Part shown: positions 1 through 64,000 of the stretch, one piece after another
Numbering within the stretch: position 1 is the stretch's first letter
Layout of the letters: every line of letters starts with the position of its first letter
Source of the DNA: Thermoanaerobaculia bacterium
Lineage (GTDB): Bacteria > Acidobacteriota > Thermoanaerobaculia > UBA5066 > DATFVB01
Assembly (NCBI GenBank): GCA_050747885.1
Contig: JBOGJO010000034.1
Location: 69-64,068, forward strand
Reading direction: 5' to 3'
Length of the DNA: 64,000 nt
The notes under the pieces: model-generated
Databases searched by the model: none
What the model was told of the DNA's origin: nothing
What the model saw: the letters and a program-made list of their open reading frames with translations, nothing else
Program-made: the position numbers and the translations under genes

Positions 1-141
1 CAGCAGGAGACCCAGCCCGCTGACGGTCGTGCCCAGCGCGGGCTGGAAATTCTCGATCCGGATGGCGTCGCTTCCGGCCGCAAACCCGGCCGTCGAAAGG
101 CCCGCCGCCAGCAGGGCAAAACCCGCCAGATTCCTGTTCAT
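1..141 (-). CDS. Partial CDS (N-terminus only): secreted or periplasmic protein with signal peptide, continuing beyond the window start
   Basis: The minus-strand ATG at 141 is preceded by a GGAGGAGG Shine-Dalgarno sequence. Translation MNRNLAGFALLAAGLSTAGFAAGSDAIRIENFQP is a typical signal peptide. The ORF runs off the window edge. Confidence 0.4.
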   Translation of the reverse strand, partial: MNRNLAGFALLAAGLSTAGFAAGSDAIRIENFQPALGTTVSGLGLLL

Positions 142-273
142 GGAACCTCCTCCTCGTGTGTTCTGCCCTGGAATTATCCGCCCGGGGGCGGGTCTTTTCA
201 AATTCTTCTCGGAGTCTCCCGCCCCGGGGCCGTCTGGTATGCCGTCCCGACGGGGAGTAAAGTCTGTGCCGTC

Positions 274-480
274 ATGACTTCAAAATCCCTCTTCCAGCCA
301 ATCCTTCTCGTTTCCGTCGGGTTGCTCGGGATCACCCTCGTGCCCTTCGTGCTGCGAGTGTCCCACTCCGCGCTGCTCTCCAACGACTTCGTTCGGGGCC
401 TCTGGTACGGGCTCTGCCTCGGTCTCGAGATCGTGGGGATCTATCGCCTGGGCAAGGCCAGAAACACGCCTTCGTCCTGA
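274..480 (+). CDS. Small hypothetical membrane protein (2 predicted TM helices)
   Basis: 68-aa ORF with two hydrophobic stretches and GC3-rich codons, lying between two minus-strand genes. No homology recognised. Confidence 0.3.
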   Translation: MTSKSLFQPILLVSVGLLGITLVPFVLRVSHSALLSNDFVRGLWYGLCLGLEIVGIYRLGKARNTPSS

Positions 481-506
481 CCCTTCGTTTCGGCCGGCGG
501 AAATCG

Positions 507-1037
507 TTAAGGCTTCAGGTAGCGGTCGCGCAGGATCCCTTCGTGGTGACGGACGTGCCCCACCATGATGGAGGCGAGCGCCCGAACCGTGAAGGGGTTT
601 CCGCTCGCCGTGCCGGTGCGGCGCCAGGCCTCCGGATCGAGCGTCTCGAAGAAGAGGATGTGGTCCTGGCGGAGGCGCTCGAACTCGCTCGTGAGATGGG
701 CCAACCCGACTCCGGTCGGAGAAGTCCTCATGAAGTCGTCCTGTTCGAAGCCCGGAAGCTCCGTCGCGGCGGCGCGGGCGAACCAGAAGGCTCGAAAAGC
801 GAAAACCCGCTCTGAATCGACGATGTGCCTGAGGACCTGCTCCACGGTCCACTTTTCCGGCGCGTACCGGTGCCCGGTTTTCGACTCGGCGATCGAACGC
901 AGGAAAGAAAGAGTCGGGGAGAGTTGCGTCTCGAGCGCCAGAACGAGATCGGTCTCGGGCACGAGGGACGAGTACTTGTCGTAGTAGGGCGCGTACTCGC
1001 TCGAGATCGGGCGGCCGGAGACGACGGTTCCCTTCAT
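507..1037 (-). CDS. DinB/YfiT-like (DinB_2 superfamily) metal-dependent hydrolase or transferase family protein
   Basis: 176 aa. Four-helix-bundle family signature with conserved His residues (…VLRHIVDSERVF…, …MVGHVRHHEGIL…). Length is typical for the family. Confidence 0.75.
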   Translation of the reverse strand: MKGTVVSGRPISSEYAPYYDKYSSLVPETDLVLALETQLSPTLSFLRSIAESKTGHRYAPEKWTVEQVLRHIVDSERVFAFRAFWFARAAATELPGFEQDDFMRTSPTGVGLAHLTSEFERLRQDHILFFETLDPEAWRRTGTASGNPFTVRALASIMVGHVRHHEGILRDRYLKP

Positions 1038-1188
1038 GGATTCACTTCGCTTTCTCGCCGTTTTGTGAACGATCGGCGGGAGACGGATCCTTCGACCCTT
1101 CTTCGAGGGTCGAGCGTTCGTTCGGTCGTCGTGGTCACTGGCGCGAATTGTACCGAGAACGGCGCGGCCGGCTGTCGGAAACTTGCTC

Positions 1189-3222
1189 TCAAGGCAGGGG
1201 CGTCACGCCGACGGAGCGGTCGAGCTCGGCCGGATCGAATCGCACGCCGTTCTTGACGACCATCATGACCCGCCGGATGTCTCCGATATGCGAGGTCGGA
1301 TCGCCGTCAACAAGGATGAAATCGGCGAGCTTCCCGGCGTGCACCCAACCCAGCTCTCCATTCCTTCCCATCACCGTGGCGGCTCCGAGGGTCGCGAGCT
1401 GGAGGACCTTCGGGGCGGGAATTCCCGCTTCGACGTAGAGCTCCAGTTCGCGGTCGAGAGTAAAGCCCGGCATGCCGTCCGTGCCGGCCACAACTGTGAC
1501 TCCGGCGCGGTAAAGTTCGCCGACCATGCGGAGGAGCGCTCGGAACGAGTCGGCGTACAGCTTCTCTTTCCCCGCCGCCATCGGGAGACCGCTGTTGAGC
1601 AGAGACCTTCGAACCTGCGCGGGCAGCCGGGCGGCGACCGGCTCCAGGCTCGCCGCGACCGACGTGGGGCGTCCCAGGAACATGTCTTCGAAGACGGCGA
1701 CCGTCGGGTCGCAGACGATGTCGTGCGTTTTGAGCAATGAGAGGAAAGACCGGAATTTCTCGGACGAGAAATCAAAACTCGCGGCGTGTTCGGCGACTTC
1801 CGTGAACCGCGCGGGCGTGCGCGTGTCCTTCACTGTGTCGAAGAGAAAATTCAGAAACAGAAAATTCACGTGCTGGATCTCGTCGGCGCCATCCCGGACG
1901 AATTGTTCGGCCGTCATGAACGCCGGCACGTGTCCACTGACACGCAGACCCTTCGCGTGGGCCATCCGGGCGATTGCGGGAACCAGCTCCGGTTTGACCG
2001 AACTGTAGATCTTGATCTGCACGTAGCCGAGCTTCGCGTAGTTGTCGATGGCTTTGCGGGCTTCCTCTTCCGAGTCGGCGAAGACTTTCGTCGGGCCGGT
2101 GTACGGGCCGCGGCCGTCGAGGAGGCCCGCCATCAGAATTCGGGGGCCGACGGATTCCCCGGTATCGAACTTGCGCCGCAGCGCGAGGAGACGGTCCGAA
2201 TCGTTGGCGAGGTCGCGCACGGAGGTCACGCCGGAGGCCAAGTGGAGCACGCCGTCGGCGTCCCCGCCGAGGTGCACGTGCATGTCCCAGAGACCCGGGA
2301 GAAGAGTCTTTCCGCGGGCATCGACGACCTCGGCGCCCGGCGGCACCGGGACGTCGTTGGACGGGCCTGCCGCCTGGATGTGCTCTCCCGCGACGAGAAC
2401 CGTCCAATCATGCCGGACAAGGGCCGTTTCGGAGTCGAAGAGCTCGGCGTGCGTCACGGCGAGGATTCCGGCCGGCCTGTGGGCGAGCGTCTTTTCCCGC
2501 GCCGCCGTTTCGGCCGCAGCGTCGGCGTCCTGCGCCTTCAACAGGTCGGGAACGGCCTTCTCCCAGCCTTTCTGGATCACCGTCATCCATCCGCTCGCCA
2601 GCGCGAAGAACTCCCGGTCCCCGTCGAGCCAGACGGGAGTCGGAGTGAAATCGAGGCCGGAGATGAAATATTCCACGACGGTTCGCTTCCGGCCGCCCGC
2701 CTCGACGGCGAGCTCTCGGCCTTTTCGGATGGAGGCTTCGCCGTCCGGGAGAAGCGCGAGCTTTTCGCCGCGCGCCCGGAGCAGCGCGCGCGCGAGGAAC
2801 CCGATCTCCTGTGGCGCGCCGTTCAAGCTCAGGTAGAACGCCTTGGGATCGGCGGGCTTCTCTCCGCTCTCGGACGCGCTTTTCCAGCGGGCCCTGCCGG
2901 CGGAAATGCCGAATTTTTCGTCCACGGGAACCTTCAGATAATTGACTCCCGAGATCCCGACTCCGGTCGGGATGCCGGACTCGTCGAGACGGAGACGGGA
3001 CGTCAGCTTCGGGCCGCGGCCCCGATCGTTGAATTCGAATTCGATCGTCCACTGGCCGCCAGGCAACGAGGTTGCGGTCTCGGTTCCGGCCGGCTGTTCC
3101 ATCATCAGAACGGAGTACTCGGTCTTGCGGGAAGCCGCCTGGACCGGGGAAACCAAGGCCGAGAGGACGACAACCGCGAAAATGGCGGCCGCCACGGAAA
3201 TTCTTGCCGGCAGGGTTTTCAT
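1189..3222 (-). CDS. Secreted amidohydrolase-family metal-dependent hydrolase (N-terminal uncharacterised domain plus amidohydrolase domain)
   Basis: 677 aa. N-terminal signal peptide MKTLPARISVAAAIFAVVVLSALVSPVQA. Amidohydrolase motifs (…LLPGLWDMHVHLGG…, …GTDG…). Confidence 0.85.
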   Translation of the reverse strand: MKTLPARISVAAAIFAVVVLSALVSPVQAASRKTEYSVLMMEQPAGTETATSLPGGQWTIEFEFNDRGRGPKLTSRLRLDESGIPTGVGISGVNYLKVPVDEKFGISAGRARWKSASESGEKPADPKAFYLSLNGAPQEIGFLARALLRARGEKLALLPDGEASIRKGRELAVEAGGRKRTVVEYFISGLDFTPTPVWLDGDREFFALASGWMTVIQKGWEKAVPDLLKAQDADAAAETAAREKTLAHRPAGILAVTHAELFDSETALVRHDWTVLVAGEHIQAAGPSNDVPVPPGAEVVDARGKTLLPGLWDMHVHLGGDADGVLHLASGVTSVRDLANDSDRLLALRRKFDTGESVGPRILMAGLLDGRGPYTGPTKVFADSEEEARKAIDNYAKLGYVQIKIYSSVKPELVPAIARMAHAKGLRVSGHVPAFMTAEQFVRDGADEIQHVNFLFLNFLFDTVKDTRTPARFTEVAEHAASFDFSSEKFRSFLSLLKTHDIVCDPTVAVFEDMFLGRPTSVAASLEPVAARLPAQVRRSLLNSGLPMAAGKEKLYADSFRALLRMVGELYRAGVTVVAGTDGMPGFTLDRELELYVEAGIPAPKVLQLATLGAATVMGRNGELGWVHAGKLADFILVDGDPTSHIGDIRRVMMVVKNGVRFDPAELDRSVGVTPLP

Positions 3223-3318
3223 GAAATCACCTCGCTTTGATTGACGGCGAAGAATACACCGAGCGGGCCGCGATTCGGAACGCCCGGCGATCGCTCCGCC
3301 GAGCTCGTCGCCCGAAAG

Positions 3319-5609
3319 TCATCGCTGAAAAGCATACGAGAGCTTCAGAAAAATCGATCGTGAGCTGGGTCGGAGTCTTCCGAACGCGTCCCCTTCGCGC
3401 TCGTCGCCGTAGCCCAGGAACGCCACGGTCTGCCAGTTCCAGCGATACGCGAGGAGCGCCGAACCGCTGAAGCTCGATTGCTCCGGCGCCACGGCCGGGA
3501 TGTAGAGAGCGGGGTCCCGCCGGGCCGAGAAATACTGCCCGATCGCCCGCGCAAAGCATTTCGAGGAGAAGTTGTACGTCGCCTTGAGCCGGGCGATCTC
3601 GGCGGTGAAAAGACGGCGGCGGGCGCCGCCGGAATCGACGTCGAGCCACTGTCGGTCGCCGTTGAAATCGAGCTGCAGGCGCGCCGTCGGCTTGACGGTT
3701 GCGGTAAGGCTCAACTCTCCGCCGCGTCCGGGCCGCGCGTTGACGGAGTCGGGACTGTCACCCAGGAAGCCGGACAGAGAGATCCGGGAAAAAACGCGGC
3801 CAGGATCGATGGACAGGCCGTACACGGTGAGCTGCAAATTGGAATCGACGACGGTTTCCCGGATCCGATCTTTCTCCCGGACCGTCAGATCGATCTCGCC
3901 GCCGAGATTTCGGATCCCGCTCGGGGCGGCGTAGAAGCCGCATTGCCTCTGAACCAGGGCTCCGCCGGGTCGAGAGAAGTAGTCGCAATAGATTCCGCCC
4001 TGAAGCTGGGAGAGGGCCCCCAGGTCGTAAACGTTGCGCGCCGCGACGACCTTCTCATGGCGGATCCCCACCTGAGGGATGAAGCCGTCGTCGGCGCGAA
4101 AACCGTCGCCGAGATCCTCGTGAAGCACCTGAAAGTGCCATTGAGGGTCATTGTGGGACCACCGCAGCGAGAGCGCCCGGGAGAAGAATTGCCGACCGAC
4201 CCAACCGGAGAAGAGGTCGGGTCGGTCGGGGGTTCGGGTGTCGCTCACGAGGAACTGACCCGTGAGCGTGTCATGCGCGCCGCCGCGCCACTGAGAGTCG
4301 GCGCCAAAGACGCGGTTGTGCCCGCCGCCCGCGGCCGGGGAGTTTTCCCGATCCGTGAAGAGCAGGCCCGCGAACGACGTTCCGAGGTCTTTCCTGAGCC
4401 TTCCGACGGCCGCGATCGAAGAGCCGTCCTGCGGCGCAGAGGCCGATTCGGTGGGACCCGGAATGACGACGGTTCCGCCGCCCCTGTCCTGGGCCACGAG
4501 CAGGGTGTACGACGAATCGTCCCATCGCCCCGTCGCGCGGGCCCCCCACCGCGGCGACGTGATCGTGCGAGTGGAAATCGCCGAGAACGGTGTTTGAAGG
4601 AGATCGACGCCCTCCAGAAAGAAAGGGCGCTTTTCCGGAAAGGTCAGCGCGAACCGGTTGTTGACCGAGATCTGGCCGACGTCGGATTCGACCTGGGAGA
4701 AATCCGGGTTGATCGTGGCGTCGAGGGCCGTGGCTGCCGACGGCGTCCATTTGAGGTCGATTCCCCCGTTGCCTCGGATCGGGCGGTTGCGAAGAATCCC
4801 GCCCGCGGCGTTCGCGGGAAGGGAGTTTTCAGAAAGCGTCGCATAGGGCGCCGCCACGAAGTGGCCTCCCTTCGGAAGGTCGAGGAGACCCGTCAGCGAC
4901 GTCGAACGGCACACGAGGCAATTCGAGTTGCGAGGGATCGCGGCACTGGAGAATGTGTGGCGAAAATTTCTCGGATAGTTTCTTTGAATCAAGACACCCC
5001 AATCCTTTGCGGAGTCGCCGGAGTACCGCAGTGAGGAAAAAGGGATTCGGACCTCCGCCTGCCAGCCCGTGGAGCTGATGCGGGCGTCGGAATCGAAGAA
5101 GAAATCCGGCGTGAGGTCCTCGCTCAAACTGGCGTCGGCGAACACGCCGTCGGTCTGCTGCCCCCGGGGGTTGACGCGGAATTCCATGGCGGATCGCCGT
5201 CCTCCCCGAGTGTCGAGGAATACCGTCACGCTGTCGTCGCTCGTCGAGATGTTGTCCCGATCGACACGTGGAGCGCGAATCCTCCACGGCTCCGGGTCCG
5301 AGCAGAGGAAGCCGAGATAGAGGTATTGCCGGTTGTAGGCGAGGATGACGACGGTCGAGACAGTCGGAGGATGTTGTCGCCGGGAGAGGTCTCGGCGAAC
5401 GCTTCGATTCGGGCAGCTCCGTTCCAACCGGGGTCCGAGAGGTCGCCGTCGATCCGGATCGGTCCGGCAGCGCGGTGGATTTCGACCGCCGGGCCGCCGG
5501 GCAGCGGGGCGCCCGACAGCAACGCTGTCAGCAGCCAGAGAAATCCGGCGAGCAGGGCCTTCAGGGGAGCGCCTCTGCCGCGAGACTCCCCGAGGCCCCC
5601 CCTTCCCAC
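3319..5609 (-). CDS. CBM9/DOMON-like plus DUF5916-type secreted protein, with an apparent frameshift near 5350-5376 (possible pseudogene or assembly indel)
   Basis: The N-terminal part (frame of ORF 5226..5609) has a signal peptide and the IDGDLSDPGWNGAARIEAF motif. The rest (ORF 3319..5427, other frame) continues with …ILAYNRQYLYLGFLCSDPEPWRIRAPRVDRDNISTSDDSVTVFLD…, characteristic of this family. The two frames overlap between 5226 and 5427. Confidence 0.55.
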
Positions 5610-6796
5610 CGCGCCCCGATCCGGAAGCTCAGCGCGGTCCAGAGGACGCCAATCGGAATCGCGAACGCGACGGTCTGCGCCAGCGAGACTCCCCGGCCGT
5701 GCAGCGCCGAAAGAACCCAGGCGCTGGCCGCGTCACTTCCGCGGTAGACGATCGTGTCGAGGACGCTCTTGGCCTTGTAACGGGTCTCCGCGTCGAGGGA
5801 CACGAAAAGGACTTCGCGAGCCGGGCGACCCACGGCGAAATGCAGGGCCCGGTGGACGACCATCAGCGAAACGAGGACGCCGAGACCGGGCGCCGCGAGA
5901 AGGCCGGCAAAGCCGAGCGTCACGGCTCCCGCCACGAAGGCCAATCCTGCGCCGACGCCCCATCGACGCAGCAGAGGGCCGGTGGCGCTGAGTTGGAGGA
6001 AGACGGAGAGACCGTTCACGGCGAGGTCGATCAGGGCGAAGAGACGCGTGCGCTCTCCCGGGGAAGACACGGCTTTGCCGACGATCTCGACCTGGGCGAA
6101 GTACAGGACCGTGGACAGGAAGGACGTGCAGACGACGATTCCGGCGATGCCGCGCAGGAACGGGGATCGCAGGGATCGAGAAATGCCGGAAAGGGCGCGT
6201 CCGCCGATTGGCGATGCGTCGATGCCGGAGAGCAGCGTCCTCGAGATTCCGAAACACAGGAGCAGGAACGAGGCCGCCAGGACCAGAAGGATCGCGGGTC
6301 CTCCGACCCGGGGTGCGAGCCACGCCGTCACGGCGGGTCCGGCGAGCGCTCCCGCACTGCCTCCCGCGGCGACGAACCCGAAATGTCTCTTCGCCTCTTC
6401 ACGGTTGAAAAGGTCCGACATGAGGCTCCAGGAAATCGAGATGGCAAAAAGGCTGAACACGTTGAGCAGGATGAAAAAGGCGGGAACAGCGGCCCGGAGC
6501 GCTGCGGCGCTTCCCGGGAGAGACGCGAAAACGAGGAACGTCGCCGCGAACACGAGATGTGCCGCGGGAAGAAAGCGCCGCCGGGGCAGGCGGCCGGCGA
6601 GCCAGCCGAAGAGGGCGACGCAGAGGCCGATCGCGACGAACGTGCCCGAAAAGAGCCACGGGAGCTTTCCGACGCCCTCCCGAACGCTCATCTCGTCGCG
6701 AAGCGGACGCAAGAGGGAATAGCTTGCCAGAAGAGCGAAGAAATACAGGAACGAGAGCCGGGCTCTTCGGGAGATCGGCCGATCCCGGGGCGCCAT
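5561..6796 (-). CDS. MFS-type membrane transporter; N-terminus resembles nucleotide (Tlc/Npt-like) transporter signature
   Basis: 411 aa with about 10-12 hydrophobic helices. N-terminal FLYFFALLASYSLLRPLRDE resembles the F..F.Y..LR..KD motif of Tlc/Npt-family carriers. The ATG lies 3 nt after the stop of the upstream gene. Confidence 0.55.
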   Translation of the reverse strand: MAPRDRPISRRARLSFLYFFALLASYSLLRPLRDEMSVREGVGKLPWLFSGTFVAIGLCVALFGWLAGRLPRRRFLPAAHLVFAATFLVFASLPGSAAALRAAVPAFFILLNVFSLFAISISWSLMSDLFNREEAKRHFGFVAAGGSAGALAGPAVTAWLAPRVGGPAILLVLAASFLLLCFGISRTLLSGIDASPIGGRALSGISRSLRSPFLRGIAGIVVCTSFLSTVLYFAQVEIVGKAVSSPGERTRLFALIDLAVNGLSVFLQLSATGPLLRRWGVGAGLAFVAGAVTLGFAGLLAAPGLGVLVSLMVVHRALHFAVGRPAREVLFVSLDAETRYKAKSVLDTIVYRGSDAASAWVLSALHGRGVSLAQTVAFAIPIGVLWTALSFRIGARWEGGASGSLAAEALP

Positions 6797-6799
6797 GCT

Positions 6800-7738
6800 T
6801 CAATACCCGCCGACGAGGTCCGCCATCCGCTGGCGGAGCCTTTCGTTCGGGAGCTCTCCCCGGCCGGCTCCGAGGTTGTCCTCCAGGTGCCTCGGATCGT
6901 CCGTCGCGGGGATCACGCAGGTCACGGCGGGGTTTCCCAGTATCCATTTCAGGAAGAACTGGGCCCAGGACCGGGCGTCGACGTCGGCGGCCCAGTCCGG
7001 AAGAGGGCGTTTTCCGACGCGGCGAAACAGCTCTCCTTCCGCAAACGGTCGGTTCGCGATTACGGCGACGCCCCGGTCGGCGGCAAGTGGAAGCAGCCGT
7101 TCCCCGGCCTTCCTTTCCAGCAGCGAATAGTTGATCTGAACGAAGTCGAGCTTTTGGGAACGCAGGACCCGCTCGACCTCTTCGTCAGCGCTTTCGAGGT
7201 AATGAGTGATTCCGACGTATCGGACGCGGCCCTGCGCCTTCCATTCCAACAGCGTCGGAAGCTGGGTGCGAACATCGACCAGGTTGTGAACCTGCATCAG
7301 GTCGATGCGGTCGACACCGAGCGATCGGAAGGACCGCTCCATCTGTTCGATTCCCGCCTGTCTTCCCTCGGTCCAGACTTTGTCGGCGAGGAAGAGGGAC
7401 TTGCGCAGACGGCGCCTCGCGACCATCTCCCCGAGGACCGCTTCGGATCGGCCGTACATCGGGGAGCCGTCGATCAACCCTCCGGGGTTTCGAGCGAAAA
7501 GCGAAAGGACTTCCTCCAGGCGCCCGGTCTGCCGGGCCGACGCGCCGACATCGAAAGTCCGCCAGGTTCCGAGGCCGACGACGGGAAGAAGCTCCCCGGT
7601 GGCGGGTATCGGGCGCGAGCGAGACTTGTCGCGGGAAAGAACGGGTCGCGCGCCGAACAGCCCGCAGGCGGCCAATCCCGCCAGTCCAAGCGCCTCGCGC
7701 CGAGAGAGTCCTTCCCGATCCGCCATCGGGGCGGACAC
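6800..7738 (-). CDS. Aldo/keto reductase family oxidoreductase with possible Tat signal
   Basis: 312 aa. AKR motifs (…LPVVGLGTW…, …IDLMQVHN…). N-terminus SRREALGLAGLAACGLFGA is Tat-like. Confidence 0.85.
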   Translation of the reverse strand: MSAPMADREGLSRREALGLAGLAACGLFGARPVLSRDKSRSRPIPATGELLPVVGLGTWRTFDVGASARQTGRLEEVLSLFARNPGGLIDGSPMYGRSEAVLGEMVARRRLRKSLFLADKVWTEGRQAGIEQMERSFRSLGVDRIDLMQVHNLVDVRTQLPTLLEWKAQGRVRYVGITHYLESADEEVERVLRSQKLDFVQINYSLLERKAGERLLPLAADRGVAVIANRPFAEGELFRRVGKRPLPDWAADVDARSWAQFFLKWILGNPAVTCVIPATDDPRHLEDNLGAGRGELPNERLRQRMADLVGGY

Positions 7739-7815
7739 TAGGACCCGGGCGGCCCGGGCGGGAAGGTTTTGCGTTCAGGCGAGTGAGGGGTCGATGAACC
7801 GGGGATCGGTCGCGA

Positions 7816-8598
7816 TCAGGCGCCGGGCCCCGTCAGCCGGTCGATGGCCGCCCGAAAGGTCCGGGAGAGCCGCAGCTCCGTTCCGTCGCGAAGCAGAACG
7901 GCGTAGTCCCCGTTCTCGAAGGAACGCAGCTCCTGGACCCGATCCACGTTCACGATCGTCGACCGGTGGATGCGCAGGAATTTCCGCGGGCCGAGAGTCT
8001 TTTCGGCGCCCGCCATCGTTTCCCGGACGAGCCAGGCTTTCGTGCCGGCGTGCAGCTTCACGTAGTCGCCCTCGGCCTGCACCCAATCGATTTCGGCGTG
8101 GCGGACCAGGATCATCCTTCCCTTCGATCGGACGACATAGTGGTCCGCCGCGGGTGTCCGGCGTTTTCCCTCCCGGGAGATCATCTCCCCGACCACCGAG
8201 GCCACGCGGCGTCCGATTTCGCCGTCGCGTTCGCGCGCGATGGTCCGAAGGGCGCGGGCCAGCGTCTCCGCGAAGCGCTCCTCGTCGATCGGTTTCAACA
8301 GGTAATCGAGGGCGTGGACTTCGAAGGCGCGAACGGCGTAGCGGTCGAACGCCGTCACGAAGACGACGTGGGGCCGCTCCTCTTCGCCGATCGCGGCCAG
8401 GACGTCGAAACCCGAAAGCCCGGGCATCTGCACGTCGAGAAACAGGAGGTCGGGCCGCAGGCGGCGCACGGAATCGATCGCTTCGCGGCCATTGGCGCAC
8501 GCGGCGACCACCTCGACGCTTCCGGACTTCTCGAGCCGCGAGACGACGCCCCGGCGGCCGAGCGCCTCGTCGTCCACCACGATGGCGCGGTAGGTCAT
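7816..8598 (-). CDS. LytR/AlgR-family response regulator (REC plus LytTR DNA-binding domain)
   Basis: Starts MTYRAIVVDDE…, with the phospho-acceptor context LDVQMPGLSG. The C-terminal LytTR domain includes …FLRIHRSTIVNVDRV…. The ATG at 8598 lies 4 nt after the kinase stop. Confidence 0.85.
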   Translation of the reverse strand: MTYRAIVVDDEALGRRGVVSRLEKSGSVEVVAACANGREAIDSVRRLRPDLLFLDVQMPGLSGFDVLAAIGEEERPHVVFVTAFDRYAVRAFEVHALDYLLKPIDEERFAETLARALRTIARERDGEIGRRVASVVGEMISREGKRRTPAADHYVVRSKGRMILVRHAEIDWVQAEGDYVKLHAGTKAWLVRETMAGAEKTLGPRKFLRIHRSTIVNVDRVQELRSFENGDYAVLLRDGTELRLSRTFRAAIDRLTGPGA

Positions 8599-8602
8599 CC
8601 GC

Positions 8603-9754
8603 TCAGCCCTCCGCCGGAGAGTGCCGCCATGGCAATCGGACGGAAACGGCCATTCCGCCCCGCGCGCTGCGTCCGAGCCGAAGCTCCGCGTCGGAGCCGT
8701 ACAGCTCGAGGAGACGAGTCCGGGTATTCGACAGGCCCACGCCCGCGCGCGGCGGCTCGCCGATCGAGAGTCCCGGCCCGTCGTCCTCGACGTCGAGCAC
8801 GAGACACCCGTCCTGCCGGCGCGCCGCCACCGAGATCGAGCCGCCGGCTTCCCGGACCTGAACACCGTGCCGCACGGCGTTTTCGACGAGTGGCTGCAGG
8901 ATCATCGGGGGAACGAGGGCGTCGCCCGTCCCCGGGTCCATGGCGATTGCGACCTTCAACCTCTCGCCGAATCGGATCTCCTCGATTTCCAGGTACTGGC
9001 GCGCGAAGTCGATTTCTTCCGCGAGGGGGATCTCCTCGCACTCCGGCCTCTCCAGGGTCGCGCGCAAGAAATCGCCGAGGCGGGACAGCATCCGGTTCGC
9101 CTCGGGGCCCCGCGAGTCCGCGACGAGCGTGGAAATCGCGTTCAACGTGTTGAAAAGGAAGTGCGGGTTCAGTTGAAAACGAAGGGCTCGCAAGCGAGCC
9201 GCGTGCGCCAGGGATTCCGCTCTCAAGGCTCGCTCGCGCTGCTCGAGGAGATCGAGATACGCCGGGATGCCGAAATACAGGGCGCTCCACGCGAGAAGAA
9301 GGAAGAAGTAATAAATCGTGTTGAGAAAATCCGGAAAGCTCGCCGCCGCCCGGGCAAGAGAGTCGGGCGCCCTCCGGCCGAAAGCCTCGAGGACGAAGTG
9401 CTGGGCGGCCATCCAAACGCCGGCGCCCGCAAACGACACGGGAATCGCGGAGGCGACGAGCGCGGGAACCGGCAAACCGCGCCGCGCACCGGACCGATAG
9501 GCGAGCCGGAGCCCGAGGGTGACGGCGAAACCGAGAACCGTGAGGCTGGATTTGTTCAACAGGGTATACGCGGTCGTCCATTGGGAGAGCCCGGCCGCGA
9601 CCATGGCCGCTCCGAAAAGGCCCCAGCCGGAGGCCTGGAGGATCCAGAACAGCGAGCGGCGATTCGGGCGTTTCAGTCGGAAGCTCCCCGCGTCATGACG
9701 CGAGGGAAACTGTAGCACGCGTCTTCCGGGGTCCGGCCGTGAGCCCGGGCCCAT
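8603..9754 (-). CDS. LytS-type sensor histidine kinase (multi-TM sensor, His_kinase and HATPase_c domains)
   Basis: Polytopic N-terminal region. H-box …LRFQLNPHFLFNTLNAISTLV… matches Pfam His_kinase (PF06580). C-terminal ATPase motifs (…LVENAVRHG…, …DDGPG…, …GVGLSNT…). An alternative GTG start at 9718 is possible. Confidence 0.8.
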   Translation of the reverse strand: MGPGSRPDPGRRVLQFPSRHDAGSFRLKRPNRRSLFWILQASGWGLFGAAMVAAGLSQWTTAYTLLNKSSLTVLGFAVTLGLRLAYRSGARRGLPVPALVASAIPVSFAGAGVWMAAQHFVLEAFGRRAPDSLARAAASFPDFLNTIYYFFLLLAWSALYFGIPAYLDLLEQRERALRAESLAHAARLRALRFQLNPHFLFNTLNAISTLVADSRGPEANRMLSRLGDFLRATLERPECEEIPLAEEIDFARQYLEIEEIRFGERLKVAIAMDPGTGDALVPPMILQPLVENAVRHGVQVREAGGSISVAARRQDGCLVLDVEDDGPGLSIGEPPRAGVGLSNTRTRLLELYGSDAELRLGRSARGGMAVSVRLPWRHSPAEG

Positions 9755-9870
9755 GAAGCGTCGACGCGCCCGACCGCGCCGACCTTCGCCGCTGAATTGA
9801 AGCGACTCCGGGCAAGATCATGGTAGCGGCCGCACGTTGGGGACGGCTACGCTCGACCTCAGAGGTTGAA

Positions 9871-10452
9871 ATGAAACGGAACTTCTGGCGAGGCGCGGCT
9901 CTTGCCGCGGCAATCATGGGTCTTTCCGCGGCCCGGCTCGCGAGAGCCGGGGCTGCGGGTCTCTGCGAGAGCGATCCCGCGTTTCACCGTCTGGATTTCT
10001 GGGTCGGAGATTGGGATGTCTACGACTCCGGGACCTCGGTCAAAGCCGGTTCGAGCGCCTTGAAGAAGATCCTCAAGGGTTGCGCGATTTCGGTCGACTG
10101 GCTTGAAGCCGACGGGAAAGGTGAAATCCAGGAGTTGTTCTTTTACGAGAAAGCCCGCGACCTGTGGCACCAGGTGTGGATCTCCGATGCCGGGCCGACG
10201 AAAGAAAGGCGCGCCACCGCAGGCGGACCGGCGGGCTCCCTGCGATTCCTCGGCGACGTGCTCATGTTGGACGGGCGTTCGTATCTGGACCGCAGCACGG
10301 TGACGCCGATGCCCGCTGGCGGAGTCCATCAGCTCATCGAGATCTCGAGGGACGGGGGCTCGACGTGGCAAGCGACCTTCGACGCGGTCTACCGGCGGAG
10401 GGTTTCCAGGAGCGTCAGCGGAGAGCCGGGTCCAGGACGCAGCGGACGCTGA
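9871..10452 (+). CDS. Secreted hypothetical protein
   Basis: ATG at 9871 follows a GAGG Shine-Dalgarno sequence. Signal peptide MKRNFWRGAALAAAIMGLSAARLARA. No family recognised. Confidence 0.5.
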   Translation: MKRNFWRGAALAAAIMGLSAARLARAGAAGLCESDPAFHRLDFWVGDWDVYDSGTSVKAGSSALKKILKGCAISVDWLEADGKGEIQELFFYEKARDLWHQVWISDAGPTKERRATAGGPAGSLRFLGDVLMLDGRSYLDRSTVTPMPAGGVHQLIEISRDGGSTWQATFDAVYRRRVSRSVSGEPGPGRSGR

Positions 10453-12037
10453 GCGCGTAGGGTTCTTCGACTTCGCTTCGCCACACGACGGACCGGGCGC
10501 TCGACACGTCGCGATGCCAGGCGACTCCCGGCCGGGGCTCGTCGGCGGTCCAGAGCGCGGCGGCGCGGTCGTCGCCGTTGCCCTCGCGAAAGAGCCCGCG
10601 TGGATTGCGCCAGCCGGAAAGAAGAATGTCGAGTCCGGACTTCCCGCCGGCCTTCAAGGCGTCGCCCACTCGGGGGCCGCGTCCTCTCGTCTGATCGAGC
10701 TCGGCGGGATCCATGCCGAGGAACTTTTCGACGGCCTTCCATTCCGCGTCCGTCGAGAGGTGCGATCCCGCCGGGCAGGCCTCACGGGCAATTCTCCACG
10801 GGTAGAGCCTGCCGAACTGCCCGCAACTCTCGGGCTTGGCGTCGAAGCAGAAAGATCCCTCCGCGGGATAATCCAGGTTTCGTCCGAACCAGGTCATTCC
10901 CGCAATCCGGACGAGCAGATAGGTCTGCCCGTCGCGCGGGTCCGCCAGCGTGGAATCGCCGACGCTCGCATGACCTCTGAGCCAGGCGAGGATCATCGCA
11001 AGAGCGCCTTCGTCGAAGGCTCCCGAGCCCATGAGGTTCATTCCGTCCTGCGGGGACGCGTGCAGGCCAAACACGTGATCCATCCGGGGGCGTTCAACGA
11101 AAAGGGCGAACCCCGGGTGCCGGGCATTGACGATCGCGGCGATGCGCTCGTGATCCTCGCGGCCCATGATGAAGTCATATTCGCCGTGGATCACCAGCAC
11201 CGGCGAGTCCACCCGGGCCCACGCGGCCTCGAGGTCGAGTTTCTGGAGCTGCTGAGAGAAGCGGGCCGGGCGGCCGTACTGTCGGTCCGGGTCGTCGGAG
11301 TACACATCGGCGAGGTCGGGTCGCGCTTTCACGACCGCGCCGGGCGTCATCCCTCGATTGAGGTACAGGTCGTAGAGCTCCTCGACCCTTCGCATGGCGT
11401 CGTTCACGTCGCCGGGAGACCTTCCCGAAAGCATTCTCTGGCGGCGCTCGAATTCCATCATGTGCTCGAACCAGGTCTTCACCCAACCGCCGGACACGAC
11501 GTAGCCGTCCACGGGCGCGCCTTCGGGGATGAGAGGCGCGAAACCGCCGCCGTTGCTCCACCCGAAGATGAAAATCCGGGAAGGGTCGACGTCCGGCCGG
11601 GCCGCGAGTTGCCGGAAGGCCGCCCGGTATCCGGCGAGCTCGGTTTCGAAGTCCGTTTCGCCGCAGATCCCCGCGCTGTCGCCGACGCCCGGTTTGTCGA
11701 CTCGGAAGAACAGCATTTCCGACCGGGACGCCAGCCCTCGGATCATGCTCGCCGTCGAGCCGCGCATTTTCGGCGGAGCCTCGACGGAGTCGCAGCTGAG
11801 CCAGCCGGCGAGAAACAGCGCCGGAAGCCTTCCTTTCGCGGCCGCGGGCTTCGTGACGATCGTCCGAAGGCGCGGCCCGCCTGGCGCCGAGACCGTCCCG
11901 TACTCGACTTGGAGTCCCGGATAGGCCTCGTCCGGAGAGCTCCTGCGCGCCAGTCCGTCGGCCCCGCCCAGGACGGGAACACCGAGGAGGAGAGCCGCAA
12001 GGACGCCGAGCGTCGGTCGCGGGCCCGCGGAAGTCAC
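10415..12037 (-). CDS. Secreted alpha/beta-hydrolase (S9-like, GWSNGG nucleophile elbow) fused to a C-terminal FISUMP domain (Fibrobacter succinogenes major paralogous domain)
   Basis: GTG start at 12037 overlaps the upstream stop (GTGA). Signal peptide …LGVLAALLLGVPVLGGADG. GxSxG motif GWSNGGG. The C-terminal …GRLYPWRIAREACPAGSHLSTDAEWKAVEKFLG… matches the TIGR02145 pattern. Confidence 0.7.
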   Translation of the reverse strand: MTSAGPRPTLGVLAALLLGVPVLGGADGLARRSSPDEAYPGLQVEYGTVSAPGGPRLRTIVTKPAAAKGRLPALFLAGWLSCDSVEAPPKMRGSTASMIRGLASRSEMLFFRVDKPGVGDSAGICGETDFETELAGYRAAFRQLAARPDVDPSRIFIFGWSNGGGFAPLIPEGAPVDGYVVSGGWVKTWFEHMMEFERRQRMLSGRSPGDVNDAMRRVEELYDLYLNRGMTPGAVVKARPDLADVYSDDPDRQYGRPARFSQQLQKLDLEAAWARVDSPVLVIHGEYDFIMGREDHERIAAIVNARHPGFALFVERPRMDHVFGLHASPQDGMNLMGSGAFDEGALAMILAWLRGHASVGDSTLADPRDGQTYLLVRIAGMTWFGRNLDYPAEGSFCFDAKPESCGQFGRLYPWRIAREACPAGSHLSTDAEWKAVEKFLGMDPAELDQTRGRGPRVGDALKAGGKSGLDILLSGWRNPRGLFREGNGDDRAAALWTADEPRPGVAWHRDVSSARSVVWRSEVEEPYALSVRCVLDPALR

Positions 12038-12825
12038 CGCGGCTGCGCCTTCACGGGTGTCGCCGCGGGATCTTTCCACCCGTTGCCCGAGTGCTCCATG
12101 TAGAACGCCTCCTGACGCGCCGTTTCCTCGCCGAGGGTTTTCGCGACGAGGTGAAGCGCGAGATCGATTCCCGAGGTCAACCCTCCGGCGGTATAGACCC
12201 GTTCGCTGCTCTGAACCCACCTCAGGCCGCGCTGGAGCTTGACGTTTGGAAACTGTTTCTCGAAGGCGTTGAAGAAGTCGTGATGGGTGGTCGCGGGATG
12301 GCCGTCGAGCAGCCCCGCTTTGCCCAGCTTGAACGCCCCCGTGCATACCGACATGACCGTCGCGCTTTCGCTGACTTTCTTCAGCCATTCGAGCATCGCC
12401 GGCGATCCCGACTGGGCGCCGACGACGACGATGTCGGGCTTCGGCGCGTCGGCGAAGGTGTGCGCCGGAACGACCTTCAAGCCGCCGGTCATCACGACCG
12501 GATCGGTCCCGTCGGACACGCTGTACAGTCGGAACGACGCGTCCTGAAAGACTTCCCAGGGCCCGGAAAAGTCGATGACGTTCGCATTCGGCGTGATGAC
12601 GAAGGCAACGGTTGGCGGTTGTTTGTCGGTCTCGACGAGGGCCATTCCGCACTGGGGGCAGTTTCCGGGCTTGTCGAAGAGTGCGGTGTGATCCTCCATC
12701 GGACATCTCCACTTCGAGGTCGCCTGGGAGGCGGCTTCGGATCCAGCAGCGCGGCCTTCCCTTGCGAACGTGATGGCGCACAGCGCCAGAACGAGACAGA
12801 TCGCCATTCCGTGGGTGGTTTTCAT
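12034..12825 (-). CDS. Periplasmic DJ-1/PfpI-family protein with an N-terminal HMBD-type heavy-metal-binding motif (CPM..H…CPxCGM)
   Basis: ATG at 12825 follows a GGGAGGAGAG Shine-Dalgarno sequence. Signal peptide MKTTHGMAICLVLALCAITFA. The segment CPMEDHTALFDKPGNCPQCGMALV matches the HMBD motif found in CusB/SilB and P-type ATPases. The DJ-1 catalytic-cysteine context is …VMSVCTGAFKLG…. Confidence 0.8.
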   Translation of the reverse strand: MKTTHGMAICLVLALCAITFAREGRAAGSEAASQATSKWRCPMEDHTALFDKPGNCPQCGMALVETDKQPPTVAFVITPNANVIDFSGPWEVFQDASFRLYSVSDGTDPVVMTGGLKVVPAHTFADAPKPDIVVVGAQSGSPAMLEWLKKVSESATVMSVCTGAFKLGKAGLLDGHPATTHHDFFNAFEKQFPNVKLQRGLRWVQSSERVYTAGGLTSGIDLALHLVAKTLGEETARQEAFYMEHSGNGWKDPAATPVKAQPR

Positions 12826-12896
12826 AGCTCTCCTCCCTTTCTTCTGAGGTCCGGAAGAAAGAGTAGGGGATTGCCGAAAAGGCTTCGAGTACCCGA

Positions 12897-13757
12897 TTAG
12901 CCTTTTGGAACTTCCCGAACCTCGCCGGCTGCGCCCCGTGCGATTCTGCGGAATTCCTTGGGGCTCATTCCCGTGAGACGACGGAAGACGCGGCTCATGT
13001 GGCTCTGGTCGGCAAAACCGGCTTGTGACGCCGCGTCGGCAAGGGTGACTTCTTCGGAGGAGATCGCCCTCCGGATCGCCTCGACCCGCCGCCAACGGAG
13101 CTCCTCGCCGACGCTTCGGCCATAGTGACGGCGAAAGGAGCGCGCGAGATGAACGGGGTGAACGCCCGCGGCGGCGGCGAGCCAGTCAAGCCGGAGCGGC
13201 CGGGAGCTCTCTTCCCGAATTTGTTCGGCGACTCTCCGAAGCCACGCCGGCGGTCCACCTTCGACCGGGAGGCGAACGAACGTTCCCAGAAGTTGAAATG
13301 CGAGCCCTTCGAGAACGAAGTCTCCGGCCGCGTCCGTCGCGCGGATCTCGAGGCCCATCGCGGCGACGATCCGGGCAACTTCGCTCTCCGGACCCGACAG
13401 GCGCGGCGCGGCGCGGCGCAGCCCCGCGAGATCATTGGCCGTGCCGTCCTCGAGCTCGACGCAGAGGAATCGGGCGCCGGCCGAGCCGATTTCATCCCCA
13501 TGCCGGTAGCTCGCGGGGTGAAAGCGGACTCCGCCGACGGGATAGGTGGTGTCGCCGGCGCCATCCTGCTCCCGGTACGACCCTGTCGTCAGCCGGGAGA
13601 AATAGGCCGGGCCGTGCGGGTGGGGCCCGTTCTTCGAGGGACGGCGGTGCCGGAGCTCGGTGAAGACGAATCCGGGCACGCGGCGGCGACGGACGACCTC
13701 ACCGAGGAATCCGGAAGCGGCTGGTCGGGGCTCAGGGGGCGCGGACATGGTGAACAA
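12897..13757 (-). CDS. AraC-family transcriptional regulator
   Basis: C-terminal HTH_18 region (…ADAASQAGFADQSHMSRVFRRLTGMSPKEFRR…). The likely true start is the ATG at 13748 (MSAPPEP…). Confidence 0.8.
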   Translation of the reverse strand: MFTMSAPPEPRPAASGFLGEVVRRRRVPGFVFTELRHRRPSKNGPHPHGPAYFSRLTTGSYREQDGAGDTTYPVGGVRFHPASYRHGDEIGSAGARFLCVELEDGTANDLAGLRRAAPRLSGPESEVARIVAAMGLEIRATDAAGDFVLEGLAFQLLGTFVRLPVEGGPPAWLRRVAEQIREESSRPLRLDWLAAAAGVHPVHLARSFRRHYGRSVGEELRWRRVEAIRRAISSEEVTLADAASQAGFADQSHMSRVFRRLTGMSPKEFRRIARGAAGEVREVPKG

Positions 13758-13802
13758 TTCGCTTTCGAAGGATTGTACGCACGGGGGCGAAAAGAGTTGC
13801 GT

Positions 13803-14843
13803 TCAGGCGCCGAGCGGCCAGCGCGAACGCGCGTTGACCGAGAGAAAATCCTTCGCCCCTTCCCGGCGAAATCGGAGCAGCCCCGCAAACGCGATCATCG
13901 CCGCGTTGTCACCCGTGAGCGACCGGTCGGGAAGGAACGCCTCCATTCCTCTCTCCCCGGCCCATCCGGCGGATCTCTCCCTAAGCTCCGTGTTCGCCGC
14001 GACCCCTCCCGAGAGTGCCAGCCGATCCATGCCCTCGCGGACGCGGACCGTTTCCAACCGGTCGAGAAGCTGGTCCACGATCGAACGCTGAAAGCCGGCG
14101 AGCAGGCCGGCCAGTTCCTCGCCAACGTCCCCCTCGGCGATTTCGCCGGAAATCCCTCTCGCCTCGAGCTCGCGAATCAGCTGGGTTTTGAGGCCGGAAA
14201 ACGTGAAGTTCAGGGAACCGTCGTTGAACCTTCCGATCTTGAACCGGGGGCCCTTGCCGCCGGCGCGGCGCGCGATCCGGTCGATCACCGGCCCGCCCGG
14301 ATAGCCGAGGCCGGCGCGGCGCGCGACTTTGTCGAAGACCTCGCCGGGCGCGTCGTCCCCCGCGCGGGCGAGGGCGACGACTCTTTCCCGCTCGACCCGA
14401 ACGAGCTCGGAGTGGCCTCCCGACACGACGAGGCCGTGAAACGGGAAATCGATTCCTCGGGCGGCCGACCCATCGGCGAACAAGAACGGCGAGTAGAGAT
14501 GCCCTTCCAGGTGAGAGACCGGTTGGAACGGAATGCCCTGGGCCAGCGCGAGCGCTTTTCCGGCGGAAAGGCCCACCAGCAGGGCGCCGATCAGCCCCGG
14601 ACCCGCCGTCGCCGCGACGAGGTCGATGTCGCCCAGCGACGCGCCGGATTCCAAAAGCGCCTCGTCGAAGACGGAGGAGATGTTCTCCAGGTGATGGCGC
14701 GAGGCGATCTCCGGCACGACGCCGCCGTAGCGCGCGTGCATCTTCATCTGCGACGAGACCACGTTGGAGAGGATTCGGCCCTCGCCGTCGATCACCGCCA
14801 CGGACGTCTCGTCGCACGAGGTCTCGATCCCGAGAATTCTCAT
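13803..14843 (-). CDS. tsaD: tRNA N6-adenosine threonylcarbamoyltransferase TsaD (Kae1/Gcp)
   Basis: Starts MRILGIETSCDETSVAVIDGEG…. Conserved HLEGH, GGVxxN-like and SGGV motifs. The start overlaps the upstream stop (ATGA). Confidence 0.9.
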   Translation of the reverse strand: MRILGIETSCDETSVAVIDGEGRILSNVVSSQMKMHARYGGVVPEIASRHHLENISSVFDEALLESGASLGDIDLVAATAGPGLIGALLVGLSAGKALALAQGIPFQPVSHLEGHLYSPFLFADGSAARGIDFPFHGLVVSGGHSELVRVERERVVALARAGDDAPGEVFDKVARRAGLGYPGGPVIDRIARRAGGKGPRFKIGRFNDGSLNFTFSGLKTQLIRELEARGISGEIAEGDVGEELAGLLAGFQRSIVDQLLDRLETVRVREGMDRLALSGGVAANTELRERSAGWAGERGMEAFLPDRSLTGDNAAMIAFAGLLRFRREGAKDFLSVNARSRWPLGA

Positions 14844-15475
14844 TCCGTAGATTCTCTCCCGAGGGGAGCTCGAGGGGATGGGTTCCCTCGGTTCCTCGCG
14901 CTCCGATGGCGCAGGTAATATCGGCGTGCCTTTGCCCGGCTTCCGCACTCCCGCATTTCGCACCAGCGGCGGTTTTTCCGGCGGCTTCGGTCGACGAAGA
15001 GCCAGCCGCATTCGGGGTCCGCGCACTCGCGCAGAAGGCTCAGGTCGGCAGACTCCAGCAGACGGGCTGCCGACCACACCACGGCGGCCAGGATCGGGTC
15101 GAGATCACCGGCGGAGCCCGAAAAGTCCCACCGGAAGGTTCCCTTTCCGCGCGCGAGCCGGACGCCGCTCAGAGCGCGGCGCAGGAACTCGTTCAAGGCG
15201 GCGAGGTCCTCCGGCGCCGGCGCATGCCAGCGGGACAGCGGGGAGAGGATTCGGTGCAGGGTCGCCCGGAGAGCGACGGCGTCTTTGAGGATCCTCGGGG
15301 ACGCCTTTTGCGGGGGGGAGTCGGCCATGAGCCCCGCCCCCGCCCCCCATTCGAGGATATCCTCGCGCGAGCCCAATCGGTCGTCGTAAGGTCCCGTGGA
15401 TCGCCAGGCGGCGGTGTTGTTGAAGTCGAGGCATCGCTCTCCTCCAACCCATTCGAAACGGGGCGTCTTCGCCAT
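14840..15475 (-). CDS. ABATE-domain protein with C-terminal CGNR zinc finger (putative stress-responsive regulator)
   Basis: The C-terminus …CADPECGWLFVDRSRRKNRRWCEMRECGSRAKARRYY matches zf-CGNR. The N-terminus …CLDFNNTAAW… is ABATE-like. Confidence 0.8.
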   Translation of the reverse strand: MAKTPRFEWVGGERCLDFNNTAAWRSTGPYDDRLGSREDILEWGAGAGLMADSPPQKASPRILKDAVALRATLHRILSPLSRWHAPAPEDLAALNEFLRRALSGVRLARGKGTFRWDFSGSAGDLDPILAAVVWSAARLLESADLSLLRECADPECGWLFVDRSRRKNRRWCEMRECGSRAKARRYYLRHRSARNRGNPSPRAPLGRESTE

Positions 15476-15579
15476 GGTAGAAATTATAACCTGTATATCG
15501 TATTTGACAAGTGAGAGAGGTCGTGTTTGAATATCACTGGTAAATGTAATTTTACAGGTTGAAGAAAGAGAAGGAACGA

Positions 15580-15999
15580 GTGTTTTACTTTTCGTTTTTC
15601 CTCGTTGTCGGGGGAAACATCCTGTATCACCTTTCCCAGAAATCGATTCCCAGGGGCCTGAATCCCGCTTTTTCGGTCACCGTCAGTTACATCGCCGCCC
15701 TCGCGTTGTCGGCCGCGCTCTACCCGCTTCTGTCGGACCAGCCGTTCCGCGAGTCGGCGCGCCGCCTCAACTGGGCGAGTGTCGGAGTGGGGGTCTCGGC
15801 CGTCGCCATCGAGTTTGGGTTCCTGCTCGTGTACCGCACGGGATGGAAGCTGAGCGTGGCCTCCCCGATGGCGAGCGCCACGATTGCCGTCATCCTGATC
15901 CCCCTCGGAATCTGGCTCTACCGGGAGCGGCTCTCTCCGGTCAACTTCCTGGGCCTGTTCCTGTGCCTGGTCGGGCTTTTTCTGGCCGTTCGGCGGTAA
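15580..15999 (+). CDS. Small 4-TM EamA/DMT-like membrane protein
   Basis: The GTG at 15580 follows GAAGGAA; the track ORF begins at TTG 15559. Four hydrophobic helices. Similarity to DMT half-transporters is weak. Confidence 0.5.
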   Translation: MFYFSFFLVVGGNILYHLSQKSIPRGLNPAFSVTVSYIAALALSAALYPLLSDQPFRESARRLNWASVGVGVSAVAIEFGFLLVYRTGWKLSVASPMASATIAVILIPLGIWLYRERLSPVNFLGLFLCLVGLFLAVRR

Positions 16000-16047
16000 A
16001 CCGGGGGAAGTTTCGGCCGGAAAGGTTTGAGGTTACGATTCCCCGCG

Positions 16048-16743
16048 ATGGCCAGACACATCGGCATCGTGGCTTGCAGCGCGGAAGGAGCGGCGCTCTG
16101 CTATCGGACAATCGCGCTCGAGGCTCAGTCCCGGATGGGCGAGCACAACCACCCGAAAATGACCATGAATTCGATTCCGATGGCCGAGCACCTGTTCTTC
16201 ATCGGGGGAAATGACTGGGCCGGCGTCTCCGACCTGCTCCTCGATTCGGCCCGTCGCGTCAAGGCGGCCGGGGCCGATTTCGCGATCTGCCCGGACAACA
16301 CCTGCCACCAGGCTTTTCCGTTTCTCCTGCCCCGCTCGCCCCTTCCGTGGCTCAGCATCGCGGAGGTCGTTGCTGCCCGGGCGGAGAAATCCCGGCTCCG
16401 GAGGCTCGCGATCCTCGGCACCCGCTCCCTCATGGAATCCAACGTCTATCCGGGGGCGCTGGCGGCTCGGGGGATCGGATTCGAGATCCCCGAGGCCACC
16501 GATCGGGCCAAGATCGACAGGATCATCTTCCAGGAGCTCGTCAACGCGATCTTCGCCGAACCCTCGCGGCTCTATTTCAACGAAGTGATGGACGAGCTGA
16601 AGGCGAAGGGCTGCGACGGCGCCGTTCTCGGGTGCACCGAGATTCCGCTCATCGTCCGCCCGGGAGACGCTCCGCTTCCGACTCTCGACTCGACGAGGCT
16701 GCTGGCCCGCGCGGCGATCGCACACGCTCTTTCCGAAAACTGA
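16048..16743 (+). CDS. Aspartate/glutamate racemase-family protein (YgeA-like amino-acid racemase)
   Basis: MARHIGIVACSAEGAALCYRTI…, with the second catalytic region …VLGCTEIPLI…. Collinear with E. coli YgeA. Confidence 0.85.
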   Translation: MARHIGIVACSAEGAALCYRTIALEAQSRMGEHNHPKMTMNSIPMAEHLFFIGGNDWAGVSDLLLDSARRVKAAGADFAICPDNTCHQAFPFLLPRSPLPWLSIAEVVAARAEKSRLRRLAILGTRSLMESNVYPGALAARGIGFEIPEATDRAKIDRIIFQELVNAIFAEPSRLYFNEVMDELKAKGCDGAVLGCTEIPLIVRPGDAPLPTLDSTRLLARAAIAHALSEN

Positions 16744-16767
16744 CGAAACTCCCGGGTGGAGTCCGGC

Positions 16768-17085
16768 TCAGAATTTCGGCGAAGACGGCCCCGGACTTCC
16801 AATGTCTGATCCGGAAAGGCCGAAATGCTCCGCCGCCCATCGGCTCGTGAATTCCAGGTACGCGGCCCGCACGCGGGGACCGTCCCGGATGCCGTGCCCG
16901 GCGCCGTCGAAGATTTTGACCTCGATCCTCTCGCTCCTGGCTGCGCGCAACGCTTGCTGGAACGCGGCGATCGATTCCGGGATCGGCACGAGTATGATTC
17001 CGGTATGCGTCCCGCTCTCTGCTCCCGCCTCGCCCCCTTCGGCACGACGATCTTCGCGGAAATGACACGCCTGGCCAACGAGCAC
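16768..17085 (-). pseudogene. C-terminal remnant of an alpha/beta-hydrolase (S9 or dienelactone-hydrolase-like), truncated by the aminotransferase gene
   Basis: Translation …GIILVPIPESIAAFQQALRAARSERIEVKIFDGAGHGI… is a typical catalytic-His C-terminus of an alpha/beta hydrolase. Only about 80 aa are present. The 5' part would lie where the aminotransferase now is. Confidence 0.35.
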
Positions 17086-18162
17086 GGCGCAATCAACCTG
17101 GCCCAGGGCTTTCCCGACTTCGACGGGCCGGAGTTCGCGAAAGAGGCGGCGATCTCAGCGATTCGCGCGGGGCACGGTCAGTACGCGCGGGTTTCGGGAC
17201 TGCCGGAGCTGCACCGGGCGCTCTCGGAGAAATACCGGAGGGACTACGGCCTCGAATACGCCCCCGACACGGAGATCACCGTGACCTCGGGCGCGACTGA
17301 GGCGATCTTCGCGGCGATTCAGGGAATCTGCGATCCCGGTGACGAGGTCGTTCTGTTCGAGCCGTTCTATGACTCGTATCGGGCGAGCGTCGTGATGGCG
17401 GGCGCGGTCCCGAGAGTCGTGACGCTCCACGTGCCGGGATGGCAATTCGATCCCGCGGATCTCGAGAGAGCCTTCACGTCGAAAACTCGGGCGGTTCTCG
17501 TGAACACCCCTCACAATCCGACGGGCAAGGTGTTTTCGCGGGAGGAGCTCGAGTCGATCGCTCGCCTGTGCCGGGAGCGGGACGTTCTCTGCGTCACCGA
17601 CGAGGTGTACGAGCACCTCGTGTACGAGGGGACTCACGTTCCGATGGCGACGCTTCCGGGCATGAGGGAGAGGACGATCACGATCTCGAGCTTCGGGAAG
17701 ACGTATTCGCTGACGGGGTGGAAGATCGGCTGGGCCGCCGCGCCGCCCGAGCTCTGCGGCGCGGTTCGTGCCGCGCACCAGTTCATCACGTTCGCCACGG
17801 CGACCCCGCTGCAGCATGCCGCCGCGGCCTCGCTTGCCGACCGGCCGGAATACTTTCGGGACTTTCTGGCCTCCTATCTGAGAAAGCGCGATTTTCTCTG
17901 CGGGGTTCTCTCGGACGCGGGGTTCGAGGTCTATCGCCCCGCCGGGACGTATTTCGTCTGCGCCGGTTTCGAGAAGCTCGGATTCGACGACGACGTCGCG
18001 ATCTGCCGGAGCCTGACGGAAAAGACCGGTGTGGCGGCTCTCCCGCCGAGCTCGTTCTACCAGGAGTCCGTCGAAGGGAAAACTTACGTGCGCTGGGCTT
18101 TCTGCAAGCGGGACGAAACGCTGCAAGTGGCGGCGGAAAGGCTGCGAAAGCTTTGCGCGTAG
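17005..18162 (+). CDS. Class I PLP-dependent aminotransferase (methionine or glutamine transaminase, YbdL/KAT-like)
   Basis: …GTTIFAEMTRLANEHGAINLAQGFPDFDGP… and the PLP-lysine region …SFGKTYSLTGWKIGW…. N-terminus positioned by alignment to YbdL. Confidence 0.85.
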   Translation: MRPALCSRLAPFGTTIFAEMTRLANEHGAINLAQGFPDFDGPEFAKEAAISAIRAGHGQYARVSGLPELHRALSEKYRRDYGLEYAPDTEITVTSGATEAIFAAIQGICDPGDEVVLFEPFYDSYRASVVMAGAVPRVVTLHVPGWQFDPADLERAFTSKTRAVLVNTPHNPTGKVFSREELESIARLCRERDVLCVTDEVYEHLVYEGTHVPMATLPGMRERTITISSFGKTYSLTGWKIGWAAAPPELCGAVRAAHQFITFATATPLQHAAAASLADRPEYFRDFLASYLRKRDFLCGVLSDAGFEVYRPAGTYFVCAGFEKLGFDDDVAICRSLTEKTGVAALPPSSFYQESVEGKTYVRWAFCKRDETLQVAAERLRKLCA

Positions 18163-18935
18163 CGCTCGTCCAGTTCGACATTGCGTGGGAGAGCGTGGAG
18201 GAAAACCATCGCCGGGTTTCGGCGAGGCTCGAGGAGGCCGCTGCGGGCGGAGCCCGGCTGGCAATCCTTCCGGAAATGTTCTGCACCGGCTTCTCGATGG
18301 ACGCCGCGCGGATCGCGCAACCGCCGCACGGTCCGACGGAGTCGTTCCTGAAAGGGAGGGCCCGCGACCTCGGCCTCTGGATCATCGGCTCGATTCCCGA
18401 GGCGGCCGAGCCGGCGCCGCGCAACACCGCCCTCCTCGTTTCGCCGGACGGCGACGTCGAACGGTATTCGAAAATCCATCCGTTCTCGTATGCCGGCGAG
18501 CACCGCCACTATGCCCCGGGGGACCGGATCGTCACGGTCGAGATCGGCGGCGTGCGCGTGACTCCGTTCATTTGCTATGACCTCCGCTTTCCGGAGCCGT
18601 TCCGGTTCGCCGCGGCCGACACCGATCTCTTCGTCGTCGTCGCGAACTGGCCCGAATCGCGCGGCTCGCACTGGAGGGTGCTGCTCCGCGCGCGCGCGAT
18701 CGAAAACCTCGCGTACGTCGCGGGCGTCAACCGCGTCGGCGACGGGGGCAAGCTTCACTACGCGGGAGACTCGGCTCTGATCGACCCGCTGGGCCAAACG
18801 GTCGTCGAGGCGGGGGACACGGAGGCCGTGCTCATCGGGGACGTGGAGACCGCGCGCGTGCGCGAAGGGCGCGAGCGTTTTCCGGTCCTCGCCGACGTCC
18901 GGCCGGCGGCCTACCGCCGGTCGAGCGGGCCCTAA
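18153..18935 (+). CDS. Carbon-nitrogen hydrolase (nitrilase superfamily; omega-amidase YafV-like)
   Basis: E-K-C triad context: …LAILPEMFCTGF…, …VTPFICYDLRFPE…. Probable TTG start at 18153 overlapping the aminotransferase stop. A transaminase-amidase pairing is typical. Confidence 0.8.
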   Translation: MRVALVQFDIAWESVEENHRRVSARLEEAAAGGARLAILPEMFCTGFSMDAARIAQPPHGPTESFLKGRARDLGLWIIGSIPEAAEPAPRNTALLVSPDGDVERYSKIHPFSYAGEHRHYAPGDRIVTVEIGGVRVTPFICYDLRFPEPFRFAAADTDLFVVVANWPESRGSHWRVLLRARAIENLAYVAGVNRVGDGGKLHYAGDSALIDPLGQTVVEAGDTEAVLIGDVETARVREGRERFPVLADVRPAAYRRSSGP

Positions 18936-20803
18936 CCTCGGCCGACGACTTCCCTCCGGTCCCCCACCCTTCGCGTCACTTTCTTCTCGTCCAGGTGCTC
19001 GAGAAGCGGGATCGCGATCCGGCGCGTCAGGCCGAACATTTCCTTGAATTCCGGGACGGAGAATGACTTCCGTCCCGAGGCCCGAAGGCGCGCGACGGCA
19101 TTGTCGACAGCCTTCTGAGAAATGTAAAAGCCCCCGGGGAGCTTTGCGAGCCGCCTCTCCCTCGCGAGAAAAGCGATGAGACCCTCCACGATCTTCTGTT
19201 TCGCCCCGAGCGCCTGCACGAGATCGCCCGGAGAAGGCGGCTCCAGCTCCGCCTCGTCGAATCGCAAGGCGATCTTCTCTGCAAGCTTCTGGTCGCCGGC
19301 CGCGAGCGACCCTCCGCCCGGCAGGCGGATTTCCTCTCCGCTCACGACGATCGTCCCCCGGGCCGCGAGCCGTGCGAGCGCCTCTTCCGCGAGTCTCGGA
19401 TCGAAACGGGAGAAGAGCCGCTCGAACACGACGGCGCGGGAAGCGCCCGTCGACCCGGGCCGCGTGCGAAGCTCTTTCTCGACGAGCGCTCGGACCTGGG
19501 CCCCGAGCTCGGCCAGCCGGGTCGCGGGAAGGTAGAAATGGCCGCCGGAGAGCTCGACGAGATCCGGGGACCCGGGGCCCAGACGCTTTCGAACCTCTTC
19601 GGGCCGGGTCCACTCCTGGCGCGAAAGCTCGTCGAGAGAGATCCCTTCGGCGCTGCGATGAATGCGGCGCATCAGCCGTTCTCGCGGTCCTCCCGATTGG
19701 AACACCTCGAGGTCATCCGCCTCGAGTTTGCGGGGCGGATCGGCGTCGAGGATCTCTCCGCCCCCGATGGTCGCCGGGGGGGAAGGGCGCCGGAGCACGA
19801 ATCGATCTCCCACGGCCGCGGCGGCCGGGTGCGCGAGCGTGATGAGGGCCGGGGCGGTTTCCCCCGGCTCGAGAACCTCTCGGTCCCGCAGGCGCACGCG
19901 CGCGCTCATCTCCGATGCGAAATGGTGGAACGTCACGGTTGCGCCGTTCTTCAACCTCGAAGCGTCGGCCAGGAGCTCCAGCCGGACGAGAAGGCGCCGC
20001 GAAGGCCGCAGCGCTCCCGGGCTCGCCACCGTTTGTCCGCGGCGCAGGAGCGTGAGGTCGATTCCGGCGAGGTTGACGCTCGTTCGCTCGCCCGCCTGAG
20101 CGCGCGCAACCTCTCTTCCGTGGACCTCCACCCGACGCACGCGGGCCTCCGTGCCTTCCGGGAGGATCTCGACGCGCTGCTCCGCCGCGACGGTCCCGCT
20201 CACGAGGCTTCCCGTCACCACGGAGCCGAAGCCGGCGATCGAGAACGCCCGGTCGATCGGAAGGCGCAGAGGCTTTTCTTCGCGCTCCTTCTGGCTCGCG
20301 ACCGCGAGATCGAGCACCGCCCTCCGGAGCGCGTCGAGGCCCTCGCCCGAGCGGGCCGAAACGGGAAAAATCGGCGCGGCTTCGAGGAACGAGCCGCCGA
20401 GAAATTCCCGCACCTCGAGACGCACGACCTCGAGCAGCTCGGGCGCCACGCGGTCGGTCTTTGTCAGGGCCACGAGACCGCGGGAAAGACCGAGCAGTCG
20501 CGCAATCGCAAAGTGCTAGCGCGTTTGCGGCTTGATTCCTTCGTCGGCCGCGACGACGAGAAGAAGGGCGTCGAGACCGCCGGCGCCCGCGAGCATGTTC
20601 CGGACGAATCTCTCGTGACCCGGCGCGTCGACGAAGCCGACCCGCGCGTCTCCTTCCTCGAGGTGCGCGAACCCGAGATCGATCGTGATGCCCCGCGCCT
20701 TCTCCTCGGGCAGGCGGTCCGCGTCGATGCCGGTCAGCGCCTCGACGAGAGCGGTCTTCCCGTGGTCGATGTGGCCGGCCGTTCCGATGATGTATCGGCG
20801 CAA
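18932..20803 (-). CDS. selB: Selenocysteine-specific elongation factor SelB, interrupted by one in-frame TAG at 20516-20518
   Basis: N-terminal GTPase [17 protein letters not shown]…DAPGHE…IKPQTR, then TAG, then [10 protein letters not shown]…ALTKTD… in the same frame. C-terminal winged-helix domains. TTG start with a GGAGGG Shine-Dalgarno sequence. Confidence 0.8.
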
Positions 20804-20895
20804 GCGCCCTCCGGGTGCATTTATCTCACGTCCGCCGATCCGTTCGATGAAGGCGGCTTGTGAGGGTCCCTTCGGTGAGATAGCCTTCGAAGGCG

Positions 20896-21339
20896 ATGGA
20901 AATGCTCAAGCGGATCGAAGCCGATCTGAAAACCGCGATGAAGTCGGGCGACAAGCCGCGAGTTTCGACGATCCGGCTGCTGTTGTCCGCGCTCAAGAAC
21001 GAGAAGATTCAGGCTCATCGCGATCTCACTGACGAGGAGGTCGAGGCGGTGATTCGTCGCGGGGCCAAGCAGAGGAAGGACTCGATCGAGCAATACGGTC
21101 GCGGGGGCCGTTCGGACCTGGTCGAGATCGAGACCGCGGAGCTTCGGATCCTGGAGGCCTACCTTCCGCAGGGCCTGACCGACGCGGACCTGGAGAACGC
21201 GGTCAAGACGATCATCTCGGACCGGAGCCTCACGTCGAAGAAGGAAGTCGGCGCCGTGATGAAAGAGCTCATGGTCCGGTACAAAGGCCGTGTGGACGGC
21301 CGAAAAGCTCAGGAAATCGCGCAACGCCTCCTGCCGTGA
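20896..21339 (+). CDS. GatB/YqeY domain-containing protein
   Basis: 147 aa. Typical YqeY sequence (…[17 protein letters not shown]…, …[13 protein letters not shown]…). Confidence 0.85.
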
Positions 21340-21896
21340 AGGCCACGGGAACCGAAACCGAAATCAAGATTCCGGTCGCCGATCCCGAGTCTCTGCGCGC
21401 GAGGCTTCGCGAGTCGAGCGCGGTCGAGACGCGCGGGGTCCATGACGAGGACAACACCCTCTACGACGACACGGACGGGCGGCTCGCTCGAATCGGCGGC
21501 GCGCTGCGGCTCCGCGTCGCGGGGAATCGCGGCGTCCTGACGCTCAAGGGTCGCGCCCGCTTCGAAGGAAATCTGAAAGTTCGCGAAGAGCTGGAGACGG
21601 AAGTCGGCGAGCCCGAAGTTCTCCGGGCGATCCTCGCGAGGCTCGGCTTCGTTCCTCGGTTTCGGTATCAAAAGCGGCGCCAGGAGCTCGAGCTACTCGG
21701 CTGCAACGTCTGTCTCGACGAGACGCCGATCGGATGCTTCGTCGAAGTGGAAGGGGAGGCCGACAGGATCGCCGAGACTCTCGCGCGGCTCGGCTTGAAC
21801 GAGGGCGATGCCGAGAAGGATTCCTATCCCGGCCTGTACGCGAGAGCCCGGCAGCGGGATCCTTCTCTTCCCCCCGACATGCTTTTCTCGCGATGA
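21336..21896 (+). CDS. CYTH-domain protein (class IV adenylyl cyclase / triphosphate tunnel metalloenzyme)
   Basis: N-terminal EIEIK signature TETEIKIPVAD. 186 aa. GTG start overlaps the upstream stop. Confidence 0.8.
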   Translation: MKATGTETEIKIPVADPESLRARLRESSAVETRGVHDEDNTLYDDTDGRLARIGGALRLRVAGNRGVLTLKGRARFEGNLKVREELETEVGEPEVLRAILARLGFVPRFRYQKRRQELELLGCNVCLDETPIGCFVEVEGEADRIAETLARLGLNEGDAEKDSYPGLYARARQRDPSLPPDMLFSR

Positions 21897-22897
21897 GGGC
21901 CATTGTCCTTGCGGCCGGTCTCGGCACCCGGTTCCGGCCGGCGACGGACGGGCGGCCCAAGGCCCTGCTTCCCCACCTCAACGTGTCGCTGATCGACCGC
22001 CGTCTGGCCCGGGTTCGCGGGGCCGGCATTTCGGAAATCGCGGTCAACCTGCACCATGAAGGCCGCCAGATCGTCGAGCACCTGGACGAGCTCGGCGGCG
22101 ACGGCGCGGCACCTCGCTTCTTCTGGGAGGCCGAGATTCTGGGGACGGCCGGAGCGCTCCGGAATGCGGCACGATTCTTCGGCGGCGACGATTTTCTGAT
22201 CTGGAACGTGGACGCGGAGCTCGACGCCGAGATTCGCGTCCTGGAGGACGTACACCGGTCGAGTGGCGCGCCCGCAACTCTTCTGGTCGTCCCGAACCCC
22301 GATCCTTCCCGGTTCACGGCGCTCTTCGCGGACGGGGACCGGCTGGCGGCGATCGGGGGCCCGGGCGCCGAGCCGCTCCTGTTCACCGGGGTGTCGATCC
22401 ACTCGCCCCGGGTTCTCCCGCGGATCGGTCCGGGGTTCCGGTCCCTCGTCGACGATCTCTGGAGGCCGCTCCTCGAGGCGAATGAAACGATCCGAGTCGT
22501 GCGTCACGCCGGGGCTTTCTCGGATCTGGGAACTCCCGGAGACCTGCTCGCCGCTTCGCTTCGCGAGATCGAGCTCCGGGAGGAGTTCGAGCCGCGCGAG
22601 GGTTTCTTCGATCGCCAGAAGAAAGTCCTCGCGGCCGATCCCGCCCCGCCCGGCCTCCTGGAAAGGTGCGTCGTCGGCAGGGCGAGGCTGGACGCCTCCG
22701 CCCGCCTCGACCGGTGCGTCGTATGGGATGGTGCGGACGTGGGTCCGGGCGCGGCGGCCTCGCGCTGCGTTCTCGGGCCGGTCCGCCTCCCGGCCGGCCG
22801 GGAGTTCCGCGATTCTCTTCTCTGGCCCGGTCCCGGCGGAGAAGTCCGGGAAATTCCCTTTCATGGGGCCCACCGGCGGTCGCCGGCGGTGAAGTAG
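21893..22897 (+). CDS. Sugar-phosphate nucleotidyltransferase with C-terminal left-handed beta-helix
   Basis: MRAIVLAAGLGTRFRP…, consistent with an NTP_transferase G-loop. ATGA overlap with the CYTH gene. Confidence 0.75.
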   Translation: MRAIVLAAGLGTRFRPATDGRPKALLPHLNVSLIDRRLARVRGAGISEIAVNLHHEGRQIVEHLDELGGDGAAPRFFWEAEILGTAGALRNAARFFGGDDFLIWNVDAELDAEIRVLEDVHRSSGAPATLLVVPNPDPSRFTALFADGDRLAAIGGPGAEPLLFTGVSIHSPRVLPRIGPGFRSLVDDLWRPLLEANETIRVVRHAGAFSDLGTPGDLLAASLREIELREEFEPREGFFDRQKKVLAADPAPPGLLERCVVGRARLDASARLDRCVVWDGADVGPGAAASRCVLGPVRLPAGREFRDSLLWPGPGGEVREIPFHGAHRRSPAVK

Positions 22898-23442
22898 AGG
22901 ACCCGGATCCGTCCGCTCCGGTTGTCGACCCGCACGACCGCCATGCGGCGTTTTCGGTCCGTCAGGTAAAGGGAGCCGGGAGTGCATTCGCCGAGGGGAG
23001 AAAAAGAGCAGAGGTCGCTGTTGTTGAACCGAACCGGATCCGATGTTTTCGTCAGGGCGCGCGAAGGGTCAGACGGGTCGGGCACTCGGACGTTCTGGAG
23101 AATCCCGATCGTCACGTCGCCGCGGTCCCAGAAAACACTCCGGAGAGGACGGTCGGTCCCTTTGACGATCTCGGCGTTGCGAACCCCGTTTCCGTTTCCG
23201 TCCCGATAGAGGGTCATTCGGAACCCTCCCGCCTCCGCAACGAAGCGCACGGCCGTGTTTCGGCCCGTGCGAACGGCGTCGATCCTGGCGAGGTGAAAGG
23301 CGATCATCGCCTCGTGGCCGGCGCTCCGGATCCTCGATCCCGCCAGGAGCCCGTCGGCCAGGGGAATCGCCAGCAGGCTTCCCGAGAGCAGGATCGAAAA
23401 GACCGCGAGGATCTCGACGAAGGAGTATCCGGACTTTTCCAT
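22861..23442 (-). CDS. GspH/FimT-like pseudopilin (prepilin-type N-terminal methylation domain)
   Basis: The N-terminus MEKSGYSFVEILAVFSILL is a class III signal peptide and methylation motif. Confidence 0.7.
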   Translation of the reverse strand: MEKSGYSFVEILAVFSILLSGSLLAIPLADGLLAGSRIRSAGHEAMIAFHLARIDAVRTGRNTAVRFVAEAGGFRMTLYRDGNGNGVRNAEIVKGTDRPLRSVFWDRGDVTIGILQNVRVPDPSDPSRALTKTSDPVRFNNSDLCSFSPLGECTPGSLYLTDRKRRMAVVRVDNRSGRIRVLYFTAGDRRWAP

Positions 23443-23498
23443 GCGCTTGCCTCCGGGAAAAAGAGGGAGGAAGCCTCTCGGCCTCCTCCCGGAGTTGC

Positions 23499-23903
23499 TC
23501 AGACCGCTTTCGAGGTCTTCGGCCGGGCTTTGCGGATGCCGGTCGACTTGACCTTCGTCGTGAGCGTGGTGGCGCCGGCGATCGAGAGGTGTTCACGCAG
23601 CGACGTGAACAGCTTCTCGCCGACCCCCTTGACTTCCATCACGTCTTCGACGCGCTTGAAGTCGCCGTTGCCCTTCCGGTAGTCGACGATCCTGCGCGCG
23701 ACCTTGATCCCGACGCGGGGAAGAAGGGCGATCTGTTCGGCCGAGGCGGAGTTGAGATTGACCGTTCCGCTCGCGGCCGCCGGCGCCTGGGTGGAACCGG
23801 CCGCTCCCGCTTTCGGCGAAGACTTCTTCGCGCCCGAGGCCGCCGGGGCGGGAAGCGCGAAGCAGAGCAGAAGCAGAGAAAATCCGAGGTTTCGTGGATT
23901 CAT
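23499..23903 (-). CDS. comEA: ComEA-family helix-hairpin-helix DNA-binding protein
   Basis: Signal peptide. C-terminal HhH motif …VNLNSASAEQIALLPRVGIKVARRIVDYRKGNGDFKRVEDVMEVKGVGEKLF…. Confidence 0.8.
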   Translation of the reverse strand: MNPRNLGFSLLLLCFALPAPAASGAKKSSPKAGAAGSTQAPAAASGTVNLNSASAEQIALLPRVGIKVARRIVDYRKGNGDFKRVEDVMEVKGVGEKLFTSLREHLSIAGATTLTTKVKSTGIRKARPKTSKAV

Positions 23904-24237
23904 TTCTTTTTCCTTTCGTGCATGGGTTGACCTGTTTCCGATTTGTCCTCATCAACTTTTCGCGTCGGTCATTCGTTCATCGGCACCTCCGTAAAAATTG
24001 TTCGAGGTGGCGGAGAGCCAGATCCTCGCCATCGACGTTCGCACGCTTAAATCACTTAGAACAAGCTGTTTATGAGTTATCGAGAGGAGTGGAGTCGCTC
24101 CCCGGAGTGTTGATTCTTTTTACACCTGGACGGCAAACCACTGACGATCTTCCCGGAAACCTTGAAGGAACGACGCTGTCAATTTCCTCAACAGCGGAAA
24201 GTCTTCTTGTCGGTCGCCCCTATAATCCGAGCCCGAA

Positions 24238-24870
24238 ATGGCTGAATCGGGAAAAGAAATCGTCGTGGGAGTATCCGGGGCCTCCGGCGCCGGACTCGCG
24301 GTCGGGTTCCTGCGCGTGGCCGCGCGGCGCCCGGAGTTTTCCCGAATTCACCTCGTCGTTTCGCAGTCGGCAATTTCGGTTGCACGGTCGGAGCTCGGAA
24401 ATTCTCAACGCCGCCTCGACGACGAAGCGGACTACCTGAATCTCCTCGAGCTCGGCGGTTCGGAGCGGGCCCGAATCACGCTCCATTCGAACCTCGACCT
24501 CGCCGCCCCGATCTCGTCGGGATCTTTTCCGACGGCGGGGATGGTCGTGATTCCGTGCAGCGCCGGGACTCTCGCCTCGGTCGCGAACGGGACGTCCCGG
24601 GGGCTTCTCCAGCGCGCGGCGGACGTCACGCTCAAGGAGCGGCGGCCTCTCGTGCTCGCATTTCGCGAGAGCCCGTACTCCCGGATCCACATTCGGAACA
24701 TGCTTCACGCCTCGGAAGCCGGCGCGACCATGATGCCGCCCGCTCCCGCCTTCTACATCGAGTCGCAATCGCTCGACCGGCTGATGGAAGCCTATTTCTG
24801 GCGCGTGGCCGGGGTGTTCGGCATCGCGTTGCCGGAGGAATTCGTGTGGAGGGGACCTCGGAAAGGGTAG
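24238..24870 (+). CDS. ubiX: UbiX-family flavin prenyltransferase
   Basis: …IVVGVSGASGA…, …SAGTLASVANGTS…, with typical length. Confidence 0.9.
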   Translation: MAESGKEIVVGVSGASGAGLAVGFLRVAARRPEFSRIHLVVSQSAISVARSELGNSQRRLDDEADYLNLLELGGSERARITLHSNLDLAAPISSGSFPTAGMVVIPCSAGTLASVANGTSRGLLQRAADVTLKERRPLVLAFRESPYSRIHIRNMLHASEAGATMMPPAPAFYIESQSLDRLMEAYFWRVAGVFGIALPEEFVWRGPRKG

Positions 24871-25736
24871 CCCCGCGGGGGCCGATTCGCGAAGCGCTGG
24901 AGTTGGTCAAGTTTCCCCACACGGTCTTCGCGCTTCCGTTCGCGCTGCTTTCCGCGTTCCGGGCCGCGTCGGGCGTCCTTTCGGCGAGGGCCCTCCTGGG
25001 GATTCTCGGCGCGATGGTCGGGGCGAGAACGGCCGCGATGTGCTTCAACCGGATCGTCGATCGCTCGATCGACGCGCGCAACCCCCGCACGGCTTCCCGC
25101 GCGCTTCCGGCGGGAAGGCTGACGGTTTCGTTTGCGGCGGGGCTCTGTGCGGCGGCCCTCGCCCTGTTCTTTTTTTCCGCTTACGAGCTCAACGCGCTCG
25201 CGTTCCGCCTCGCGTTTCCGGCAGCCGGGCTTCTGTTTCTCTACTCGTACACAAAGCGCTTCACGTCGGGGTCGCACCTCGTGCTCGGCCTGTGCCTCGG
25301 GATCGCTCCCCTCGGAGCGTGGATCGCCGTGCGGGGACGGCTCGATCCGGCGCCCGCGGCCCTGGCCGCGGCCGTGGTGTTGTGGACGGCCGGGTTCGAC
25401 GTCCTCTACTCGCTCCAGGACGAGGCGTTCGACCGCAGCGCGGGTCTGCGCTCGATCCCCGCGCTTCTGGGAGCGCGAAAGGCGCTCTGGCTGTCGGCCG
25501 CGTTTCACGCCGCGACGCTCGTTTTTCTGGGCGTCTTCGCGGCCGCCGTGTCGGGGGGAATGGTTTTCTGGACCGGGATCGCTGCTGCGGCCGCGGCGCT
25601 CGCCTATCAGCACGCGATCGTGAAACCGGGTGACCTTTCGAAGCTCGATGCGGCGTTTTTTACGGCCAACGGGTTCCTGTCGCTCGCGGTTGGCCTCGCC
25701 GGAATCGCCGATCTCTGGTTTCCCGTTCACTGGTAA
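24846..25736 (+). CDS. UbiA-family aromatic prenyltransferase (4-hydroxybenzoate polyprenyltransferase or MqnP-like)
   Basis: …KFPHTVFALPFALL…, plus Asp-rich motifs NRIVDRSIDARN and DVLYSLQDEAFD. GTG start overlaps the ubiX end. Confidence 0.85.
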   Translation: MEGTSERVAPRGPIREALELVKFPHTVFALPFALLSAFRAASGVLSARALLGILGAMVGARTAAMCFNRIVDRSIDARNPRTASRALPAGRLTVSFAAGLCAAALALFFFSAYELNALAFRLAFPAAGLLFLYSYTKRFTSGSHLVLGLCLGIAPLGAWIAVRGRLDPAPAALAAAVVLWTAGFDVLYSLQDEAFDRSAGLRSIPALLGARKALWLSAAFHAATLVFLGVFAAAVSGGMVFWTGIAAAAAALAYQHAIVKPGDLSKLDAAFFTANGFLSLAVGLAGIADLWFPVHW

Positions 25737-25749
25737 ACTTGGCCCCGCC

Positions 25750-26406
25750 ATGAACAAATCCGTCGGAGACCTGTCGCTCCACCACATCGCCGTGGACGGT
25801 CCGATCGGGGTCGGCAAGACCTCGCTCGTCGGGCTTCTGGCGAAGCGATTCGAGGGCGTGAAGGTCCTGGAGGACATCGACAATCCGTTTCTTCCCGATT
25901 TCTACAAGAACAAGAAGGGCGCGGCCTTCCAAACGCAGCTGTTTTTCCTGCTGTCGAGGTATCAGCAGCAGAGGGAGATCGCCCAGATCGACCTCTTTTC
26001 CGGTCTCGTCGTTGCCGATTACACGTTTCCCAAGGACAAAATCTTCGCCTGCCTCAACCTGAACGACTCGGAGCTCCTGATCTACGAAAAGCTGTACGGT
26101 CTTCTCGCGGAGAGCGTTCCGAAGCCGGACCTGGTGATCTATCTGCAGGGCTCGCTCGAGACCTGCCTGAAACGGCTCAAGAAAAGGATGATGAACTTCG
26201 AGAAAACGATCTCCGTCGATTACGTCCGGCAGCTGATCGAGGCCTACAATTATTACTTCTACCACTACGAGGAGACCCCGCTGCTCGTGGTCGAGACCAA
26301 CGAGATCGATTTCGTGAACCGGCCGGAGCACTTCGAGGACCTGGTCGCCCAGATTCAGAAAACTCGAAAAGGGGTACAATATTACGTGCCGATCGGATCC
26401 CGATAA
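25750..26406 (+). CDS. Deoxynucleoside kinase (dGK/dAK family)
   Basis: P-loop …VDGPIGVGKTS…, with typical deoxynucleoside-kinase length. Visibly lower GC than its neighbours. Confidence 0.85.
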   Translation: MNKSVGDLSLHHIAVDGPIGVGKTSLVGLLAKRFEGVKVLEDIDNPFLPDFYKNKKGAAFQTQLFFLLSRYQQQREIAQIDLFSGLVVADYTFPKDKIFACLNLNDSELLIYEKLYGLLAESVPKPDLVIYLQGSLETCLKRLKKRMMNFEKTISVDYVRQLIEAYNYYFYHYEETPLLVVETNEIDFVNRPEHFEDLVAQIQKTRKGVQYYVPIGSR

Positions 26407-26488
26407 GCGGGACCGACACGGCGTCGATTAGATCACGAGCCCTGTCCGGCGGCGACCTTCGGGAGCCGACCGGAGGGAAGGAGCGAAC

Positions 26489-27328
26489 GTGAGCGAGAGC
26501 GGAAAGTCCGTTTCCGTCCGGGACATCGCCGAGAAAAAAGGGCACGAACGAATCGTCATGCTGACGGCGTACGACGCGCCGTCGGCAAAGCTTCTCGACG
26601 AGGCGGGGGTCGACGTCCTGCTCGTCGGAGATTCCGTCGAGATGGCGGTTTACGGCGAGTCTTCGACGCTGACGGCGCAGATGGATTCGATGATTCGGCA
26701 CGCGCGGGCCGTCGCGCGGGCCTCCCGGCGCGCCCTCGTCGTGGGGGACATGCCGTTTCTCTCGTATCAGGCGAGCGCGGCGGACGCCGTGCGAAACGCG
26801 GGCCGCTTCCTCGCGGAGGCGGGCGCGGCCGCCGTGAAGGTCGAAGGGGGGCGCCGCGTTCTCCCTTCCGTCGAGGCGATCCTCGCGGCCGACATCCCCG
26901 TGATGGGGCATGTCGGGATGACCCCGCAGTCGTTCCGCAAGTTCGGAGGCTTCAAGGTCCAGGGGAGAAGCCGCGATTCGGCCGACGAGATCCTCGAAGA
27001 CGCCGTCGCCCTGGAAAAGGCGGGCTGCTTTTCCGTCGTGCTCGAATGCGTTCCGGATGCGCTGGCACAGCGCATCACCGCGCAGCTCTCCATCCCGACG
27101 ATCGGGATCGGGGCCGGGCCGCATTGCGACGGTCAGGTGCTGGTGTTCCACGATCTGCTCGGACTCTCGGGCGAATTTCGGCCGAAGTTCGTTCGACGGT
27201 ACGCCGATCTGGGCGAGATCATTCGCGACGCGGCCCGGCGGTTTTCAGAGGACGTCCGTTCGGGGGAATTTCCCTCGGCCGGGGAGACCTTCCTCTCCGA
27301 CGCCCCGGCGCTGCGAAGGGTTCACTGA
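26489..27328 (+). CDS. panB: 3-methyl-2-oxobutanoate hydroxymethyltransferase
   Basis: …VMLTAYD…, …LLVGDS…, …VVGDMPFLSY…. GTG start. Confidence 0.9.
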   Translation: MSESGKSVSVRDIAEKKGHERIVMLTAYDAPSAKLLDEAGVDVLLVGDSVEMAVYGESSTLTAQMDSMIRHARAVARASRRALVVGDMPFLSYQASAADAVRNAGRFLAEAGAAAVKVEGGRRVLPSVEAILAADIPVMGHVGMTPQSFRKFGGFKVQGRSRDSADEILEDAVALEKAGCFSVVLECVPDALAQRITAQLSIPTIGIGAGPHCDGQVLVFHDLLGLSGEFRPKFVRRYADLGEIIRDAARRFSEDVRSGEFPSAGETFLSDAPALRRVH

Positions 27329-27329
27329 A

Positions 27330-28172
27330 TTGAAGGAAGCTCATTGCGTCGCGGACCTCCGCGGCCTGCTCGCGCCCCTGCGCCGGTCGGGCGAGGTCTC
27401 TTTCGTCCCGACGATGGGGGCGCTCCATGAAGGCCACCTTTCCCTCGTGCGCCGGGCGCGCCGGGAAGCGCCGGTGACCGTCGTCTCGATTTTCGTCAAT
27501 CCGATTCAGTTCGGTCCGGGGGAGGATTTCGAGAAATATCCGCGTTCGTACGAGCGCGATCTCGATCTCCTGGCGGGGGAAGGGACCGACGTCGTTTTCG
27601 CTCCGCGGGCGGAGGATCTGTACCCCGAAGGCTTCTCGACGAAGATCTCCGTCTCCGGCGTTTCGGAGCGGCTTGAAGGCGCGGTCCGCCCGGACCACTT
27701 CGCCGGCGTCGCAACCGTCGTCGCGAAGCTGTTCCACGCGGTCGAGCCGGCCTCGGCGGTCTTCGGCCGCAAAGACCTCCAGCAGTGCGCCGTGGTTCGC
27801 CGCATGATCGCGGACCTCGAGATGCCGGTTCGGCTCGTCGTGGCGCCGATCTCGAGGGAAGCCGACGGCCTCGCGCGGTCCTCGCGAAACGCCTACCTCA
27901 CCGGGGAAGAGAGAGCGCGCGCCCCGGAATTTTCCCGGGCGCTGCTCGACGCCGCCGGCGAGATTCGCGCGGGCGAAGATCCCGGGCGGGCGCAGGAGGC
28001 CGCGCGCAGGGCGCTCGGGGAGTCGGGATTCGGCGTCGATTATCTCGAGCTCGTCGATCCGGTTTCGATGGAGCTTCTCTCCCGGAACCGCTCGGGCGCG
28101 GCCCTCGTCTCGGCGGTTCGTCTCGGGAAGGTCCGTCTGCTCGACAACGTTCTCATCGAAGGGGAGCCATGA
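27330..28172 (+). CDS. panC: Pantoate--beta-alanine ligase
   Basis: …FVPTMGALHEGHLSLV…, …SIFVNPIQFG…. TTG start directly after the panB stop. Confidence 0.9.
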   Translation: MKEAHCVADLRGLLAPLRRSGEVSFVPTMGALHEGHLSLVRRARREAPVTVVSIFVNPIQFGPGEDFEKYPRSYERDLDLLAGEGTDVVFAPRAEDLYPEGFSTKISVSGVSERLEGAVRPDHFAGVATVVAKLFHAVEPASAVFGRKDLQQCAVVRRMIADLEMPVRLVVAPISREADGLARSSRNAYLTGEERARAPEFSRALLDAAGEIRAGEDPGRAQEAARRALGESGFGVDYLELVDPVSMELLSRNRSGAALVSAVRLGKVRLLDNVLIEGEP

Positions 28173-28185
28173 AAAAGGGGGAGCC

Positions 28186-28566
28186 ATGAAAAAGGACGTT
28201 CTGCGCGCGAAAATTCACCGGGCCACCGTGACCCAGGCCGAGCCCGACTACGAAGGCTCGATCGGAATCGATTCCGTCCTTCTTCGCGCGGCGCAAATCG
28301 AAGAGTACGACCGGGTCGAAGTTTACGACGTCACGAGCGGCGCCCGCTTCGCGACGTATGCGATCGAAGCTCCGGAGTCTTCCGGCACGATCTCGGTCAA
28401 CGGCGCGGCCGCGCGGCTCGTTGCTCCCGGGGACCTCGTGATCGTCGCCGCCTACGGGAGCGTCGAGGTGGGTGAGCCGAGAACGGCGCCCAGGCTCGTG
28501 TTCGTCGATGCCCGGAACCGCGTGTCGCAGTTGAAGGAGACGGAGCTCCAGGGAGTTTCGGCATGA
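28186..28566 (+). CDS. panD: Aspartate 1-decarboxylase
   Basis: [29 protein letters not shown]… (collinear with E. coli PanD, including the Gly-Ser processing site). Confidence 0.9.
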
Positions 28567-29375
28567 GCCTCGGGGTCGAGGTTTCCGTCGAGGCGGGCGC
28601 CGCGCAAGACGCGCTCGTCCTCGCGGGCAAGACGTTCCATTCCCGCCTGATCGTCGGAACGGGAAAATACGCGACCTTCGATCTGATGAAGGCGGCGCTG
28701 GAAGCCTCGGGTGCGGAAGTCGTCACGGTGGCGGTTCGCAGGGTGAATCTGACGGATCGCACGAAGGAGTCGCTCCTGGATTTTTTGCCTCCTTCGATGA
28801 CGATTCTCCCGAACACGGCGGGGTGCTACACGGCCGACGACGCCGTTCGGGCGGCGCGCCTCGGGCGCGAAGTCGGACTTTCGGACTGGATCAAGCTGGA
28901 AGTCCTCGGCGACGAGCAGACCCTGTATCCGGACAACGAGGAGTTGTTGAAGGCGACTCGAACCCTCGTCAAAGAAGGATTCTCGGTTTTTCCCTACACG
29001 TCCGACGACCCGATCGTTTGCCGGAAGCTCGAGGACGCGGGCGCGGCCGCGGTGATGCCGCTCGGCGCTCCGATCGGCTCGGGACTGGGGATTCAGAACC
29101 CGAACAACCTCGCGATCATTCTGGAGCGCGCGAGCGTACCGGTCGTGGTCGATGCCGGGGTGGGAACGGCTTCCGATGCCTGCGTCGCGATGGAGCTCGG
29201 CGTGGCCGCCGTGCTGATGAACACCGGAATTGCCGGCGCGCGCGACCCGGTCGCGATGGCGCGGGCGATGAAAGACGGCGTCTCGGCAGGCCGCCGGGCG
29301 TTTCTGGCGGGTCGGATCGAGAAGAAGCGATATGCCACCGCTTCGTCTCCGGCTGGTGGGCTCATCGGTAAATAA
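28563..29375 (+). CDS. thiG: Thiazole synthase
   Basis: …[12 protein letters not shown]…, …LPNTAGC…, …[10 protein letters not shown]…. ATGA overlap with panD. Confidence 0.9.
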
Positions 29376-29731
29376 CTCATTCAAGGTCGGTTGCTGTTCC
29401 GGTGGGAGCTCCGGTGTCGTTGCAGGCCCGCAGTTGCGCGCCGCCGCGTTGTCTGGTAGCCTGTCTCATCTCAAATTTTTGACCGAGCCAGAGTTACAGT
29501 TTTGTACCCATCCGCCGATTTCCATTACGCAAGACACCTGATCCACGCGCGAGGCGGAGCAGTTTTCGCGAAAGGGGGTCGGTCGCTTTAGAAATCTCGG
29601 GGCCTGGGATCGCCCCGCCGACACTCGACTCGAGGCGGTCAATCTTCCCCTTCCGGCGCGAGGCGCCGGGCTGAGTTTGATAAAGATAATTTTTTTGGGG
29701 AGTCACATCCCCGGGAGTCACTCGAAAAACT

Positions 29732-30034
29732 ATGAACCAGTTTACGGACAAGAACCTCAACTGCGTCGATTGCGGCGCGACGTTTCTCTTTTCGGCCGAC
29801 GATCAGGAGTTTTACGCCCGCAAGGGTTTCACCAACGAGCCGAAGCGCTGCAAGGTCTGCCGGGACAAGCGCAAGACCGCCGGCGGGGATTCGCGGGAGC
29901 GCACCCTCTACACGGTGACCTGCGATGCCTGCGGCAAGCAGACTCAGGTCCCGTTCAACCCGACCAACGGAAAGCCGGTCTACTGCCGCGACTGCTACCA
30001 GTCGCGCCGCCAGCCGACCTCCCAGGCGTACTGA
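29732..30034 (+). CDS. Zinc-ribbon domain protein (zf-trcl-like; two CxxC…CxxC units)
   Basis: CVDCGATFLFSADDQEFYARKGFTNEPKRCKVCR and CDACGKQTQVPFNPTNGKPVYCRDCY match the 'probable zinc-ribbon' family pattern. Confidence 0.75.
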   Translation: MNQFTDKNLNCVDCGATFLFSADDQEFYARKGFTNEPKRCKVCRDKRKTAGGDSRERTLYTVTCDACGKQTQVPFNPTNGKPVYCRDCYQSRRQPTSQAY

Positions 30035-30054
30035 GGTCCGTCCCGTTCGAAATC

Positions 30055-30084
30055 GGCGGAGGGGCAACCCTCCGCCTTTTTTTT
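30055..30084 (+). terminator. Rho-independent terminator
   Basis: GGCGGAGGGG-caa-CCCTCCGCC hairpin followed by an 8-T run, 21 nt after the stop codon. Confidence 0.7.
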
Positions 30085-30109
30085 CGTGTTACGATTTCGG
30101 CCCGTTTGT

Positions 30110-31039
30110 ATGGCCACCGCGACGACCCTCCTGCGCGCCTGCTCCTCCGTCCTCGAAGCGGTCGGGGTCACGCCGCTCGTCCGTCTCCGGCGATACGCGG
30201 AGGGGCTCGACGTTCGCGCGAAGCTCGAGTACCTGAACCCCGGGGGCAGCGTGAAAGACCGAATCGCCCGATCCATGATCGAGGATGCGGAACGGCGCGG
30301 GCTCCTGAAGCCGGGCGGAACGATCGTCGAGCCGACTTCCGGAAACACGGGCGTCGGGCTCGCCATGATCGCGGCGGCGAAGGGGTACCAGGCGATTCTG
30401 GTCGTTCCCGAGGGCTACGCCCACGGCAAGGTCAAGGTCATGGAGGGGTTGGGCGCCGTGATCGTGCGAACCGAGGAATCCCAGGGTATGCGCGGCGCGA
30501 TCGCGAAAGCGGCCGAAATCGCGGCCTCGCGCGCGGACGCCTTCATGCCCCAGCAATTCGTGAATCCGAGCAATCCCCGGGCGCACTACGAGACCACGGG
30601 CCCGGAAATTTACGAGCAGTGCGAAGGAAAAGTGGACGCTCTCGTGCTGGGCGTGGGCTCGACGGGGACCTTCGTGGGGTGCTCGAGATACCTGCGGGAA
30701 AAAAACCCCAATCTCCTGCGCGTCGCCGTCGAGCCGCAGGGCTCGATCCTGGCGGGCGGCGAGGCCGGGCGGCACGAGGTGGAGGGAATCGGCCTTTCGT
30801 TTTTTCCCGAGATCTTCGATCGGAGCTCCGTCGATGAATCGCTCATGATTTCCGACGACGAAGCCTTCGCCGCCTGTCGCGAGCTCGGCAAAACGGAGGG
30901 GATCCTCGGCGGAGGCTCTTCGGGAGCGGCCGCGGCCGCCGCCCGAAGGATTGCAGCGCGGCTGGGGGCCGCAAAAACGGTCGTGACGCTGTTTCCCGAC
31001 ATGGCGGAGCGCTACCCGGGGCAGGGGATCCTGGCCTGA
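30110..31039 (+). CDS. PLP-dependent cysteine synthase / cystathionine beta-synthase family (MccA/CysK-like)
   Basis: …LNPGGSVKDRIA… (PLP lysine), …EPTSGNTGVGLA…, …GVGSTGT…. Confidence 0.8.
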   Translation: MATATTLLRACSSVLEAVGVTPLVRLRRYAEGLDVRAKLEYLNPGGSVKDRIARSMIEDAERRGLLKPGGTIVEPTSGNTGVGLAMIAAAKGYQAILVVPEGYAHGKVKVMEGLGAVIVRTEESQGMRGAIAKAAEIAASRADAFMPQQFVNPSNPRAHYETTGPEIYEQCEGKVDALVLGVGSTGTFVGCSRYLREKNPNLLRVAVEPQGSILAGGEAGRHEVEGIGLSFFPEIFDRSSVDESLMISDDEAFAACRELGKTEGILGGGSSGAAAAAARRIAARLGAAKTVVTLFPDMAERYPGQGILA

Positions 31040-31050
31040 GGGCCTCGCGA

Positions 31051-32190
31051 ATGGGATTCTCGACCGACGCAATCCATGCCGGCAACGAGCCGGACCCGAC
31101 GACCGGCGCCGTCTCGGTTCCCATCTACCAGACTTCGACCTACGTTCAGCCGGAGCTGGGAAGACACAAGGGATTCGAATACGCCCGGACTCAAAACCCG
31201 ACGCGGAAAGCGCTGGAAGAAAATCTCGCCGTTCTCGAGAAGGGCGCCGCGGCGCGCTGCTTTGCATCCGGAATGGCCGCGATTTCCGCGGTCGCGACGT
31301 TTGCAAAAGCCGGCGACCACGTTCTCGTTTCCGACAACACCTACGGGGGAACGTTCCGCCTGTACACGAAGGTCCTCGCGTCGCAGGGTATTGAATTCAC
31401 GTTCGTCGACACGCGCGACCTCGCGCTGGTCGAGCGAAGCCTCCGGAAGAACACGCGCTACGTCCACCTGGAGACGCCGACCAACCCGATGATGTCGCTT
31501 TGCGACATCCGCCGGATCAGCGCGCTCGCGAAAGAGGCGGGAGCGCTCGTGCTCGTGGACAACACGTTCGCGAGCCCGTATTTCCAACGGCCCCTCGAGC
31601 TTGGCGCGGATCTGGTCGTCCACTCGACGACGAAGTTCCTGAACGGACACTCCGACTCGGTCGGCGGCGCCGTGATTTCGAAGACCCACGAGCTCGACGA
31701 ATGGCTCGGTTTCATTCAAAACTCGGCAGGCGCGATCCTGTCGCCTTTCGATTCCTGGCTCGTGTTGCGGGGAGTCAAGACGCTCGCCGTGCGGATGGAG
31801 CGGCACGAATCCAATGGCCGCGCGATCGCGGCGTTTTTGGACGGCCACCCGAAGGTGAAGAGCGTCTTCTATCCCGGGCTGCCCCAGCACCCGCAGCACG
31901 AGCTCGCGCGGACGCAGATGTCCGGCTTCGGCGCCCTCATTTCCTTCGAGGTCGGGTCCTACGACAACGCGAAAAAAGTGCTCGACGCGGTGAGAATCTG
32001 CTCGCTCGGCGAGAGCCTCGGCGGAGTGGAAACGCTCATTTGCCATCCGGCGACGATGACGCACGCCTCGATTCCCGAAGGGGATCGCCACAAGCTCGGG
32101 ATCACGCCGGGCCTCGTCCGGATTTCCGTCGGGATCGAGGACGAAGAAGACCTCCGAGCGGACCTGGACCGGGCTCTGGCAGCCCTCTAG
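31051..32190 (+). CDS. Cys/Met-metabolism PLP enzyme (cystathionine gamma-lyase/synthase, MccB/MetB-like)
   Basis: …YARTQNPTR…, …HSTTKFLNGHSD… (PLP-lysine motif). The adjacent CBS-like gene suggests reverse transsulfuration. Confidence 0.85.
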   Translation: MGFSTDAIHAGNEPDPTTGAVSVPIYQTSTYVQPELGRHKGFEYARTQNPTRKALEENLAVLEKGAAARCFASGMAAISAVATFAKAGDHVLVSDNTYGGTFRLYTKVLASQGIEFTFVDTRDLALVERSLRKNTRYVHLETPTNPMMSLCDIRRISALAKEAGALVLVDNTFASPYFQRPLELGADLVVHSTTKFLNGHSDSVGGAVISKTHELDEWLGFIQNSAGAILSPFDSWLVLRGVKTLAVRMERHESNGRAIAAFLDGHPKVKSVFYPGLPQHPQHELARTQMSGFGALISFEVGSYDNAKKVLDAVRICSLGESLGGVETLICHPATMTHASIPEGDRHKLGITPGLVRISVGIEDEEDLRADLDRALAAL

Positions 32191-32585
32191 GAGCGTTTCG
32201 CCGGGGCGGCCCGGCGCCGCGCGGAGGCGGGGGACTTTTTCTTTCCTGTCCGGGCCTTCGGTTTTCGGACCATCTCGGCCACCCATTTTCGGAAATGCGG
32301 ATCTCCGTCCCGGATTCCGAAGGACAGGATTTCCGGAAGCTCGTAGGAGTTGATTTCGCGAATCGTTCGTGCGACGGCGGGGTATTCCCGCGCCACCGTC
32401 TTGATGATCAGAAGGAATTCGCCGTCCTCGCAGACTTTTCCCTTCCACCGATAGATCGAGCGGGCCGAGGGAACGAGGTTGACGCACGTCGCGAAGCGGC
32501 GCCTCACGAGCGCTTCACCGATGTCGAGCGCCTGCTCCTCGGTGCCGACGGAGGTCAGCATGACAATGACGTCGTTGGCGGCCAC
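32187..32585 (-). CDS. cutA: Divalent-cation tolerance protein CutA
   Basis: 132 aa CutA1 signature (…VIVMLTSVGTEEQALDIGEALVRRRFATCVNLVP…SIYRWKGKV…). Confidence 0.85.
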   Translation of the reverse strand: MAANDVIVMLTSVGTEEQALDIGEALVRRRFATCVNLVPSARSIYRWKGKVCEDGEFLLIIKTVAREYPAVARTIREINSYELPEILSFGIRDGDPHFRKWVAEMVRKPKARTGKKKSPASARRRAAPAKRS

Positions 32586-32674
32586 ACTTGCACGTTAGAG
32601 AGCGCTGTGAAAAAAGTCAAGGCGGCCCCGCAAGGCTCTGCTACGCTTGCGCTTTCTCGGAAAGGCGCCGCGCG

Positions 32675-33637
32675 ATGAGAATTCTGTCGGGGATCCAGCC
32701 TTCGGGCAAGCTGCACCTGGGAAACTACCTGGGGGCGATTCGCCAGCACCTGGATCTCCAGGAGAAGGGCGACGCGTTCTATTTCATCGCCGACCTCCAT
32801 GCGCTCACGACCGTGAAGGACCCCGGGACCCTGCGCGAAAACGTTCGGGACGTCGCGCTCGACTACCTCGCGCTCGGCCTCGACCTTCGGCGGGCGGCGT
32901 TTTACCGGCAATCGGACATCCACGAGGTCCCGGAGCTGACCTGGCTCCTCACGACGGTGACGCCGATGGGACTTCTCGAGCGCTGCACGTCCTACAAGGA
33001 CAAGATTGCGCGCGGAATCGCTCCGGATCACGGTCTCTTTTCGTACCCCGTGCTCATGGCGGCCGATATCCTGATCGTCGACGCGGATCTGGTTCCCGTC
33101 GGAAAGGACCAGAAACAGCACGTCGAGGTCGCGCGGGACATCGCCGGCAGCTTCAACCATCTGTACGGCGAAGTACTCAAGCTTCCGCAGGAGCGAATCC
33201 TGCCGGACGCCGGCGTCGTTCCCGGAATCGACGGACAGAAAATGAGCAAGTCCTACGGCAACGACATCGGGATCTTTCTGGAAGGAAAAGCGCTCCGAGA
33301 GCGCGTGATGGCGATCGTGACCGACTCGGCCGCGGTCGAAGCTTCGAAAGATCCGGACACGAACAACGTTTTCAACCTTCTGAAATTCTTCGCGTCGGCC
33401 GAGGAAACGCGGGAGTGGCGCGATCGTTTCCTCGCCGGGGGCCTCAAATACGCCGACGTGAAAAAACGATTGATCGCTCTCCTCGACGAGCGGTTCGGGG
33501 CCGCGCGGGAGCGGCGCAAGGAACTCGCGAAACGTCCCGACGAGGTCGAGGACGTCCTGAGGGAGGGCGCTCACAAGGCCCGCGCGATTGCCGCGGCCAC
33601 GCTCGCCCGGTGCCGCAAAGCCTGCGGGATCGAGTAG
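32675..33637 (+). CDS. trpS: Tryptophan--tRNA ligase
   Basis: MRILSGIQPSGKLHLGNYLGAI (HIGH), KMSKS as KMSKSYGN. Confidence 0.9.
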   Translation: MRILSGIQPSGKLHLGNYLGAIRQHLDLQEKGDAFYFIADLHALTTVKDPGTLRENVRDVALDYLALGLDLRRAAFYRQSDIHEVPELTWLLTTVTPMGLLERCTSYKDKIARGIAPDHGLFSYPVLMAADILIVDADLVPVGKDQKQHVEVARDIAGSFNHLYGEVLKLPQERILPDAGVVPGIDGQKMSKSYGNDIGIFLEGKALRERVMAIVTDSAAVEASKDPDTNNVFNLLKFFASAEETREWRDRFLAGGLKYADVKKRLIALLDERFGAARERRKELAKRPDEVEDVLREGAHKARAIAAATLARCRKACGIE

Positions 33638-33787
33638 AACGAGCGACCCGCCCTTCCGCCCGAGCAACGACCCGATCTTCAATTTCCGATTCGAGAATGC
33701 GCCTGCTGGCACGGCCTTTGCGTTGTCATCAGACCGGCGACCCCAATTCACCGAACACGGTTCGGATTCAACGGGAAAGGAGCTTCG

Positions 33788-34153
33788 ATGTCGAAAGTCC
33801 GACCGATTTTGATCGTTGACGATGACCATGACACCCGAGAAGTTCTCGAGGAAATTCTCCGGATGGAGGGGTTTCACATTCTCACGGCGACGAACGGGTT
33901 CGAGGCGATCCAGAGGGCGCTCACGGGCCCGAAGCCGTGCGTGATCGTCCTGGACGAGCGGATGCCTCTCATGAGCGGCCTCGAATTTCTCGGCCATCGG
34001 GAGAAAGATCCGCGGCTGAGGGAGATTCCGGTGGTTTTCACGACGGGAGATTCGCAGGCGCTCCGAGAGTTCTCCGGGCGGGGCGCCGTGGCGTTTCGAA
34101 AGCCCTTCGACATCGACGCCCTGCTCGGTGTCGTCCGGGACCACTGCGCTTAG
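33788..34153 (+). CDS. Single-domain response regulator (CheY-like receiver)
   Basis: …ILIVDDDHDTRE…, …IVLDERMPLMSG…. 121 aa. AAAGGAG Shine-Dalgarno sequence. Confidence 0.8.
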   Translation: MSKVRPILIVDDDHDTREVLEEILRMEGFHILTATNGFEAIQRALTGPKPCVIVLDERMPLMSGLEFLGHREKDPRLREIPVVFTTGDSQALREFSGRGAVAFRKPFDIDALLGVVRDHCA

Positions 34154-34192
34154 ATCCCCTCGCGCACCTCTCGACCCGTCCTCTCGATCTCT

Positions 34193-35275
34193 CTACCTGT
34201 CCTCGGGAAGTCGGAGTTGCGGCTCGGGGCGCGGCGGTTCCTCCGCGTTGTGGAGGCCCACGCCGAGGAGCCGGATCGGCCGCGTCCCCGCGTCGGTCTT
34301 CTCGAGGAGATCCAGGGCGATTGCGGCAAGGGCGTCGGCGGAGCCGGCGGCGCGATCCTCCGTTTTGCTTCGAGTGATGGTTTTGAAGTCCGAATATCGA
34401 ACCTTGATCGTCGCGCACCGGCCGGGAAACGCGCTCCGGACGGCCCGCTCGAAAGTTTGCCGCGCGAGATCCTGAATTTGAGACCGGATCTCCGAGAGAT
34501 CCCGGAGGTCTGAGGCATACGTCGTTTCGCAGCTGACGGACTTGGTTTCGCGGTGCGGGAGGACCTCGCGGTCGTCCTCTCCGCGGGAAAACCGCTTCAA
34601 CGTCTCCGCCTGGGATCCCACCGCGCCCCGGAGAGCGCCGTCGTCGGCCGACCGAACGTCGATCAACCGCGAGATCCCGATCGCCCGGAGCTTGCGCGCC
34701 GTGACGGGACCCACGCCCCAGAGGGCCTCCACGGCGAGCTTCTGGAGAAAGCCCTCGACGCGCGACGGGGCGATCACCGTCAGGCCGTCGGGTTTCTTCC
34801 AGCCGGACGCGATCTTCGCGAGGAACTTGTTGGGCGCCACCCCGGCCGAGGCCGTCAATCCCGTGGCCTCCCGGATTTCGCGTTTGAGCCGCCTTGCGAC
34901 ATCGACGCCGAGGAGAATGCCCCAGTTGTTCCCGGAAACGTCGAGGTACGCTTCGTCGAGGGAGAGCGGCTCGACGAGAGGCGTGGCGGATCGAAAGATC
35001 GCGAACACCTGGCGGGACACTTCGCGATACCGGGAGAAATGCGGCGGCACGACGACGAGATCGGGACATAAACGCACGGCCCGGGACATCGGCATCGCCG
35101 AAAAAACGCCGAACCGCCTCGCCTCGTAACTTGCCGCGGCGACGACTCCGCGGCTCTCGGGCCGGCCTCCGACCGCGAGGGGAAGGCCCGCCAGCGCCGG
35201 ATCGTCCCGCTGCTCGACCGAGGCGTAAAAAGCGTCCATGTCGACGTGGAGGATTCGCCGGACGGGGTCGGGCAT
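34193..35275 (-). CDS. dinB: DNA polymerase IV
   Basis: …[17 protein letters not shown]…, …[10 protein letters not shown]…. Y-family polymerase. 360 aa. Confidence 0.9.
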
Positions 35276-35356
35276 CTGGTCCGGGCCAGCTTACCAAAAC
35301 TTTTCCTCCGCGATTGTCGTATCCTTTCCCCGGTCCAAAATTCAGAAGGAGACATC

Positions 35357-38300
35357 GTGAGAAAGACCCTGTTGCCGTTGGTGTTTTTCGCCGGTTGCGC
35401 CGTCTTGCTGGCCGCGAAGCCGAAAACGAACGCGAAACCGCCGTCCGAATCGTCCTCGAAGATGTCCTCGGAGACCTGGAAGGGCCTCGAGCTGCGCTCG
35501 ATCGGGCCCGGGGTCGCGTCGGGGAGAATTTCCGACATTGCGGTCGATCCCGGGAACACGAGCCGGTACTTCGTGGCCGTTTCATCCGGGGGAGTCTGGA
35601 GAACGGGCAACGACGGGACGAGCTGGACGCCGGTGTTCGACCACGAGGGCTCGTATTCGATCGGCTGCGTCGCCATCGACCCGAAGAACCCGTCGGTCGT
35701 CTGGGTCGGCACGGGAGAGAACAACAGCCAGCGGGCCGTCTACTACGGCGACGGGATCTACCGGTCCGAGGACGGCGGCGGGTCCTGGAAAAACATGGGC
35801 CTGAAAAGCTCGGAGCACATCTCGAAGATCCTCATCGATCCGCGGGATTCGAAAGTCGTGTACGCCGCCTCCCAGGGCCCGCTCTGGTCGGCGGGCGGCG
35901 ACCGGGGCCTCTACAAGACGACGGACTCCGGGAAGACCTGGAAGGCCGTGTTGACGATCTCTGAAAACACCGGCGTGACCGACGTCGTCATGGACCCGAG
36001 GGACCCGGACGTCCTCTACGCGTCGGCGTACCAGCGCCGGCGGCACGTCTGGACGATGATCGACGGCGGGCCGGAGTCGGCGATCTACAAGTCGATCGAT
36101 GCCGGCGCGACATGGACGAAGCTTTCGAGCGGCCTGCCCAAGGAAGACATGGGAAGGATCGGCCTGGCGATTTCGCCGGCCAATCCGGATCTCGTCTACG
36201 CGACCGTCGAGGCGTCCGGCAAGGCGGGCGGGACCTTTCGCTCGGACGACCGGGGAGCCACCTGGGAAAAGAGGGACGGCTATTACGCGATCCCGGCCAT
36301 GGCGTACGCCCGGATCTTCGTCGATCCGAAAAACGCCGAGCGAGTTTACGCGATGGACACGTGGATTCACGTGTCCGAAGACGGTGGAAAGACCTTCCAC
36401 AAGCTTCCCGAGACGAACAAGCATCCCGACAGCCACGTGATGTGGATCGACCCGGACAACACGAACCATCTCCTCGTCGGATGCGACGGGGGCGTGTACG
36501 AAACGCTCGACCGCGCCGCGACGTGGCAGTTCAAGGCGAACCTGCCGGTCACGCAGTTCTACCGCGTGGCGCTCGACAACGCGGCTCCGTTCTACAACGT
36601 CTACGGCGGCACGCAGGACAACTTCAGCCTCGGCGGCCCCTCGCAGACGTTCGGGCTTCAGGGAATCACGAACTCCGACTGGTTCGTGACGTCCACGGGC
36701 GACGGATTCTTCAGCCAGGTCGATCCTGAGGATCCCAACATCATCTATTCGGAGGCCCAGTACGGCTCGATCAACCGCATGGACCGCCGCACGGGCGAGC
36801 AGCTCTTCATCCAACCCGAGCCGGGCAAGGGAGAGTCGCCGCTTCGCTGGAACTGGGATTCGCCGATCTTGATCAGCCCGCACAAGCACACGCGGATTTA
36901 TTTCGCGGCGAACCGCATCTTCCGGAGCGAGGACCGGGGGGACACGTGGGTCCCGATCAGTCCGGACCTCACGCGGCAGATCGATCGCGACAAGCTCAAG
37001 GTCATGGGGAAGATCTGGCCTCCCGACGCGGTCTACAAAGACGGCTCGACGTCCTTCTTCGGCAACATCGTGGCCCTGTCCGAGTCGCCTCTTCAGGAAG
37101 GGCTCCTCTACGCCGGCACCGACGACGGGTTGATTCAGGTCACCGAGGACGGCGGCAAGAATTGGCGCCGGCTCGAAAAGTTTCCGGGCGTTCCCGACAT
37201 GACGTACGTGAGCCGCCTCACGGCGTCCTCCCACGACCGGGGGACCGTCTATGCCGCGTTCGACAACCACAAGATGGGGGACTTTGCGCCGTACCTGCTG
37301 CGAAGCGACGACCGGGGCGCGACGTGGAGATCGATCGCCGGCAACCTCCCCGCGCGGGGCACCGTGTACGCCCTTGCCGAGGACCCGGTCGACCGAGAGC
37401 TCCTCTTCGCGGGGACGGAGTTCGGCCTGTTCTTCACGAAGGACGGAGGCGCGCATTGGGTGCAGCTCAAGGGAGGGCTGCCGACGATCCAGGTGCGGGA
37501 TCTCGCGATTCAAAAGAGGGAAAACGACATGGTCCTGGCGACGTTTGGCCGGGGCTTCTACATCCTCGACGACTACTCGCCGCTTCGCTCGGCGAAGGAC
37601 TCCGATCTCGCGAAAGACGCGGTCATCTTCCCGGTGAAGGCGGCGCGCGTGGCGATGCCGCTGGCGCCGCTCGGGCTGCCGGGAAAAGCCTTCCAGGGCG
37701 ATGCGTTCTACTCGGCGCCGAATCCGCCGTTCGGGGCCGTCTTCACGTACTACCTGAAAGAAGACCTCAAAACGAAGGCGAAGGCGCGCCGCGAAAAAGA
37801 GAAAGAAGCGGAAAAGAAGGGGGAGCCGGAGCCCTATCCCCCGCTGTCCGAATTGCGCGCCGAGGCCCGGGAGGAAGAGCCTTCCGTCATTGTCACGGTC
37901 TCGGACTCGGAAGGAAACGCGGTCCGACGGCTGAAAGCATCGGACGAAGCGGGTGTGCATCGGATCGCGTGGGACCTGCGCTACCCCGCATCGACCCCGA
38001 CCTCTCTCAAGCCGCCCTCGACCGATCCCTTCTCTCCCCCTCCTTTGGGCCCCATGGTCACGCCGGGCCGCTACACCGTCTCGCTGGCCAAGCGTGTGGA
38101 GGGGAAATGGACGCCGATCGGGGAGCCCCGGTCTTTCGACGCCGCGGGCGAGGGTTCGATCCCGGCCTCCGAGCGCGCCGCTCTCTTGAAGTTCGAGCAA
38201 AAGACCGCCCGCCTTCAGCGCGCCGTGCGGGGCGCCGGCGAAGTGGTCGACCAGACGAAAGAACGCCTGACTCTCGTCAAACAGGCGCTTCTCGACACCC

Positions 38301-38647
38301 CCGGAGCATCCCCGGAGCTCGGGGACGAGGCGAGCGCCATTGAAGCGCGTCTTCAGGCCATCGATCTCGAGCTTCGCGGCGACAAGGTCGGCAGGGCCCG
38401 AAATTACCCGACGGCGCCGTCGATCAACGACCGCGTCGAGACGATCGTGGGGACCCAGTGGAACGCGACGTCCGCGCCCACGAAAACGAGCCTGGACGAC
38501 TACTCCATCGCGGCGGATGAATTCGCGGGCGTTCTAGGGAGGCTCTGGACTCTCGTCGAATCCGACTTCAAGAAGCTGGATGACCGGATGGAGTCGGCGG
38601 GCTCGCCCTGGACGCCGGGGCGCTTCCCGGAATGGAAGCCGGAATAG
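35357..38647 (+). CDS. Large secreted BNR/Asp-box (sortilin/VPS10-like beta-propeller) repeat protein
   Basis: GTG at 35357 after AGGAGA. Signal peptide. At least 11 SxDxGxTW-type Asp-box repeats ([39 protein letters not shown], and others). Confidence 0.8.
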
Positions 38648-38886
38648 GGGCTCGCTCGGGCCCGAGGACCCGCCGAAAGACTGTGGGCCTCACCGCCCTG
38701 CTTGCGCTCCGGACGTACCCCGCTTGCGCGCACCGCAAGTGCGGATAGGGTTACGACTTGCGGACCGCGCGCAAGCAGGGCCCCACCGTCCCTCGCCGCC
38801 GTCGTTCGGCCCGCACCGGAGGGGGCCGTAACCTGGAGACGCTCGGGCATTGGCTTTGCATTGCCTCTCGAACGGGGAGGAGCGCT

Positions 38887-39081
38887 ATGGCAATGGTGAA
38901 TCTCGAACCCTCTTTCGAGGACTATACGGGCATGAACGAAGGGGAGATCGTCGAGGGCGGAGTGATCGCCCTGTGCCCCCGCTGCGGACGCCTTGGCCGC
39001 TTCAGCGATCACAGCGGCAAGAAGGTCTACGAGCACCGGCGGACGAGCCCGGAGGAAACGCGCGAGACCTGCGTCCTGTAG
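38887..39081 (+). CDS. Small hypothetical protein (64 aa) with CxxC
   Basis: ATG preceded by a GGGGAGGAG Shine-Dalgarno sequence. Translation MAMVNLEPSFEDYTGMNEGEIVEGGVIALCPRCGRLGRF…. No family recognised. Confidence 0.35.
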   Translation: MAMVNLEPSFEDYTGMNEGEIVEGGVIALCPRCGRLGRFSDHSGKKVYEHRRTSPEETRETCVL

Positions 39082-39120
39082 AAGGACGCGATTCGATAGC
39101 ATGGGAGTGGAGGTGACGAC

Positions 39121-39633
39121 ATGCCTGCGAAAAAGGCGAAAAAGAAGACGAAAAAATCCGCGCCGAAAAGGGCCGCGCGCCGTCCGGTAAAACGCGCGGC
39201 AAAGAAAATACAGGCGAAACGCGCGCCGAAGAAGAAGTCCGGAGCGCTCGGTCTGACCGACGCGTCGCCGTCGTTCACCGTCGACGACCTCGAGAAGAGC
39301 ATGGCCTGGTACCGCGACGTCCTGGGGTTCTCGATCGACGAACGCTGGGAGCGGGACGGAAAGCTCATGGGCGTGTCGCTCCAGGCGGGCGGCGTGACGT
39401 GGATGATCGGCCAGGACGACTGGCAGAAGGGCCGCGACCGCCGGAAGGGCGTTGGATTCCGGATCTACTGCGGCATGAAGGGCGACGTCGACGCGTTCGC
39501 GGCGGCAATCAAGGCGCAGGGCGGCCTGCTCGACACCGAGCCGACTGACCAGCCCTGGGGAAGCCGCGACTTCTCGATCTCGGATCCGGACGGCTTCAAG
39601 ATCACGATCGGAAAAGAAACGCGCAAGCGCTGA
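39121..39633 (+). CDS. VOC (glyoxalase/bleomycin-resistance fold) protein with an N-terminal Lys/Ala-rich histone H1-like tail
   Basis: N-terminal about 45 aa PAKKAKKKTKKSAPKRAARRPVKRAAKKIQAKRAPKKK. Then a VOC domain (…FTVDDLEKSMAWYRDVLGF…, …DPDGFKITI…). Confidence 0.7.
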   Translation: MPAKKAKKKTKKSAPKRAARRPVKRAAKKIQAKRAPKKKSGALGLTDASPSFTVDDLEKSMAWYRDVLGFSIDERWERDGKLMGVSLQAGGVTWMIGQDDWQKGRDRRKGVGFRIYCGMKGDVDAFAAAIKAQGGLLDTEPTDQPWGSRDFSISDPDGFKITIGKETRKR

Positions 39634-39823
39634 CGGTCAATCGCCGTGTGAGTCGCTTCCCCCTCACTCTTCCCTCCCGCGCTAACCGGTCGTCATAAGG
39701 CTGCCCCCAAGGGGAGAGGGTTAAGCGGGTTCGCATTTCCGCCGCTCCCCCTGCGGGAGAGGCCGGCGCGTAGCGGCGGGTGAGGGGTGGTCGCCGGTTC
39801 CGTCATGTAAACTGCGCCACCGG

Positions 39824-39900
39824 GCGCCCGTAGCTCAACTGGATAGAGCATCAGACTTCGGATCTGAGGGTTGGGGGTTCGAATCCCTCCGGGCGCACCA
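39824..39900 (+). tRNA. tRNA-Arg (anticodon TCG)
   Basis: Manual fold: acceptor GCGCCCG/CGGGCGC, D-arm GCTC…GAGC, anticodon stem TCAGA/TCTGA with loop cTTCGga, T-arm GGGGG-TTCGAAT-CCCTC, 3' ACCA. Confidence 0.85.
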
Positions 39901-40155
39901 AATTTCGCTCCACTTCGTTCCGCTTAGGCTTCGCGCGTCCTTCGCTGCGCTCGGACAAATTTGGACGTCTGACCTGGGGGAAGCTTCCCCCATCTGAATC
40001 GAGTTGTCCTTCAGGTCGTCGAGGGAATCCGCGGGGGGCTGGAACGGATGCCGCTCGACTCTGAAGCCTGGCACGCTGCCGAGGGTCGGGCAGGCTTCCT
40101 TGTAAATCGGGTTCCGGTTTCCGCTGCCCGAGGAAGCGGCCGTCGGCGACGTGAC

Positions 40156-40243
40156 GACGATGAAAATTCCCGAGACCCTACGGGAGCAATATTACGGCGA
40201 TGGAAACTCGCTCTTCTTTCGCTGGATTGCGGCGAGGTGACTG
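40156..40243 (+). repeat. 88-bp direct repeat copy A (encodes a 26-aa peptide MKIPETLREQYYGDGNSLFFRWIAAR)
   Basis: 86/88 identical to 48439-48526. Both differences are synonymous third-position changes in the peptide frame. Confidence 0.8.
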
Positions 40244-40251
40244 GTGAGGAA

Positions 40252-40437
40252 CTAAACCCGCATGAGTTGCGGGGGGTTGTCGTAGTGGCGGTCGCGGTCA
40301 TGCAGCACAGAGTTGCTCTGGAGGACGAGCGCGGCGACCCACATGTCGTTGGTCGGAATTGGAGTTCCGGCGACGCGGAGCTGTCGGAAGAGCGACACGA
40401 GGCGTGCGGTTTTCTCTTCGCCGCGGCAGAGATCCAC
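40252..40437 (-). pseudogene. Truncated PIN-domain (VapC-like) toxin remnant
   Basis: Translation …GTPIPTNDMWVAALVLQSNSVLHDRDRHY… matches the VapC C-terminal ND.WIAA…L.T.D motif. Only about 60 aa are present. Confidence 0.4.
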
Positions 40438-40464
40438 GTGGCGGTTCGTGTCGAGTCCTGAGCA

Positions 40465-40935
40465 TCACTTTCGCCCCGTCGGCCTTGAGAGATGGGCGGC
40501 GCAATTGATGAACCCCGGCTCACGAATCGAGCCGCAAATCGGACACAGCCCGGCCTTTCGTCGTTTCGCCACCCGCTGTCTCGCGTAGGCGCGCTCTTGC
40601 TCGCGATGAAAACGGCAAAGCCGAGTTCCCGTCTTCACAGCTTTGCCGCACCTCTCGCAGCGCCCCGCCCTTGCGCGTTGGCGCTTCAGGGCACGGCTGA
40701 AGTCGCGCATTTCCTTGAGATGTCTCTTGCAGCAAACGTGAGGCTTAGAGGCTGGGCGGGCGCACTTGACGCACCGCCCGACTGCCTTCAGCTCTGATGT
40801 TCTGCGGCGCGAATGCTCGGCGCGCATTCTCCGGTGCTCGCCGCAGACCGACAGTCCGCGAAGACGCTTCTTCGTGCAGTGAGAGCACCGGTCAGAAAGC
40901 TTGCGTCGGTGGATCGCTTTGCGTCTGGAGGTCAT
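40465..40935 (-). CDS. Basic protein with four tandem C-x2-C-x9-11-C-x2-H zinc-finger-like repeats
   Basis: Repeats CSHC…CGEH, CVKC…CCKRH, CERCG…CRFH, CPICG…CAAH. Each is followed by an Arg/Lys-rich stretch. Codon usage is atypical for this genome. Confidence 0.6.
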   Translation of the reverse strand: MTSRRKAIHRRKLSDRCSHCTKKRLRGLSVCGEHRRMRAEHSRRRTSELKAVGRCVKCARPASKPHVCCKRHLKEMRDFSRALKRQRARAGRCERCGKAVKTGTRLCRFHREQERAYARQRVAKRRKAGLCPICGSIREPGFINCAAHLSRPTGRK

Positions 40936-40953
40936 GGCCTCTCGCACTCGCCG

Positions 40954-42063
40954 TCATCGCCTCTCTTCTATCGGGGGCGGCGCCAAGGGCTGAACCGGGC
41001 CGGAGATCGATGGTTCCACGTTCTGAGGAGGCGCGATCTCACTTGATCGTTCTGCTTCGGGGCGCAGCTTGCCGAGAAGAGAGGAGAAAGACTTCGCCGT
41101 GTCGTCGGAGCCAGCCGGAAACCTTCCGAGAAAGAACTGGATCTGGCTCTTTGAGGCCGTGGCCGGAATGACCACCACCCGGGCGGTGGCGAAGACTTTC
41201 GATAGACTCGCTCGATAGAGCCTCGCGCGGCCTGCCGCCGGGGAGCGAGCCACCTGGTCCGCAATCGCCAGAAAAGTCTGCCGTTCAGCCCGCGCCGCCT
41301 CGGTGATCTCCTTGTTCCGGCTTTCTGCCTGTCGGACGTCGGTCTCGGCCTGCGCGCGGGCAAGTGAAAGTGCTTGCGACGCTTTTCCCTGAGCCTCGCT
41401 CACCCGCCTTTCTCTCCAGGCGGCCGCGTCGGATACTGCGTTGAAGGCGCCCGCCGCCTCCGCGGGTGGGCTGACCGCCGCGAGGGAGACCTGAAGCAGA
41501 ACGATTCCCGTGCGTGTTTGCTCGGCTGCGGCCTGAGCGGCGCTTCGGACAGCTTCCTGCAGAGCGCTCTTTCCCGTGGTCAGCACTTCGTCGACCGGCA
41601 AAATGCTGATCTCGCGGGCCAGCGCGGCAATTGCGGAATCGAGCAGCACGCCGTTGGGGTCGTATTGCGCAGTACGAAACAGGCCGGCATCCTCGATCCG
41701 GTACTGCAACTGTCCGCTGATCTCGACGAGATTTTCGTCGCCGGTAATGAACTCCAGCGTTTCTGTCTCTCTTCTGTTTAAAGGAAGCGATCGCACCGCC
41801 CCGACCGCTACGACCTCGAATTCCTCCATCAGGGGAATAGCAAAGGTCGCCCCCGGCGACACTCGGCCGTCCACGAGCTTCCCGAGCCTTCGCCGGAGAC
41901 CCCGCTCGTCATTGCGGACCACCCGGATTCCCGAAGCCATGAGAACGAGAAGGGCGAGAAGAAGACTCGCGAGCGCGCCTATGCGTCGGCGCCGATACAG
42001 GGCGGCTGCGGCCGCCCGAATCCTGACGACGTGACGGGGCTGGGTCAATTCGGGTTCGTTCAT
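40954..42063 (-). CDS. SPFH/Band-7 family protein (HflK/HflC-like)
   Basis: N-terminal TM. SPFH core …LEFITGDENLVEISGQLQYRIEDAGLF…. Coiled-coil Ala/Glu-rich C-terminus. Start overlaps the upstream stop (ATGA). Confidence 0.8.
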   Translation of the reverse strand: MNEPELTQPRHVVRIRAAAAALYRRRRIGALASLLLALLVLMASGIRVVRNDERGLRRRLGKLVDGRVSPGATFAIPLMEEFEVVAVGAVRSLPLNRRETETLEFITGDENLVEISGQLQYRIEDAGLFRTAQYDPNGVLLDSAIAALAREISILPVDEVLTTGKSALQEAVRSAAQAAAEQTRTGIVLLQVSLAAVSPPAEAAGAFNAVSDAAAWRERRVSEAQGKASQALSLARAQAETDVRQAESRNKEITEAARAERQTFLAIADQVARSPAAGRARLYRASLSKVFATARVVVIPATASKSQIQFFLGRFPAGSDDTAKSFSSLLGKLRPEAERSSEIAPPQNVEPSISGPVQPLAPPPIEERR

Positions 42064-42956
42064 GGGTGATGGGCGCCCGTTCCCGGCCCCTCATTGAGCA
42101 CCTTCAGCATCGGACTCTTCGAGTCGAGAAAGATTGTGGTCTCGGCTCCGATCGACTTTTCGTACCCGTGCAGGGCTCGAAGAAACTCGTAGAGCCGCGG
42201 GTCGCGCCGATACGCCTCCCCGACGAGGCGCGTGGCTTCGGCCTCGCCCTGCCCCCGAAGAATCTCGGCGTCTCGCGCCGCTTCGGCCAGGAGTGTGCGT
42301 CGCCTCTCGTCGGCCTCGGCTTCGATCTTCTGACCCGCCTCTTCCCCTTCGGAGCGAAGGCGCAAGGCGATCCGGGCTCGCTCAGCGCGCATTCTCGCGA
42401 CGATCGCTTCCCGGTTCTGGCCCGGAAAATGGACCTGTGAAAGCCACGCCGCGTCTGCCTCAACGCCGAGACTCGCCCTCGCGAACGCGTCCACCCTCTG
42501 CCGGACTCGTTCGGTGAGCTCCGCCGTCCGAACGGTGCCCGGCTGGGTGGAGAAGAAAGCCTCCGATGGCATGCGCCCGGCGGCTGATCCGAGGGAGGAG
42601 ATCGCGAGATCGATCAACCGGGCTTCGGCACCGTCGACGTCCCGGACTCGTTGGAGGAAGAGAGCCGGGTCGGAGATTCGCCAGAGCAACGAAAGCTCCA
42701 GCACGAGGTTTTTCTTGTCGGATGTCAGGAACTCCGTCGGCGGAATCCGAAACAGTATCCGGCGGCGATCCAGCCGGAACACCGACCCGATCGGCCTCGG
42801 GAGAATCAGGTGCGGCCCCGGCGCGAGAGGGCCGGAGACGAGGCGCCCGAACCTCGTTGCGAGGGCGACCTCGGTTTCGTCGACAATGACCAGGGAGTCG
42901 AGCGCCAGTGCGACGATCGCCCCGACGAGCAGGAACGCGAGTGTCGTCTTTTTCAT
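42060..42956 (-). CDS. SPFH/Band-7 family protein (HflC-like)
   Basis: MKKTTLAFLLVGAIVALAL… (signal anchor). …FLTSDKKNLVLELSLLWRISDP…. ATGA overlaps at both ends. Confidence 0.8.
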   Translation of the reverse strand: MKKTTLAFLLVGAIVALALDSLVIVDETEVALATRFGRLVSGPLAPGPHLILPRPIGSVFRLDRRRILFRIPPTEFLTSDKKNLVLELSLLWRISDPALFLQRVRDVDGAEARLIDLAISSLGSAAGRMPSEAFFSTQPGTVRTAELTERVRQRVDAFARASLGVEADAAWLSQVHFPGQNREAIVARMRAERARIALRLRSEGEEAGQKIEAEADERRRTLLAEAARDAEILRGQGEAEATRLVGEAYRRDPRLYEFLRALHGYEKSIGAETTIFLDSKSPMLKVLNEGPGTGAHHP

Positions 42957-45247
42957 GGAGGTGCGGGTCCTTTCATGTCGGTCTTGGGGGCAGCCGGCGT
43001 GCCCCAGTCGAAGATTCTCGGCTCGACATTGGCGGGGAGGATGACCTTCGGCCGTCCGTGCAGCGCACGCTCGATCGTGTTCCACCAGAGACGGAGCCGT
43101 GAGGCTGCGAGCCGGCCTGCAGCGGCCGCCGCCTGGAGCTGGAAGGAATGCCCTTCTCCTTCGGCCCGCAGGATCGTCTCCGTGCGATCCGACCGGGCGG
43201 CGGCCAGCTCCGTGGACGCCTGAGCGCGAGCGAGAGGAAGCGCGGAGTCGAGCTTTCCGCGGGCCTCGAAGATCCTGCGTTCTTTCTCCTCTGCGGCGCT
43301 GCCGACATCCCGAAACGCTGCGACCGTCTCTTGCGGTGGATGGAAGTCCAGTATGTTGACCGCGCCAACCGAGAGCGGAATGCCACTGCGGTCAAGCTCT
43401 TCCTGAAGTCGAGCACGCGCGGTTTCTTCGAGCTCTCCCCGCTGCTCTGTCAAGGACGTGTCGATCCCGCGTGTCGCGAGAAGGCTCTTGACGACGCTCA
43501 AGAACGGCGGGCGGACCGCGTCGATACCGTCGCGGGTTCGAAATGCCAGCTGGTACGGGTCCCGTACCCTCAGGTGGAGCGCGGCTTTGATCTCGACCAG
43601 ATTCTGATCGCCTGCCACGAACGATGCTTCTCCGGGCATGTCGTCCGAGCTCGTGTAGATCGAGTGCCAGTATTCAGAAAAGGGATCCCAACGGATTCCC
43701 TGATAATCGGCGACCGGCTTCCCACGGAACCCCACATCGACCTTGAGAAGTTGCTCCGCCGGAACGACCCTGAAGGCGCCCAGCGGCGGCGGCAGCGCCC
43801 AGTGCCATCCCGCGGGGAGCGCGAATGGATTCGCACGGCCGAGAGTCTCTCGAATGGCGACCGAGCCCGGCGGGACACTGACGAATCCTCGCGCCATCCA
43901 TAGCAAGACCGCGACAGCGCCGCCGGCGCCGATCAGACGAACCTTGTTCGCGGTCTCGGCTCTGTGGAGGCCCGACTGAAGACCTCGCCGAGCGGTCTCG
44001 GGAACGAGACCTTGCACGGCTTCACGGATCTCCCGGCGTCCTTGCTGCCATCCCACACGAAGCAGTGACACGAAAAAGACAATTCCAAAAAGGACGCCGA
44101 AGAGAATCTCCCAGCCCGAAACGTTCTCCGTCAACAGCGGCTGGCCGGTATATCCGGGCCCGGTCAATGAGCGGCGCAGCCCATGAAGAATCAGCCCGAA
44201 TGCCAGCGAAATCGAAAAGCACGAAATCAGGAGGGCCCGAATATATTTTCGGCCGAAATGCCGACGCAGGACGAGAAGGCTTGCTGGATTCGTGATGGGC
44301 CCGGTCAGGAAAATCACGAGCGCCGCGGCGGGGAAGAGGCCTTTGGCGACAAGGACGGCCGCCAGCGGGATCGTCCCGGAGGCACACACGTTCAGGGGGA
44401 TGGCGATGAGCGCCGCGAAGACGAACTGGCCGAACAGTCCCCCGGGAATTCGGGACGCAAAATCCTGCGGCAGAAGCGAGGCGAGAAAACCGGATAGCAG
44501 AAACCCGAAGAGGAGCGGCCAGGCTATCGCGTCGAGGAGCTCTCCGAAGCCATAGAGTGAGACTTCTCGAAGGGCTCGGGCCGCCTTCACAAGGAGCGGG
44601 CTCGCGGTCGCCGGCCTCTTATTGGCGCCCGGCGCTTCGCGCTCCACCGCAACGTCCGAAATAGCGACCGGCTGCGGTCGCGCCCGGAAGGCTACCCATT
44701 TGCGGCGAATGAGGTGTAGCCAAAGATTCATGCGCCGCCATCCGCGCGGCAACTTCCGCCGGGAGTCGAGACCCGGCGTCATTGCATCCGCCGTCGCGCT
44801 CGGCGCATCAGGAGGTCCCCAGGCTGCCGAGGCGATAACAAGAACCGCGCCGAGAATCGCCGCGCACAACCCGGCAACGACCCTGGCGATGGCGAAGCCC
44901 CAACCAAAGAGACCCGCTGTGAGAAAGACCGCATCCGGGCTGTCTTCCGGCGTCGAGACCAGGAACGCAGCCACACTCTCGGGCGTGGCGCCCTGCTTTC
45001 TGAGCTCGAGCGCGACCGGGAGAGTGCCGCAGGAGCAGATGGGAAGCGCTACCCCCGTCATGAGCCCGGCTCGAACGGATCGCAAACCTGGCGAGGATAA
45101 GCTTCGCCGAATTCGTCTCCTTCCGCTGACGAACCGGTGGAAGAAACCTGCGACGATGAGGCCGGCAAGCAGGTAGCCGCTGCTTCTCGCGAAAAGTTGA
45201 AGCGAGAGCGAAAGCGTCTGCTCGACGAGGCCCAGAAAGCCGCTCAC
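42953..45247 (-). CDS. Fusion protein: COG0701/DUF318-type permease (ArsP/SO_0444-like, CSCG motif) plus a C-terminal SPFH (HflK-like) domain
   Basis: N-terminal about 330 aa polytopic region with the GVALPICSCGTLPVALEL motif. C-terminal …FVAGDQNLVEIKAALHLRVRDPYQLAF… SPFH domain and coiled coil. Confidence 0.7.
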   Translation of the reverse strand: MSGFLGLVEQTLSLSLQLFARSSGYLLAGLIVAGFFHRFVSGRRRIRRSLSSPGLRSVRAGLMTGVALPICSCGTLPVALELRKQGATPESVAAFLVSTPEDSPDAVFLTAGLFGWGFAIARVVAGLCAAILGAVLVIASAAWGPPDAPSATADAMTPGLDSRRKLPRGWRRMNLWLHLIRRKWVAFRARPQPVAISDVAVEREAPGANKRPATASPLLVKAARALREVSLYGFGELLDAIAWPLLFGFLLSGFLASLLPQDFASRIPGGLFGQFVFAALIAIPLNVCASGTIPLAAVLVAKGLFPAAALVIFLTGPITNPASLLVLRRHFGRKYIRALLISCFSISLAFGLILHGLRRSLTGPGYTGQPLLTENVSGWEILFGVLFGIVFFVSLLRVGWQQGRREIREAVQGLVPETARRGLQSGLHRAETANKVRLIGAGGAVAVLLWMARGFVSVPPGSVAIRETLGRANPFALPAGWHWALPPPLGAFRVVPAEQLLKVDVGFRGKPVADYQGIRWDPFSEYWHSIYTSSDDMPGEASFVAGDQNLVEIKAALHLRVRDPYQLAFRTRDGIDAVRPPFLSVVKSLLATRGIDTSLTEQRGELEETARARLQEELDRSGIPLSVGAVNILDFHPPQETVAAFRDVGSAAEEKERRIFEARGKLDSALPLARAQASTELAAARSDRTETILRAEGEGHSFQLQAAAAAGRLAASRLRLWWNTIERALHGRPKVILPANVEPRIFDWGTPAAPKTDMKGPAPP

Positions 45248-45283
45248 ATCATCTCGGCGTCCGGGGAAGCGTGTCCGTCATCG

Positions 45284-47716
45284 TCAGAACGTGTACTTCA
45301 CTCTCGCCGCCAGCGTCCTCGGCGGAATCACGTGCGTTCCGCCGAAGGTCGAGAGCACGTTGTAGACACCTTTCTTATCGAAGGCGTTGAGTAAGTCGAC
45401 CTGCAACGAGACGGGAACTCCGTAGCGCGTTAGATCGGCCCCGGCAGAGAAATTCCAGATCGTGCGGGGCTTGATCCGGTTTGGATCGAGGTTCGTGTTC
45501 GACGTGAAGTTGATGTATGGGTACGCGAAGGCGTTGTCCGGGTCCTGCAGGATCGTTTGGTCCGCCCCGGTGACGAGCCCGGAATCGTAACGGGCCATCG
45601 CCGCCGCCCAGAACCCGGACGATCCAAAGGCATAGTTCAACCCGCCCTGAATTTGGAGTTTCTCGTCGTGGTCGATGACGAAGGGCCCCCCGTTGACGGC
45701 GTCGAGCGCGCCCGAGTCCAGGAAGAGGCCGCCAGCCAGCGGCGGCACGTAGATGGCGCGCGTGTGGCCGACCGAAAGGTACCCTCGAAAGCCATCGATG
45801 GGAGCCGAGTCCAGGCGCACGTTCCACCCGTGGAGTTTTCCTTGCGAAAACGCCAGCGGAAAGACGATCCCCGTGTTCTGGAACTGGTCCTGGTCACCCG
45901 CAAATTTCGAGTCGCGCCGCCAAAAATCGACATCCAGGCGGACATAGGGGCCGACTTGCTGCTGGAGTCCCAGGTCATACGCGTCCTGCCGCTCCGACGG
46001 GACGAAGAGGAGACCGTCGCCGAGCGCTCTCGACTGCTGCACGTCCGGCGGGGCCAGCGCCGCGGCCTCTTCCGAGGAGGAGAAGAGGATGTTCTCGTAC
46101 TCCGGTGTCTCGAAGATCCGGTTGTACGAGGCTCGAAAGACGGACTTCGTTTGGGAAATGAAGTAGCTCACACCGACTCTCGGCTCGAGCTGGGATTCTT
46201 TCAGTGGAAAGCTATTATGGTCATAGCGCAGTCCGATCTGTGCCGTGAGATTTCCGAGCCGGATCGTGTCCTCCGCGAATCCGGCCAGGTAAGTGACCGT
46301 CTTGGATTGTTCGAACCGGAAGACTGCGCCCCCTCGCGTGAGGTCATAAGGCGCGAGATTGGGATTGTAATCGGGCGACGAGGGATCGTTGAGGTTCGGG
46401 TCGGTGATCCCAAAGGAGAACCGCTCTTGAATGGGATAGCTCTTCAAGATGGCTCCGAACTTGAGCTCGTTCGCGTTGCCCACCTGAATCGAGAGTGTCG
46501 GCTGGACGCCGTAGTTATCGAGCGACCGCTTGGAGCTCGTGATGACCGACGGGTCGTTGGGCGAACCGCGGTACGTGAACCGGTTGTTCCGGGCGAAAAG
46601 CGTCGTGTCGAGCACGGTCGTCGAGCCGAAGACGTGTTGCCATCCGAGGTTCGCGTTCCAGTCGGTCGTCTCGACGGTGTTGTCCGTATCCGCGGCCTGC
46701 TGTGTGAGCGTGTTCGTCACATCCCGATTGGTCCTCCCGATGAGTCCCGAAAGTCGGAAGCTGTCGCCGCCGCCTGGCGTCGTTCTGTCGAGGCGTAGGA
46801 AGGCCCGTTCGGTGTCGCCGTGGTTGTGAAAATTGTCAAAGTTGACGGGATCGAGGAACCGATCGGATTTCGAGCCGTCCACGGACCCGAAGTACCCGAG
46901 GGTATCGGAGCCCCCTCCCACCGAGGCCCCGGCGTCGTAGGTGCCAAACTTCGCGCCGCCCGCGTGGACGTCCCCGTGCGGGCCGCCGGTTCCGAGGCCC
47001 GATTTCGTCGTCAGATTGATGACCGCTGCAATCTTCTCGCCGTATTCGGCCGGCACGTTCCCGTAGATGACCTCCGCGGACTGAAGAATGCCGGGGTCGA
47101 TCGAGTTCGAAAACGTCGTGCCGATCTGGTCCGTGATCGGCTGGCCGTCGACGACGTAGCTCTGCTGGCTGTGCGCGCCCTGAAAGTGGTAGCGCCCGTT
47201 CTCGTCGGCGGAGAAACCGGGCGCCTGGATGACAAGCGCTTCCATGCCGCGCGACGGAGTCGCCGCAGGTGCGTGCTCGATGAACGACTTGTCTATGTCG
47301 ACGTGCGATTGCGACGAATCGGTCTCAAGGACCGCCGCCGGCTTCTCCGCCTCCACCTTCACCGTTGCTGTCACCGATTCGAGAGCGAGGGTCACGGGCT
47401 GATCGATCGGCGCGGTGCTCCGCACGTCGATTGCGAGGTGTTGCGTCGCGAAGCCCTGCACCTCGACGTGGAGTTCGTAGGGGTTGAACGGAACGTTGAA
47501 GAATGAGTATTTCCCGTCCGCTTCCGTTACGGCCTGCGCCTTGAACCCGGTGATGTCGTTGCGAAGGACGAGCGGAACGCCCCCCATCGGTTTCCCGTCG
47601 GGTCCGGTTACCGTCCCGCGAATCGAACCGGCGGCAAGCGCCGCGAGACAGTTGTTCCTACCCAGGACAAGCGAGACGGACAAAGTCAAAATCGATATCA
47701 GGATGCGATTTCTCAC
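45284..47716 (-). CDS. TonB-dependent outer-membrane receptor with N-terminal CarboxypepD_reg-like domain
   Basis: GTG start after GGGAGGAAA. Signal peptide. …GTVTGPDGKPMGGVPLVL…TEADGKYSF… is a CarbopepD_reg fold. Plug and 22-strand-barrel length (810 aa). C-terminal …KYTF. Confidence 0.85.
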   Translation of the reverse strand: MRNRILISILTLSVSLVLGRNNCLAALAAGSIRGTVTGPDGKPMGGVPLVLRNDITGFKAQAVTEADGKYSFFNVPFNPYELHVEVQGFATQHLAIDVRSTAPIDQPVTLALESVTATVKVEAEKPAAVLETDSSQSHVDIDKSFIEHAPAATPSRGMEALVIQAPGFSADENGRYHFQGAHSQQSYVVDGQPITDQIGTTFSNSIDPGILQSAEVIYGNVPAEYGEKIAAVINLTTKSGLGTGGPHGDVHAGGAKFGTYDAGASVGGGSDTLGYFGSVDGSKSDRFLDPVNFDNFHNHGDTERAFLRLDRTTPGGGDSFRLSGLIGRTNRDVTNTLTQQAADTDNTVETTDWNANLGWQHVFGSTTVLDTTLFARNNRFTYRGSPNDPSVITSSKRSLDNYGVQPTLSIQVGNANELKFGAILKSYPIQERFSFGITDPNLNDPSSPDYNPNLAPYDLTRGGAVFRFEQSKTVTYLAGFAEDTIRLGNLTAQIGLRYDHNSFPLKESQLEPRVGVSYFISQTKSVFRASYNRIFETPEYENILFSSSEEAAALAPPDVQQSRALGDGLLFVPSERQDAYDLGLQQQVGPYVRLDVDFWRRDSKFAGDQDQFQNTGIVFPLAFSQGKLHGWNVRLDSAPIDGFRGYLSVGHTRAIYVPPLAGGLFLDSGALDAVNGGPFVIDHDEKLQIQGGLNYAFGSSGFWAAAMARYDSGLVTGADQTILQDPDNAFAYPYINFTSNTNLDPNRIKPRTIWNFSAGADLTRYGVPVSLQVDLLNAFDKKGVYNVLSTFGGTHVIPPRTLAARVKYTF

Positions 47717-47798
47717 GGGTTTCCTCCCTCAAATGTGAACCCCTGCGCGCGCGGCGCAAGCCGCGAGCGATACCGTTGTCTATTCGTTCGACGGGGGA

Positions 47799-48209
47799 TC
47801 AGATGAGGGAGGGAGGACCGCGGGCAAGAGATTCGGAACGGAATCCAGAGAGTTGAGGACGATCCTGGGCGGCGCGAACAGCTTCAACTGTTGCGAGAAA
47901 GATCCGCGCGGGGGGTTGAACTTGAATGCCGGTGAGGTGCTGACGCAGACAGGCGAGGCAGGGTTCGACTTCGACGATCAGGTCCGGGTGCCAGTGGGAA
48001 GCCGTCGGGTTGGCGCAGGAGATCTCGTGAACCTCGCGGACCGTGTTCGAGTCGTCAAAAAGCCATTCCGCCGTCAGCGAGCTTGAGTGATGATGGGTCG
48101 CCGTTGCGACGACCACCTGGGAGAGCAAGACAAGAAGCGTGATCCCAAACCGGAGAGAGGTTCGCGTATTTCGGCAGGCTTCACGCCGGCTCACACGGTT
48201 GGTGGTCAT
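47799..48209 (-). CDS. Small secreted His/Cys-rich protein (possible periplasmic metal-binding protein, DUF2946-like)
   Basis: Start MTTNRVS…. TM/signal segment LRFGITLLVLLSQVVVATA followed by THHHSS and CLACL. Lies directly upstream of the TonB-dependent receptor. Confidence 0.4.
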   Translation of the reverse strand: MTTNRVSRREACRNTRTSLRFGITLLVLLSQVVVATATHHHSSSLTAEWLFDDSNTVREVHEISCANPTASHWHPDLIVEVEPCLACLRQHLTGIQVQPPARIFLATVEAVRAAQDRPQLSGFRSESLARGPPSLI

Positions 48210-48438
48210 TCCACCGGAGGATACCACTCCCGGGACGGCGATTCTCTGTGTCCACATGCGTTTTTGCGTCGTCGCTCTCGATCCGATCAGACCGAGGACC
48301 CAGAATAGGCCTACGACGGCCCGGTCGTGACTTACGGCACGATGATGATGCCGGGGCCCTTGACCACCGAGCAGTTGCTTCCGCCGTTGTCGCAGAGGGA
48401 AGCCGTGTCGTCGTACGGCTTGCCGCTACTCGCGTCCT

Positions 48439-48526
48439 GACGATGAAAATTCCCGAGACCCTGCGGGAGCAATATTACGGCGACGGAAACTCGCTCTTCT
48501 TTCGCTGGATTGCGGCGAGGTGACTG
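48439..48526 (+). repeat. 88-bp direct repeat copy B (same 26-aa peptide ORF)
   Basis: See copy A. Followed 8 nt later by the tRNA 3'-half repeat. Confidence 0.8.
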
Positions 48527-48533
48527 AAAGACG

Positions 48534-48578
48534 TCAGACTTCGGATTTGAGGGTTGGGGGCTCGAATCCCTCCGGGCG
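48534..48578 (+). repeat. Direct repeat of the tRNA-Arg 3' half (att-like remnant)
   Basis: cagacttcggatTtgagggttgggggCtcgaatccctccgggcg matches the tRNA sequence at 43 of 45 positions. Confidence 0.75.
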
Positions 48579-48587
48579 GTTCGCGCC

Positions 48588-49517
48588 TTACGGCTCTTCG
48601 GACTGAGGCGGCTGTCCCCGCGAGGCCGCCAGAAGCGCTTTCGTCAGTGCTTCCGGCTCATCCGCTGCAACGAGAAGACGCGAGAAGGGTCGCTGCCATG
48701 CGGGGAAGAGCCCGTCTCCGCGTACCGGCTCGCGCGTATCGATTTCCACGATGCCGCTGCCCGTGAGCGTCATGAGGAGCGCTCCCCGCGCATACAATTT
48801 CAGCTCTCGCCGGGTGTCGAAGGGCCTGACGACTCGGGCAGTCTTCAGGAGCGCGGGAGAGAACACGACCCGGTTGAGCGCGCCGCGCTGGAGGTCGACG
48901 GACGTCGGCGAAATGCGATGCGGACGGCGCTGCGCCGTCTCGACGAGGCCGAGAATCCAGAATAAGCCGTAGACGTCGAGGGCCGTGATGGCCCGGTGAA
49001 GAAACCAGAGTCGGCGCGGAATGACCGCTGCGAGAAGCAGCACGTCGGCGGGAACCGTGAAGACGAAGAGCACCGGCAGAAATCGGATGTAGGCGTCGCG
49101 GACGTATCCGAACCCTTCCGAGTGTCGCCGGTACGGCGGAAAGAGAATCCGGAAGCCAAGGCCGATCATCACGAATTCCAGCGCGAGCGCTCGCGCGACC
49201 GGCTGCGGAACAAACGCGGACAGGGCTCTCTCGATTCGTCTCTCCGGCAGGTCACCTTTGACAGTTCGGCGACGATAAATCGCCAAACCGCCCCAGACGA
49301 CAAGCGGAATTTCGATCGCCGCGGCCATGGGCGCAAGAGTGCGGCGTGTCGCCCGCCCGGAGAGAAGAACGACGAGCTCGCAGAGAATGACCGCTGGAAG
49401 AATCAGTCGAGTCGCGGGCAAATCGCCACGCGCCGCGCGCACGGCATCGACGAGGACTCGCACGAGGAGCAGGGCCATCAGGATGAAAAGGGCGACGTGC
49501 TCCCAGGAAAGTGTCAC
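48588..49517 (-). CDS. Hypothetical polytopic membrane protein
   Basis: 309 aa with at least 6 hydrophobic helices. No family recognised. Confidence 0.5.
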   Translation of the reverse strand: MTLSWEHVALFILMALLLVRVLVDAVRAARGDLPATRLILPAVILCELVVLLSGRATRRTLAPMAAAIEIPLVVWGGLAIYRRRTVKGDLPERRIERALSAFVPQPVARALALEFVMIGLGFRILFPPYRRHSEGFGYVRDAYIRFLPVLFVFTVPADVLLLAAVIPRRLWFLHRAITALDVYGLFWILGLVETAQRRPHRISPTSVDLQRGALNRVVFSPALLKTARVVRPFDTRRELKLYARGALLMTLTGSGIVEIDTREPVRGDGLFPAWQRPFSRLLVAADEPEALTKALLAASRGQPPQSEEP

Positions 49518-49698
49518 GCCGAAGGTCCTCTCGTCACGTTCACGGCCCGGTGCTAAACCTCTCGCGGGGCAGAGGGCGTCGAGCGAAGGAAGGACGGCTC
49601 ATGCGGACAGGTGAATCGGTGGAGCATGGATCTCGCGGAACGACCGGCGGTCGCCCCGCGCGGCCCCGGCGGTCGCGCGAGACGAGCCTGGCCGTGAG

Positions 49699-50130
49699 TT
49701 ATGGCACGATGATGATTCCGGGATCCTTGACCACCGAGCAGTTGCTTCCGCCTTTGTCGCAAAGTGAAGCCGTGTAGTCGTACAGCTTGCCGCTGCCCGC
49801 GGCACCGGTCGGCAAGCCCGAATTGCACTGCTGGTGAGTCCCGCTGCAGTCCTTGATGTTCTTGAACGCGTCGGGATCGGCGAAAACGATCTTGACGTTG
49901 GGCATGTTCGGGTCGATCGACCTCCACATCACGGTGTTGCCGTTCTGCTTGGATATGTAAGCGAGCTTGCAGCTCACCTGTGCGCCCACGTCGATTTTGT
50001 GATCCTGGGGGTCGGTGTTGCAGGGCGTCTTCCAGTCGGAGGTCTTCGCCGCCGCCATTGCGGACAGCGGGAACGCCGCCAGAGCGGCTGCGAAGACAGC
50101 CGAGCGGAACATCGTGCGATTCGGGTCCAT
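49699..50130 (-). CDS. Small secreted Cys-rich protein (hypothetical)
   Basis: ATG at 50130 with an AAGGAGGAG Shine-Dalgarno sequence. Signal peptide MDPNRTMFRSAVFAAALAAFPLSAMA. 8 Cys. A diverged copy of its 3' end lies at 48331-48433. Confidence 0.6.
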   Translation of the reverse strand: MDPNRTMFRSAVFAAALAAFPLSAMAAAKTSDWKTPCNTDPQDHKIDVGAQVSCKLAYISKQNGNTVMWRSIDPNMPNVKIVFADPDAFKNIKDCSGTHQQCNSGLPTGAAGSGKLYDYTASLCDKGGSNCSVVKDPGIIIVP

Positions 50131-50144
50131 GGCTCCTCCTTTTC

Positions 50145-52796
50145 TCAATGGGGCTCTTCCTTCCCCCTCGTCAGGGCGATCGCGAACCTCTTGTCGGCCC
50201 GGAGGCCGGCAAATTCCGGGTCTTTTTCCACGAGCGCCGGGGGGTATCCTGATTGTACCGCCTTGCCGAGCTCGTCGAAGGCCGCCGGAAGGTCGTGGGC
50301 GATCACGTAAACCACGGAAGCCTGGTAATCGACGTCGGGGTCGCCGCGCCCGGCCTGCGAGGCCCGCCGGATTTCCGCGAGAGCCTCGGTCGGTTTGCCG
50401 GTTTTTGCGAGCGAACTGGCGAGGATCGAGCGGACGAGCCCGTCGCCCGGGTTGCGCTCGAGCTCCTTGCGGCACAGTTCGAGAGCGCGTGAATAGGCCC
50501 GCCGGGAGCCCTCCTGCCGCCCCGGTGTCCAGCGGAGGGCGTCTCCCAGGTTCGACCAGACCCGGTAGAGGTCGGGCGTGAGCTTCGTGGCTTCCTCGAA
50601 AGCGGCCGCCGACTGGGCGTAGTTCCCGAGAAAGAACTCGACGGTCCCGATGTTGGACTGGGCGAAGCCCGTGGGCTGAAGCGCCAGGGAGCGCCGGAAC
50701 GCTGCGAGAGCCTTCTCGAGATCGTTGGCGAGGAAGTACGCCCCGCCGAGGTTGGAGAGGGCCATCGCGTTGTCCGGCGTCAGCTCGGTCACGCGGCGGA
50801 ACGCCGCGGCGGCCTCTTCATATCGGCCCCGGGCGTAGTAGAACCCCGCGAGCTTGCTGTAACCGCCCCAGTACGTGGGCTGGAGATTGAGCGCCTCCCG
50901 GAACGCCTTTTCCGCGTCCGCGTCCCTGCCGGCGGCTCCCAGGGCTCGCGCCAACCCGAGCCTCGCCTCGAAGCTCGTCGGCGACGCGGCGAGCGCCTGT
51001 TGAAACGCCTCGACCGCGCCCGCGGCGCCCCCGGAATGGAGCCGGAGCTCGCCCAGCGTGATGTCCACTTCGATCAGCGACGGCCCCAGCTCGCGCGCGC
51101 GCCGCGCGGCGGTTTCCGCCTTCGAGGTATCTCCGGAATCGTGCGTCAGGTCGAAATGCTCGAGATATGCCCGGGCGAGCGAGGCAAACACGTAAGGCGA
51201 TCGCGGCGCCTCCTGCGACAGGGTTTCCAGGATGGCCGTGGCATTTTCGACCGACTCGCGGGTGTTGTAGTGCTGGAGAAGGCCGACCGCCTTCAAGTAG
51301 CGTTCCTGGTCCGTCCCGGAGGGCAGGCCCGACGCGGCGGAGACCCGTCGAACGGCCGGAATCGATTCCGCTTCGCTCACCTTCGCAACGAGGCGGTCCT
51401 GAAGCTCGAACAGGTCGGACGCGGAGCCGTCGAGCGTGCCGCCCGAGAGCTCCGCTCTCTTGCGCACGTCCCACAGCGAATACGTGATCCGCACCCGATC
51501 CCGGCTTCTCTGCACGGCGCCCTGGAGGAGCTGCGACGCGCCGAGGTCGCGGGCTGCGTTGAGCGGATCCGGCTCCTTCGCGGAAGCGGCAATGACCGCC
51601 GCGGGCGACACGACCTGGAGCCCGGTCGACCCCCCGATGGCCGAAGACACCGTCTCGACGAGGCCCTCGCCGAGAAGTTTTCCGTCCGGCGCGCTCGAGA
51701 GGTCGCGAAACGGCAAAATCGCCAGCAGCCTCGCGGGAGGGATCGCGGAGGCCGTCGGGGGCGCGGGCGAGGAGGCCGGCGGCTCCGCCTTTCGACGCGG
51801 GCGAAGAGTGATCACCAGCGCCGCCCCGGCGACCAGCGCCGCCGCCGCGCCGGCGGCGATCTTCGCGGATTTGGATAAGCGCCGCGGCGCCGGCAGGGGA
51901 ATCACGCTCCGGGACGTCGGACGGCGCGGGTCGATCTCCAGAAGCAGCTCTTCGATCGCGAGGCGCGCGTCGCCGATGTCGCGCAACCGCTGCGCGGGAT
52001 CTTTTTGAAGGCAGCGCGCGAGCATTTCGCGCAGAGCGGGAGGCGTTTCGGGGGGAAGCAAATCCCATTCCGGCTCCGACCGAAGGATCGCGGCAAAAGC
52101 GTCCGGCACGGAGTCTCCCGTGAAGGCGCGACGTCCCGAGAGACACTCGAAAACGATGCACCCGAAGGCCCAGATGTCGGTGCGCTTGTCGATGGCCTTG
52201 CCCCGGGCCTGTTCGGGGCTCATGAATTCGATCGTGCCGAGAATCACGCCGGGGCGAGTTTCGTCGAGGGCCGCCGTTGTTTCGCGGGAGAGGCCGCCCA
52301 CGACTTCCGAACGAAGGCCTCCCGCGATCTTGGCCAGGCCGAGGTCGAGGATCTTCGCGCGGCCGTCGGGCGTGACCATGACGTTGGCGGGCTTGAGATC
52401 GCGGTGAACGATTCCGCGCTCGTGGGCCGCTTCGAGGGCCTCGGCGATCTGGCGGGCGATCCGCAGGGTCTCCCGCATCGACAGCGGGCCGCGGAGATGG
52501 TCGGAGAGAGTCTTTCCCTCGACGAGCTCGAGGATGAGGTATCTCTGATCGCCGGCCTCTTCGGCGCCGTAGATGGCGGCGATGCCGGGATGGTTGACGG
52601 AAGCCAGGAGGCGGGCCTCCCGTTCGAAGCGGGAAATCCGCGACGCGTCGCGGCCGGACGACTCGGGGAGCACCTTGATGGCCACCTCGCGCCCGAGTTT
52701 CGTGTCGATCGCCCGGTAAACCTCGCCCATGCCTCCGGCCCCGAGAAGGTTTCGGATCTCGTAGGAGCCGAGTCGGGTGCCTGGTTCTAGTTCCAC
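50145..52796 (-). CDS. Ser/Thr protein kinase with TM segment and C-terminal TPR repeats
   Basis: …LGAGGMGEVYRA…AIK…, HRDLKPANVMV, DLGLAK. Mid-protein TM. Multiple TPR-like repeats in the C-terminal half. Confidence 0.85.
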   Translation of the reverse strand: MELEPGTRLGSYEIRNLLGAGGMGEVYRAIDTKLGREVAIKVLPESSGRDASRISRFEREARLLASVNHPGIAAIYGAEEAGDQRYLILELVEGKTLSDHLRGPLSMRETLRIARQIAEALEAAHERGIVHRDLKPANVMVTPDGRAKILDLGLAKIAGGLRSEVVGGLSRETTAALDETRPGVILGTIEFMSPEQARGKAIDKRTDIWAFGCIVFECLSGRRAFTGDSVPDAFAAILRSEPEWDLLPPETPPALREMLARCLQKDPAQRLRDIGDARLAIEELLLEIDPRRPTSRSVIPLPAPRRLSKSAKIAAGAAAALVAGAALVITLRPRRKAEPPASSPAPPTASAIPPARLLAILPFRDLSSAPDGKLLGEGLVETVSSAIGGSTGLQVVSPAAVIAASAKEPDPLNAARDLGASQLLQGAVQRSRDRVRITYSLWDVRKRAELSGGTLDGSASDLFELQDRLVAKVSEAESIPAVRRVSAASGLPSGTDQERYLKAVGLLQHYNTRESVENATAILETLSQEAPRSPYVFASLARAYLEHFDLTHDSGDTSKAETAARRARELGPSLIEVDITLGELRLHSGGAAGAVEAFQQALAASPTSFEARLGLARALGAAGRDADAEKAFREALNLQPTYWGGYSKLAGFYYARGRYEEAAAAFRRVTELTPDNAMALSNLGGAYFLANDLEKALAAFRRSLALQPTGFAQSNIGTVEFFLGNYAQSAAAFEEATKLTPDLYRVWSNLGDALRWTPGRQEGSRRAYSRALELCRKELERNPGDGLVRSILASSLAKTGKPTEALAEIRRASQAGRGDPDVDYQASVVYVIAHDLPAAFDELGKAVQSGYPPALVEKDPEFAGLRADKRFAIALTRGKEEPH

Positions 52797-52856
52797 GGAA
52801 TCCTTGGCCGCAATTCTAGCTCGGGCGCACGCGCAGGTCCGCGTTCCCGAAGCAGC

Positions 52857-53570
52857 TCACCAGATCCGGGTGTGGGGGAAAACTCCCCAGCTTGCCAGCC
52901 CCCGGGCGATGAGCAGGAGGCCGAGGAGACCGAACGCGGCCGCCGCAAAACGGCGCAGGCGCAGGAACGCGCCGGCGGCGCGGCCCGAAATCGCGAGGAG
53001 GAGGATGGCGGGAATCGTTCCCGCGCCGAAGACGAGCATCGTGAGCGCGCCCCCGAAGGCCGTCGCGGAGGCCGCGGCGCGGCTGGCGGCGGCGTAGACC
53101 ATGGAGCAGGGCAGGAGCCCCTGGACGACGCCGAGCAGGAGCGCGGCCGCGTAGGGGGGGGCCTGAAACGCCTCGCGGGCGCCGGCTCGCGCCAGCCGAT
53201 CGATGCCGACCGCCGCGATCAGGCGTTCCGGCCCCGGAAGGAGCCCTCCCGTCGAAAGGGCGAAGAGCAGGGCGAAGGACCCGGCCAGGATCGACACGGC
53301 TCCCGCGACACCCGCGCGAACGCTTGCGGCTTCGCCGATTTGTCCCAGCGCCCCGGCGATGGCGCCGATCGCCGTGTACATGGCGATCCGCCCGCCCAGA
53401 AACAGACTCCGAAGGACCGCGCGCGTTCCCGCCCCGCCATGGCCGAGCCGAGCGGAGCAAATCGCGACGTACGGACCGCACATTCCGACGCAGTGGGAGC
53501 TTCCGAGGAGCGAGGCGAGAAAGAGCAGCGACAGGTCTCCCGGGGGAAGGGCGTGGTGGTGCATGGGCAC
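52857..53570 (-). CDS. DsbD_2 / TauE-SafE-like membrane protein with HCxxMCGP motif (cbb3 oxidase-associated)
   Basis: MPMHHHALPP… then …SSHCVGMCGPYVA…. 6 TM. Positioned immediately after ccoS. Confidence 0.6.
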   Translation of the reverse strand: MPMHHHALPPGDLSLLFLASLLGSSHCVGMCGPYVAICSARLGHGGAGTRAVLRSLFLGGRIAMYTAIGAIAGALGQIGEAASVRAGVAGAVSILAGSFALLFALSTGGLLPGPERLIAAVGIDRLARAGAREAFQAPPYAAALLLGVVQGLLPCSMVYAAASRAAASATAFGGALTMLVFGAGTIPAILLLAISGRAAGAFLRLRRFAAAAFGLLGLLLIARGLASWGVFPHTRIW

Positions 53571-53577
53571 CGGGGGT

Positions 53578-53747
53578 CACGTCTTTGCGGGCGGACTCGC
53601 CTCGTCGCCTTTCGGCAGGGAAACGATCTGATACTTGATCTTCTCGACGTCTCGAAACTGTCCCGTTCGGATCGCCCAGAGGAAGACGCACCACGCCGCC
53701 AGTCCCATCAGGAACGCCATCAGGAAGAGATACAGGGTGATGTCCAT
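53578..53747 (-). CDS. ccoS: cbb3-type cytochrome oxidase maturation protein CcoS
   Basis: Manually translated 56 aa: MDITLYLFLMAFLMGLAAWCVFLWAIRTGQFRDVEKIKYQIV…. CcoS-like (W.VK.GQ(F/Y)DD). Not in the ORF track (too short). TAG-G-ATG coupling to ccoO. Confidence 0.65.
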
Positions 53748-53748
53748 C

Positions 53749-55479
53749 CTAAGGCGCTCCGGCCGACGACGGGCCGGGGAAACCGGCGGTCGTGGGCACC
53801 GGCGGCGGGCTCGGGGACCGCGCGAGGGAGAGGGCGTAGTAAACGAGGGCCCAGCGCCTTTCCTCGGCGACCGCGTTCTTTTCGAGGTCGCTCATCTTCG
53901 AGAGAACGTCGGAGGTGGGAAGTGTTGCGACGTAGGTCTGGATCTCCTGGATCTCCGGATCCGAAAATGCCGGCTTTCCGCCGATGAGCTGCCGGTAAGG
54001 ACCCATGTCGGTGTAGGCCTCTTTCGGATACAGGATCGAGTCGTAGAAAGAAGGCATCGGGGTGCCGTTGAGCCCCGTGTTGAAGGTCCGGTACACGTCC
54101 TGCGGAGAGTTGCCGAACTTGAAGTTTCCAGTCGTGAAGTCGAAAGGACGAATCGGGACTTCCCAATCGTCGGCGAGGGCGGCGGCCGACGGTCCGTCCC
54201 CCTTGCCGGTCATTCCGTGGCAGCTCCAGCATTGGAGAACCCGGAAGACCATTCGGCCTTCGTTCAGCACGGCGGCCGGCGCTTCTTTGGGAGACGGGTA
54301 CGGCGGCACCGGAATCGTGATCGACGGGGGCACGGGCTCGGTTTTGAAGCGGTCCGAGAACGTCTTCACGTAATCGACCAGGTCCCAGCGGTCCTGCTCC
54401 GGCAGGAAATGTCCGTCCTGCATGTTGCCCCAGGCCGGCATGATCTGGCCCTTCCGGACGCCCCGGGTGATCGTGCGGAAGATGTCCTCGTCGCGGGGAA
54501 GCGCCCCCGACGGCGTCGTACGGCTCTTGAACACGCCGAAGGTGAAGTTTCGAGGTTGGGGGTTGAGAAAATGGTACGCGTCGTTGAAGTTCGTGGAGGA
54601 GTTTGCATCGGCGGTGAGCCGCCCGTTTCCGTAAGCCCCGTGGCACCCGACGCACTTCTTTTCGAAGATCGCCTTTCCGCGCGACACGCGCAGGTCGAGG
54701 GCCTCGGTCGGAGTCGGCCGCGAGTTCGTCGGCCACGGCTCCCAGATCCGCCAGTCGCCGATCGCGGTGCCGATCTTCTGAAGATACGCTTCGACGGCGA
54801 TCATCTCGCCCGTCGGGCGCGGCCCGTAGTCGTGCATGTCGATGATGCCGTCGCCCCGGGTTCCGTCTGCGTTGAGCGGCCAGACATCGAGGTCTTTCCA
54901 GTTCGGGGGGAGCTCGTCCGGAGTTACGCTTCCGTCGCCGTTCTTGTCGAGCTCGGTCTTGGTCACCCGGCCGTCGTGGTTCTTGTCGTTCTTCGCGATG
55001 AATTCGCGGACCACTTTGTCACGGGCCGGATCGTCCGCGTAGAGCCATTGAAACGACGGCATGATCGATTCGGGCTCGACGGCGCGGGGGTTCCAGTGGT
55101 GCGCGTAATGCCATTCGTCGGACCGGCGATTGCCCTCGCGCGAGAGCTCGGGGCCGATGCGCCTCGTGCCGAACATCTGGGGAAGGTCGTATGCGATTTC
55201 ACCGGCCTGAGAGACGGGTCCCCACTTGTCGGTGTCGCGGTTGACCGGCCGGATGTACTGAGAGTGGCAGTACCAGCAGCCCTCACGGATGTAAACCTTC
55301 CGGCCCGACTCCTCGAGAGCCGTCCGGTGGGGCGAAGGAATCGTGGTTCCCTCGATGGTGCGGACGATGCCGGGGCGGGTCGTTTTCTTCTCGAGCCACG
55401 GCAGGACGCCCTGGCTGGTCATCGCGAGCGCGTAGAACCCGACGGCGGCGATGAGGATGATCGGCTCGATGCGTTTCAT
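53749..55479 (-). CDS. ccoO: Fusion of the cbb3 oxidase mono-heme subunit CcoO with a diheme cytochrome c (CcoP-like), with two internal EF-hand-like Ca-binding loops
   Basis: CcoO part …CWYCHSQYIRP…MPSF…. Linker DKNHDGRVTKTE and DKNGDGSVTPDE. Two further heme motifs CVGCHGAYGNG and CWSCHGMTGKG. Paralogous to the protein at 57064-57825. Confidence 0.8.
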   Translation of the reverse strand: MKRIEPIILIAAVGFYALAMTSQGVLPWLEKKTTRPGIVRTIEGTTIPSPHRTALEESGRKVYIREGCWYCHSQYIRPVNRDTDKWGPVSQAGEIAYDLPQMFGTRRIGPELSREGNRRSDEWHYAHHWNPRAVEPESIMPSFQWLYADDPARDKVVREFIAKNDKNHDGRVTKTELDKNGDGSVTPDELPPNWKDLDVWPLNADGTRGDGIIDMHDYGPRPTGEMIAVEAYLQKIGTAIGDWRIWEPWPTNSRPTPTEALDLRVSRGKAIFEKKCVGCHGAYGNGRLTADANSSTNFNDAYHFLNPQPRNFTFGVFKSRTTPSGALPRDEDIFRTITRGVRKGQIMPAWGNMQDGHFLPEQDRWDLVDYVKTFSDRFKTEPVPPSITIPVPPYPSPKEAPAAVLNEGRMVFRVLQCWSCHGMTGKGDGPSAAALADDWEVPIRPFDFTTGNFKFGNSPQDVYRTFNTGLNGTPMPSFYDSILYPKEAYTDMGPYRQLIGGKPAFSDPEIQEIQTYVATLPTSDVLSKMSDLEKNAVAEERRWALVYYALSLARSPSPPPVPTTAGFPGPSSAGAP

Positions 55480-55482
55480 GGC

Positions 55483-56886
55483 TCAGCTCCACTGCGGTTC
55501 GGGCGCGGCGGCGGCCGAACGGGACAACGCCGGCCCGGAAACGGCGGTCTTGTAGAAGTTCCACATCCCGAGGATCGCGCCGATGTCCATCGTCACCCCC
55601 GCGAGCGTTCGTGTGAACCAGTACGGCTTCATGGCGACCATGGAGTCCACGAAATCCGCGCCGGTCTGGAGCATCTCGCCCTGCATCAGTCCTTGCAGGG
55701 TGAGAACTCCCGCCATCACGGAAAAGCCGCCGATGGTGAGCCAGTAGTGCCATTGAGCGAGCTTTCGGGAATAGAGCTCCCGGCCGGACAACCTCGGGAT
55801 CACGTAATAAAGGCCCGCCGTGATCCAGAGAATGAACGTGCCGAACACCGTGAGGTGGGAGTGCGCGATGACGAAGTCGGTGAAATGCGTCAGCCGCTGA
55901 ACTTCCCGAAGCGCCTCGGTGGAGCCCTGGAAGCAGCCGAGCAGGTAAAAGAGCGCGCCGACGATCAGGAATTTAGCCGTGTACGATTCCTGGAACCGCT
56001 TCCAGTTTCCGACCATCGTTCCGTAGAAATTCTGGATCACCGTCCAGACCGGAATGATGAGCATCATGGAAGCGACGATCGCGATCGTCTGGGTCCAGTA
56101 CGGGATCGGGCTGTAGATGTAATGGTGGGTCCCGACGAAAGGGTAGAAGAACGCGAGCGACCAGAATCCGATGAGCGAGAGGCGGTGGCTGTACAGCGGC
56201 TGACGCGCGGCAAGCGGAAGAAAATAGTAGATCACCGCGAGTCCGGCCGGAGTGATCCAGAGCCCCACGACGTAGTGGATGTAGAGACCGTGCATCGCGG
56301 CGTTGTTCACGCCCGCGAAGTGGAACGGCAGCAGGAAATGCCCGAACGCGTAATTGAACGTCGTCCAGACGAAGGCGGCCGTGAGGTACCAGAGGGTCAC
56401 GTAGATCAGTTTTTCCTTCCGGTGGATGATCGTCATGATGATCTGGATCGTGATCAGCAGGAAAACGAGCTCGACGAGGATGTTGGCCCAGGTGGGAAAT
56501 TCGCCCGCTTCGATTCCAAGGTTCGAGCCGAGCGGCAGTGAAATCAGAGCCGCCGTAAAGCCCAAATTCCAGACCCAGAAGATCGCTCGGCTCCAGTTTT
56601 CCTTGTACATCCTCACGCCGCACAGGCGCGGAACCATGTAATACGTCAGGCCGAAGATCGTCGTCGTGAACGCCCCGAAAACGACGCCCATGACGTGGAC
56701 CGGCCGGAGCCGGCCCCACGTCAGCCAGGAAATGCCCCCGAGGAAGTCATAGAAGTTGAACTTGATCGAGAGGATGACGCCGATCGTGGGCGCGAAGACG
56801 AGCCAGAAAGCGCCCGACAGGAGGAACTGGAGAACGACCGTCCGATCGACGAGGTCGTCCGCTGGACGTTCCGCGATGCTGCTCAT
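55483..56886 (-). CDS. ccoN: cbb3-type cytochrome c oxidase subunit I
   Basis: 467 aa. 12 TM. Heme-copper oxidase His ligands (…FVIAHSHLTVFG…, …VGTHHYIY…). AGAGGAGGA Shine-Dalgarno sequence. Confidence 0.9.
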   Translation of the reverse strand: MSSIAERPADDLVDRTVVLQFLLSGAFWLVFAPTIGVILSIKFNFYDFLGGISWLTWGRLRPVHVMGVVFGAFTTTIFGLTYYMVPRLCGVRMYKENWSRAIFWVWNLGFTAALISLPLGSNLGIEAGEFPTWANILVELVFLLITIQIIMTIIHRKEKLIYVTLWYLTAAFVWTTFNYAFGHFLLPFHFAGVNNAAMHGLYIHYVVGLWITPAGLAVIYYFLPLAARQPLYSHRLSLIGFWSLAFFYPFVGTHHYIYSPIPYWTQTIAIVASMMLIIPVWTVIQNFYGTMVGNWKRFQESYTAKFLIVGALFYLLGCFQGSTEALREVQRLTHFTDFVIAHSHLTVFGTFILWITAGLYYVIPRLSGRELYSRKLAQWHYWLTIGGFSVMAGVLTLQGLMQGEMLQTGADFVDSMVAMKPYWFTRTLAGVTMDIGAILGMWNFYKTAVSGPALSRSAAAAPEPQWS

Positions 56887-56898
56887 GCCGATCCTCCT

Positions 56899-57054
56899 CT
56901 AGGGTCGCCAGAATCGAATCAGGTAGTAGACCATCCAGAACCCCAGGGCCGTGAACACGGCGATCAACCATCCCGGGATGATGCCGTGGCGCTCTTCGAT
57001 CCCCGTGAATTCGTAACGGTTGATTTCGTCGGGGCCGTGCTTTTCGGTGTCCAT
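56899..57054 (-). CDS. Small single-TM protein (CcoQ/FixQ-like cbb3 subunit)
   Basis: Manually translated 51 aa: MDTEKHGPDEINRYEFTGIEERHGIIPGWLIAVFTALGFWMVYYLIRFWRP. Lies immediately upstream of ccoN. Confidence 0.5.
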   Translation of the reverse strand: MDTEKHGPDEINRYEFTGIEERHGIIPGWLIAVFTALGFWMVYYLIRFWRP

Positions 57055-57063
57055 GCCGGACTC

Positions 57064-57825
57064 CTAGGGGCCCTGTTCCGGCGTCCGCCGCGGGCCCGGC
57101 GGGCCGAGGCTCAGGACGTAGTGCGCAAGGTCCCAGGCTTCATCCTTGTTGATCGAGTCGGCGTACGACGGCATCGGAGTGCCCGACAGGCCGGTGATGA
57201 AGACGCGGTAGATGTCGGCCGCGGTGTCGCCGCACTTGATGTGTCCCTCGGTGAGGTTGTAGGGCACGATCGGATTGCCCCAATCGTCCTTGAGCTCGTG
57301 GGCGGACGGACCGTCGCCCTGCCCCTTGTCGCCATGGCACTGGACGCACTGATACTTCACAAACAGCGCGCGGCCGCGTTGGATGGACTCGGGATTGTCG
57401 GCGGGCTCGGCAGGAATCGTGATCGAGGGCTGCGGTTTTTCCTTCGTCCACCGATCGGAAAACGTCTTGATGTAGGAGATCACGTCCATGCGCGCGCGGT
57501 GGCCGATGGCGAACCACGTGGGCATGGCCGTGCCGTAGAGGCCGCCTTTGAGCGTCTTTTCGAGGTCCGCGTCGGTCGGCAGCGAGCCCGAGGGAGTCGA
57601 GCGCCATTTGAACGTTCCCTCCCGGTAGTCGCGCGGTTTCGGCGTGATCCACTCGGCGTACTCGCCCTGGCCGTTGCCCGCGTCGCCGTGGCAGGACAGG
57701 CAGTAGCGCTCGTAGACGAGTTTTCCGCGGGCAGGGCTTCCGGGCTCCTCCGCCCGGAGGGCGAGAGCCCCCGTCAGAAGGGCCCCGATCCCCAGAACAG
57801 CGATTCTTTGAACGAAGCGGTTCAT
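57064..57825 (-). CDS. Periplasmic diheme c-type cytochrome (Cyc1/CcoP-like)
   Basis: Signal peptide. CLSCHGDAGNG and CVQCHGDKGQG. GAGGAGG Shine-Dalgarno sequence. Confidence 0.8.
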   Translation of the reverse strand: MNRFVQRIAVLGIGALLTGALALRAEEPGSPARGKLVYERYCLSCHGDAGNGQGEYAEWITPKPRDYREGTFKWRSTPSGSLPTDADLEKTLKGGLYGTAMPTWFAIGHRARMDVISYIKTFSDRWTKEKPQPSITIPAEPADNPESIQRGRALFVKYQCVQCHGDKGQGDGPSAHELKDDWGNPIVPYNLTEGHIKCGDTAADIYRVFITGLSGTPMPSYADSINKDEAWDLAHYVLSLGPPGPRRTPEQGP

Positions 57826-57835
57826 CGGTACCTCC

Positions 57836-59158
57836 TCAGAAAGCGAAGTCGATGCCGAAAAAGACGGTATTGGCTCGAATGTCCGATCCGTCGGACGCGA
57901 TCTTCTTCATCCGATTCGTCTGGTATTCGGCGTGGAGAGCGTATTCGGCCCGGTTGTTGTAATTGAACGTGTACTTGATTCCCCCGGTCAACTGATCCTG
58001 ATCGTTGACGTCCTTCGCGGTGCCCGGGATCGGCTGATTGGAGTTGCGGATGAGATCGTACCGGCCGAAAAGCCCCCAGTGGAGCAGGTCGGCGGAAGGC
58101 ACCCAGACCGCTTCGAGGAAACCTCCATTCCACGATCCCGCGCGAGTCGCCTCGCCGCCGTAGAGGTCGCGCGCGTCGCTGCCGTGGGCGTAAACGAGGG
58201 AGAAGTGGAGCGGGGTCGCGGCCGGGCCCAACCAGATCTGGGCCTCCGCGCCGTATCGGGACGTCGTCTTGAGATTTCCACCTTCGCCCGGGATCGGATC
58301 GCCTCCCGAGGTGAAGGCGGTCGTGGGGTAGTTGGCCCACGCGCCGAAGGCTCCGACTTCGAACTCCGAGACGGCCGTCGAGTCCGTCTGCCAGTATTTC
58401 TGGACGTGGCCGTAGAACGACGCCGAATCGAACGCGTTTCGCGTGCCGCTGGAGTCGTTCGCATTGAAAATATCGAAGTTGTAGCGCGTCATCGAGCCGC
58501 GATCATGGCCCGTGAATTCGATGCCGCGCTGGTTGGAGCCCATGTCGAAGGCCGCCGCGGCGTTCGAGTCGGCGGCCGGATGGTACCCGTAGATGAGGTA
58601 GCCGTTGGTGAGGTTGATCGACCGGTGCGCCGAGGCCGGAAGGTCCACTTCATGCTTCCCGACCCGAACGTTGAACCAGTCGGATTTGAAAAGAAACCTC
58701 GTGAGGTAAACCCAGTACGACTCGAGGGTCACCGAACCGTCCGAGGCGAATCCGGTCGGAACGACGAGGAACGAGACGTTGTTCGTGAGGGTTCCCGCCG
58801 TCAGCAGATCCATGGCGCCGTCGGCCACCCCTCCGGTCTTGAAGTTTTTCTTCCCCTGGTCGGTGTCCTGATTCGAGACGGTGTCGTACTCGTAGTGGGG
58901 AGTGATTCGGATGGCGACCGGCCAGTAGCCCGGCGGGGTCGTCGTGGGATCGTCCTTTCCGAGCCGGAGCTGGTAGCCGTTGTCGCGATACGCCCGGCCG
59001 AAATCGTTCAGGACGGGCCACGACTCATGGCAGCTCGTGCAGCGAAGGCCCGTCTTGCGTGCGAACGCCGGGATCGCGGCCGCTGGCCGCGCGCAGGAGA
59101 AGACCAGAGCGATGCCCAGCACCGCCGCTGGCAGGGCGCGAACCGGAAAACGTAACAT
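57836..59158 (-). CDS. Cyc2-like outer-membrane fused monoheme cytochrome c-porin
   Basis: ATG at 59158 after GAGGAGGUG. Signal peptide MLRFPVRALPAAVLGIALVFSCARPAAA. A single CxxCH near the N-terminus (KTGLRCTSCHESWPVLNDFG). About 400-aa amphipathic beta-rich region ending …FGIDFAF (C-terminal Phe). Confidence 0.65.
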   Translation of the reverse strand: MLRFPVRALPAAVLGIALVFSCARPAAAIPAFARKTGLRCTSCHESWPVLNDFGRAYRDNGYQLRLGKDDPTTTPPGYWPVAIRITPHYEYDTVSNQDTDQGKKNFKTGGVADGAMDLLTAGTLTNNVSFLVVPTGFASDGSVTLESYWVYLTRFLFKSDWFNVRVGKHEVDLPASAHRSINLTNGYLIYGYHPAADSNAAAAFDMGSNQRGIEFTGHDRGSMTRYNFDIFNANDSSGTRNAFDSASFYGHVQKYWQTDSTAVSEFEVGAFGAWANYPTTAFTSGGDPIPGEGGNLKTTSRYGAEAQIWLGPAATPLHFSLVYAHGSDARDLYGGEATRAGSWNGGFLEAVWVPSADLLHWGLFGRYDLIRNSNQPIPGTAKDVNDQDQLTGGIKYTFNYNNRAEYALHAEYQTNRMKKIASDGSDIRANTVFFGIDFAF

Positions 59159-59182
59159 CGGGCACCTCCTCAAAAACGCGTG

Positions 59183-59938
59183 TTATTTCGCGGTCAGGTG
59201 AAAGTCCAGCGTCGCGGTTTTCCCCGCGACGACCGTCACCGGCGTCGTTTTTTCTCCAGCGGCCTCGTGCCAGGCGACCAGCGCGTAGGTTCCGGGCGGC
59301 ACGTCGTCGATCTCGAATTTTCCCTCGGCGTCGGTCGTCGCGAAATACGGGTGATCGAATTCCAGGATCCACGAGCGCATCCACTCGTGGACGTCGCACT
59401 TGACCCGCAGGATGGTGGCCTGGGGCGGGAGGGGCTTGACGACCGAGAACCCTTTGAAGGGAAGCGCCACGTTGTAGAGCGTCGCGTTCGTGGCGGCGAT
59501 CTGCGGGTGAGTGTTGTGGAGGATGGGATCGTCCGAGACGACCTTGAGCTGCTGGCCCACGCAGGCGCCCTGGACGCGCGGGCGAAACATGCAGTGCTCG
59601 TTGGTCAACGTGATCGGACTCGTGGGTTTCGCCTTCCCCTTCGAAATGTCCTTGATGTAGACCTCGACGTTGGCGAGACCTCCCGACTTTCCGACGTCGT
59701 AGAGGGGGTTGACGATCGTCTTCCCGCAGTAATCCTGGTTTTTCGTCGTCTTGATGGGGGCGATGGCCGGAGCGGGTCCGCTCAATTTCACGACGCCGCT
59801 GATCTTTCCACCGTTGGCCACCGTTTCGACCTGGTACGGGGCCGCGAGGGCCATGGGGACTGCTGCCAGAATGACAACAATTCCAGCGAGGCACGATTTC
59901 AGGACGCGCGAAACCGAGGATTTGCGGGCGGTTTTCAT
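59183..59938 (-). CDS. Secreted cupredoxin-like (type-1 copper) protein
   Basis: Signal or anchor sequence. Ligand pattern …HNTH… then C-D-V-H-E-W-M (C-x2-H-x2-M). AGGAGA Shine-Dalgarno sequence. First gene after the promoter. Confidence 0.6.
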   Translation of the reverse strand: MKTARKSSVSRVLKSCLAGIVVILAAVPMALAAPYQVETVANGGKISGVVKLSGPAPAIAPIKTTKNQDYCGKTIVNPLYDVGKSGGLANVEVYIKDISKGKAKPTSPITLTNEHCMFRPRVQGACVGQQLKVVSDDPILHNTHPQIAATNATLYNVALPFKGFSVVKPLPPQATILRVKCDVHEWMRSWILEFDHPYFATTDAEGKFEIDDVPPGTYALVAWHEAAGEKTTPVTVVAGKTATLDFHLTAK

Positions 59939-59962
59939 TAAAATCTCCTAAAGAATAAATTA

Positions 59963-59991
59963 AAAATACGGCTCCCCGGAAAGAGTGTCAA
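59963..59991 (-). promoter_or_regulatory. Sigma70-like promoter for the cupredoxin-cyc2-cbb3 operon
   Basis: On the minus strand: TTGACA, a 17-nt spacer, then TATTTT, about 30 nt upstream of the cupredoxin ATG in an AT-rich stretch. Confidence 0.4.
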
Positions 59992-60018
59992 GCGAAAAAA
60001 TGAGTTCGCGGCCGGAAT

Positions 60019-60252
60019 CTACACAGGCCGGGGAGGCTCGGGGAGACGCCCGGTCGTGAGCGCGAGGTGCCCCAGGAGCTCGAACGCGAGAACCGCGCCC
60101 GTCAGCAGGTCCACCCCGCGGGCGAGCGAGGGCGGCAAGCTCTGCCAGAGCCCCAGCGAGTCGAGAAGCAGGTATGCCGCCGCGAAAAGGAAGATCCAGA
60201 CGAAGCCGAGGAGCATGCCGCGACCGAGCCAGTTCACTTTTGTCATAGTCAT
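60019..60252 (-). CDS. Small hypothetical membrane protein (2 TM)
   Basis: MTMTKVNWLGRGMLLGFVWIFLFAAAYLLL…. No homology recognised. Confidence 0.35.
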   Translation of the reverse strand: MTMTKVNWLGRGMLLGFVWIFLFAAAYLLLDSLGLWQSLPPSLARGVDLLTGAVLAFELLGHLALTTGRLPEPPRPV

Positions 60253-60311
60253 CGAAGTATGAAGCCGAAAGTTCGGCGCGTCAATCGCCCGCGCCGCCGT
60301 ATACTCGCGGG

Positions 60312-60803
60312 ATGCCCGGTCTCGCAAGGCTGACGATCGAAACGGTTTTCACCGCATATGTCGTTCCGGCACTGCTGACGCCAGTTGTCTGGCTGGGAAC
60401 GATCGCTTCTCGCAAGCTGCATCCGGTCGGGGCGTCGCCGGAAGCGCGGATCGCCAGGATCGAGCGCGCCTATGTTGCCCTCGGAGCGCTCTTGCTCGCG
60501 CTCGGGCTCGCGGCATGGGCGGGCGTTCCGGTCGAGCGGGGGGGGCGGGCAATGACTTACGCCGCGTGGGCGATGTACGTGGCGCTCAACCTGCTGTTCG
60601 CCGGGCTGGTCGGCGCGATGGCGACGGGCTATCCGAAACTTCCCGAAGGGCGCCGCCGAGATCGGCTTTTCGTTCGCTTTCTCGTGGAGACGGCTTTTCA
60701 GCCGATCGTGACCGCGGGGACCTTCCTGCTTCTCTACCGCCTGCTTCGCGTCGTCTTCCACCGTACGATCCCGGTCCTGGGCGCCGTGCAGGAGGGGATC
60801 TGA
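60312..60803 (+). CDS. Hypothetical membrane protein
   Basis: 163 aa with 4 hydrophobic helices. Divergent from the small minus-strand gene. Confidence 0.45.
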   Translation: MPGLARLTIETVFTAYVVPALLTPVVWLGTIASRKLHPVGASPEARIARIERAYVALGALLLALGLAAWAGVPVERGGRAMTYAAWAMYVALNLLFAGLVGAMATGYPKLPEGRRRDRLFVRFLVETAFQPIVTAGTFLLLYRLLRVVFHRTIPVLGAVQEGI

Positions 60804-60806
60804 CGG

Positions 60807-62852
60807 TCAGAGCCTGATCGAGCGAAGTCGCGAGGAGTTTGCGACCACCAGGAGGCTGGAGGCGACCATCGCCGCCGCGGCCACGATGGGGGCGAGTCGT
60901 CCGGCGGCTGCGAGACCCAGACCCGCGACGTTGTAGAAGAACGCCCAGAAAAGGTTCTGTCGGATCGTCCGCAGCGTGCGCCGCGCCAGTCGCAGGAGGC
61001 GCGGAATGGTCCGGAGATCGTTTCCGAGGACCGTGACCGAGGCATGTTCCCGGGCGAGATCCGCGGCGTTCCCGAAAGCCACGCCCACGTCCGCGGCGTC
61101 GAGCGCAGCGGCGTCGTTCACGCCGTCGCCGACCATCGCCACGACTCCCCCGGTGGCGGCGCGGCGCAATCCAATGGAGGCGACTTTGCCGGCCGGCGAA
61201 AGCTCCGCCTCCGCGCCGGCAATCCCGAGATCGCGGGAAATCGTCGCGACGACGGCCTTCCGGTCCCCGGACAGCATTGCAACCTCGATTCCGTCTGACG
61301 CCAGGCTCGACAGGGCCTCCCGCGCTTCGGGCCGGATCGTGTCTTCGAGAACGGCGCTTCCCGCAAAACGGCCGTCGAGCGCGCAGAGCAACTCGATCCC
61401 GTCGGGAGGCTCCGGGACGGGAATCGCGATTCCCCGATCGCGCAGAAGGCGCCGGGATCCCACCAGGACAAGGGTTCCGTCCACGCGGCCTTCGGCCCCG
61501 CCGCCCGCGATCGACCGGATCTCCTGCGCCCGGGGAACCTCGAGACGCCGCCGGGCGGCCTCGATCTCGACGGCGGAGGCGAGGGGATGAACGATTCCGG
61601 CTTCGATCGCCGCGGCCGCGCCGAGCGCCGCATCCTCCAGAGTGGATCGGGCAATCGCCGGGCGCCCCGCGGTCAGCGTGCCGGTCTTGTCGAAAATCAC
61701 CGTCCGAACTCTCGCCAGGGCCTCGAGAGCCTGGCCGCTGCGGACGATCACGCCCTGCGCGGCCGCCTGGGACAGGGCGATCGTCGTCGCCAGCGGCGTC
61801 GCGAGCCCGAGCGCGCAGGGGCAGGCGACGACGAGCACCGAGAGCGCCGCCAGGAAACCCGATCGCCAGTCGCGCCCCAGAATCCCCCAGCCGAGAAGAC
61901 TCGCGGCGGACAACGCGAAGACGAGAGGGACAAACGCCGAAGCGACCCGGTCGGCGAGGATGGCGATCGGGGCCCGCCGGGCCCGAGCCTCGAGAGCCAG
62001 CCGGTGAACCCGGCTGGCCAGAGTTTCGGTCACGCCGGAGGATCGAATCTCGAGCGCCCCGTCGAGCGCCGTCGAGCCCGAGAACACCCTGTCGCCGGCG
62101 CCCACGCGTCTCGGGACCGACTCGCCGCTGAGCGCGGACTCTTCGACGTCGGAGGAGCCGTCGCGCACGACGCCGTCGACGGGGATCTTCTCGCCCGCTC
62201 GAACCAGGACGATGTCGCCCGCGGACAGAGCGCCGACGGGAACCTCGACGGAATCGAATCCCTTCCGGACGCGCGCCGCGCCAACGGTGCCGTCGACGAC
62301 GTCGCGCAGCGCCGCCGTGGCGCGCTCCCGCGCCCGGGCGTCGAGGTAACCGCCGAGCGTGACAAGCACGAGAATCATCGTGGCCGAGTCGTAGTACGTG
62401 CCGAATCTTCCCGAAATCGTCGAGATCGCGGAGGCCCCGATCGCGGCGAGGCTGCCGCCGGAAATCAGGAGGTTCACGCCGATGGTTCCGCGGCGCGCCG
62501 CGGCGAGCGCGGAGGCGAGCATCGGCGCTCCGAGGAGGAGATAAACCGCCGTGGACAGGCCGAGCATGATCCAGGACGTCGTGTGGAGGATCGGGAGGCC
62601 AAGAGCTCGGTAGGAGCCCACATAGAGGAGAGACTGGAACAGCATGACGTTTCCCGCGAGAATCGCCGACAGGGCGAGCTTCGCGAGATACCAGCCGCTC
62701 TCGCCGCCGGCCTCCCCGACGAGGTGGAAGACCGTTCGGCAGCCGGCGCAGCAAAACGCGCGCCCTTCGTCCCGAACCGCGCGGGACGGCAGGGGAAGCT
62801 CGCAATGCGCACAGAGGTCCGTCGCCAGCGGCGGGTTTTGCGTGTAGGGCAT
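60807..62852 (-). CDS. ccoI: Copper-translocating P1B-type ATPase (CcoI/FixI-like)
   Basis: ATG at 62852 (MPYTQNPPLATDLCAHCELP…FCCAGC, a FixI-type N-terminal metal site). CPC, DKTGTLT, GDGVNDAPAL. The track ORF extends further 5' as an antisense artefact. Confidence 0.85.
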   Translation of the reverse strand: MPYTQNPPLATDLCAHCELPLPSRAVRDEGRAFCCAGCRTVFHLVGEAGGESGWYLAKLALSAILAGNVMLFQSLLYVGSYRALGLPILHTTSWIMLGLSTAVYLLLGAPMLASALAAARRGTIGVNLLISGGSLAAIGASAISTISGRFGTYYDSATMILVLVTLGGYLDARARERATAALRDVVDGTVGAARVRKGFDSVEVPVGALSAGDIVLVRAGEKIPVDGVVRDGSSDVEESALSGESVPRRVGAGDRVFSGSTALDGALEIRSSGVTETLASRVHRLALEARARRAPIAILADRVASAFVPLVFALSAASLLGWGILGRDWRSGFLAALSVLVVACPCALGLATPLATTIALSQAAAQGVIVRSGQALEALARVRTVIFDKTGTLTAGRPAIARSTLEDAALGAAAAIEAGIVHPLASAVEIEAARRRLEVPRAQEIRSIAGGGAEGRVDGTLVLVGSRRLLRDRGIAIPVPEPPDGIELLCALDGRFAGSAVLEDTIRPEAREALSSLASDGIEVAMLSGDRKAVVATISRDLGIAGAEAELSPAGKVASIGLRRAATGGVVAMVGDGVNDAAALDAADVGVAFGNAADLAREHASVTVLGNDLRTIPRLLRLARRTLRTIRQNLFWAFFYNVAGLGLAAAGRLAPIVAAAAMVASSLLVVANSSRLRSIRL

Positions 62853-62924
62853 CCCGATCGCGATGATACTTCGCCGAGCCTGGAGGCCCGGCCGCCGGGC
62901 CGTGGAGAAGATAGAATCTCTCCC

Positions 62925-63947
62925 GTGATCGTTCCCGACGCGCTCGGTCGCCCTCTCCGAAACCTGCGCGTTTCGGTCACCGACCGCTGCAACCTGCGCT
63001 GCCAGTACTGCATGCCGGAGCGCGAGTACGCATGGCTCCCGCGAAAGGACATCCTCGATTTCGAAGAGGTGGCCAGCCTCGTCGATGCGTTCACGGATCT
63101 CGGGGTCGAGAATGTGCGTTTGACCGGAGGAGAACCGCTCGTGAGGCGCGATCTCGCGGCGCTCGTTCGGCTGCTTTCCGGAAGGCCCGCGATCCGGGAC
63201 CTCGCGATGACGACCAACGGCGTGCTGCTCTCCGAGAGCGCCGCGGCGCTGCGCGCCGCGGGCCTGAGGCGCCTCACGGTGAGTCTCGACACGCTCCGCC
63301 CGGAGCGGTTCCGCGAGATCACGCGCTTCGACGACCATGCCCGGGTGCTCGCCGGGATCGACGCCGCCTGCCGAGCCGGGTTCGAATCGGTCAAGATCGA
63401 CGCGGTCGTGATCCGCGGCGTCAACGACGATGAGCTCGCGGCGCTGCTCGAATACGGCAAGACGTCGGGCGCGGAAGTTCGCTTCATCGAATACATGGAC
63501 GTGGGCGGAGCGACGCGCTGGTCGCGGGAGAACGTCGTCTCGAGGGCGGAGATGCTCGGCACGCTGGCGCGCCGCTTCGGGCCGATCGAGCCTCTCTCCG
63601 AAAGGTCCTCGGCGCCGGCCGAGCGCTTTCGCCTTGCCGACGGAACGGTTTTCGGGATCATCGCGTCCACGACGGCGCCGTTTTGCCGCTCCTGCGACCG
63701 CAGTCGCCTGACCGCGGACGGTGTCTGGTACCTGTGTCTCTATGCTTCCCGCGGGGCCGATTTGCGGGGGCCGCTGAGGGCCGGGGCGTCGCGCGAGGAG
63801 CTCAAGGCCCTGATCGAATCGACGTGGCGCGTTCGGGCGGATCGGGGCGCCGAGGAGCGGCTCGGCGTGCGGAACCGCTCCCCGCTCGTTCGGATCGGCT
63901 CGCTCCGGCAGGATCCGCACCTCGAGATGCACACGAGGGGAGGCTGA
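62925..63947 (+). CDS. moaA: GTP 3',8-cyclase (radical SAM)
   Basis: …LRVSVTDRCNLRCQYCMP…, with a C-terminal CxxC…C cluster (…TAPFCRSCDRSRL…). GTG start at 62925. Confidence 0.9.
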   Translation: MIVPDALGRPLRNLRVSVTDRCNLRCQYCMPEREYAWLPRKDILDFEEVASLVDAFTDLGVENVRLTGGEPLVRRDLAALVRLLSGRPAIRDLAMTTNGVLLSESAAALRAAGLRRLTVSLDTLRPERFREITRFDDHARVLAGIDAACRAGFESVKIDAVVIRGVNDDELAALLEYGKTSGAEVRFIEYMDVGGATRWSRENVVSRAEMLGTLARRFGPIEPLSERSSAPAERFRLADGTVFGIIASTTAPFCRSCDRSRLTADGVWYLCLYASRGADLRGPLRAGASREELKALIESTWRVRADRGAEERLGVRNRSPLVRIGSLRQDPHLEMHTRGG

Positions 63948-63948
63948 G

Positions 63949-64000
63949 ATGTCGAATCCCGAATCGGCGAGTCCCGAGTCCGCGAGTCCCGAGTCCCGAG
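63949..64000 (+). CDS. Partial CDS (start only), Ser/Pro/Glu-repeat N-terminus
   Basis: ATG lies 1 nt after the moaA stop (MSNPESASPESASPES…). Runs off the window. Confidence 0.3.
   Translation, partial: MSNPESASPESASPESR

Follow-up and report, generated by a model that had tools for sequence, protein, structure and literature searches.

The module analysed here lies on the minus strand of a 64,000-nt stretch of DNA (the window) and consists of three overlapping genes, K1, C and K2, the first of which encodes an ArsP/SO_0444-like permease fused to an HflK-type SPFH subunit. The transporter fused to the K1 subunit is exchangeable between loci, which is a new result, and we regard the module as belonging to a widespread family, modular in build and linked to zinc homeostasis. 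We propose, with a probability of about 0.45, that the products form an SPFH cage that faces the periplasm, with a transporter for a soft metal, probably zinc, covalently tethered to it, and that this assembly acts in zinc economy. This points to an undescribed way to box in a metal transporter.

The gene coordinates (Table 1), taken from the ORF table, agree throughout with those of the preliminary description. The two stop/start overlaps that it had reported are both ATGA, as the sequence reads CCTCCATGAAAAAG at the gene 1/gene 2 junction (42956-42953) and CACCCATGAACGAA at the gene 2/gene 3 junction (42063-42060). K1 starts with GTG; the longest ORF form of gene 2 begins at 43085, and the ATG at 42956 yields the product MKKTTLAF....

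Table 1. Features of the module and its upstream neighbours (positions in the window).
Feature	Position	Strand	Basis
Small secreted His/Cys-rich protein (probable start ATG 48209)	47799..48257	-	ORF table, sequence
TonB-dependent outer-membrane receptor, 810 aa, N-terminal CarboxypepD_reg	45284..47716	-	Pfam, NCBIfam
Gene 1 (K1), ArsP_1/SO_0444-like permease + HflK-type SPFH, 764 aa	42953..45247	-	Pfam, NCBIfam
Permease domain of K1, aa 1-400	44048..45247	-	Pfam (aa 22-355), hydropathy and charge bias, AF2 helices
C71-S72-C73 of PICSCGTLP, first permease half	45029..45037	-	Alignment
C288 (NVCASGT), second permease half, third invariant cysteine	44384..44386	-	Alignment
K/R-rich cytoplasmic linker (aa 400-437) and HflK-type membrane anchor (aa ~438-456)	43880..44047	-	
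SPFH domain (predicted periplasmic) and C-terminal tail of K1	42956..43879	-	Band_7 aa 457-664
ATGA stop/start overlap, gene 1/gene 2	42953..42956	-	Sequence
Gene 2 (C), HflC-type SPFH subunit, 298 aa, one N-terminal membrane anchor	42060..42956	-	Pfam/NCBIfam/PDB
ATGA stop/start overlap, gene 2/gene 3	42060..42063	-	Sequence
Gene 3 (K2), second HflK-type SPFH subunit, 369 aa, unfused	40954..42063	-	Pfam/NCBIfam/PDB

The K1 protein is a 100% match to a database entry (P0001, 'MAG: permease [Thermoanaerobaculia bacterium]'). Its N-terminal region had been assigned to the DUF318/COG0701 permeases on account of a CSC motif, and this assignment holds, as Pfam identifies it as ArsP_1 (PF03773, E 2.9e-35); NCBIfam returned SO_0444 at 214 bits (equivalog cut-off 300 bits) and hflK at 97 bits, each under its equivalog cut-off. 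The permease domain comprises two homologous halves with a K/R-rich cytoplasmic loop (aa 142-240) between them. The PICSCGTLP motif occupies aa 69-77, and C71, C73 and C288 are invariant in 118/118 aligned fusion proteins. By hydropathy and charge, the loop at aa 400-437 holds eight K+R residues and is followed directly by the hydrophobic segment 438-456; helices at 400-414, 417-432 and 435-452 were present in an AF2 model of moderate quality only (pLDDT 64.8). The C-terminal Band-7 domain and coiled coil noted earlier proved to be HflK-like: Band_7 (PF01145) was matched with an E value of 8.4e-16, and the AF2 model contains an insertion at aa ~509-549, a long coiled-coil helix at 639-709 and a second helix at 714-728. 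A PDB sequence search aligned aa 536-737 with HflK 7vhp_E, and the top Foldseek matches were HflK chains 7vhq_E and 9cz2_XA.

The other two products are, as had been thought, stand-alone HflC/HflK-like proteins. C matched Band_7 (E 1.8e-23), TIGR01932 hflC (122 bits, cut-off 134) and, as its top PDB sequence match, HflC 7vhp_G (4.7e-31); the corresponding values for K2 were Band_7 at 1.1e-15, TIGR01933 hflK at 130 bits (cut-off 159) and E. coli HflK 7vhp_E at 8e-21. Hydropathy places a transmembrane segment at aa 7-25 of C, after MKK, and at aa 28-46 of K2, after a K/R-rich N-terminus.

For each of the three SPFH parts, the top matches in sequence and fold are to E. coli HflK/HflC. In both systems K- and C-type subunits are encoded by adjacent genes and have an N-terminal anchor, a periplasmic SPFH domain, predicted here, and a long coiled coil. 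HflK/HflC forms a cage around a membrane-protein client, and from the genes we infer that K1, C and K2 co-assemble in a similar manner. The module differs in having two K-type subunits instead of one, a fused transporter instead of bound FtsH protease as the client, and no hfq-hflX context. One explanation is that the cage recruits or restrains FtsH and that the tethered transporter is a conditionally degraded client whose abundance tracks metal status. FtsH is itself zinc-dependent, HflK and HflC are the FtsH modulators, and their cages enclose the protease (PDB 7vhp, 7wi3, 9cz2). However, all three proteins score under the HflK/HflC equivalog cut-offs, and the K1 SPFH domains form clades apart from a canonical HflK. 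An FtsH-like ORF was absent from all ~170 loci fetched, although E. coli ftsH is likewise unlinked to hflKC. We consider this reading rather unlikely.

The fusion is not peculiar to this genome. Both domains occur together in at least 131 distinct proteins among 168 retrieved, and well over 100 proteins share the fusion at 24-65% identity. The window derives from a metagenome-assembled genome, and a frameshift or assembly join that merged two separate genes had been named as a possible refutation. No support for such an artefact was found; it is refuted by the conservation of the fusion, as the same continuous ORF recurs in independent assemblies, including cultured Bradyrhizobium and megabase-scale contigs, and its probability is negligible. 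The order fusion, HflC-like, HflK-like was present in each of the 17 loci whose downstream sequence sufficed to show it and is also kept in the fused-type metagenome loci; 4-nt overlaps accompany it commonly, and it spans at least six phyla. It was seen in Acidobacteriota, Myxococcota, Alpha- and Betaproteobacteria, Planctomycetota and Tectimicrobiota, with the cultured Bradyrhizobium erythrophlei GAS478 among its carriers. As both the two-domain protein and the three-gene order are so widely recurrent, the architecture is more than chance.

In 92 loci with a K1-type gene, Pfam and local HMMs identified 47 permease, 14 CDF and 8 P1B-ATPase fusions, and independent gene calls with precomputed Pfam matches confirmed both ArsP_1+Band_7 and Cation_efflux+Band_7 products. 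One CDF fusion is encoded by a plasmid of Aquibium oceanicum. A zinc-type site, HxxxD in both TM2 and TM5, marks the CDF parts; the N-termini of the P1B parts are rich in His, and their TM4 contains CPC or CSC. Members of both families carry metal out of the cytoplasm and have cytoplasmic C-terminal ends. Since CDF and P1B transporters likewise end in the cytoplasm, all three fusion types would place the SPFH domain outside; a K/R-rich segment precedes each SPFH anchor in genes 1-3 (charge bias), and we take the SPFH domains of K1, C and K2 to be probably periplasmic. As two efflux families can stand at the K1 position, the permease probably exports likewise.

Among the 46 loci flanked by 7 kb or more, 17 carry a zinc-uptake marker. 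The partners found in or beside the module are ZnuABC, ZIP, a Fur-family gene, COG0523, ZrgA and TonB receptors, the last adjoining it in 7/46 of these well-flanked loci. ZnuA-ZnuC-ZnuB directly follows K2 in L007, L009, L012, L016 and L172, and the L093 sequence stops inside znuC; ZnuABC lies upstream of the module in L117, as do ZnuA and ZnuB in L159, and in L017 and L019 the fusion gene directly adjoins a ZIP gene. The flanks of L167 contain a Fur-family gene, ZnuABC and a MacB-type ABC/DUF3299 cluster, and those of L168 contain ZrgA, CobW/COG0523, DUF3299 and ZnuABC. Tight operon linkage to high-affinity uptake genes was found in 13/30 permease-type loci. Zinc-uptake genes were rare at CDF-type loci (1/9); the two annotated loci of this type have two-component systems, efflux ATPases and a periplasmic PPIase as neighbours.

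In the window itself, the TonB receptor gene ends 36 nt upstream of K1. Pfam gave CarboxypepD_reg (8.6e-15) and a weak Plug match (1.4e-4; 22.8 bits, just under the 23.9-bit cut-off), and NCBIfam gave TonB-siderophore (1.7e-10). The small protein encoded upstream of it, which had no match in Pfam and NCBIfam scans, has a signal-like hydrophobic stretch followed by HHH, HWH and CLAC motifs, and its gene is likely the first of the operon; the module is probably co-transcribed with both. In the closest relative, L001, an 810-aa TonB receptor homologue occupies the equivalent position, again with a homologue of the His/Cys-rich protein upstream (46% identity, E 7e-29). This strongly reinforces the earlier suggestion that the pair points to metal handling, which the CDF and P1B-ATPase sister modules and the frequent zinc-uptake operon partners further support. 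The window showed neither a zinc-uptake or Fur-family gene nor a Zur-like palindrome; its closest metal genes, 8-19 kb from the module, are those of a cbb3 oxidase cluster and of a CcoI-like ATPase. The L001 module is surrounded by CzcCBA, a P-type ATPase and an RcnR/CsoR-like repressor that has a typical operator. Such surroundings are as compatible with metal excess or copper as with zinc.

Perhaps the fusion is an ordinary Cu/Zn/Cd detoxification pump, induced by metal excess, that SPFH partners merely stabilize or cluster in a microdomain. The L001 surroundings and the company of the CDF-type loci would suit such a pump, the three fused transporter families are all classical exporters, and in NCBIfam the highest-scoring family is SO_0444 (Cu/Zn efflux), whose founding member is required for growth under Zn or Cu stress (PMC3219624). 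However, the SO_0444 score is under its equivalog cut-off, the linkage of permease-type loci to ZnuABC, ZIP, Fur-family, COG0523 and ZrgA genes speaks against it, and the unfused counterpart in Pseudomonas aeruginosa, PA2434-2439, increases at the protein level on Zn depletion while CzcCBA decreases in the same experiment (PMC11761036). We therefore consider a plain efflux pump unlikely. PA2434-2439, the nearest described case, resembles the module in layout and annotation: three SPFH genes in one operon, annotated as HflC-family, HflC and HflK-family, lie next to a heavy-metal transporter, the P-type ATPase HmtA, and the RNA of the cluster also rises on Zn depletion (PMC4542158), in parallel with the zinc-uptake neighbourhoods found here. 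It differs in having its transporter, a P-type ATPase, encoded by a gene of its own; here the transporter is an ArsP_1 permease covalently joined to the first SPFH subunit. Deletion of PA2437/2438/2439 (alias PaFlo5-7) gave subtle phenotypes only, under conditions without zinc limitation (PMC13086221).

Another possibility is that Zn or Cu enters from the periplasm through the permease and that the cage, downstream of the TonB receptor, collects or protects the metal as it arrives; co-transcription with uptake systems and TonB receptors would suit this. NiCoT family members are metal importers, P1B ATPases are generally exporters and, to our knowledge, export from the cytoplasm is the only established direction for CDF transporters, which can hold the equivalent K1 position. 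The ArsP family is a distant relative of NiCoT (PMC7176098), and the Zn-depletion-induced HmtA is an importer according to a report cited in PMC4542158, yet that claim comes from heterologous expression and SO_0444 behaves as an exporter (PMC3219624). Import thus appears fairly improbable. The preliminary description had also read the permease signature as organo-arsenical or Cu/Zn: the SO_0444-like part of this stands, and the organo-arsenical part is unsupported. The name ArsP_1 and the cysteine-pair motif would allow an ArsP-type organo-arsenical exporter fused to an SPFH protein by happenstance, but SO_0444, not ArsP, is the best family match, the sister modules carry cation transporters, and no ars gene occurred among neighbours that were family-scanned or had precomputed Pfam matches, which makes this very improbable. 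SO_0444/ArsP proteins (TC 2.A.119) match the permease domain along the whole of that domain and share the first-half cysteine-pair motif; K1 differs in its extra TM, linker and 300-aa SPFH extension, and in having zinc-uptake genes as neighbours instead of ZntR or ars genes.

We propose that K1, C and K2 may be subunits of one HflK/HflC-type ring or cage facing the periplasm, to which K1 would bring its own client, a permease with three invariant cysteines in its path, which a short linker in the cytoplasm, followed by the membrane anchor usual for HflK, joins to the SPFH domain. Fusion to K1 would thus keep the transporter at the cage-fenced membrane patch in a fixed ratio to cage subunits, and might create the scaffolded transporter microdomain suggested previously. 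The substrate would be a soft metal, at this locus most likely Zn2+ and possibly Cu, moved most likely from the cytoplasm to the periplasmic space bounded by the cage. Probable co-transcription with a TonB receptor and a small His/Cys protein here, and a place inside ZnuABC, ZIP or Zur-type operons elsewhere, argue that the module belongs to a zinc-economy response, probably to zinc limitation, and would not act as a stand-alone resistance pump. An exporter co-expressed with importers looks futile unless the cage alters the outcome. SPFH rings are known to bind and modulate membrane proteins, including channels, as in SPFH-NfeD (QmcA-YbbJ) and stomatin with aquaporin-1 or ion channels. Those contacts are non-covalent and the rings homo-oligomeric, and the module, unlike the SPFH-NfeD pairs, has no accompanying NfeD gene; the SPFH-client structures PDB 8z5g and 9zd2 were among the Foldseek matches of K1.

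The module consists of three minus-strand genes, listed in the table below with the other features located in the window. At both junctions the sequence reads ATGA, and therefore the stop codon of each gene overlaps the start of the next; the three-gene SPFH module with two such overlaps, as set out in the preliminary description, is borne out by the ORF coordinates and the junction sequences. In K1, the product of gene 1, Pfam places ArsP_1 at aa 22-355 (E 3e-35) and Band_7 at aa 457-664 (E 8e-16). The score against the ArsP_1/DUF318 profile PF03773 was 122.3 bits (cut-off 32.3) with profile positions 16-293 of 294 covered, and the cysteine-pair motif of the first repeat, LPICSCGTLP, occupies aa 68-77, which upholds the initial assignment of the N-terminal part as a DUF318/ArsP_1 permease with a CSC motif. 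The top NCBIfam family for the permease was SO_0444 Cu/Zn efflux (NF033936) at 214.3 bits, under the equivalog cut-off of 300; by this profile comparison the K1 permease is related to the SO_0444 family and is not an equivalog. For SO_0444 itself, fitness data are the basis of the annotation as a Cu/Zn efflux protein (PMC3219624).

Selected features of the window
Feature	Coordinates	Strand	Description
Gene 1 (K1)	45247..42953	-	GTG start, 764 aa; ArsP_1 + Band_7
Gene 1/gene 2 junction	42956-42953		CC-ATGA-AAAAG
Gene 2 (C)	42956..42060	-	ATG start, 298 aa; Band_7 only
Gene 2/gene 3 junction	42063-42060		CC-ATGA-ACGAA
Gene 3 (K2)	42063..40954	-	369 aa; Band_7 only
SPFH insertion of K1	43601-43723		aa 509-549, about 40 residues
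CxxC/CxxH ORF	40465-40947	-	160 aa, very basic; start 6 nt past the K2 stop
Ser/Thr kinase	50145-52796	-	large; also with TPR repeats
cbb3 oxidase cluster with CcoI-like P-type ATPase	53749-56886, 57064-57825, 60807-63932	-	8-19 kb upstream of the module
tRNA-Arg	39824-39900	+	anticodon TCG; about 0.6 kb downstream of the operon; sole tRNA in the window
Glyoxalase-family gene	39121-39633		Lys-rich N-terminus

For the SPFH parts, NCBIfam ranked hflK for the C-terminal part of K1 and for K2, and hflC for C, the product of gene 2, all below the equivalog cut-offs (TIGR01933, cut-off 159.4: K1 97 bits, K2 130 bits; TIGR01932, cut-off 134.4: C 122 bits). The nearest solved structures were E. coli HflK for the SPFH part of K1 and for K2, and HflC for C, and an SPFH/Band_7 domain is followed by a long coiled coil, the arrangement of HflK/HflC proteins. 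An AlphaFold model of K1, built on an 11-sequence alignment and of moderate confidence (pLDDT 64.8), runs from an all-helical membrane domain through a beta-rich SPFH domain to a 70-residue helix and a second helix. Its best structural matches in the PDB by Foldseek were HflK chains; the permease half of the model had no significant Foldseek match there. The C-terminal Band-7 domain and coiled coil first noted in gene 1 are thus recovered by Pfam, by the HflK structures and by the modelled long helix, and the HflC/HflK-like nature of genes 2 and 3 agrees with their Band_7 matches, NCBIfam ranking and closest solved structures. The SPFH insertion of K1, found in the clade of the window, has low model confidence, and within it W527, H528, Y531 and T532 are near-invariant among close relatives.

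By hydropathy and charge bias, K1 begins with TM1 and a K/R-rich loop and has a long K/R-rich central loop at aa 142-240; the permease core is followed by an extra TM segment (aa 381-399), a K/R-rich linker (aa 400-437), an anchor at about aa 438-456 and then the SPFH domain. C and K2 each start with basic residues ahead of a single TM segment. K/R-rich segments precede each of the three anchors, in agreement with an N-terminus inside and a periplasmic SPFH domain; the predicted location of all three SPFH domains is thus the periplasm, as for HflK and HflC.

A database entry identical to K1 (100%) carries the title 'MAG: permease [Thermoanaerobaculia bacterium]' and comes from a 64.6-kb contig. 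Word-indexed searches with the K1 protein and with an alignment reached only 11 fusion proteins, K1 being joined by 10 further ArsP_1+Band_7 proteins at 26-64% identity, and the size of the family became visible only through an exhaustive search of 1.84 billion representatives, which gave 400 matches at E<=1e-30. Both domains were present in one chain in 131 of the 168 sequences retrieved, so that the search for other permease-SPFH fusions yielded at least 131 such proteins. The species representatives that encode a full-length fusion come from Thermoanaerobaculia, Holophagales and other Acidobacteriota, Myxococcota, Burkholderiales, the cultured Bradyrhizobium erythrophlei GAS478, Tectimicrobiota, Eiseniibacteriota and Planctomycetota. 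One explanation for gene 1 would have been an assembly join or frameshift between the permease and SPFH parts; conservation of the fusion across many independent assemblies rules this out. In an alignment of 118 fusion proteins C71, C73, P77, P100, R122, C288, G303, G316 and P486 are invariant; the Cys-x-Cys of the first permease half and one cysteine of the second half are therefore absolutely conserved, and many fusion proteins have an additional CxC in the cytoplasmic loop. The literature searched contained no description of permease-SPFH, CDF-SPFH or ATPase-SPFH fusions, the related items being P. aeruginosa papers only. The family is invisible in annotation because current pipelines label its members plainly as 'permease', 'HflK' or 'HflC'.

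The gene order is also constant. All 17 loci with enough downstream sequence have an HflC-type gene after the fusion gene and an HflK-type gene after that, 4-nt overlaps between the three are common, and the same close or overlapping series of a transporter with HflK-type, HflC-type and second HflK-type subunits is found in the window and across the family. In a neighbour-joining tree of 79 sequences, a coarse method in which K2 placements were unstable, the K1 SPFH domain of the window groups with other fused K1 proteins, apart from canonical HflK. It is firmly supported that the window encodes a conserved three-subunit HflK/C-type system, and equally so that a thiolate-lined metal permease is covalently attached to the first of these subunits. 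The K1 motif VH[AP]P..VH, a possible periplasmic metal site, was considered as a family-defining feature and rejected as such, being common, not universal, and missing from one CDF clade.

Two variant layouts were observed among the collected loci. Stand-alone K1-like and HflC-like pairs without K2 (L098, L100, L108, L109, L127, L128, L138) are united by the motif FRDVASA.ED and lie basal to the clades of fused K1; they may correspond to the ancestral, unfused form or be the canonical HflKC of the phyla concerned. A permease-type, proteobacterial subgroup has a gene of the acetamidase/formamidase-like FmdA_AmdA family before the fusion (L010 from Bradyrhizobium, L011 from Burkholderiales, and the metagenome contigs L102, L115, L131, L134, L136, L139, L142, L163, L166). 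Wherever a contig of this subgroup reaches far enough upstream, an extra HflC-like gene precedes the FmdA_AmdA gene (L010, L011, L131, L134, L136, L139, L163), giving four SPFH genes per locus.

A metagenome scan seeded with the K1 SPFH segment only returned 80 loci, and many of their K1 genes were too long or too short for a permease fusion. Pfam identified E1-E2_ATPase, Hydrolase and Band_7 together in proteins of about 1000 aa, and Cation_efflux with Band_7 in proteins of 520-800 aa. Classification over the 92 loci with a K1-type gene gave 47 permease fusions, 14 CDF fusions, 8 P1B-ATPase fusions, 8 stand-alone proteins, 14 genes cut by a contig end and one with an unassigned N-terminus (L111). 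The last was considered as a fourth N-terminal module and discarded, since it is an over-extended ORF with no TM segments and really a stand-alone K1. C and K2 come after every fused type wherever the contig continues, and the ArsP_1+Band_7 and Cation_efflux+Band_7 architectures were confirmed by independent gene calls with precomputed Pfam matches. The tree contained essentially one group of K1 SPFH domains per transporter type, with the stand-alone K1 and C pairs nearer a canonical HflK. There is firm support for a broad family in which one of three unrelated metal-transporter families occupies the transporter position of K1. In the CDF parts, HxxxD is present in both TM2 and TM5, a site type associated with zinc selectivity in the CDF/ZnT family. 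The P1B-ATPase parts are without HMA domains and have His-rich N-termini and a CPC or, unusually, CSC in TM4. In L113, L124 and L156 this CSC, identical to the tripeptide of the permease motif, replaces the canonical CPC, and the last TM segment has an 'HQ..S' stretch that is not known from the standard P1B subgroups.

Among PLSDB plasmids no permease-type fusion was found; an Aquibium oceanicum plasmid (NZ_CP018172; L170) carries a CDF-type trio annotated HflK, HflC, HflK, and the other matches were canonical hflKC. In this module and in L173, the two annotated CDF-type examples, a periplasmic PPIase (SurA_N/Rotamase_2, PpiD-like) lies after K2, directly in L173 and after a gap of about 0.5 kb in L170. 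Both modules have a response regulator and a histidine kinase upstream, and a heavy-metal (efflux) P-type ATPase is upstream of the two-component genes in L173 and downstream of the PPIase in L170.

Zinc-uptake genes are the commonest partners of the module across the family. ZnuA-ZnuC-ZnuB begins at the K2 stop or a few bases from it in L007, L009, L012, L016 and L172, the contig of L093 ends within znuC, and upstream positions are taken by ZnuABC in L117 and by ZnuA and ZnuB in L159. Two Planctomycetota loci have a ZIP gene that overlaps the start of the fusion, and ZIP genes lie nearby in L001 (the closest relative of the window module), L011, L139 and L156. In L167 a MacB-type ABC transporter and DUF3299 are upstream, and a Fur-family gene and then ZnuABC downstream; ZrgA, a second DUF3299, CobW/COG0523 and ZnuABC are further present in L168. 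Of 46 non-redundant loci flanked by at least 7 kb, 17 had one or more zinc-uptake markers by local HMMs (permease type 13/30, P1B 3/4, CDF 1/9), where chance expectation, as a rough estimate and not a computed value, is about 1% for genes present at one or two per genome. TonB receptors were present in 7 of these 46 loci. That the family works in zinc homeostasis, and that it is often in the same transcription unit as high-affinity uptake, are both well supported by association. The metal-handling role originally suggested for the module is thus strengthened by the zinc-uptake partners and by the CDF and P1B sister fusions, although that interpretation was too narrow in scope, as the family is broad and its metal transporters are interchangeable.

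Cage formation on membranes is now established for SPFH proteins (stomatin, prohibitin, flotillin, HflK/C); how a cage affects the proteins held within it is still debated, and its clients are usually hard to identify. We propose that K1, C and K2 would assemble into a periplasmic cage that surrounds or adjoins the transporter, and that the K1 permease would move Zn (or Cu) outward, because this is the direction of CDF and P1B transporters. The purpose of the arrangement would be confinement by the cage. SPFH cages that hold a client are of a known kind; what is new is that the client is covalently tethered, that there are two K-type subunits, that the metal transporters are interchangeable and that the setting is one of zinc uptake. 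The occupation of the same K1 position by three unrelated metal-transporter families argues strongly that the caging of a metal transporter serves a selected function. With a metal transporter fused to a cage subunit, the identity of the client is written into the gene. The system is of high interest because it is a defined one for what SPFH cages do to clients: the client is known, the fusion sets the ratio, and zinc or copper gives an obvious read-out of the effect of confinement.

The association also raises a question for zinc biology, namely why exporter-type proteins are so often encoded inside zinc-uptake operons. One explanation is that the cage may retain exported metal for periplasmic use. 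Another possibility is that the transporter may be a regulated client of FtsH; no FtsH-like ORF was found in any fetched locus, and linkage to ftsH is not expected for the HflK/HflC family. Thirdly, the transporter may run inward, as is claimed for HmtA (cited in PMC4542158). Returning to outward transport, it is conceivable, if rather unlikely, that K1-C-K2 is a protein-walled periplasmic compartment into which exporters pump zinc, a 'metalation chamber' used during zinc limitation. The exporter would be an ArsP-type permease, a CDF or a P1B ATPase according to lineage, and scarce metal would be kept near the membrane and passed to exported proteins or chaperones, neither lost nor recaptured by ZnuA.

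SPFH-NfeD operons have an adjacent NfeD-family gene, whereas the K1-C-K2 module is without one: the family was absent from the neighbour Pfam matches of the window and at least 20 annotated loci. The nearest described case is PA2434-PA2439 of P. aeruginosa, which shares the layout of three SPFH genes in an operon beside a metal transporter, a literature-based lead to possible orthology. There the P-type ATPase HmtA is encoded separately from the SPFH genes (annotated HflC-family, HflC and HflK-family), whereas in the window the transporter is fused to the first SPFH subunit. Expression of the cluster is increased by mutation of znuA, and it has a weak Zur site (PMC4542158), and in zinc-depleted P. 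aeruginosa the HmtA, PA2438 and PA2439 proteins are up and CzcCBA is down (PMC11761036). A 2026 study named the three SPFH proteins PaFlo5-7, reported a patchy distribution and only subtle deletion phenotypes, and drew no link to zinc or HmtA (PMC13086221). The fused family suggests a candidate function for HmtA/PA2437-2439, unexplained zinc-starvation-induced genes of the P. aeruginosa Zur regulon.

In the window, an 810-aa TonB-dependent receptor lies 36 nt upstream of the fusion gene, and a small protein, rich in His and Cys and with a signal-like N-terminus, is encoded another 82 nt upstream of the receptor; both are found in the same order in L001. The neighbourhood of L001 also includes CzcCBA, a P-type ATPase and an RcnR/CsoR-like repressor, the ORF at 6330-6620 (-) of that locus having on translation the H3, the C in 'HDCGE' and the H..H in 'DGHVRFH' of this family. 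An operator-like palindrome, TATACCCCAGGGGAGTATA, lies between the repressor ORF and the His/Cys-TonB receptor-fusion operon, just upstream of the latter, and suggests control of the module by metal excess in this closest relative. Comparison of the upstream regions of the window module and its close relatives revealed no shared motif, the RcnR/CsoR-type operator occurring in L001 only. The metal is less certain for the window than for the family, as no Znu, ZIP or Fur-family gene was found in the window, no AT-rich/Zur-like palindrome precedes the His/Cys gene, the gene for the TonB receptor or K1, and copper-related genes are nearby. The cbb3 cluster of the window comprises CcoN, a FixO/cytochrome c fusion with EF-hand-like matches and a dihaem cytochrome c, and the CcoI-like ATPase beside it has 1041 aa; in L006, cbb3 oxidase genes and a P-type ATPase are immediately upstream of the module.

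Directly downstream of K2, the 160-aa ORF has four CxxC-x10-11-CxxH motifs in an even 38-aa period and could for that reason bind four zinc ions. Its GC3 of 0.70 is like that of its neighbours; it had no Pfam match and no homologue in any other fetched locus, and an HTH_3 protein takes its place in L001. A 309-aa membrane protein upstream in the window and a 309-aa protein upstream in L004 are not homologous, their equal length being coincidental. Large Ser/Thr kinases are encoded near the module in the window, in L167 (13405-16233, likewise with TPR repeats) and at the start of L004, a proximity that may be due to chance because such kinases are abundant in these phyla.

What the first reader, a model, noticed from the sequence alone, without database searches (positions are those of the whole stretch)
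52857..59991. Cupredoxin / Cyc2-like cytochrome-porin / diheme cytochrome c / cbb3 oxidase operon: a candidate extracellular iron-oxidation or electron-uptake respiratory chain
A single tightly packed minus-strand operon encodes, in order:
- a secreted type-1 copper protein;
- a 440-aa protein with a signal peptide, one CxxCH at about residue 40, and a long beta-rich body ending in Phe;
- a periplasmic diheme cytochrome c;
- a CcoQ-like peptide, CcoN, a CcoO-diheme cytochrome c fusion, CcoS and a DsbD_2 protein.

It is preceded by TTGACA-N17-TATTTT, and intergenic gaps are 1-24 nt. The second protein has the architecture of the fused cytochrome-porin Cyc2. That is the architecture of the Cyc2 to periplasmic cytochrome c (Cyc1) to terminal oxidase pathway of Fe(II) oxidisers. 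Here a cupredoxin stands in the rusticyanin position and cbb3 is the terminal oxidase, as in neutrophilic microaerophilic iron oxidisers. The ccoI copper ATPase lies 900 bp away. Finding this module in an organism with an Acidobacteriota-like gene complement would be unusual and is worth characterising.
Basis: partly seen in the sequence, partly recalled or inferred. Interest (0 to 1): 0.85.

Follow-up and report, generated by a model that had tools for sequence, protein, structure and literature searches.

The report
Cyc2 cytochrome-porin operon feeding cbb3 oxidase
A Thermoanaerobaculia (Acidobacteriota) genome fragment carries one tight operon joining an outer-membrane Cyc2-type haem-porin, a small copper protein, a two-haem cytochrome and a complete cbb3 oxygen reductase; this looks like a cbb3 version of the iron-oxidising "rus" operon and turns out to be common, not rare, in soil bacteria.

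Summary

- **First gene.** It has a cupredoxin fold with conserved His/Cys/His/Met, nested in a transthyretin-like domain. Only structure prediction shows this.
- **Oxidase.** It keeps all haem and CuB ligands.
- **Synteny.** Fourteen other species-level genomes hold the same set next to a cbb3 oxidase, eleven in the window's order. More distant relatives (mainly Terriglobia, plus a few Gemmatimonadales) have cyc2-dihaem-cupredoxin-coxBACD, the gene order of the Acidithiobacillus rus operon.
- **Input slot.** In other relatives of this oxidase, Sox-like genes occupy the slot that Cyc2 occupies here.

Best reading: an outer-membrane electron-input module, most likely for Fe(II), wired to a dedicated high-affinity oxidase.

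Function is inferred, not shown. The claim that this is unusual in Acidobacteriota is wrong. I found no published description of this operon.

The parts
59963..59991 (-). sigma-70-like promoter site TTGACA-N17-TATTTT upstream of the first gene
   Evidence: 10 of 12 matches; 2 sites found vs 0.7 expected; sequence read
59183..59938 (-). secreted 251-aa copper protein: cupredoxin domain (about residues 97-198; candidate ligands H141/H144, C181, H184, M187) nested inside a transthyretin-like CarboxypepD_reg domain (strand 44-52 plus residues 199-249)
57836..59158 (-). Cyc2-family fused monohaem cytochrome-porin (440 aa): signal peptide, AIPAFARKT motif, CTSCH at residue 40, PVL, beta-barrel, C-terminal Phe
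57064..57825 (-). periplasmic dihaem cytochrome c (253 aa, signal peptide, CLSCH and CVQCH); paralogue of the dihaem domain fused to CcoO
   Evidence: Pfam Cytochrom_C/Cytochrome_CBB3 x2; 43% identity to CcoO fusion residues 258-482; PDB 6h5l_B E 4e-58
56899..57054 (-). 51-aa membrane peptide, weak FixP_N (CcoP anchor)-like; conserved in this position
   Evidence: Pfam FixP_N E 0.0012, below cutoff; 47-68% identical orthologues between the dihaem gene and ccoN in type-A loci
55483..56886 (-). CcoN, catalytic subunit of a divergent cbb3-type (C-family) haem-copper oxidase
   Evidence: COX1 3e-77; ccoN TIGR00780 272 bits, below the 583 cutoff; aligns with solved cbb3 CcoN at E 1e-59, with the His ligands and cross-link Tyr motifs conserved
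53749..55479 (-). CcoO fused to a CcoP-like dihaem cytochrome c domain (3 CXXCH), with two EF-hand-type loops inserted in the CcoO part
   Evidence: FixO 6e-42 plus Cytochrome_CBB3 x2 and weak EF-hand hits; motifs listed
53577..53747 (-). CcoS, cbb3 maturation protein
   Evidence: FixS 3e-09; TIGR00847 34.1 bits, above the 28.35 cutoff
52857..53570 (-). DsbD_2-family membrane protein, constant companion of this oxidase type
   Evidence: PF13386 6e-33; present in all type-A loci and in L085-L087
60019..60249 (-). 76-aa small membrane ORF between ccoI and the promoter; conserved in 7 related Acidobacteriota loci
   Evidence: tblastn 49-62% identity; no Pfam hit
60312..60803 (+). 163-aa membrane protein of unknown family. 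In most related loci it lies between ccoO and ccoS on the operon strand. Here, and in L004, it is upstream and inverted
   Evidence: tblastn 35-49% identity in 13 loci with positions; 163/164-aa gene in L001 and L084
60807..62852 (-). CcoI/FixI-type copper P-type ATPase
   Evidence: E1-E2_ATPase, Hydrolase, ATPase-cat_bd; syntenic in related loci

Best explanation
The locus is a self-contained respiratory module. It takes single electrons at the outer membrane and delivers them to oxygen.

**Proposed path**
1. A Cyc2-family protein (one c-type haem at the mouth of a 16-strand porin) oxidises a soluble extracellular or periplasm-accessible donor, most probably Fe(II).
2. The electron passes to periplasmic carriers encoded on either side of it. 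One is a type-1-like cupredoxin built into a transthyretin-like domain. The other is a soluble dihaem cytochrome c, a paralogue of the oxidase's own entry domain.
3. It then goes to the three c-haems of the CcoO-CcoP fusion.
4. It finally reaches the haem b3-CuB site of CcoN, where O2 is reduced and a proton-motive force is made.

ccoS, the DsbD_2 gene, ccoI and two small membrane proteins mature this oxidase.

**What it resembles.** It is the cbb3-oxidase counterpart of the Acidithiobacillus rus operon (cyc2-cyc1-cup-coxBACD-rus).

**Shown versus inferred.** Shown here: the identity and fold of the parts, and their conserved linkage. Inferred: the direction of electron flow, the order of the two carriers, and Fe(II) as the donor.
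For: **Cyc2 identity**
- The motif, the single CXXCH, the PXL and the length match the published definition.
- The model has a porin fold with the same PDB neighbours reported for Cyc2 and Cyt572.
- Only the haem domain aligns with another Cyc2 subfamily, as described for the family.

**Linkage**
- Fourteen distinct other species-level genomes (L003, L004, L005 [the same contig as L001], L006-L009, L011, L013-L017, L020, L046; Acidobacteriota and Steroidobacterales/Gammaproteobacteria) hold this gene set next to a cbb3 oxidase. Eleven are in the window's order (one of them, L009, with its cupredoxin gene displaced). Three (L003, L006, L013) have a divergent arrangement.
- A different Cyc2 subfamily sits in front of a 73%-identical CcoN in L084.

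**rus-like relatives**
- About 55 loci, mainly Terriglobia plus a few Gemmatimonadales, have cyc2-like, dihaem c, cupredoxin, coxB, coxA, coxC, coxD.
- That is the same order as the published rus operon.

**Input-slot logic**
- In L086 and L087 the same cupredoxin and oxidase are preceded by Metallophos, a SoxA/TsdA-type cytochrome and SoxYZ-like genes instead of Cyc2.

**Functional oxidase**
- All haem and CuB His motifs and the cross-link Tyr are conserved.

**Copper site**
- H141/H144, C181, H184 and M187 are invariant.

**Biochemical precedent (from papers)**
- Fe(II) oxidase activity is reported for Cyc2 of clusters 1, 2 and 3 (PMC8406198; PMC13647500).
Against: - No experiment bears on this protein or on any member of its subfamily. 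All relatives found come from uncultured MAGs.
- The Cyc2 cluster (1, 2 or 3) could not be assigned, because neither the FeGenie models nor reference sequences were available.
- The authors of the family regard the function of cluster-3-like homologues as the least certain.
- Cyc2 homologues are common in organisms not known to oxidise iron.
- The barrel of this subfamily is unusually conserved (mean column identity 63%), unlike the poorly conserved porin of classical Cyc2. This could reflect a different substrate.
- The haem domain of the model has low confidence (pLDDT below 50 for residues 23-78).
- The dihaem cytochrome is not detectably a c4/Cyc1 homologue by sequence.
Confidence: 0.6

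Rival explanations
1. The hardware and the direction of flow are the same, but the donor is not Fe(II). The Cyc2-like porin would oxidise another one-electron donor that reaches the outer membrane or periplasm, such as Mn(II), Cu(I), reduced humic or quinone compounds, or another metal complex.
For: - The barrel of this subfamily is far more conserved than expected for a Cyc2 porin, with many invariant His, Asp, Glu and Trp residues.
- Cyc2 has been proposed for Mn(II) oxidation in Ca. Manganitrophus.
- The same oxidase and cupredoxin accept a Sox-like input module elsewhere, so the chain is not donor-specific.
- The carriers are soil heterotroph lineages not known as iron oxidisers.
Against: Every Cyc2 tested so far oxidises Fe(II). 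No other substrate has been demonstrated for any family member.
Confidence: 0.2
2. The chain is not primarily for energy conservation. Either it removes Fe(II) and O2 together as protection against Fenton chemistry, or it can run outward and act as an electron exit to Fe(III) when oxygen is absent.
For: A preprint states that the A. ferrooxidans rus proteins are reversible. Acidobacteriota are discussed mainly as Fe(III) reducers.
Against: Co-transcription with a complete proton-pumping-type oxidase and its maturation genes points to electron flow towards O2. No quinol-oxidising partner is encoded in the cluster.
Confidence: 0.1
3. This is a generic cbb3 locus. The cupredoxin-like protein would be a copper chaperone or assembly factor for the oxidase, and the porin would be only a neighbour.
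For: - The cupredoxin gene accompanies oxidase genes even where no Cyc2 is present (L086, L087).
- ccoS, ccoI and DsbD_2 are maturation genes.
Against: - The full His/Cys/His/Met electron-transfer ligand set is invariant.
- The trio of cupredoxin, Cyc2-like and dihaem c genes also occurs with no oxidase gene found in the flanks held (up to 10 kb each side; L010, L012).
- Cyc2 linkage is kept across cbb3- and aa3-type clusters and through rearrangements.
- A related oxidase lacking both Cyc2 and the cupredoxin exists (L085), so the cupredoxin is not needed for assembly of this oxidase type.
Confidence: 0.07

Closest known systems
rus operon of Acidithiobacillus ferrooxidans (cyc2-cyc1-cup/acoP-coxBACD-rus)
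   Same: One transcription unit joins a Cyc2 cytochrome-porin, a periplasmic dihaem cytochrome c, a cupredoxin and a complete haem-copper oxidase. The aa3-linked relatives found here repeat the exact order cyc2-dihaem-cupredoxin-coxB-coxA-coxC-coxD.
   Different: - The oxidase here is cbb3 (C-family), not aa3.
- The cupredoxin gene comes first.
- The cupredoxin is nested in a transthyretin-like domain and shows no sequence similarity to rusticyanin or AcoP.
- There is no second cupredoxin.
- The dihaem cytochrome is CcoP-like rather than a detectable c4/Cyc1 homologue.
- The hosts are MAGs of soil-associated lineages such as Acidobacteriota; their pH preference was not assessed.
Neutrophilic Cyc2 pathway of Zetaproteobacteria and Gallionellaceae (Cyc2 -> Cyc1 -> cbb3)
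   Same: It has the same three functional layers and the same class of terminal oxidase, including divergent 'distal' cbb3 forms.
   Different: In the papers read here, those components are presented as a pathway model built from separate genes, not as one operon. Here they are one operon with a cupredoxin. The cluster-1 membership of those Cyc2 proteins was not shown for this protein.
Leptospirillum Cyt572-Cyt579-cbb3 chain (Cyc2 cluster 3)
   Same: An outer-membrane Cyc2 homologue feeds a cbb3 oxidase. A sequence-network study places Acidobacteria and Nitrospira homologues next to Cyt572. One distant relative found here is from a Nitrospiria MAG.
   Different: The Leptospirillum genes are reported as not clustered. 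Cyt579 is an unrelated carrier, and the organism is an acidophile.
Canonical ccoNOQP-ccoGHIS cbb3 loci
   Same: CcoN with all ligands, CcoO, CcoS and CcoI are present.
   Different: - CcoP is split into a small anchor-like peptide and a dihaem domain fused to CcoO.
- No ccoG, ccoH or ccoQ was recognised.
- A DsbD_2 protein and two unknown membrane proteins are present instead.
- CcoO carries EF-hand loops.
Porin-multihaem cytochrome complexes (MtoAB/PioAB/MtrCAB)
   Same: They also move electrons across the outer membrane.
   Different: Those use a 26-strand barrel with a separate decahaem protein. Here there is one haem fused to a porin of about 16 strands.

Membership tests
Cyc2 fused cytochrome-porin family (Keffer 2021 / FeGenie definition) | N-terminal signal peptide | tested here: met
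   Read directly: MLRFPVRALPAAVLGIALVFSCARPAAA|IPAF. A hydrophobic core is followed by AAA, and the position is conserved in 33 homologues. No SignalP run was possible.
Cyc2 fused cytochrome-porin family (Keffer 2021 / FeGenie definition) | exactly one CXXCH haem-binding motif near the N-terminus | tested here: met
   One match, CTSCH at residue 40; three Cys in total.
Cyc2 fused cytochrome-porin family (Keffer 2021 / FeGenie definition) | AXPXFAR[Q/K][T/Y] motif just upstream of CXXCH (stated to be unique to Cyc2) and PXL about 4 residues downstream | tested here: met
   The sequence is A-I-P-A-F-A-R-K-T, then GLR, then CTSCH, then ESW-PVL. There are five residues between the Arg and the first Cys. 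The L084 Cyc2 has the same spacing.
Cyc2 fused cytochrome-porin family (Keffer 2021 / FeGenie definition) | length of at least 365 aa with a roughly 16-strand beta-barrel porin after the haem domain | tested here: met
Cyc2 fused cytochrome-porin family (Keffer 2021 / FeGenie definition) | score above the calibrated cut-off of a FeGenie Cyc2 HMM and placement in cluster 1, 2 or 3 | not testable with these tools
- Pfam and NCBIfam have no model that hits.
- The paper supplements held no sequences.
- Cluster 3 is only suggested by reports for Acidobacteriota MAGs.
Cyc2 fused cytochrome-porin family (Keffer 2021 / FeGenie definition) | Fe(II) oxidase activity | not testable with these tools
   Needs expression with ccm genes and an Fe(II) assay, as in PMC8406198 and PMC13647500.
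cbb3-type (C-family) haem-copper oxidase | CcoN with the haem b, haem b3 and CuB histidines and the helix-VII cross-link tyrosine | tested here: met
   Alignment to solved CcoN (9g6b_A, E 1e-59; also 3mk7_A). The motifs GRLRPxH, the H in YxH..VG, Y..xGxHH and HxTDxxIxHxH are all conserved.
cbb3-type (C-family) haem-copper oxidase | CcoO monohaem subunit adjacent to CcoN | tested here: met
   FixO 5.6e-42 at residues 52-240, CWYCH at residue 68, and a 3-nt gap after ccoN.
cbb3-type (C-family) haem-copper oxidase | scores above NCBIfam equivalog cut-offs for ccoN, ccoO and ccoP | tested here: not met
   ccoN scores 272 bits against a 583 cutoff, ccoO 140 against 201, and ccoP 43-48 against 180. 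It is a divergent subfamily. It is filed as cbb3-type on the basis of ligands, fold family and neighbours, not as an equivalog.
Type-1 (blue) copper cupredoxin | cupredoxin beta-sandwich fold | tested here: met
Type-1 (blue) copper cupredoxin | His ... Cys-Xn-His-Xn-Met ligand set | tested here: met
   LHNTHP (H141, H144) and KC181-D-V-H184-E-W-M187 are invariant in 27 homologues and in the aa3-linked and Sox-linked versions. The geometry in the model could not be inspected, and copper binding is untested.
Rusticyanin | sequence or closest-fold relationship to rusticyanin | tested here: not met
rus-type operon (Cyc2 + dihaem c + cupredoxin + terminal oxidase in one unit) | all four components co-linear on one strand with short gaps | tested here: met
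   Gaps of 1-24 nt. The linkage is conserved in other genomes.
rus-type operon (Cyc2 + dihaem c + cupredoxin + terminal oxidase in one unit) | aa3-type coxBACD oxidase and a rusticyanin gene | tested here: not met
   The oxidase here is cbb3, and there is no rusticyanin. The locus works like a rus operon but is not one.

The most novel reading that the evidence does not exclude
The window is one instance of a widespread, modular respiratory cassette in dominant soil phyla (Acidobacteriota, Gemmatimonadota, Steroidobacterales and others).

- A constant cupredoxin-in-transthyretin adaptor and a CcoP-like dihaem cytochrome couple interchangeable donor modules to interchangeable terminal oxidases.
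- The donor modules are Cyc2 porin-cytochromes of at least two subfamilies, or Sox-like enzymes.
- The oxidases are cbb3 or aa3.

If the Cyc2 versions really oxidise Fe(II), then aerobic or microaerobic iron oxidation is a common auxiliary energy source of abundant 'heterotrophic' soil bacteria. The rus operon of acidophiles would then be one specialised offshoot of a much larger family.
Probability: 0.35. Interest if true: 0.8.

Novelty: new variant of a known kind. Interest (0 to 1): 0.58.

Why it matters
**The open problem.** There is no agreed marker for neutrophilic iron oxidation, and the function of Cyc2 homologues outside classical iron oxidisers is an open question in the field.

**What this locus adds.** Gene linkage is evidence independent of sequence similarity. 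A Cyc2 homologue is hard-wired to its own oxygen reductase and carriers. The arrangement persists across phyla, across oxidase types and across rearrangements. That makes a respiratory, donor-side role much more likely than a porin or housekeeping role.

**What becomes testable.**
- Which soil Acidobacteriota respire with Fe(II).
- Whether the cupredoxin-transthyretin protein is the missing periplasmic link.
- Whether operon context, rather than Cyc2 alone, is the better marker.

Tried and rejected
**Searches that led nowhere**
- Pfam and NCBIfam for the 440-aa protein gave no hit even at E<=10.
- A PDB sequence search for the same protein gave only noise.
- Fold search against the AlphaFold database, intended to get named Cyc2 neighbours, failed because the library was not installed.
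- Attempts to obtain reference Cyc2 sequences or cluster consensus motifs from paper supplements and by text search found nothing.
- Three cluster look-ups for names of close and distant homologues returned almost only 'hypothetical protein' from metagenomes. One Nitrospiria and one Gammaproteobacteria name were the only gains. No cultured carrier was identified.
- A sequence-profile search of the cupredoxin family against the PDB found only the transthyretin-like domain.

**Ideas considered and dropped**
- The Ser/Thr kinase-TPR gene downstream (50145-52796) is not part of the module. Kinase homologues are near some related loci, but at varying positions and orientations.
- The 51-aa peptide is not CcoQ. 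Its only similarity is to the CcoP anchor.
- The oxidase subfamily as a whole is not exclusively Cyc2-dedicated. This is contradicted by L085, which has no Cyc2 and no cupredoxin, and by L086/L087, which have a Sox-like input.

**Literature**
- Searches for a description of a cupredoxin-cyc2-dihaem-cbb3 operon, or of rus-like operons in Acidobacteriota or Terriglobia, found none.
- The library covers only open-access papers and preprints.

Full report
**1. What is in the sequence**

On the minus strand between 59938 and 52857 lie eight ORFs:
- a 251-aa protein;
- a 440-aa protein;
- a 253-aa dihaem cytochrome c;
- a 51-aa peptide;
- CcoN, 467 aa;
- a 576-aa CcoO-cytochrome c fusion;
- CcoS;
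- a DsbD_2 protein.

The gaps between them are 24, 10, 9, 12, 3, 1 and 6 nt. The 440-aa ORF starts at the ATG at 59158, six bases after GAGGAGG.

A TTGACA-17-TATTTT site lies at 59991-59963. The scan found 2 promoter-like sites where 0.7 were expected.

Pfam and NCBIfam confirm COX1/ccoN, FixO, Cytochrome_CBB3, FixS/ccoS and DsbD_2.

The P-type ATPase upstream (62852-60807) has the ATPase-cat_bd domain; I take this, from my own knowledge, as typical of CcoI.

CXXCH occurs in only three ORFs of the whole 64-kb window, and all three are in this operon.

The first gene is 100% identical to an NCBI protein of a 'Thermoanaerobaculia bacterium' MAG on a 64,611-bp contig.

**2. The 440-aa protein is a Cyc2-family cytochrome-porin**

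No Pfam, NCBIfam or PDB sequence match exists.

The authors of the family define Cyc2 by these features (PMC8406198):
- a signal peptide;
- a single CXXCH;
- an AXPXFAR[Q/K][T/Y] motif just upstream of it, which they state is unique to Cyc2;
- PXL four residues downstream;
- length of at least 365 aa;
- a 16-strand porin.

The window protein reads ...PAAA-IPAFARKT-GLR-CTSCH-ESW-PVL... and has exactly one CXXCH.

An AlphaFold2 model built on 33 homologues has moderate confidence (pLDDT 65.5, pTM 0.68). Its haem domain is unreliable, which is expected without the cofactor. A barrel follows.

A profile of the close family finds 3231 representatives at 50% clustering. The twelve full-length ones I read carry the motif in full or with a single substitution.

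Against a different Cyc2 subfamily (L084), only the haem domain aligns: 43% over 79 residues. This matches what is described for the family.

I could not run the FeGenie HMMs or obtain reference sequences. Assignment to cluster 1, 2 or 3 is therefore open. Published FeGenie results place Acidobacteriota homologues in cluster 3.

**3. The first gene is a cupredoxin, but an unusual one**

Sequence methods see only a C-terminal CarboxypepD_reg (transthyretin-like) half-domain.

- cupredoxins: NirK T1Cu domain 11.0, Nitrosopumilus cupredoxin 10.8, plastocyanin 10.0, amicyanin 9.9, AcoP of A. ferrooxidans 8.9, pseudoazurin 8.5.

From the DSSP elements and the Pfam coordinates I infer a nested arrangement. 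The first strand of the transthyretin-like domain is residues 44-52 and the rest is 199-249. The cupredoxin would therefore be inserted within that domain.

H141, H144, C181, H184 and M187 (the C-x2-H-x2-M spacing, which from memory is that of amicyanin) are invariant in 27 homologues. They are also kept in the aa3-linked and Sox-linked versions.

There is no similarity to rusticyanin.

**4. The oxidase and its carriers**

CcoN aligns over its full length with solved cbb3 enzymes (E 1e-59). The haem b, haem b3 and CuB histidine motifs and the cross-link tyrosine are conserved.

It scores below NCBI's equivalog cut-offs, so it is a divergent subfamily.

CcoP is rearranged:
- Its dihaem domain is fused to CcoO (three CXXCH).
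- A 51-aa peptide with weak FixP_N similarity sits before ccoN.

The soluble 253-aa dihaem cytochrome is 43% identical to that fused domain. It is thus a paralogue of the oxidase's own electron entry. Its best solved relative is 6h5l_B (E 4e-58). It is not detectably related to the c4-type Cyc1.

**5. Comparative genomics carries most of the argument**

Of these, 549 encode a relative of the protein. The best 80 are all MAGs: mostly Acidobacteriota (Thermoanaerobaculia, Terriglobia, Sulfotelmatobacter, Acidoferrum), plus Steroidobacterales, Gemmatimonadales, Hyphomicrobiales and others.

tblastn of all window proteins against these loci shows three contexts.

- **Type A (cbb3-linked).**
  - Fourteen distinct other species-level loci: L003, L004, L005 (the same contig as L001), L006-L009, L011, L013-L017, L020 and L046. 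L002 is a short extra fragment carrying the same protein as L001.
  - Their Cyc2-like proteins are 49-88% identical to the window's.
  - Eleven have the window's order, usually with ccoI nearby. One of these, L009, has its cupredoxin gene displaced to follow the cbb3 genes.
  - L003, L006 and L013 have the same genes in two divergent transcription units.
- **Type B (aa3-linked).**
  - About 55 loci with Cyc2-like proteins 32-37% identical, mainly Terriglobia plus a few Gemmatimonadales.
  - Their order is cyc2-like, dihaem c, cupredoxin/CarboxypepD_reg, coxB, coxA, coxC, coxC, coxD. L029, the one locus annotated with Pfam, also has a TetR gene just upstream.
  - That is the order published for the rus operon, cyc2-cyc1-cup-coxBACD. 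The paper read here reports it only for Acidithiobacillus, Acidiferrobacter and Acidihalobacter.
- **Stand-alone trio.** L010 and L012 have the cupredoxin, Cyc2-like and dihaem c genes with no oxidase gene found in the flanks held (up to 10 kb each side).

Searching from CcoN instead adds three points:
- L084 (CcoN 73% identical) has a different Cyc2 subfamily in front of the same cupredoxin, dihaem cytochrome and oxidase.
- L086 and L087 (56-59%; L087 is Tectimicrobiota) keep the cupredoxin and the oxidase. In the Cyc2 slot they have a metallophosphoesterase, a SoxA/TsdA-type cytochrome and a SoxYZ-like fusion.
- L085 (60%) has the oxidase alone.

The position occupied by Cyc2 plus the dihaem cytochrome thus behaves as an exchangeable electron-donor slot. 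The cupredoxin-transthyretin protein is the commonest partner.

**6. Mechanism proposed**

Shown:
- the parts and their folds;
- the conserved cofactor ligands;
- the linkage.

Inferred:
- Fe(II) is oxidised by the Cyc2 haem at the outer membrane. Fe(II) is the only substrate demonstrated for the family, including a cluster-3 member.
- The electron passes through the cupredoxin and/or the soluble dihaem cytochrome to the CcoO-P haems and then to CcoN.
- O2 is reduced by an oxidase type that I know, from general knowledge, to have high O2 affinity. That suits microoxic zones, where Fe(II) persists at neutral pH.
- The transthyretin-like domain may hold the cupredoxin at the barrel. This is speculation.

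**7. Rivals**

- **Another one-electron donor.** The barrel of this subfamily is unusually conserved (63% mean column identity). Cyc2 has also been proposed for Mn(II) oxidation.
- **A protective or reversible role**.
- **A generic cbb3 locus with a copper chaperone.** Three observations argue against it: the invariant electron-transfer ligand set, the stand-alone trios, and L085.

**8. Novelty**

- The parts belong to known kinds.
- The idea of Cyc2 -> cytochrome c/cupredoxin -> cbb3 is an existing model.
- Cyc2 hits in Acidobacteriota MAGs are already routine in FeGenie surveys.
- In the searchable literature I did not find any of the following described: the operon itself; its aa3-linked rus-like sisters in Terriglobia; the nested cupredoxin-transthyretin protein; or the exchangeable-input pattern.
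- I classify the locus as a new variant of a known kind, of moderate to good interest, resting on in-silico evidence only.

Noticed in passing
window 55479-53749 (-), CcoO residues 165-189: Two canonical EF-hand calcium-binding loops (DKNHDGRVTKTE and DKNGDGSVTPDE) are inserted in the periplasmic CcoO domain. They are conserved in the Acidobacteriota orthologues. One loop is kept in Steroidobacterales, and both are absent from the L003/L013 variant.
   Followed up: partly
window 60312-60803 (+); L011 15355-15822; L001 15511-16002; L084 10189-10683: This is a 163-aa membrane protein with no known family. It normally sits between ccoO and ccoS in related operons. In the window and in L004 it has been moved upstream and inverted. 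It may be an unrecognised cbb3 assembly factor.
   Followed up: partly
L029 9198-17436 and about 55 other loci (e.g. L024-L082): MAGs, mainly Terriglobia plus a few Gemmatimonadales, carry cyc2-like, dihaem c, cupredoxin and coxBACD genes in the same order as the Acidithiobacillus rus operon. L029, the one locus annotated with Pfam, also has a TetR gene upstream.
   Followed up: partly
L086 3701-13438; L087 3654-13420: The same cupredoxin-transthyretin protein and cbb3 variant are preceded by a metallophosphoesterase, a SoxA/TsdA-type cytochrome and a Desulfoferrodoxin-SoxY-SoxZ fusion instead of Cyc2. L087 is from Tectimicrobiota. This suggests a sulfur-compound input to the same oxidase.
   Followed up: partly
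L009 286-10862: One Thermoanaerobaculia MAG has the Cyc2-cbb3 module directly followed by a second cupredoxin-like gene with coxB and coxA. Both oxidase types are therefore side by side.
   Followed up: no
window 57825-57064 (-): The soluble dihaem cytochrome has a strong sequence match (E 4e-58) to PDB 6h5l chain B, deposited as 'Conserved hypothetical cytochrome protein'. From memory this is from the anammox bacterium Kuenenia. It does not match cytochrome c4/Cyc1.
   Followed up: no
L084 3013-4560: The Cyc2 gene of this locus appears split into a 416-aa product and a 78-aa product that ends in a typical barrel C-terminus (…GLWMDY). This is either a frameshift or an assembly error.
   Followed up: no
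window 45284-47716 (-) and 42953-45247 (-): The first is a TonB-dependent-receptor-like protein with an N-terminal CarboxypepD_reg domain, the same domain type that hosts the cupredoxin. The second is an ArsP_1 permease fused to a Band_7/SPFH domain.
   Followed up: no
window 50145-52796 (-): An 883-aa Ser/Thr protein kinase with TolB_N-like and TPR regions starts 60 nt after the DsbD_2 gene. Kinase homologues are near some related loci but at no fixed position, so it is probably not part of the module.
   Followed up: partly

Follow-up and report, generated by a model that had tools for sequence, protein, structure and literature searches.

An EF-hand-like module inside the CcoO part of a CcoO–diheme cytochrome c fusion encoded in a candidate Fe(II)-oxidation cassette

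In the cbb3-type oxidase of P. stutzeri, subunit II (CcoO, or FixO; PDB chains 3MK7_B and 9G6B_B) has an anchor helix, a mono-heme core and a C-terminal helix, and its gene lies directly after ccoN. Canonical cbb3 oxidases also contain CcoP, which has its own membrane anchor and a diheme c-type electron-entry domain, and a CcoO with a C-terminal c-type cytochrome extension is represented by NF011054/PRK14486 ('bifunctional cbb3-type subunit II/cytochrome c'). A single Ca2+ site is known in cbb3 oxidases; it lies where CcoN meets CcoO, close to the heme propionates, and has no relation to the insert described here. To our knowledge, no EF-hand module has been described in any heme-copper oxidase; open-access full text yielded no mention of EF-hands in the cbb3/CcoO literature, and the open-access literature no description of the natural CcoO–diheme fusion reported below. 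DxNxDGxVxxxE loops are found in stand-alone secreted or periplasmic EF-hand proteins (EfhP; P0126-P0131), and two closely spaced EF-like Ca2+ loops occur in the likewise extracytoplasmic type I dockerins, in which a stretch of about 22 residues, made of a loop and a helix, is duplicated. In the accepted scheme for neutrophilic Fe(II) oxidation, electrons pass from Cyc2 to Cyc1 and on to cbb3 (PMC7029218).

We analysed a 64-kb stretch of Thermoanaerobaculia DNA (the window) that encodes a fusion of CcoO, an EF-hand module and a diheme cytochrome c (Table 1). The fusion starts 3 nt past the ccoN stop codon, and its product matches, at 100% identity, a MAG protein that NCBI lists as 'cbb3-type cytochrome c oxidase subunit II [Thermoanaerobaculia bacterium]'. 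The N-terminal part shares the anchor helix, mono-heme core, C-terminal helix and gene position of the P. stutzeri subunit, and its single CxxCH with a Met axial ligand, together with the anchor helix and ccoN adjacency, assigns it to subunit II (CcoO/FixO, PF02433). The heme motif first noticed as CWYCHSQY was recovered as CWYCH, and C68, C71, H72, M140 and P141 were invariant in 74 sequences. The core (aa 50-149) aligned with residues 48-146 of 3mk7_B and 9g6b_B (E ~2e-31), and Pfam FixO scored 144.1 bits against a gathering score of 29.6, with aa 52-240 on profile positions 46-219 of 219. The NCBIfam ccoO equivalog, TIGR00781, reached 139.6 bits, below its cutoff of 200.65. By these profile scores, the CcoO part is a divergent lineage that belongs to the Pfam family and falls outside the narrow equivalog. 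The best NCBIfam match was NF011054/PRK14486 (E=1e-46), but its score of 159.8 against a cutoff of 447 means that the fusion is not a member; that model, at 294 residues, is too short to hold a diheme extension as large as this one, which has about 300 aa of diheme cytochrome besides the EF module. The residues beyond the anchor helix are predicted to be periplasmic.

Table 1. Features of the fusion subunit and its operon (nucleotide positions in the window; residue numbers refer to the fusion protein)
Feature	Residues	Position	Strand	Basis or remark
CcoO::EF-hand::diheme cytochrome c fusion ORF, electron-entry subunit	576 aa	53749..55479	-	
N-terminal membrane anchor helix	4-29	55393..55470	-	AF2 helix; topology as CcoO 3mk7_B
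CcoO cytochrome c core, with Met140-Pro141 axial ligand motif	50-146	55042..55332	-	
Heme motif CWYCH	68-72	55264-55278	-	In CcoO core
EF-hand module in CcoO variable segment	147-222	54814..55041	-	pLDDT 77-93 (full-length AF2 model)
Entering (E) helix of loop 1, PARDKVVREFIAKN	151-164	54988..55029	-	AF2 helix, block pLDDT 91-93
EF loop 1, DKNHDGRVTKTE	165-176	54952..54987	-	EF-hand consensus match
EF loop 2, DKNGDGSVTPDE	178-189	54913..54948	-	EF-hand consensus match; apparently accessory, dispensable
Third, non-canonical loop (loop 3), DVWPLNADGTRGDGIIDMHD	198-217	54829..54888	-	Putative pairing partner of loop 1
CcoO C-terminal helix, TGEMIAVEAYLQKIGTAIGD	223-242	54754..54813	-	Pfam FixO profile end; AF2 helix 224-238
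Kustc0457-like diheme cytochrome c domain	258-555	53815..54708	-	
Diheme heme motif CVGCH	276-280	54640-54654	-	
Diheme heme motif CWSCH	417-421	54217-54231	-	
ccoN, catalytic subunit I of C-family heme-copper oxidase		55483..56886	-	Pfam COX1 3.4e-77
Free periplasmic diheme cytochrome c		57064..57825	-	Paralog of fused diheme domain
Cyc2-like fused cytochrome-porin candidate	445 aa	57836..59173	-	AIPAFARKTGLRCTSCHESWPVL matches Cyc2-specific signature
Secreted protein, C-terminal CarboxypepD_reg fold; first gene of conserved module	251 aa	59183..59938	-	

The diheme part, which has no counterpart in P. stutzeri CcoO, had been called CcoP-like in a sequence-only reading of this DNA. The TIGR00782 (CcoP) profile gave it only 42.7 bits against a cutoff of 179.95, over 30 residues (aa 264-293), and a sequence search of PDB chains returned no CcoP match for it. 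The best match was instead Kustc0457 of Kuenenia stuttgartiensis (PDB 6H5L_B), both by sequence (aa 266-481, E=1.8e-50) and by Foldseek (E=2.7e-17, TM 0.91). Two CxxCH motifs, invariant M347/P348 and M475/P476 and the likeness in sequence and fold place the domain in the Kustc0457 type, and a canonical CcoP identity was ruled out by the TIGR00782 score, the lack of a PDB CcoP match and this likeness. Kustc0457 is a free protein and the partner of the reducing HAO-like Kustc0458 in anammox; here the domain is fused to CcoO, carries an extra segment of about 55 aa (aa 482-536), and has a free paralog in the same operon. The paralogy with that free cytochrome, proposed earlier, held at 43% identity over 231 aa (E=8e-57). 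The diheme domain occupies the functional position of CcoP but, unlike CcoP, has no membrane anchor of its own, and the operon holds no separate ccoP; that a Kustc0457-type domain replaces CcoP in this oxidase is the best explanation of these sequence comparisons. CcoN aligned over its full length with 9g6b_A and 3mk7_A, with the His ligands and the YY motif retained; its metal ligands are intact. The ORF product is best explained as the subunit through which electrons enter, on the periplasmic side, a cbb3-type (C-family) oxidase that is divergent but intact, an account that we hold, as a whole, to be somewhat probable.

The fusion lies in a six-gene cassette that encodes a 251-aa secreted protein, a Cyc2-like cytochrome-porin, a diheme cytochrome, CcoN, the CcoO::diheme fusion and a DsbD_2 protein. 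Cyc2 has been delimited by a minimum of 365 aa, by AXPXFAR[Q/K][T/Y] preceding a lone CXXCH, and by PXL downstream (PMC8406198). The 445-aa neighbour agrees with this in length and motif (AIPAFARKTGLRCTSCHESWPVL), and the strict pattern was found at 29 of the 33 related loci; Pfam, NCBIfam and PDB sequence searches returned no match for it. For the 251-aa protein, a cupredoxin identity suggested by its C-D-V-H-E-W-M motif received no support from Pfam or PDB sequence searches. The Cyc2-like gene, the diheme cytochrome c gene, ccoN and the fusion are kept together in L001-L033, with the free cytochrome directly upstream of ccoN, in both respects except for the truncated L022. The free diheme cytochrome is the probable electron donor to the oxidase, and its presence beside a Cyc2-type cytochrome-porin suggests an Fe(II)-to-O2 chain, so that the cassette reads like a self-contained one. 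Its proteins are 50-89% identical between uncultured Thermoanaerobaculia and Steroidobacteraceae from soils, and the occurrence of the cassette in both groups points to transfer between phyla. EF-less relatives (L058, L061, L066 and L078) also adjoin Cyc2-like genes; the EF module is therefore not required for the Cyc2 pathway, and a tie between the EF insert and a Cyc2 partner was ruled out.

The EF-hand module lies in the variable segment of CcoO, which measures about 70-75 aa here. In P. stutzeri CcoO the segment has about 33 aa, and fused homologs go down to about 10. The loops had been placed between the CcoO and diheme domains; we place them within the CcoO/FixO domain, ahead of its C-terminal helix, because the FixO match reaches the profile end and the alignments to the CcoO chains flank the loops, the second of these stretches (aa 221-242 on residues 180-201 of 3mk7_B/9g6b_B) being weak and statistically insignificant. 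Loops 1 and 2, separated by one residue as originally described (a Leu), were the only matches to a PS00018-type EF-hand pattern in the six-frame translation of the whole window; the loops were matched together with the following Leu. When the protein was shuffled 20000 times, at least one match arose in 0.18% of the shuffles and two matches in none. Both loops have oxygen ligands at positions 1, 3, 5 and 12, Gly at position 6 and a hydrophobic residue at position 8, as in canonical EF-hand loops. Every Pfam EF-hand score was below threshold: EF-hand_5 gave E=4e-5 (23.3 bits against a gathering score of 25.9), EF-hand_1 E=1.3e-4 (21.7 against 25.4), and EF-hand_7 E=6e-4, just under its gathering threshold. 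Precomputed PF13202/PF00036 matches are present on some close homologs, and the fold matches of the module were EF-hand domains throughout, but weak.

In the AF2 model, the entering helix of loop 1 is clear and the exiting helix has only 4 residues (174-177). The two loops are 13 residues apart, against a minimum of 15 among 149 other bacterial EF-repeat proteins; in the stand-alone secreted or periplasmic proteins, most loops are 22-25 or 28 residues apart. Given this spacing and, in the two-loop forms, the absence of a full exiting helix of loop 1, the fold may deviate from a classical EF pair. Unlike those stand-alone proteins, the module is embedded in a redox subunit and includes a third, non-canonical loop.

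The two-loop account stood in the consensus fit and the conservation of loops 1 and 2, but it had overlooked this third loop and the dispensability of loop 2. Loop 3 lacks the canonical ligands at positions 1 and 3, has Asp at position 12 and does not match the consensus pattern. Its core, GDGxxDxHD, was invariant in 34 genomes, and D198, P201, G209-G211, D214, H216 and D217 are invariant residues of the loop. In an AF2 model of the isolated module (pLDDT 68.6), strands 171-173 and 211-214 paired, and the pLDDT of aa 200-220 was 53-64 there against 77-86 in the full-length model, which suggests packing of the module against the remainder of the subunit. At its core, the module appears to be an EF-hand pair of loop 1 and the conserved loop 3. 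From the ligand residues, we infer that the loops would bind Ca2+, with two ions predicted in the forms that lack loop 2 (one-loop forms) and up to three here.

The distribution of the insert, for which an alignment of homologs had been proposed, is narrow: the module was confined to one tight clade of 33 species-level MAGs from Acidobacteriota/Thermoanaerobaculia and Steroidobacteraceae, and it was kept in 33 of 33 close genomes. Clustering of 1.84 billion proteins at 50% placed the insert in only one full-length cluster, in agreement with the view that it is not a standard feature; three cluster representatives (P0121, P0123 and P0178) were ignored as frameshifted mistranslations of the same gene. 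The CcoO–diheme fusion itself is present in dozens of independent assemblies, and distant relatives have it too; it is therefore not a frameshift or join artefact, the objection raised beforehand. Such an artefact was likewise ruled out for the insert-bearing architecture, since more than 70 protein clusters and 33 species-level genomes share it.

Within the clade, loop 1 residues D1, N3, D5, G6, R7, V8, T9 and E12 were invariant in 34 genomes while their codons varied synonymously, and the codons of the loop 3 core varied likewise; this pattern argues for purifying selection on loops 1 and 3. Column identity was 75% in the module and 53-75% in the rest of the protein. The expected conservation of ligand residues was thus borne out for loop 1 and, wherever it is present, for loop 2, which is conserved in the forms of 569-578 aa. 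In the forms of 560-565 aa, its position is taken by 2-5 unrelated residues and loops 1 and 3 are kept, with a spacer of 14-16 residues between them that is typical of an EF pair. One-loop forms were nested twice within two-loop forms in a neighbour-joining tree, and loop 2 appears accessory and was apparently lost at least twice. Fused homologs either carry nothing at the insertion site or fill it with the EF module or with another insert, about 95 aa long; judged from these alignments, the site is variable and tolerant.

With moderate confidence, we read the module from sequence as a constitutively Ca2+-loaded structural element at the electron-entry face, whose most likely effect is to make the protein stiffer and not to sense calcium, although a structural role is what is argued by default for EF-hands outside the cytoplasm. 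In the proposed arrangement, a module of about 75 residues would have been inserted into a surface-exposed, length-variable CcoO segment just ahead of the C-terminal helix, and the putative EF pair would run from the entering helix through loop 1 and a short linker to the 20-residue loop 3, which would continue toward the CcoO C-terminal helix. Loops 1 and 3 would be joined by a short beta-bridge typical of paired EF-hands, and loop 2, in the usual place of the loop 1 exiting helix, would be an optional extra site. Placed where the CcoO heme domain meets the diheme domain, the Ca2+-stiffened module would set the geometry, and perhaps also the surface for docking, of electron entry from the soluble diheme cytochrome, whose electrons may come from the Cyc2-like outer-membrane Fe(II) oxidase. 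Periplasmic Ca2+ mirrors or exceeds external levels, and EfhP, a periplasmic EF-hand protein of P. aeruginosa, binds Ca2+ with a Kd of 13.7 µM (PMC9132961). With periplasmic Ca2+ tied to the concentration outside the cell, soil or sediment water would keep the sites occupied at all times.

We regard it as unlikely that the module is a Ca2+-responsive switch whose occupancy would shift its conformation, and with it the position of the diheme domain or donor binding, and so tune electron entry. Glu at position 12 in consensus-fitting loops is shared with sensor EF-hands, the module directly precedes the helix and linker to the diheme domain, and activation of bacterial diheme cytochrome c peroxidases depends on Ca2+. 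EfhP provides a precedent: this EF-hand protein senses Ca2+ in the periplasm, with a Kd in the micromolar range, and changes its conformation (PMC9132961). However, Ca2+ in soils is usually far above micromolar, and sites exposed to a periplasm that tracks it would be saturated; loop 2, the extra site for cooperativity, was apparently lost twice while the gene was kept; no partner or output is evident; and the short helices that flank the loops leave little hydrophobic surface to expose.

A Ca2+-dependent docking site, used by the free diheme cytochrome or by some other protein of the periplasm (the 251-aa CarboxypepD_reg protein, for example), would be dockerin-like in function and not in ancestry, and we consider it very unlikely. 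The insert lies on the surface at the electron-entry face, the operon conserves the free paralogous cytochrome and the 251-aa protein along with it, and a distance of 13 residues between tandem loops is unusual in an ordinary EF pair. On the other hand, the same partners adjoin the four EF-less relatives, and the long entering helix of loop 1 and its Glu at position 12 are unlike dockerin type I loops. The dockerin likeness suggested at first was not borne out, since neither the Pfam search (Dockerin, PF00404) nor the fold matches returned a dockerin, which rules out that identity.

It is highly improbable that the acidic loops bind another pathway metal (Fe2+/Fe3+ or Mn2+) and act locally, in the periplasm of an iron oxidiser, as a sink or sensor. 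The operon does contain the Cyc2-like Fe(II) oxidase candidate, and the invariant His216 in loop 3 (DxHD) is atypical for Ca2+ sites, but the ligands of loops 1 and 2 are all oxygen, with a bidentate Glu at position 12, which is classic Ca2+ geometry, and Cyc2 is thought to hold iron outside the cell. A neutral relic, captured from an abundant secreted EF-repeat protein and persisting as an inert spacer, is scarcely credible: the loop 2 motif LDKNGDGxxTPDELP recurs almost verbatim in secreted multi-EF-repeat proteins, loop 2 and its tail (LDKNGDGxVTPDELP) being near-identical in style to their repeats, and both the tolerance of the site and the loss of loop 2 in some lineages would fit, but ligand invariance under synonymous codon turnover across two phyla disfavours a relic for loops 1 and 3, as does the retention of the module in all close genomes.

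If the loops do bind Ca2+, the structural module would be a new type of accessory element on the electron-entry side of C-family oxidases and would offer a handle on how donor cytochromes are positioned. A bolder proposal, which we think quite unlikely, is that the EF module makes electron entry into this proton-pumping oxygen reductase depend on periplasmic Ca2+ or another divalent metal, within a horizontally mobile Cyc2-diheme-cbb3 iron-oxidation cassette common to soil Acidobacteriota and Steroidobacteraceae; if true, this would be the first respiratory heme-copper oxidase with a built-in metal sensor. The context of the cassette may matter more than the module, as it points to unrecognised iron oxidisers and to cassette transfer across phyla.

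We translated the whole window in six frames and scanned it with a PROSITE PS00018-type EF-hand pattern, and only two matches were obtained, both in the 576-aa fusion, whose sequence is identical to the MAG protein 'cbb3-type cytochrome c oxidase subunit II [Thermoanaerobaculia bacterium]'. These matches, each including the following Leu, were loop 1 (DKNHDGRVTKTE) and loop 2 (DKNGDGSVTPDE), with a single Leu between them. Among 20000 shuffles of the fusion protein, one match appeared in 0.18% and two matches in none. Pfam returned EF-hand_5, EF-hand_1 and EF-hand_7 (E 4e-5 to 6e-4), each of which fell a little short of its gathering score. The results demonstrated that the adjacent loop pair noticed in the sequence-only reading is real and no chance pattern.

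Coordinates of the fusion, its parts and the neighbouring genes
Feature	Residues (aa)	Window position (strand)	Remark
CcoI-like P-type ATPase		60807-63932 (-)
251-aa secreted protein		59183-59938 (-)	CarboxypepD_reg fold
445-aa protein		57836-59173 (-)	no Pfam, NCBIfam or PDB match
Free diheme cytochrome		57064-57825 (-)
ccoN		55483-56886 (-)
CcoO::EF::diheme fusion		53749-55479 (-)	576-aa ORF
DsbD_2 protein		52857-53570 (-)
Ser/Thr protein kinase		50145-52796 (-)
Heme motif CWYCH	68-72		c-type
EF module	147-222	54814-55041
Helix	151-164		14 residues, then loop 1; full-length AF2
Loop 1	165-176	54952-54987 (-)
Short strand	171-173		loop 1 positions 7-9; isolated module
One-turn helix	174-177		then loop 2; full-length AF2
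Loop 2	178-189	54913-54948 (-)
Short helices	187-189, 194-197		plus isolated bridge residues; full-length AF2
Loop 3	198-217
Short strand	211-214		isolated module
CcoO C-terminal helix	224-238		full-length AF2
Heme motif CVGCH	276-280		c-type
Heme motif CWSCH	417-421		c-type
Extra ~55-aa segment	482-536	53872-54036 (-)	predicted helical, high pLDDT

The loops had been placed between the CcoO and diheme domains, and the alignments relocated them. Pfam FixO covered aa 52-240 of the fusion, reaching the final profile position, and the solved CcoO chains 3MK7_B and 9G6B_B aligned to aa 50-149; aa 221-242 fell on CcoO chain residues 180-201 in a further stretch that was weak and statistically insignificant. 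The fusion belongs to the CcoO/FixO Pfam family, in a divergent lineage, and the alignments indicate that the loops are part of an insertion within the CcoO domain rather than of an inter-domain linker. The insertion takes the place of a segment of ~33 residues before the C-terminal helix of CcoO, which differs in length among fused homologs: it has ~10 residues in those of 422-434 aa, an unrelated insert of ~95 residues in those of ~550 aa from Methylomirabilota/Rokubacteria and some Acidobacteriota, and the EF module in the query clade. At exactly the same site, the more distant loci L034-L057 and L061 (e.g. L061:8001-9653) carried the ~95-aa insert without EF loops, and other homologs, such as that of L058, carried no insert. 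Such differing or absent inserts at one position mark the equivalent CcoO site as an insertion hotspot.

Among the 120 best database matches, loop 1 was present in every protein at least 65% identical to the fusion; loop 2 was also present in the 569-578 aa forms and was replaced by 2-5 unrelated residues in the 560-565 aa forms. HMMER was run exhaustively against 1.84 billion 50%-cluster representatives with only the module as query; it recovered one full-length cluster plus fragments, and the remaining matches were stand-alone secreted multi-EF-repeat proteins, aligned mainly at loop 2 and its tail. Three module-matching representatives (P0121, P0123 and P0178) turned out to be the same high-GC gene mistranslated through frameshifts, with correct segments between Arg/Pro/Ser-rich out-of-frame stretches, so counts from this library call for caution. 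Close homologs occurred in 33 genomes (GTDB species representatives), comprising 20 Acidobacteriota/Thermoanaerobaculia MAGs with the two-loop form and 13 Gammaproteobacteria/Steroidobacteraceae MAGs with the one-loop form. Across 34 genes, loop 1 positions 1, 3, 5, 6, 7, 8, 9, 12 and 13 were invariant in the protein while their codons varied synonymously (Asn3, AAC 15 times and AAT 19 times; Gly6, four codons), and the downstream GDGxxDxHD motif behaved likewise, the pattern that purifying selection leaves. An insert lacking in all close homologs and due to a frameshift or join artefact, or unconserved loop residues, either of which would have refuted the sequence-only reading, were not borne out by these data.

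The full-length AF2 model of the fusion reached pLDDT 79.5 and pTM 0.81, with block pLDDT of 77-93 across the module. The isolated-module model was less confident (pLDDT 68.6) and contained two short strands, arranged like the beta-bridge that couples the two EF-hands of a pair. The second strand lies within a highly conserved 20-residue segment, DVWPLNADGTRGDGIIDMHD (loop 3), which from D210 corresponds to EF loop positions 5-12 (D-G-x-I-D-x-x-D) and whose N-terminal half is longer and non-canonical. One-loop forms run helix, loop 1, SELDALAQKPANFAEL, long loop, helix, as an ordinary EF-hand pair does. In our reading, loops 1 and 3 would form the conserved core pair, and loop 2 would be an accessory site standing where loop 1 would have its exiting helix. 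Loops 1 and 2 are unusual in being spaced by 13 residues: spacings in 149 other bacterial EF-repeat proteins recovered clustered at 22-25 and 28 residues and were never below 15. In a neighbour-joining tree built from columns outside the insert, one-loop forms were nested twice inside two-loop forms, suggesting, provisionally because the tree is without bootstrap support, that loop 2 is ancestral in the clade and was lost at least twice.

After its N-terminal anchor the fusion is entirely periplasmic. Periplasmic free Ca2+ mirrors or exceeds the external level, and for EfhP, a characterised EF-hand protein of the periplasm, the Kd for Ca2+ is 13.7 uM (PMC9132961); the predicted EF sites should therefore be occupied for most of the time in the water of soils or sediments. 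The third-loop region had higher pLDDT in the full-length than in the isolated model, which suggests that the module packs on other parts of the subunit. In the best-supported reading, which we hold to be somewhat probable, the module would be a structural element, constitutively loaded with Ca2+, where the CcoO heme domain meets the fused diheme domain, and would stabilise, and perhaps shape, the electron-entry face. That the module instead serves as a Ca2+-responsive switch seems unlikely, and a Ca2+-dependent docking pad is a poorer candidate still. Binding of another metal, at which the invariant His216 in loop 3 hints, we rate below both. An inert relic is very improbable, being disfavoured by the selection signature.

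The fused diheme part had been described as CcoP-like, and this description did not hold. Its nearest relative was Kustc0457 (6H5L_B; sequence E=1.8e-50; Foldseek E=2.7e-17, TM 0.91), the diheme partner of a reducing HAO-like enzyme in Kuenenia. CcoP identity was ruled out, as no canonical CcoP appeared among its PDB matches and TIGR00782 (CcoP) matched 30 residues only, far under its cutoff. The operon has no separate ccoP; the domain fills the functional position of CcoP but is no CcoP ortholog. The proposed paralogy with the free diheme cytochrome was upheld (43% identity over 231 aa, E=8e-57). A segment of ~55 aa before the last helix of the diheme domain is missing from both Kustc0457 and the free paralog.

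The cluster genes are tightly spaced on the strand of the fusion. CcoN could be aligned from end to end with solved CcoN chains; oxidase scores were below the NCBIfam equivalog cutoffs. The histidines of heme b, heme b3 and CuB and the YY motif are retained, and the oxidase therefore looks catalytically intact. Directly upstream of the diheme cytochrome and cbb3 genes, the N-terminal region of the 445-aa protein includes AIPAFARKTGLRCTSCHESWPVL, which fits AXPXFAR[Q/K][T/Y]...CXXCH...PXL, a signature described as unique to Cyc2 fused cytochrome-porins, which are Fe(II) oxidases (Keffer et al., PMC8406198); its length also agrees with that expected of Cyc2 in that study. The arrangement matches the route from Cyc2 through a diheme Cyc1 to cbb3 that has been proposed for neutrophilic Fe(II) oxidation (PMC7029218). 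The order 251-aa protein, Cyc2-like, diheme, CcoN, fusion, DsbD_2 was kept in all 33 related loci with enough flank, 29 of 33 with the strict Cyc2 signature, and the proteins of this six-gene cassette were 50-89% identical between the Thermoanaerobaculia and Steroidobacteraceae MAGs, which implies that it was transferred between phyla. Four distant Acidobacteriota loci also had Cyc2-like neighbours, three without an insert (L058, L066, L078) and one with the unrelated insert (L061), indicating that the EF module is no prerequisite for the Cyc2 linkage.

Several features of the surroundings were also recorded. The CcoI-like ATPase changes position, being upstream of the cassette in Acidobacteriota and downstream of it in Gammaproteobacteria. 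In the 251-aa protein the CarboxypepD_reg fold is C-terminal, and the unannotated N-terminal 170 aa contain LHNTHP and C-D-V-H-E-W-M (CxxHxxM), which has the spacing of the type-1 copper ligands of amicyanin. Pfam and PDB sequence searches gave no cupredoxin support for this protein; by analogy, it could be a cupredoxin-like carrier comparable to rusticyanin. Homologs of it also lie ahead of ccoN in 14 of the 47 distant loci. Most of L002-L033 have ~750 nt between the fusion and DsbD_2 genes (e.g. L002:9701-10460), room for a small gene; this space is missing in L001 and in the window (178-nt gap, 53571-53748). Directly downstream of the oxidase cluster lies the Ser/Thr kinase gene, whose product has a TolB_N-like middle and C-terminal TPR repeats, and whose homologs lie near the cluster in few related loci only (L001, L005, L013 and L031).

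Fusions of CcoO to a cytochrome c are not new in themselves, being catalogued in NCBIfam (PRK14486), and EF-hand loops are common in secreted bacterial proteins. The open-access full texts searched contained no paper linking cbb3 or CcoO with EF-hands and no description of a CcoO::diheme fusion of this kind. What is new is the combination of a predicted, conserved EF-hand pair and an extra tandem loop inside a heme-copper oxidase subunit, which, as judged from the homologs recovered, occurs only in a single clade of uncultured soil bacteria. Ca2+-dependent control of respiration, if true, would markedly increase the interest of this finding, and the mobile Cyc2-diheme-cbb3 cassette, a by-product of the analysis, is probably more consequential.
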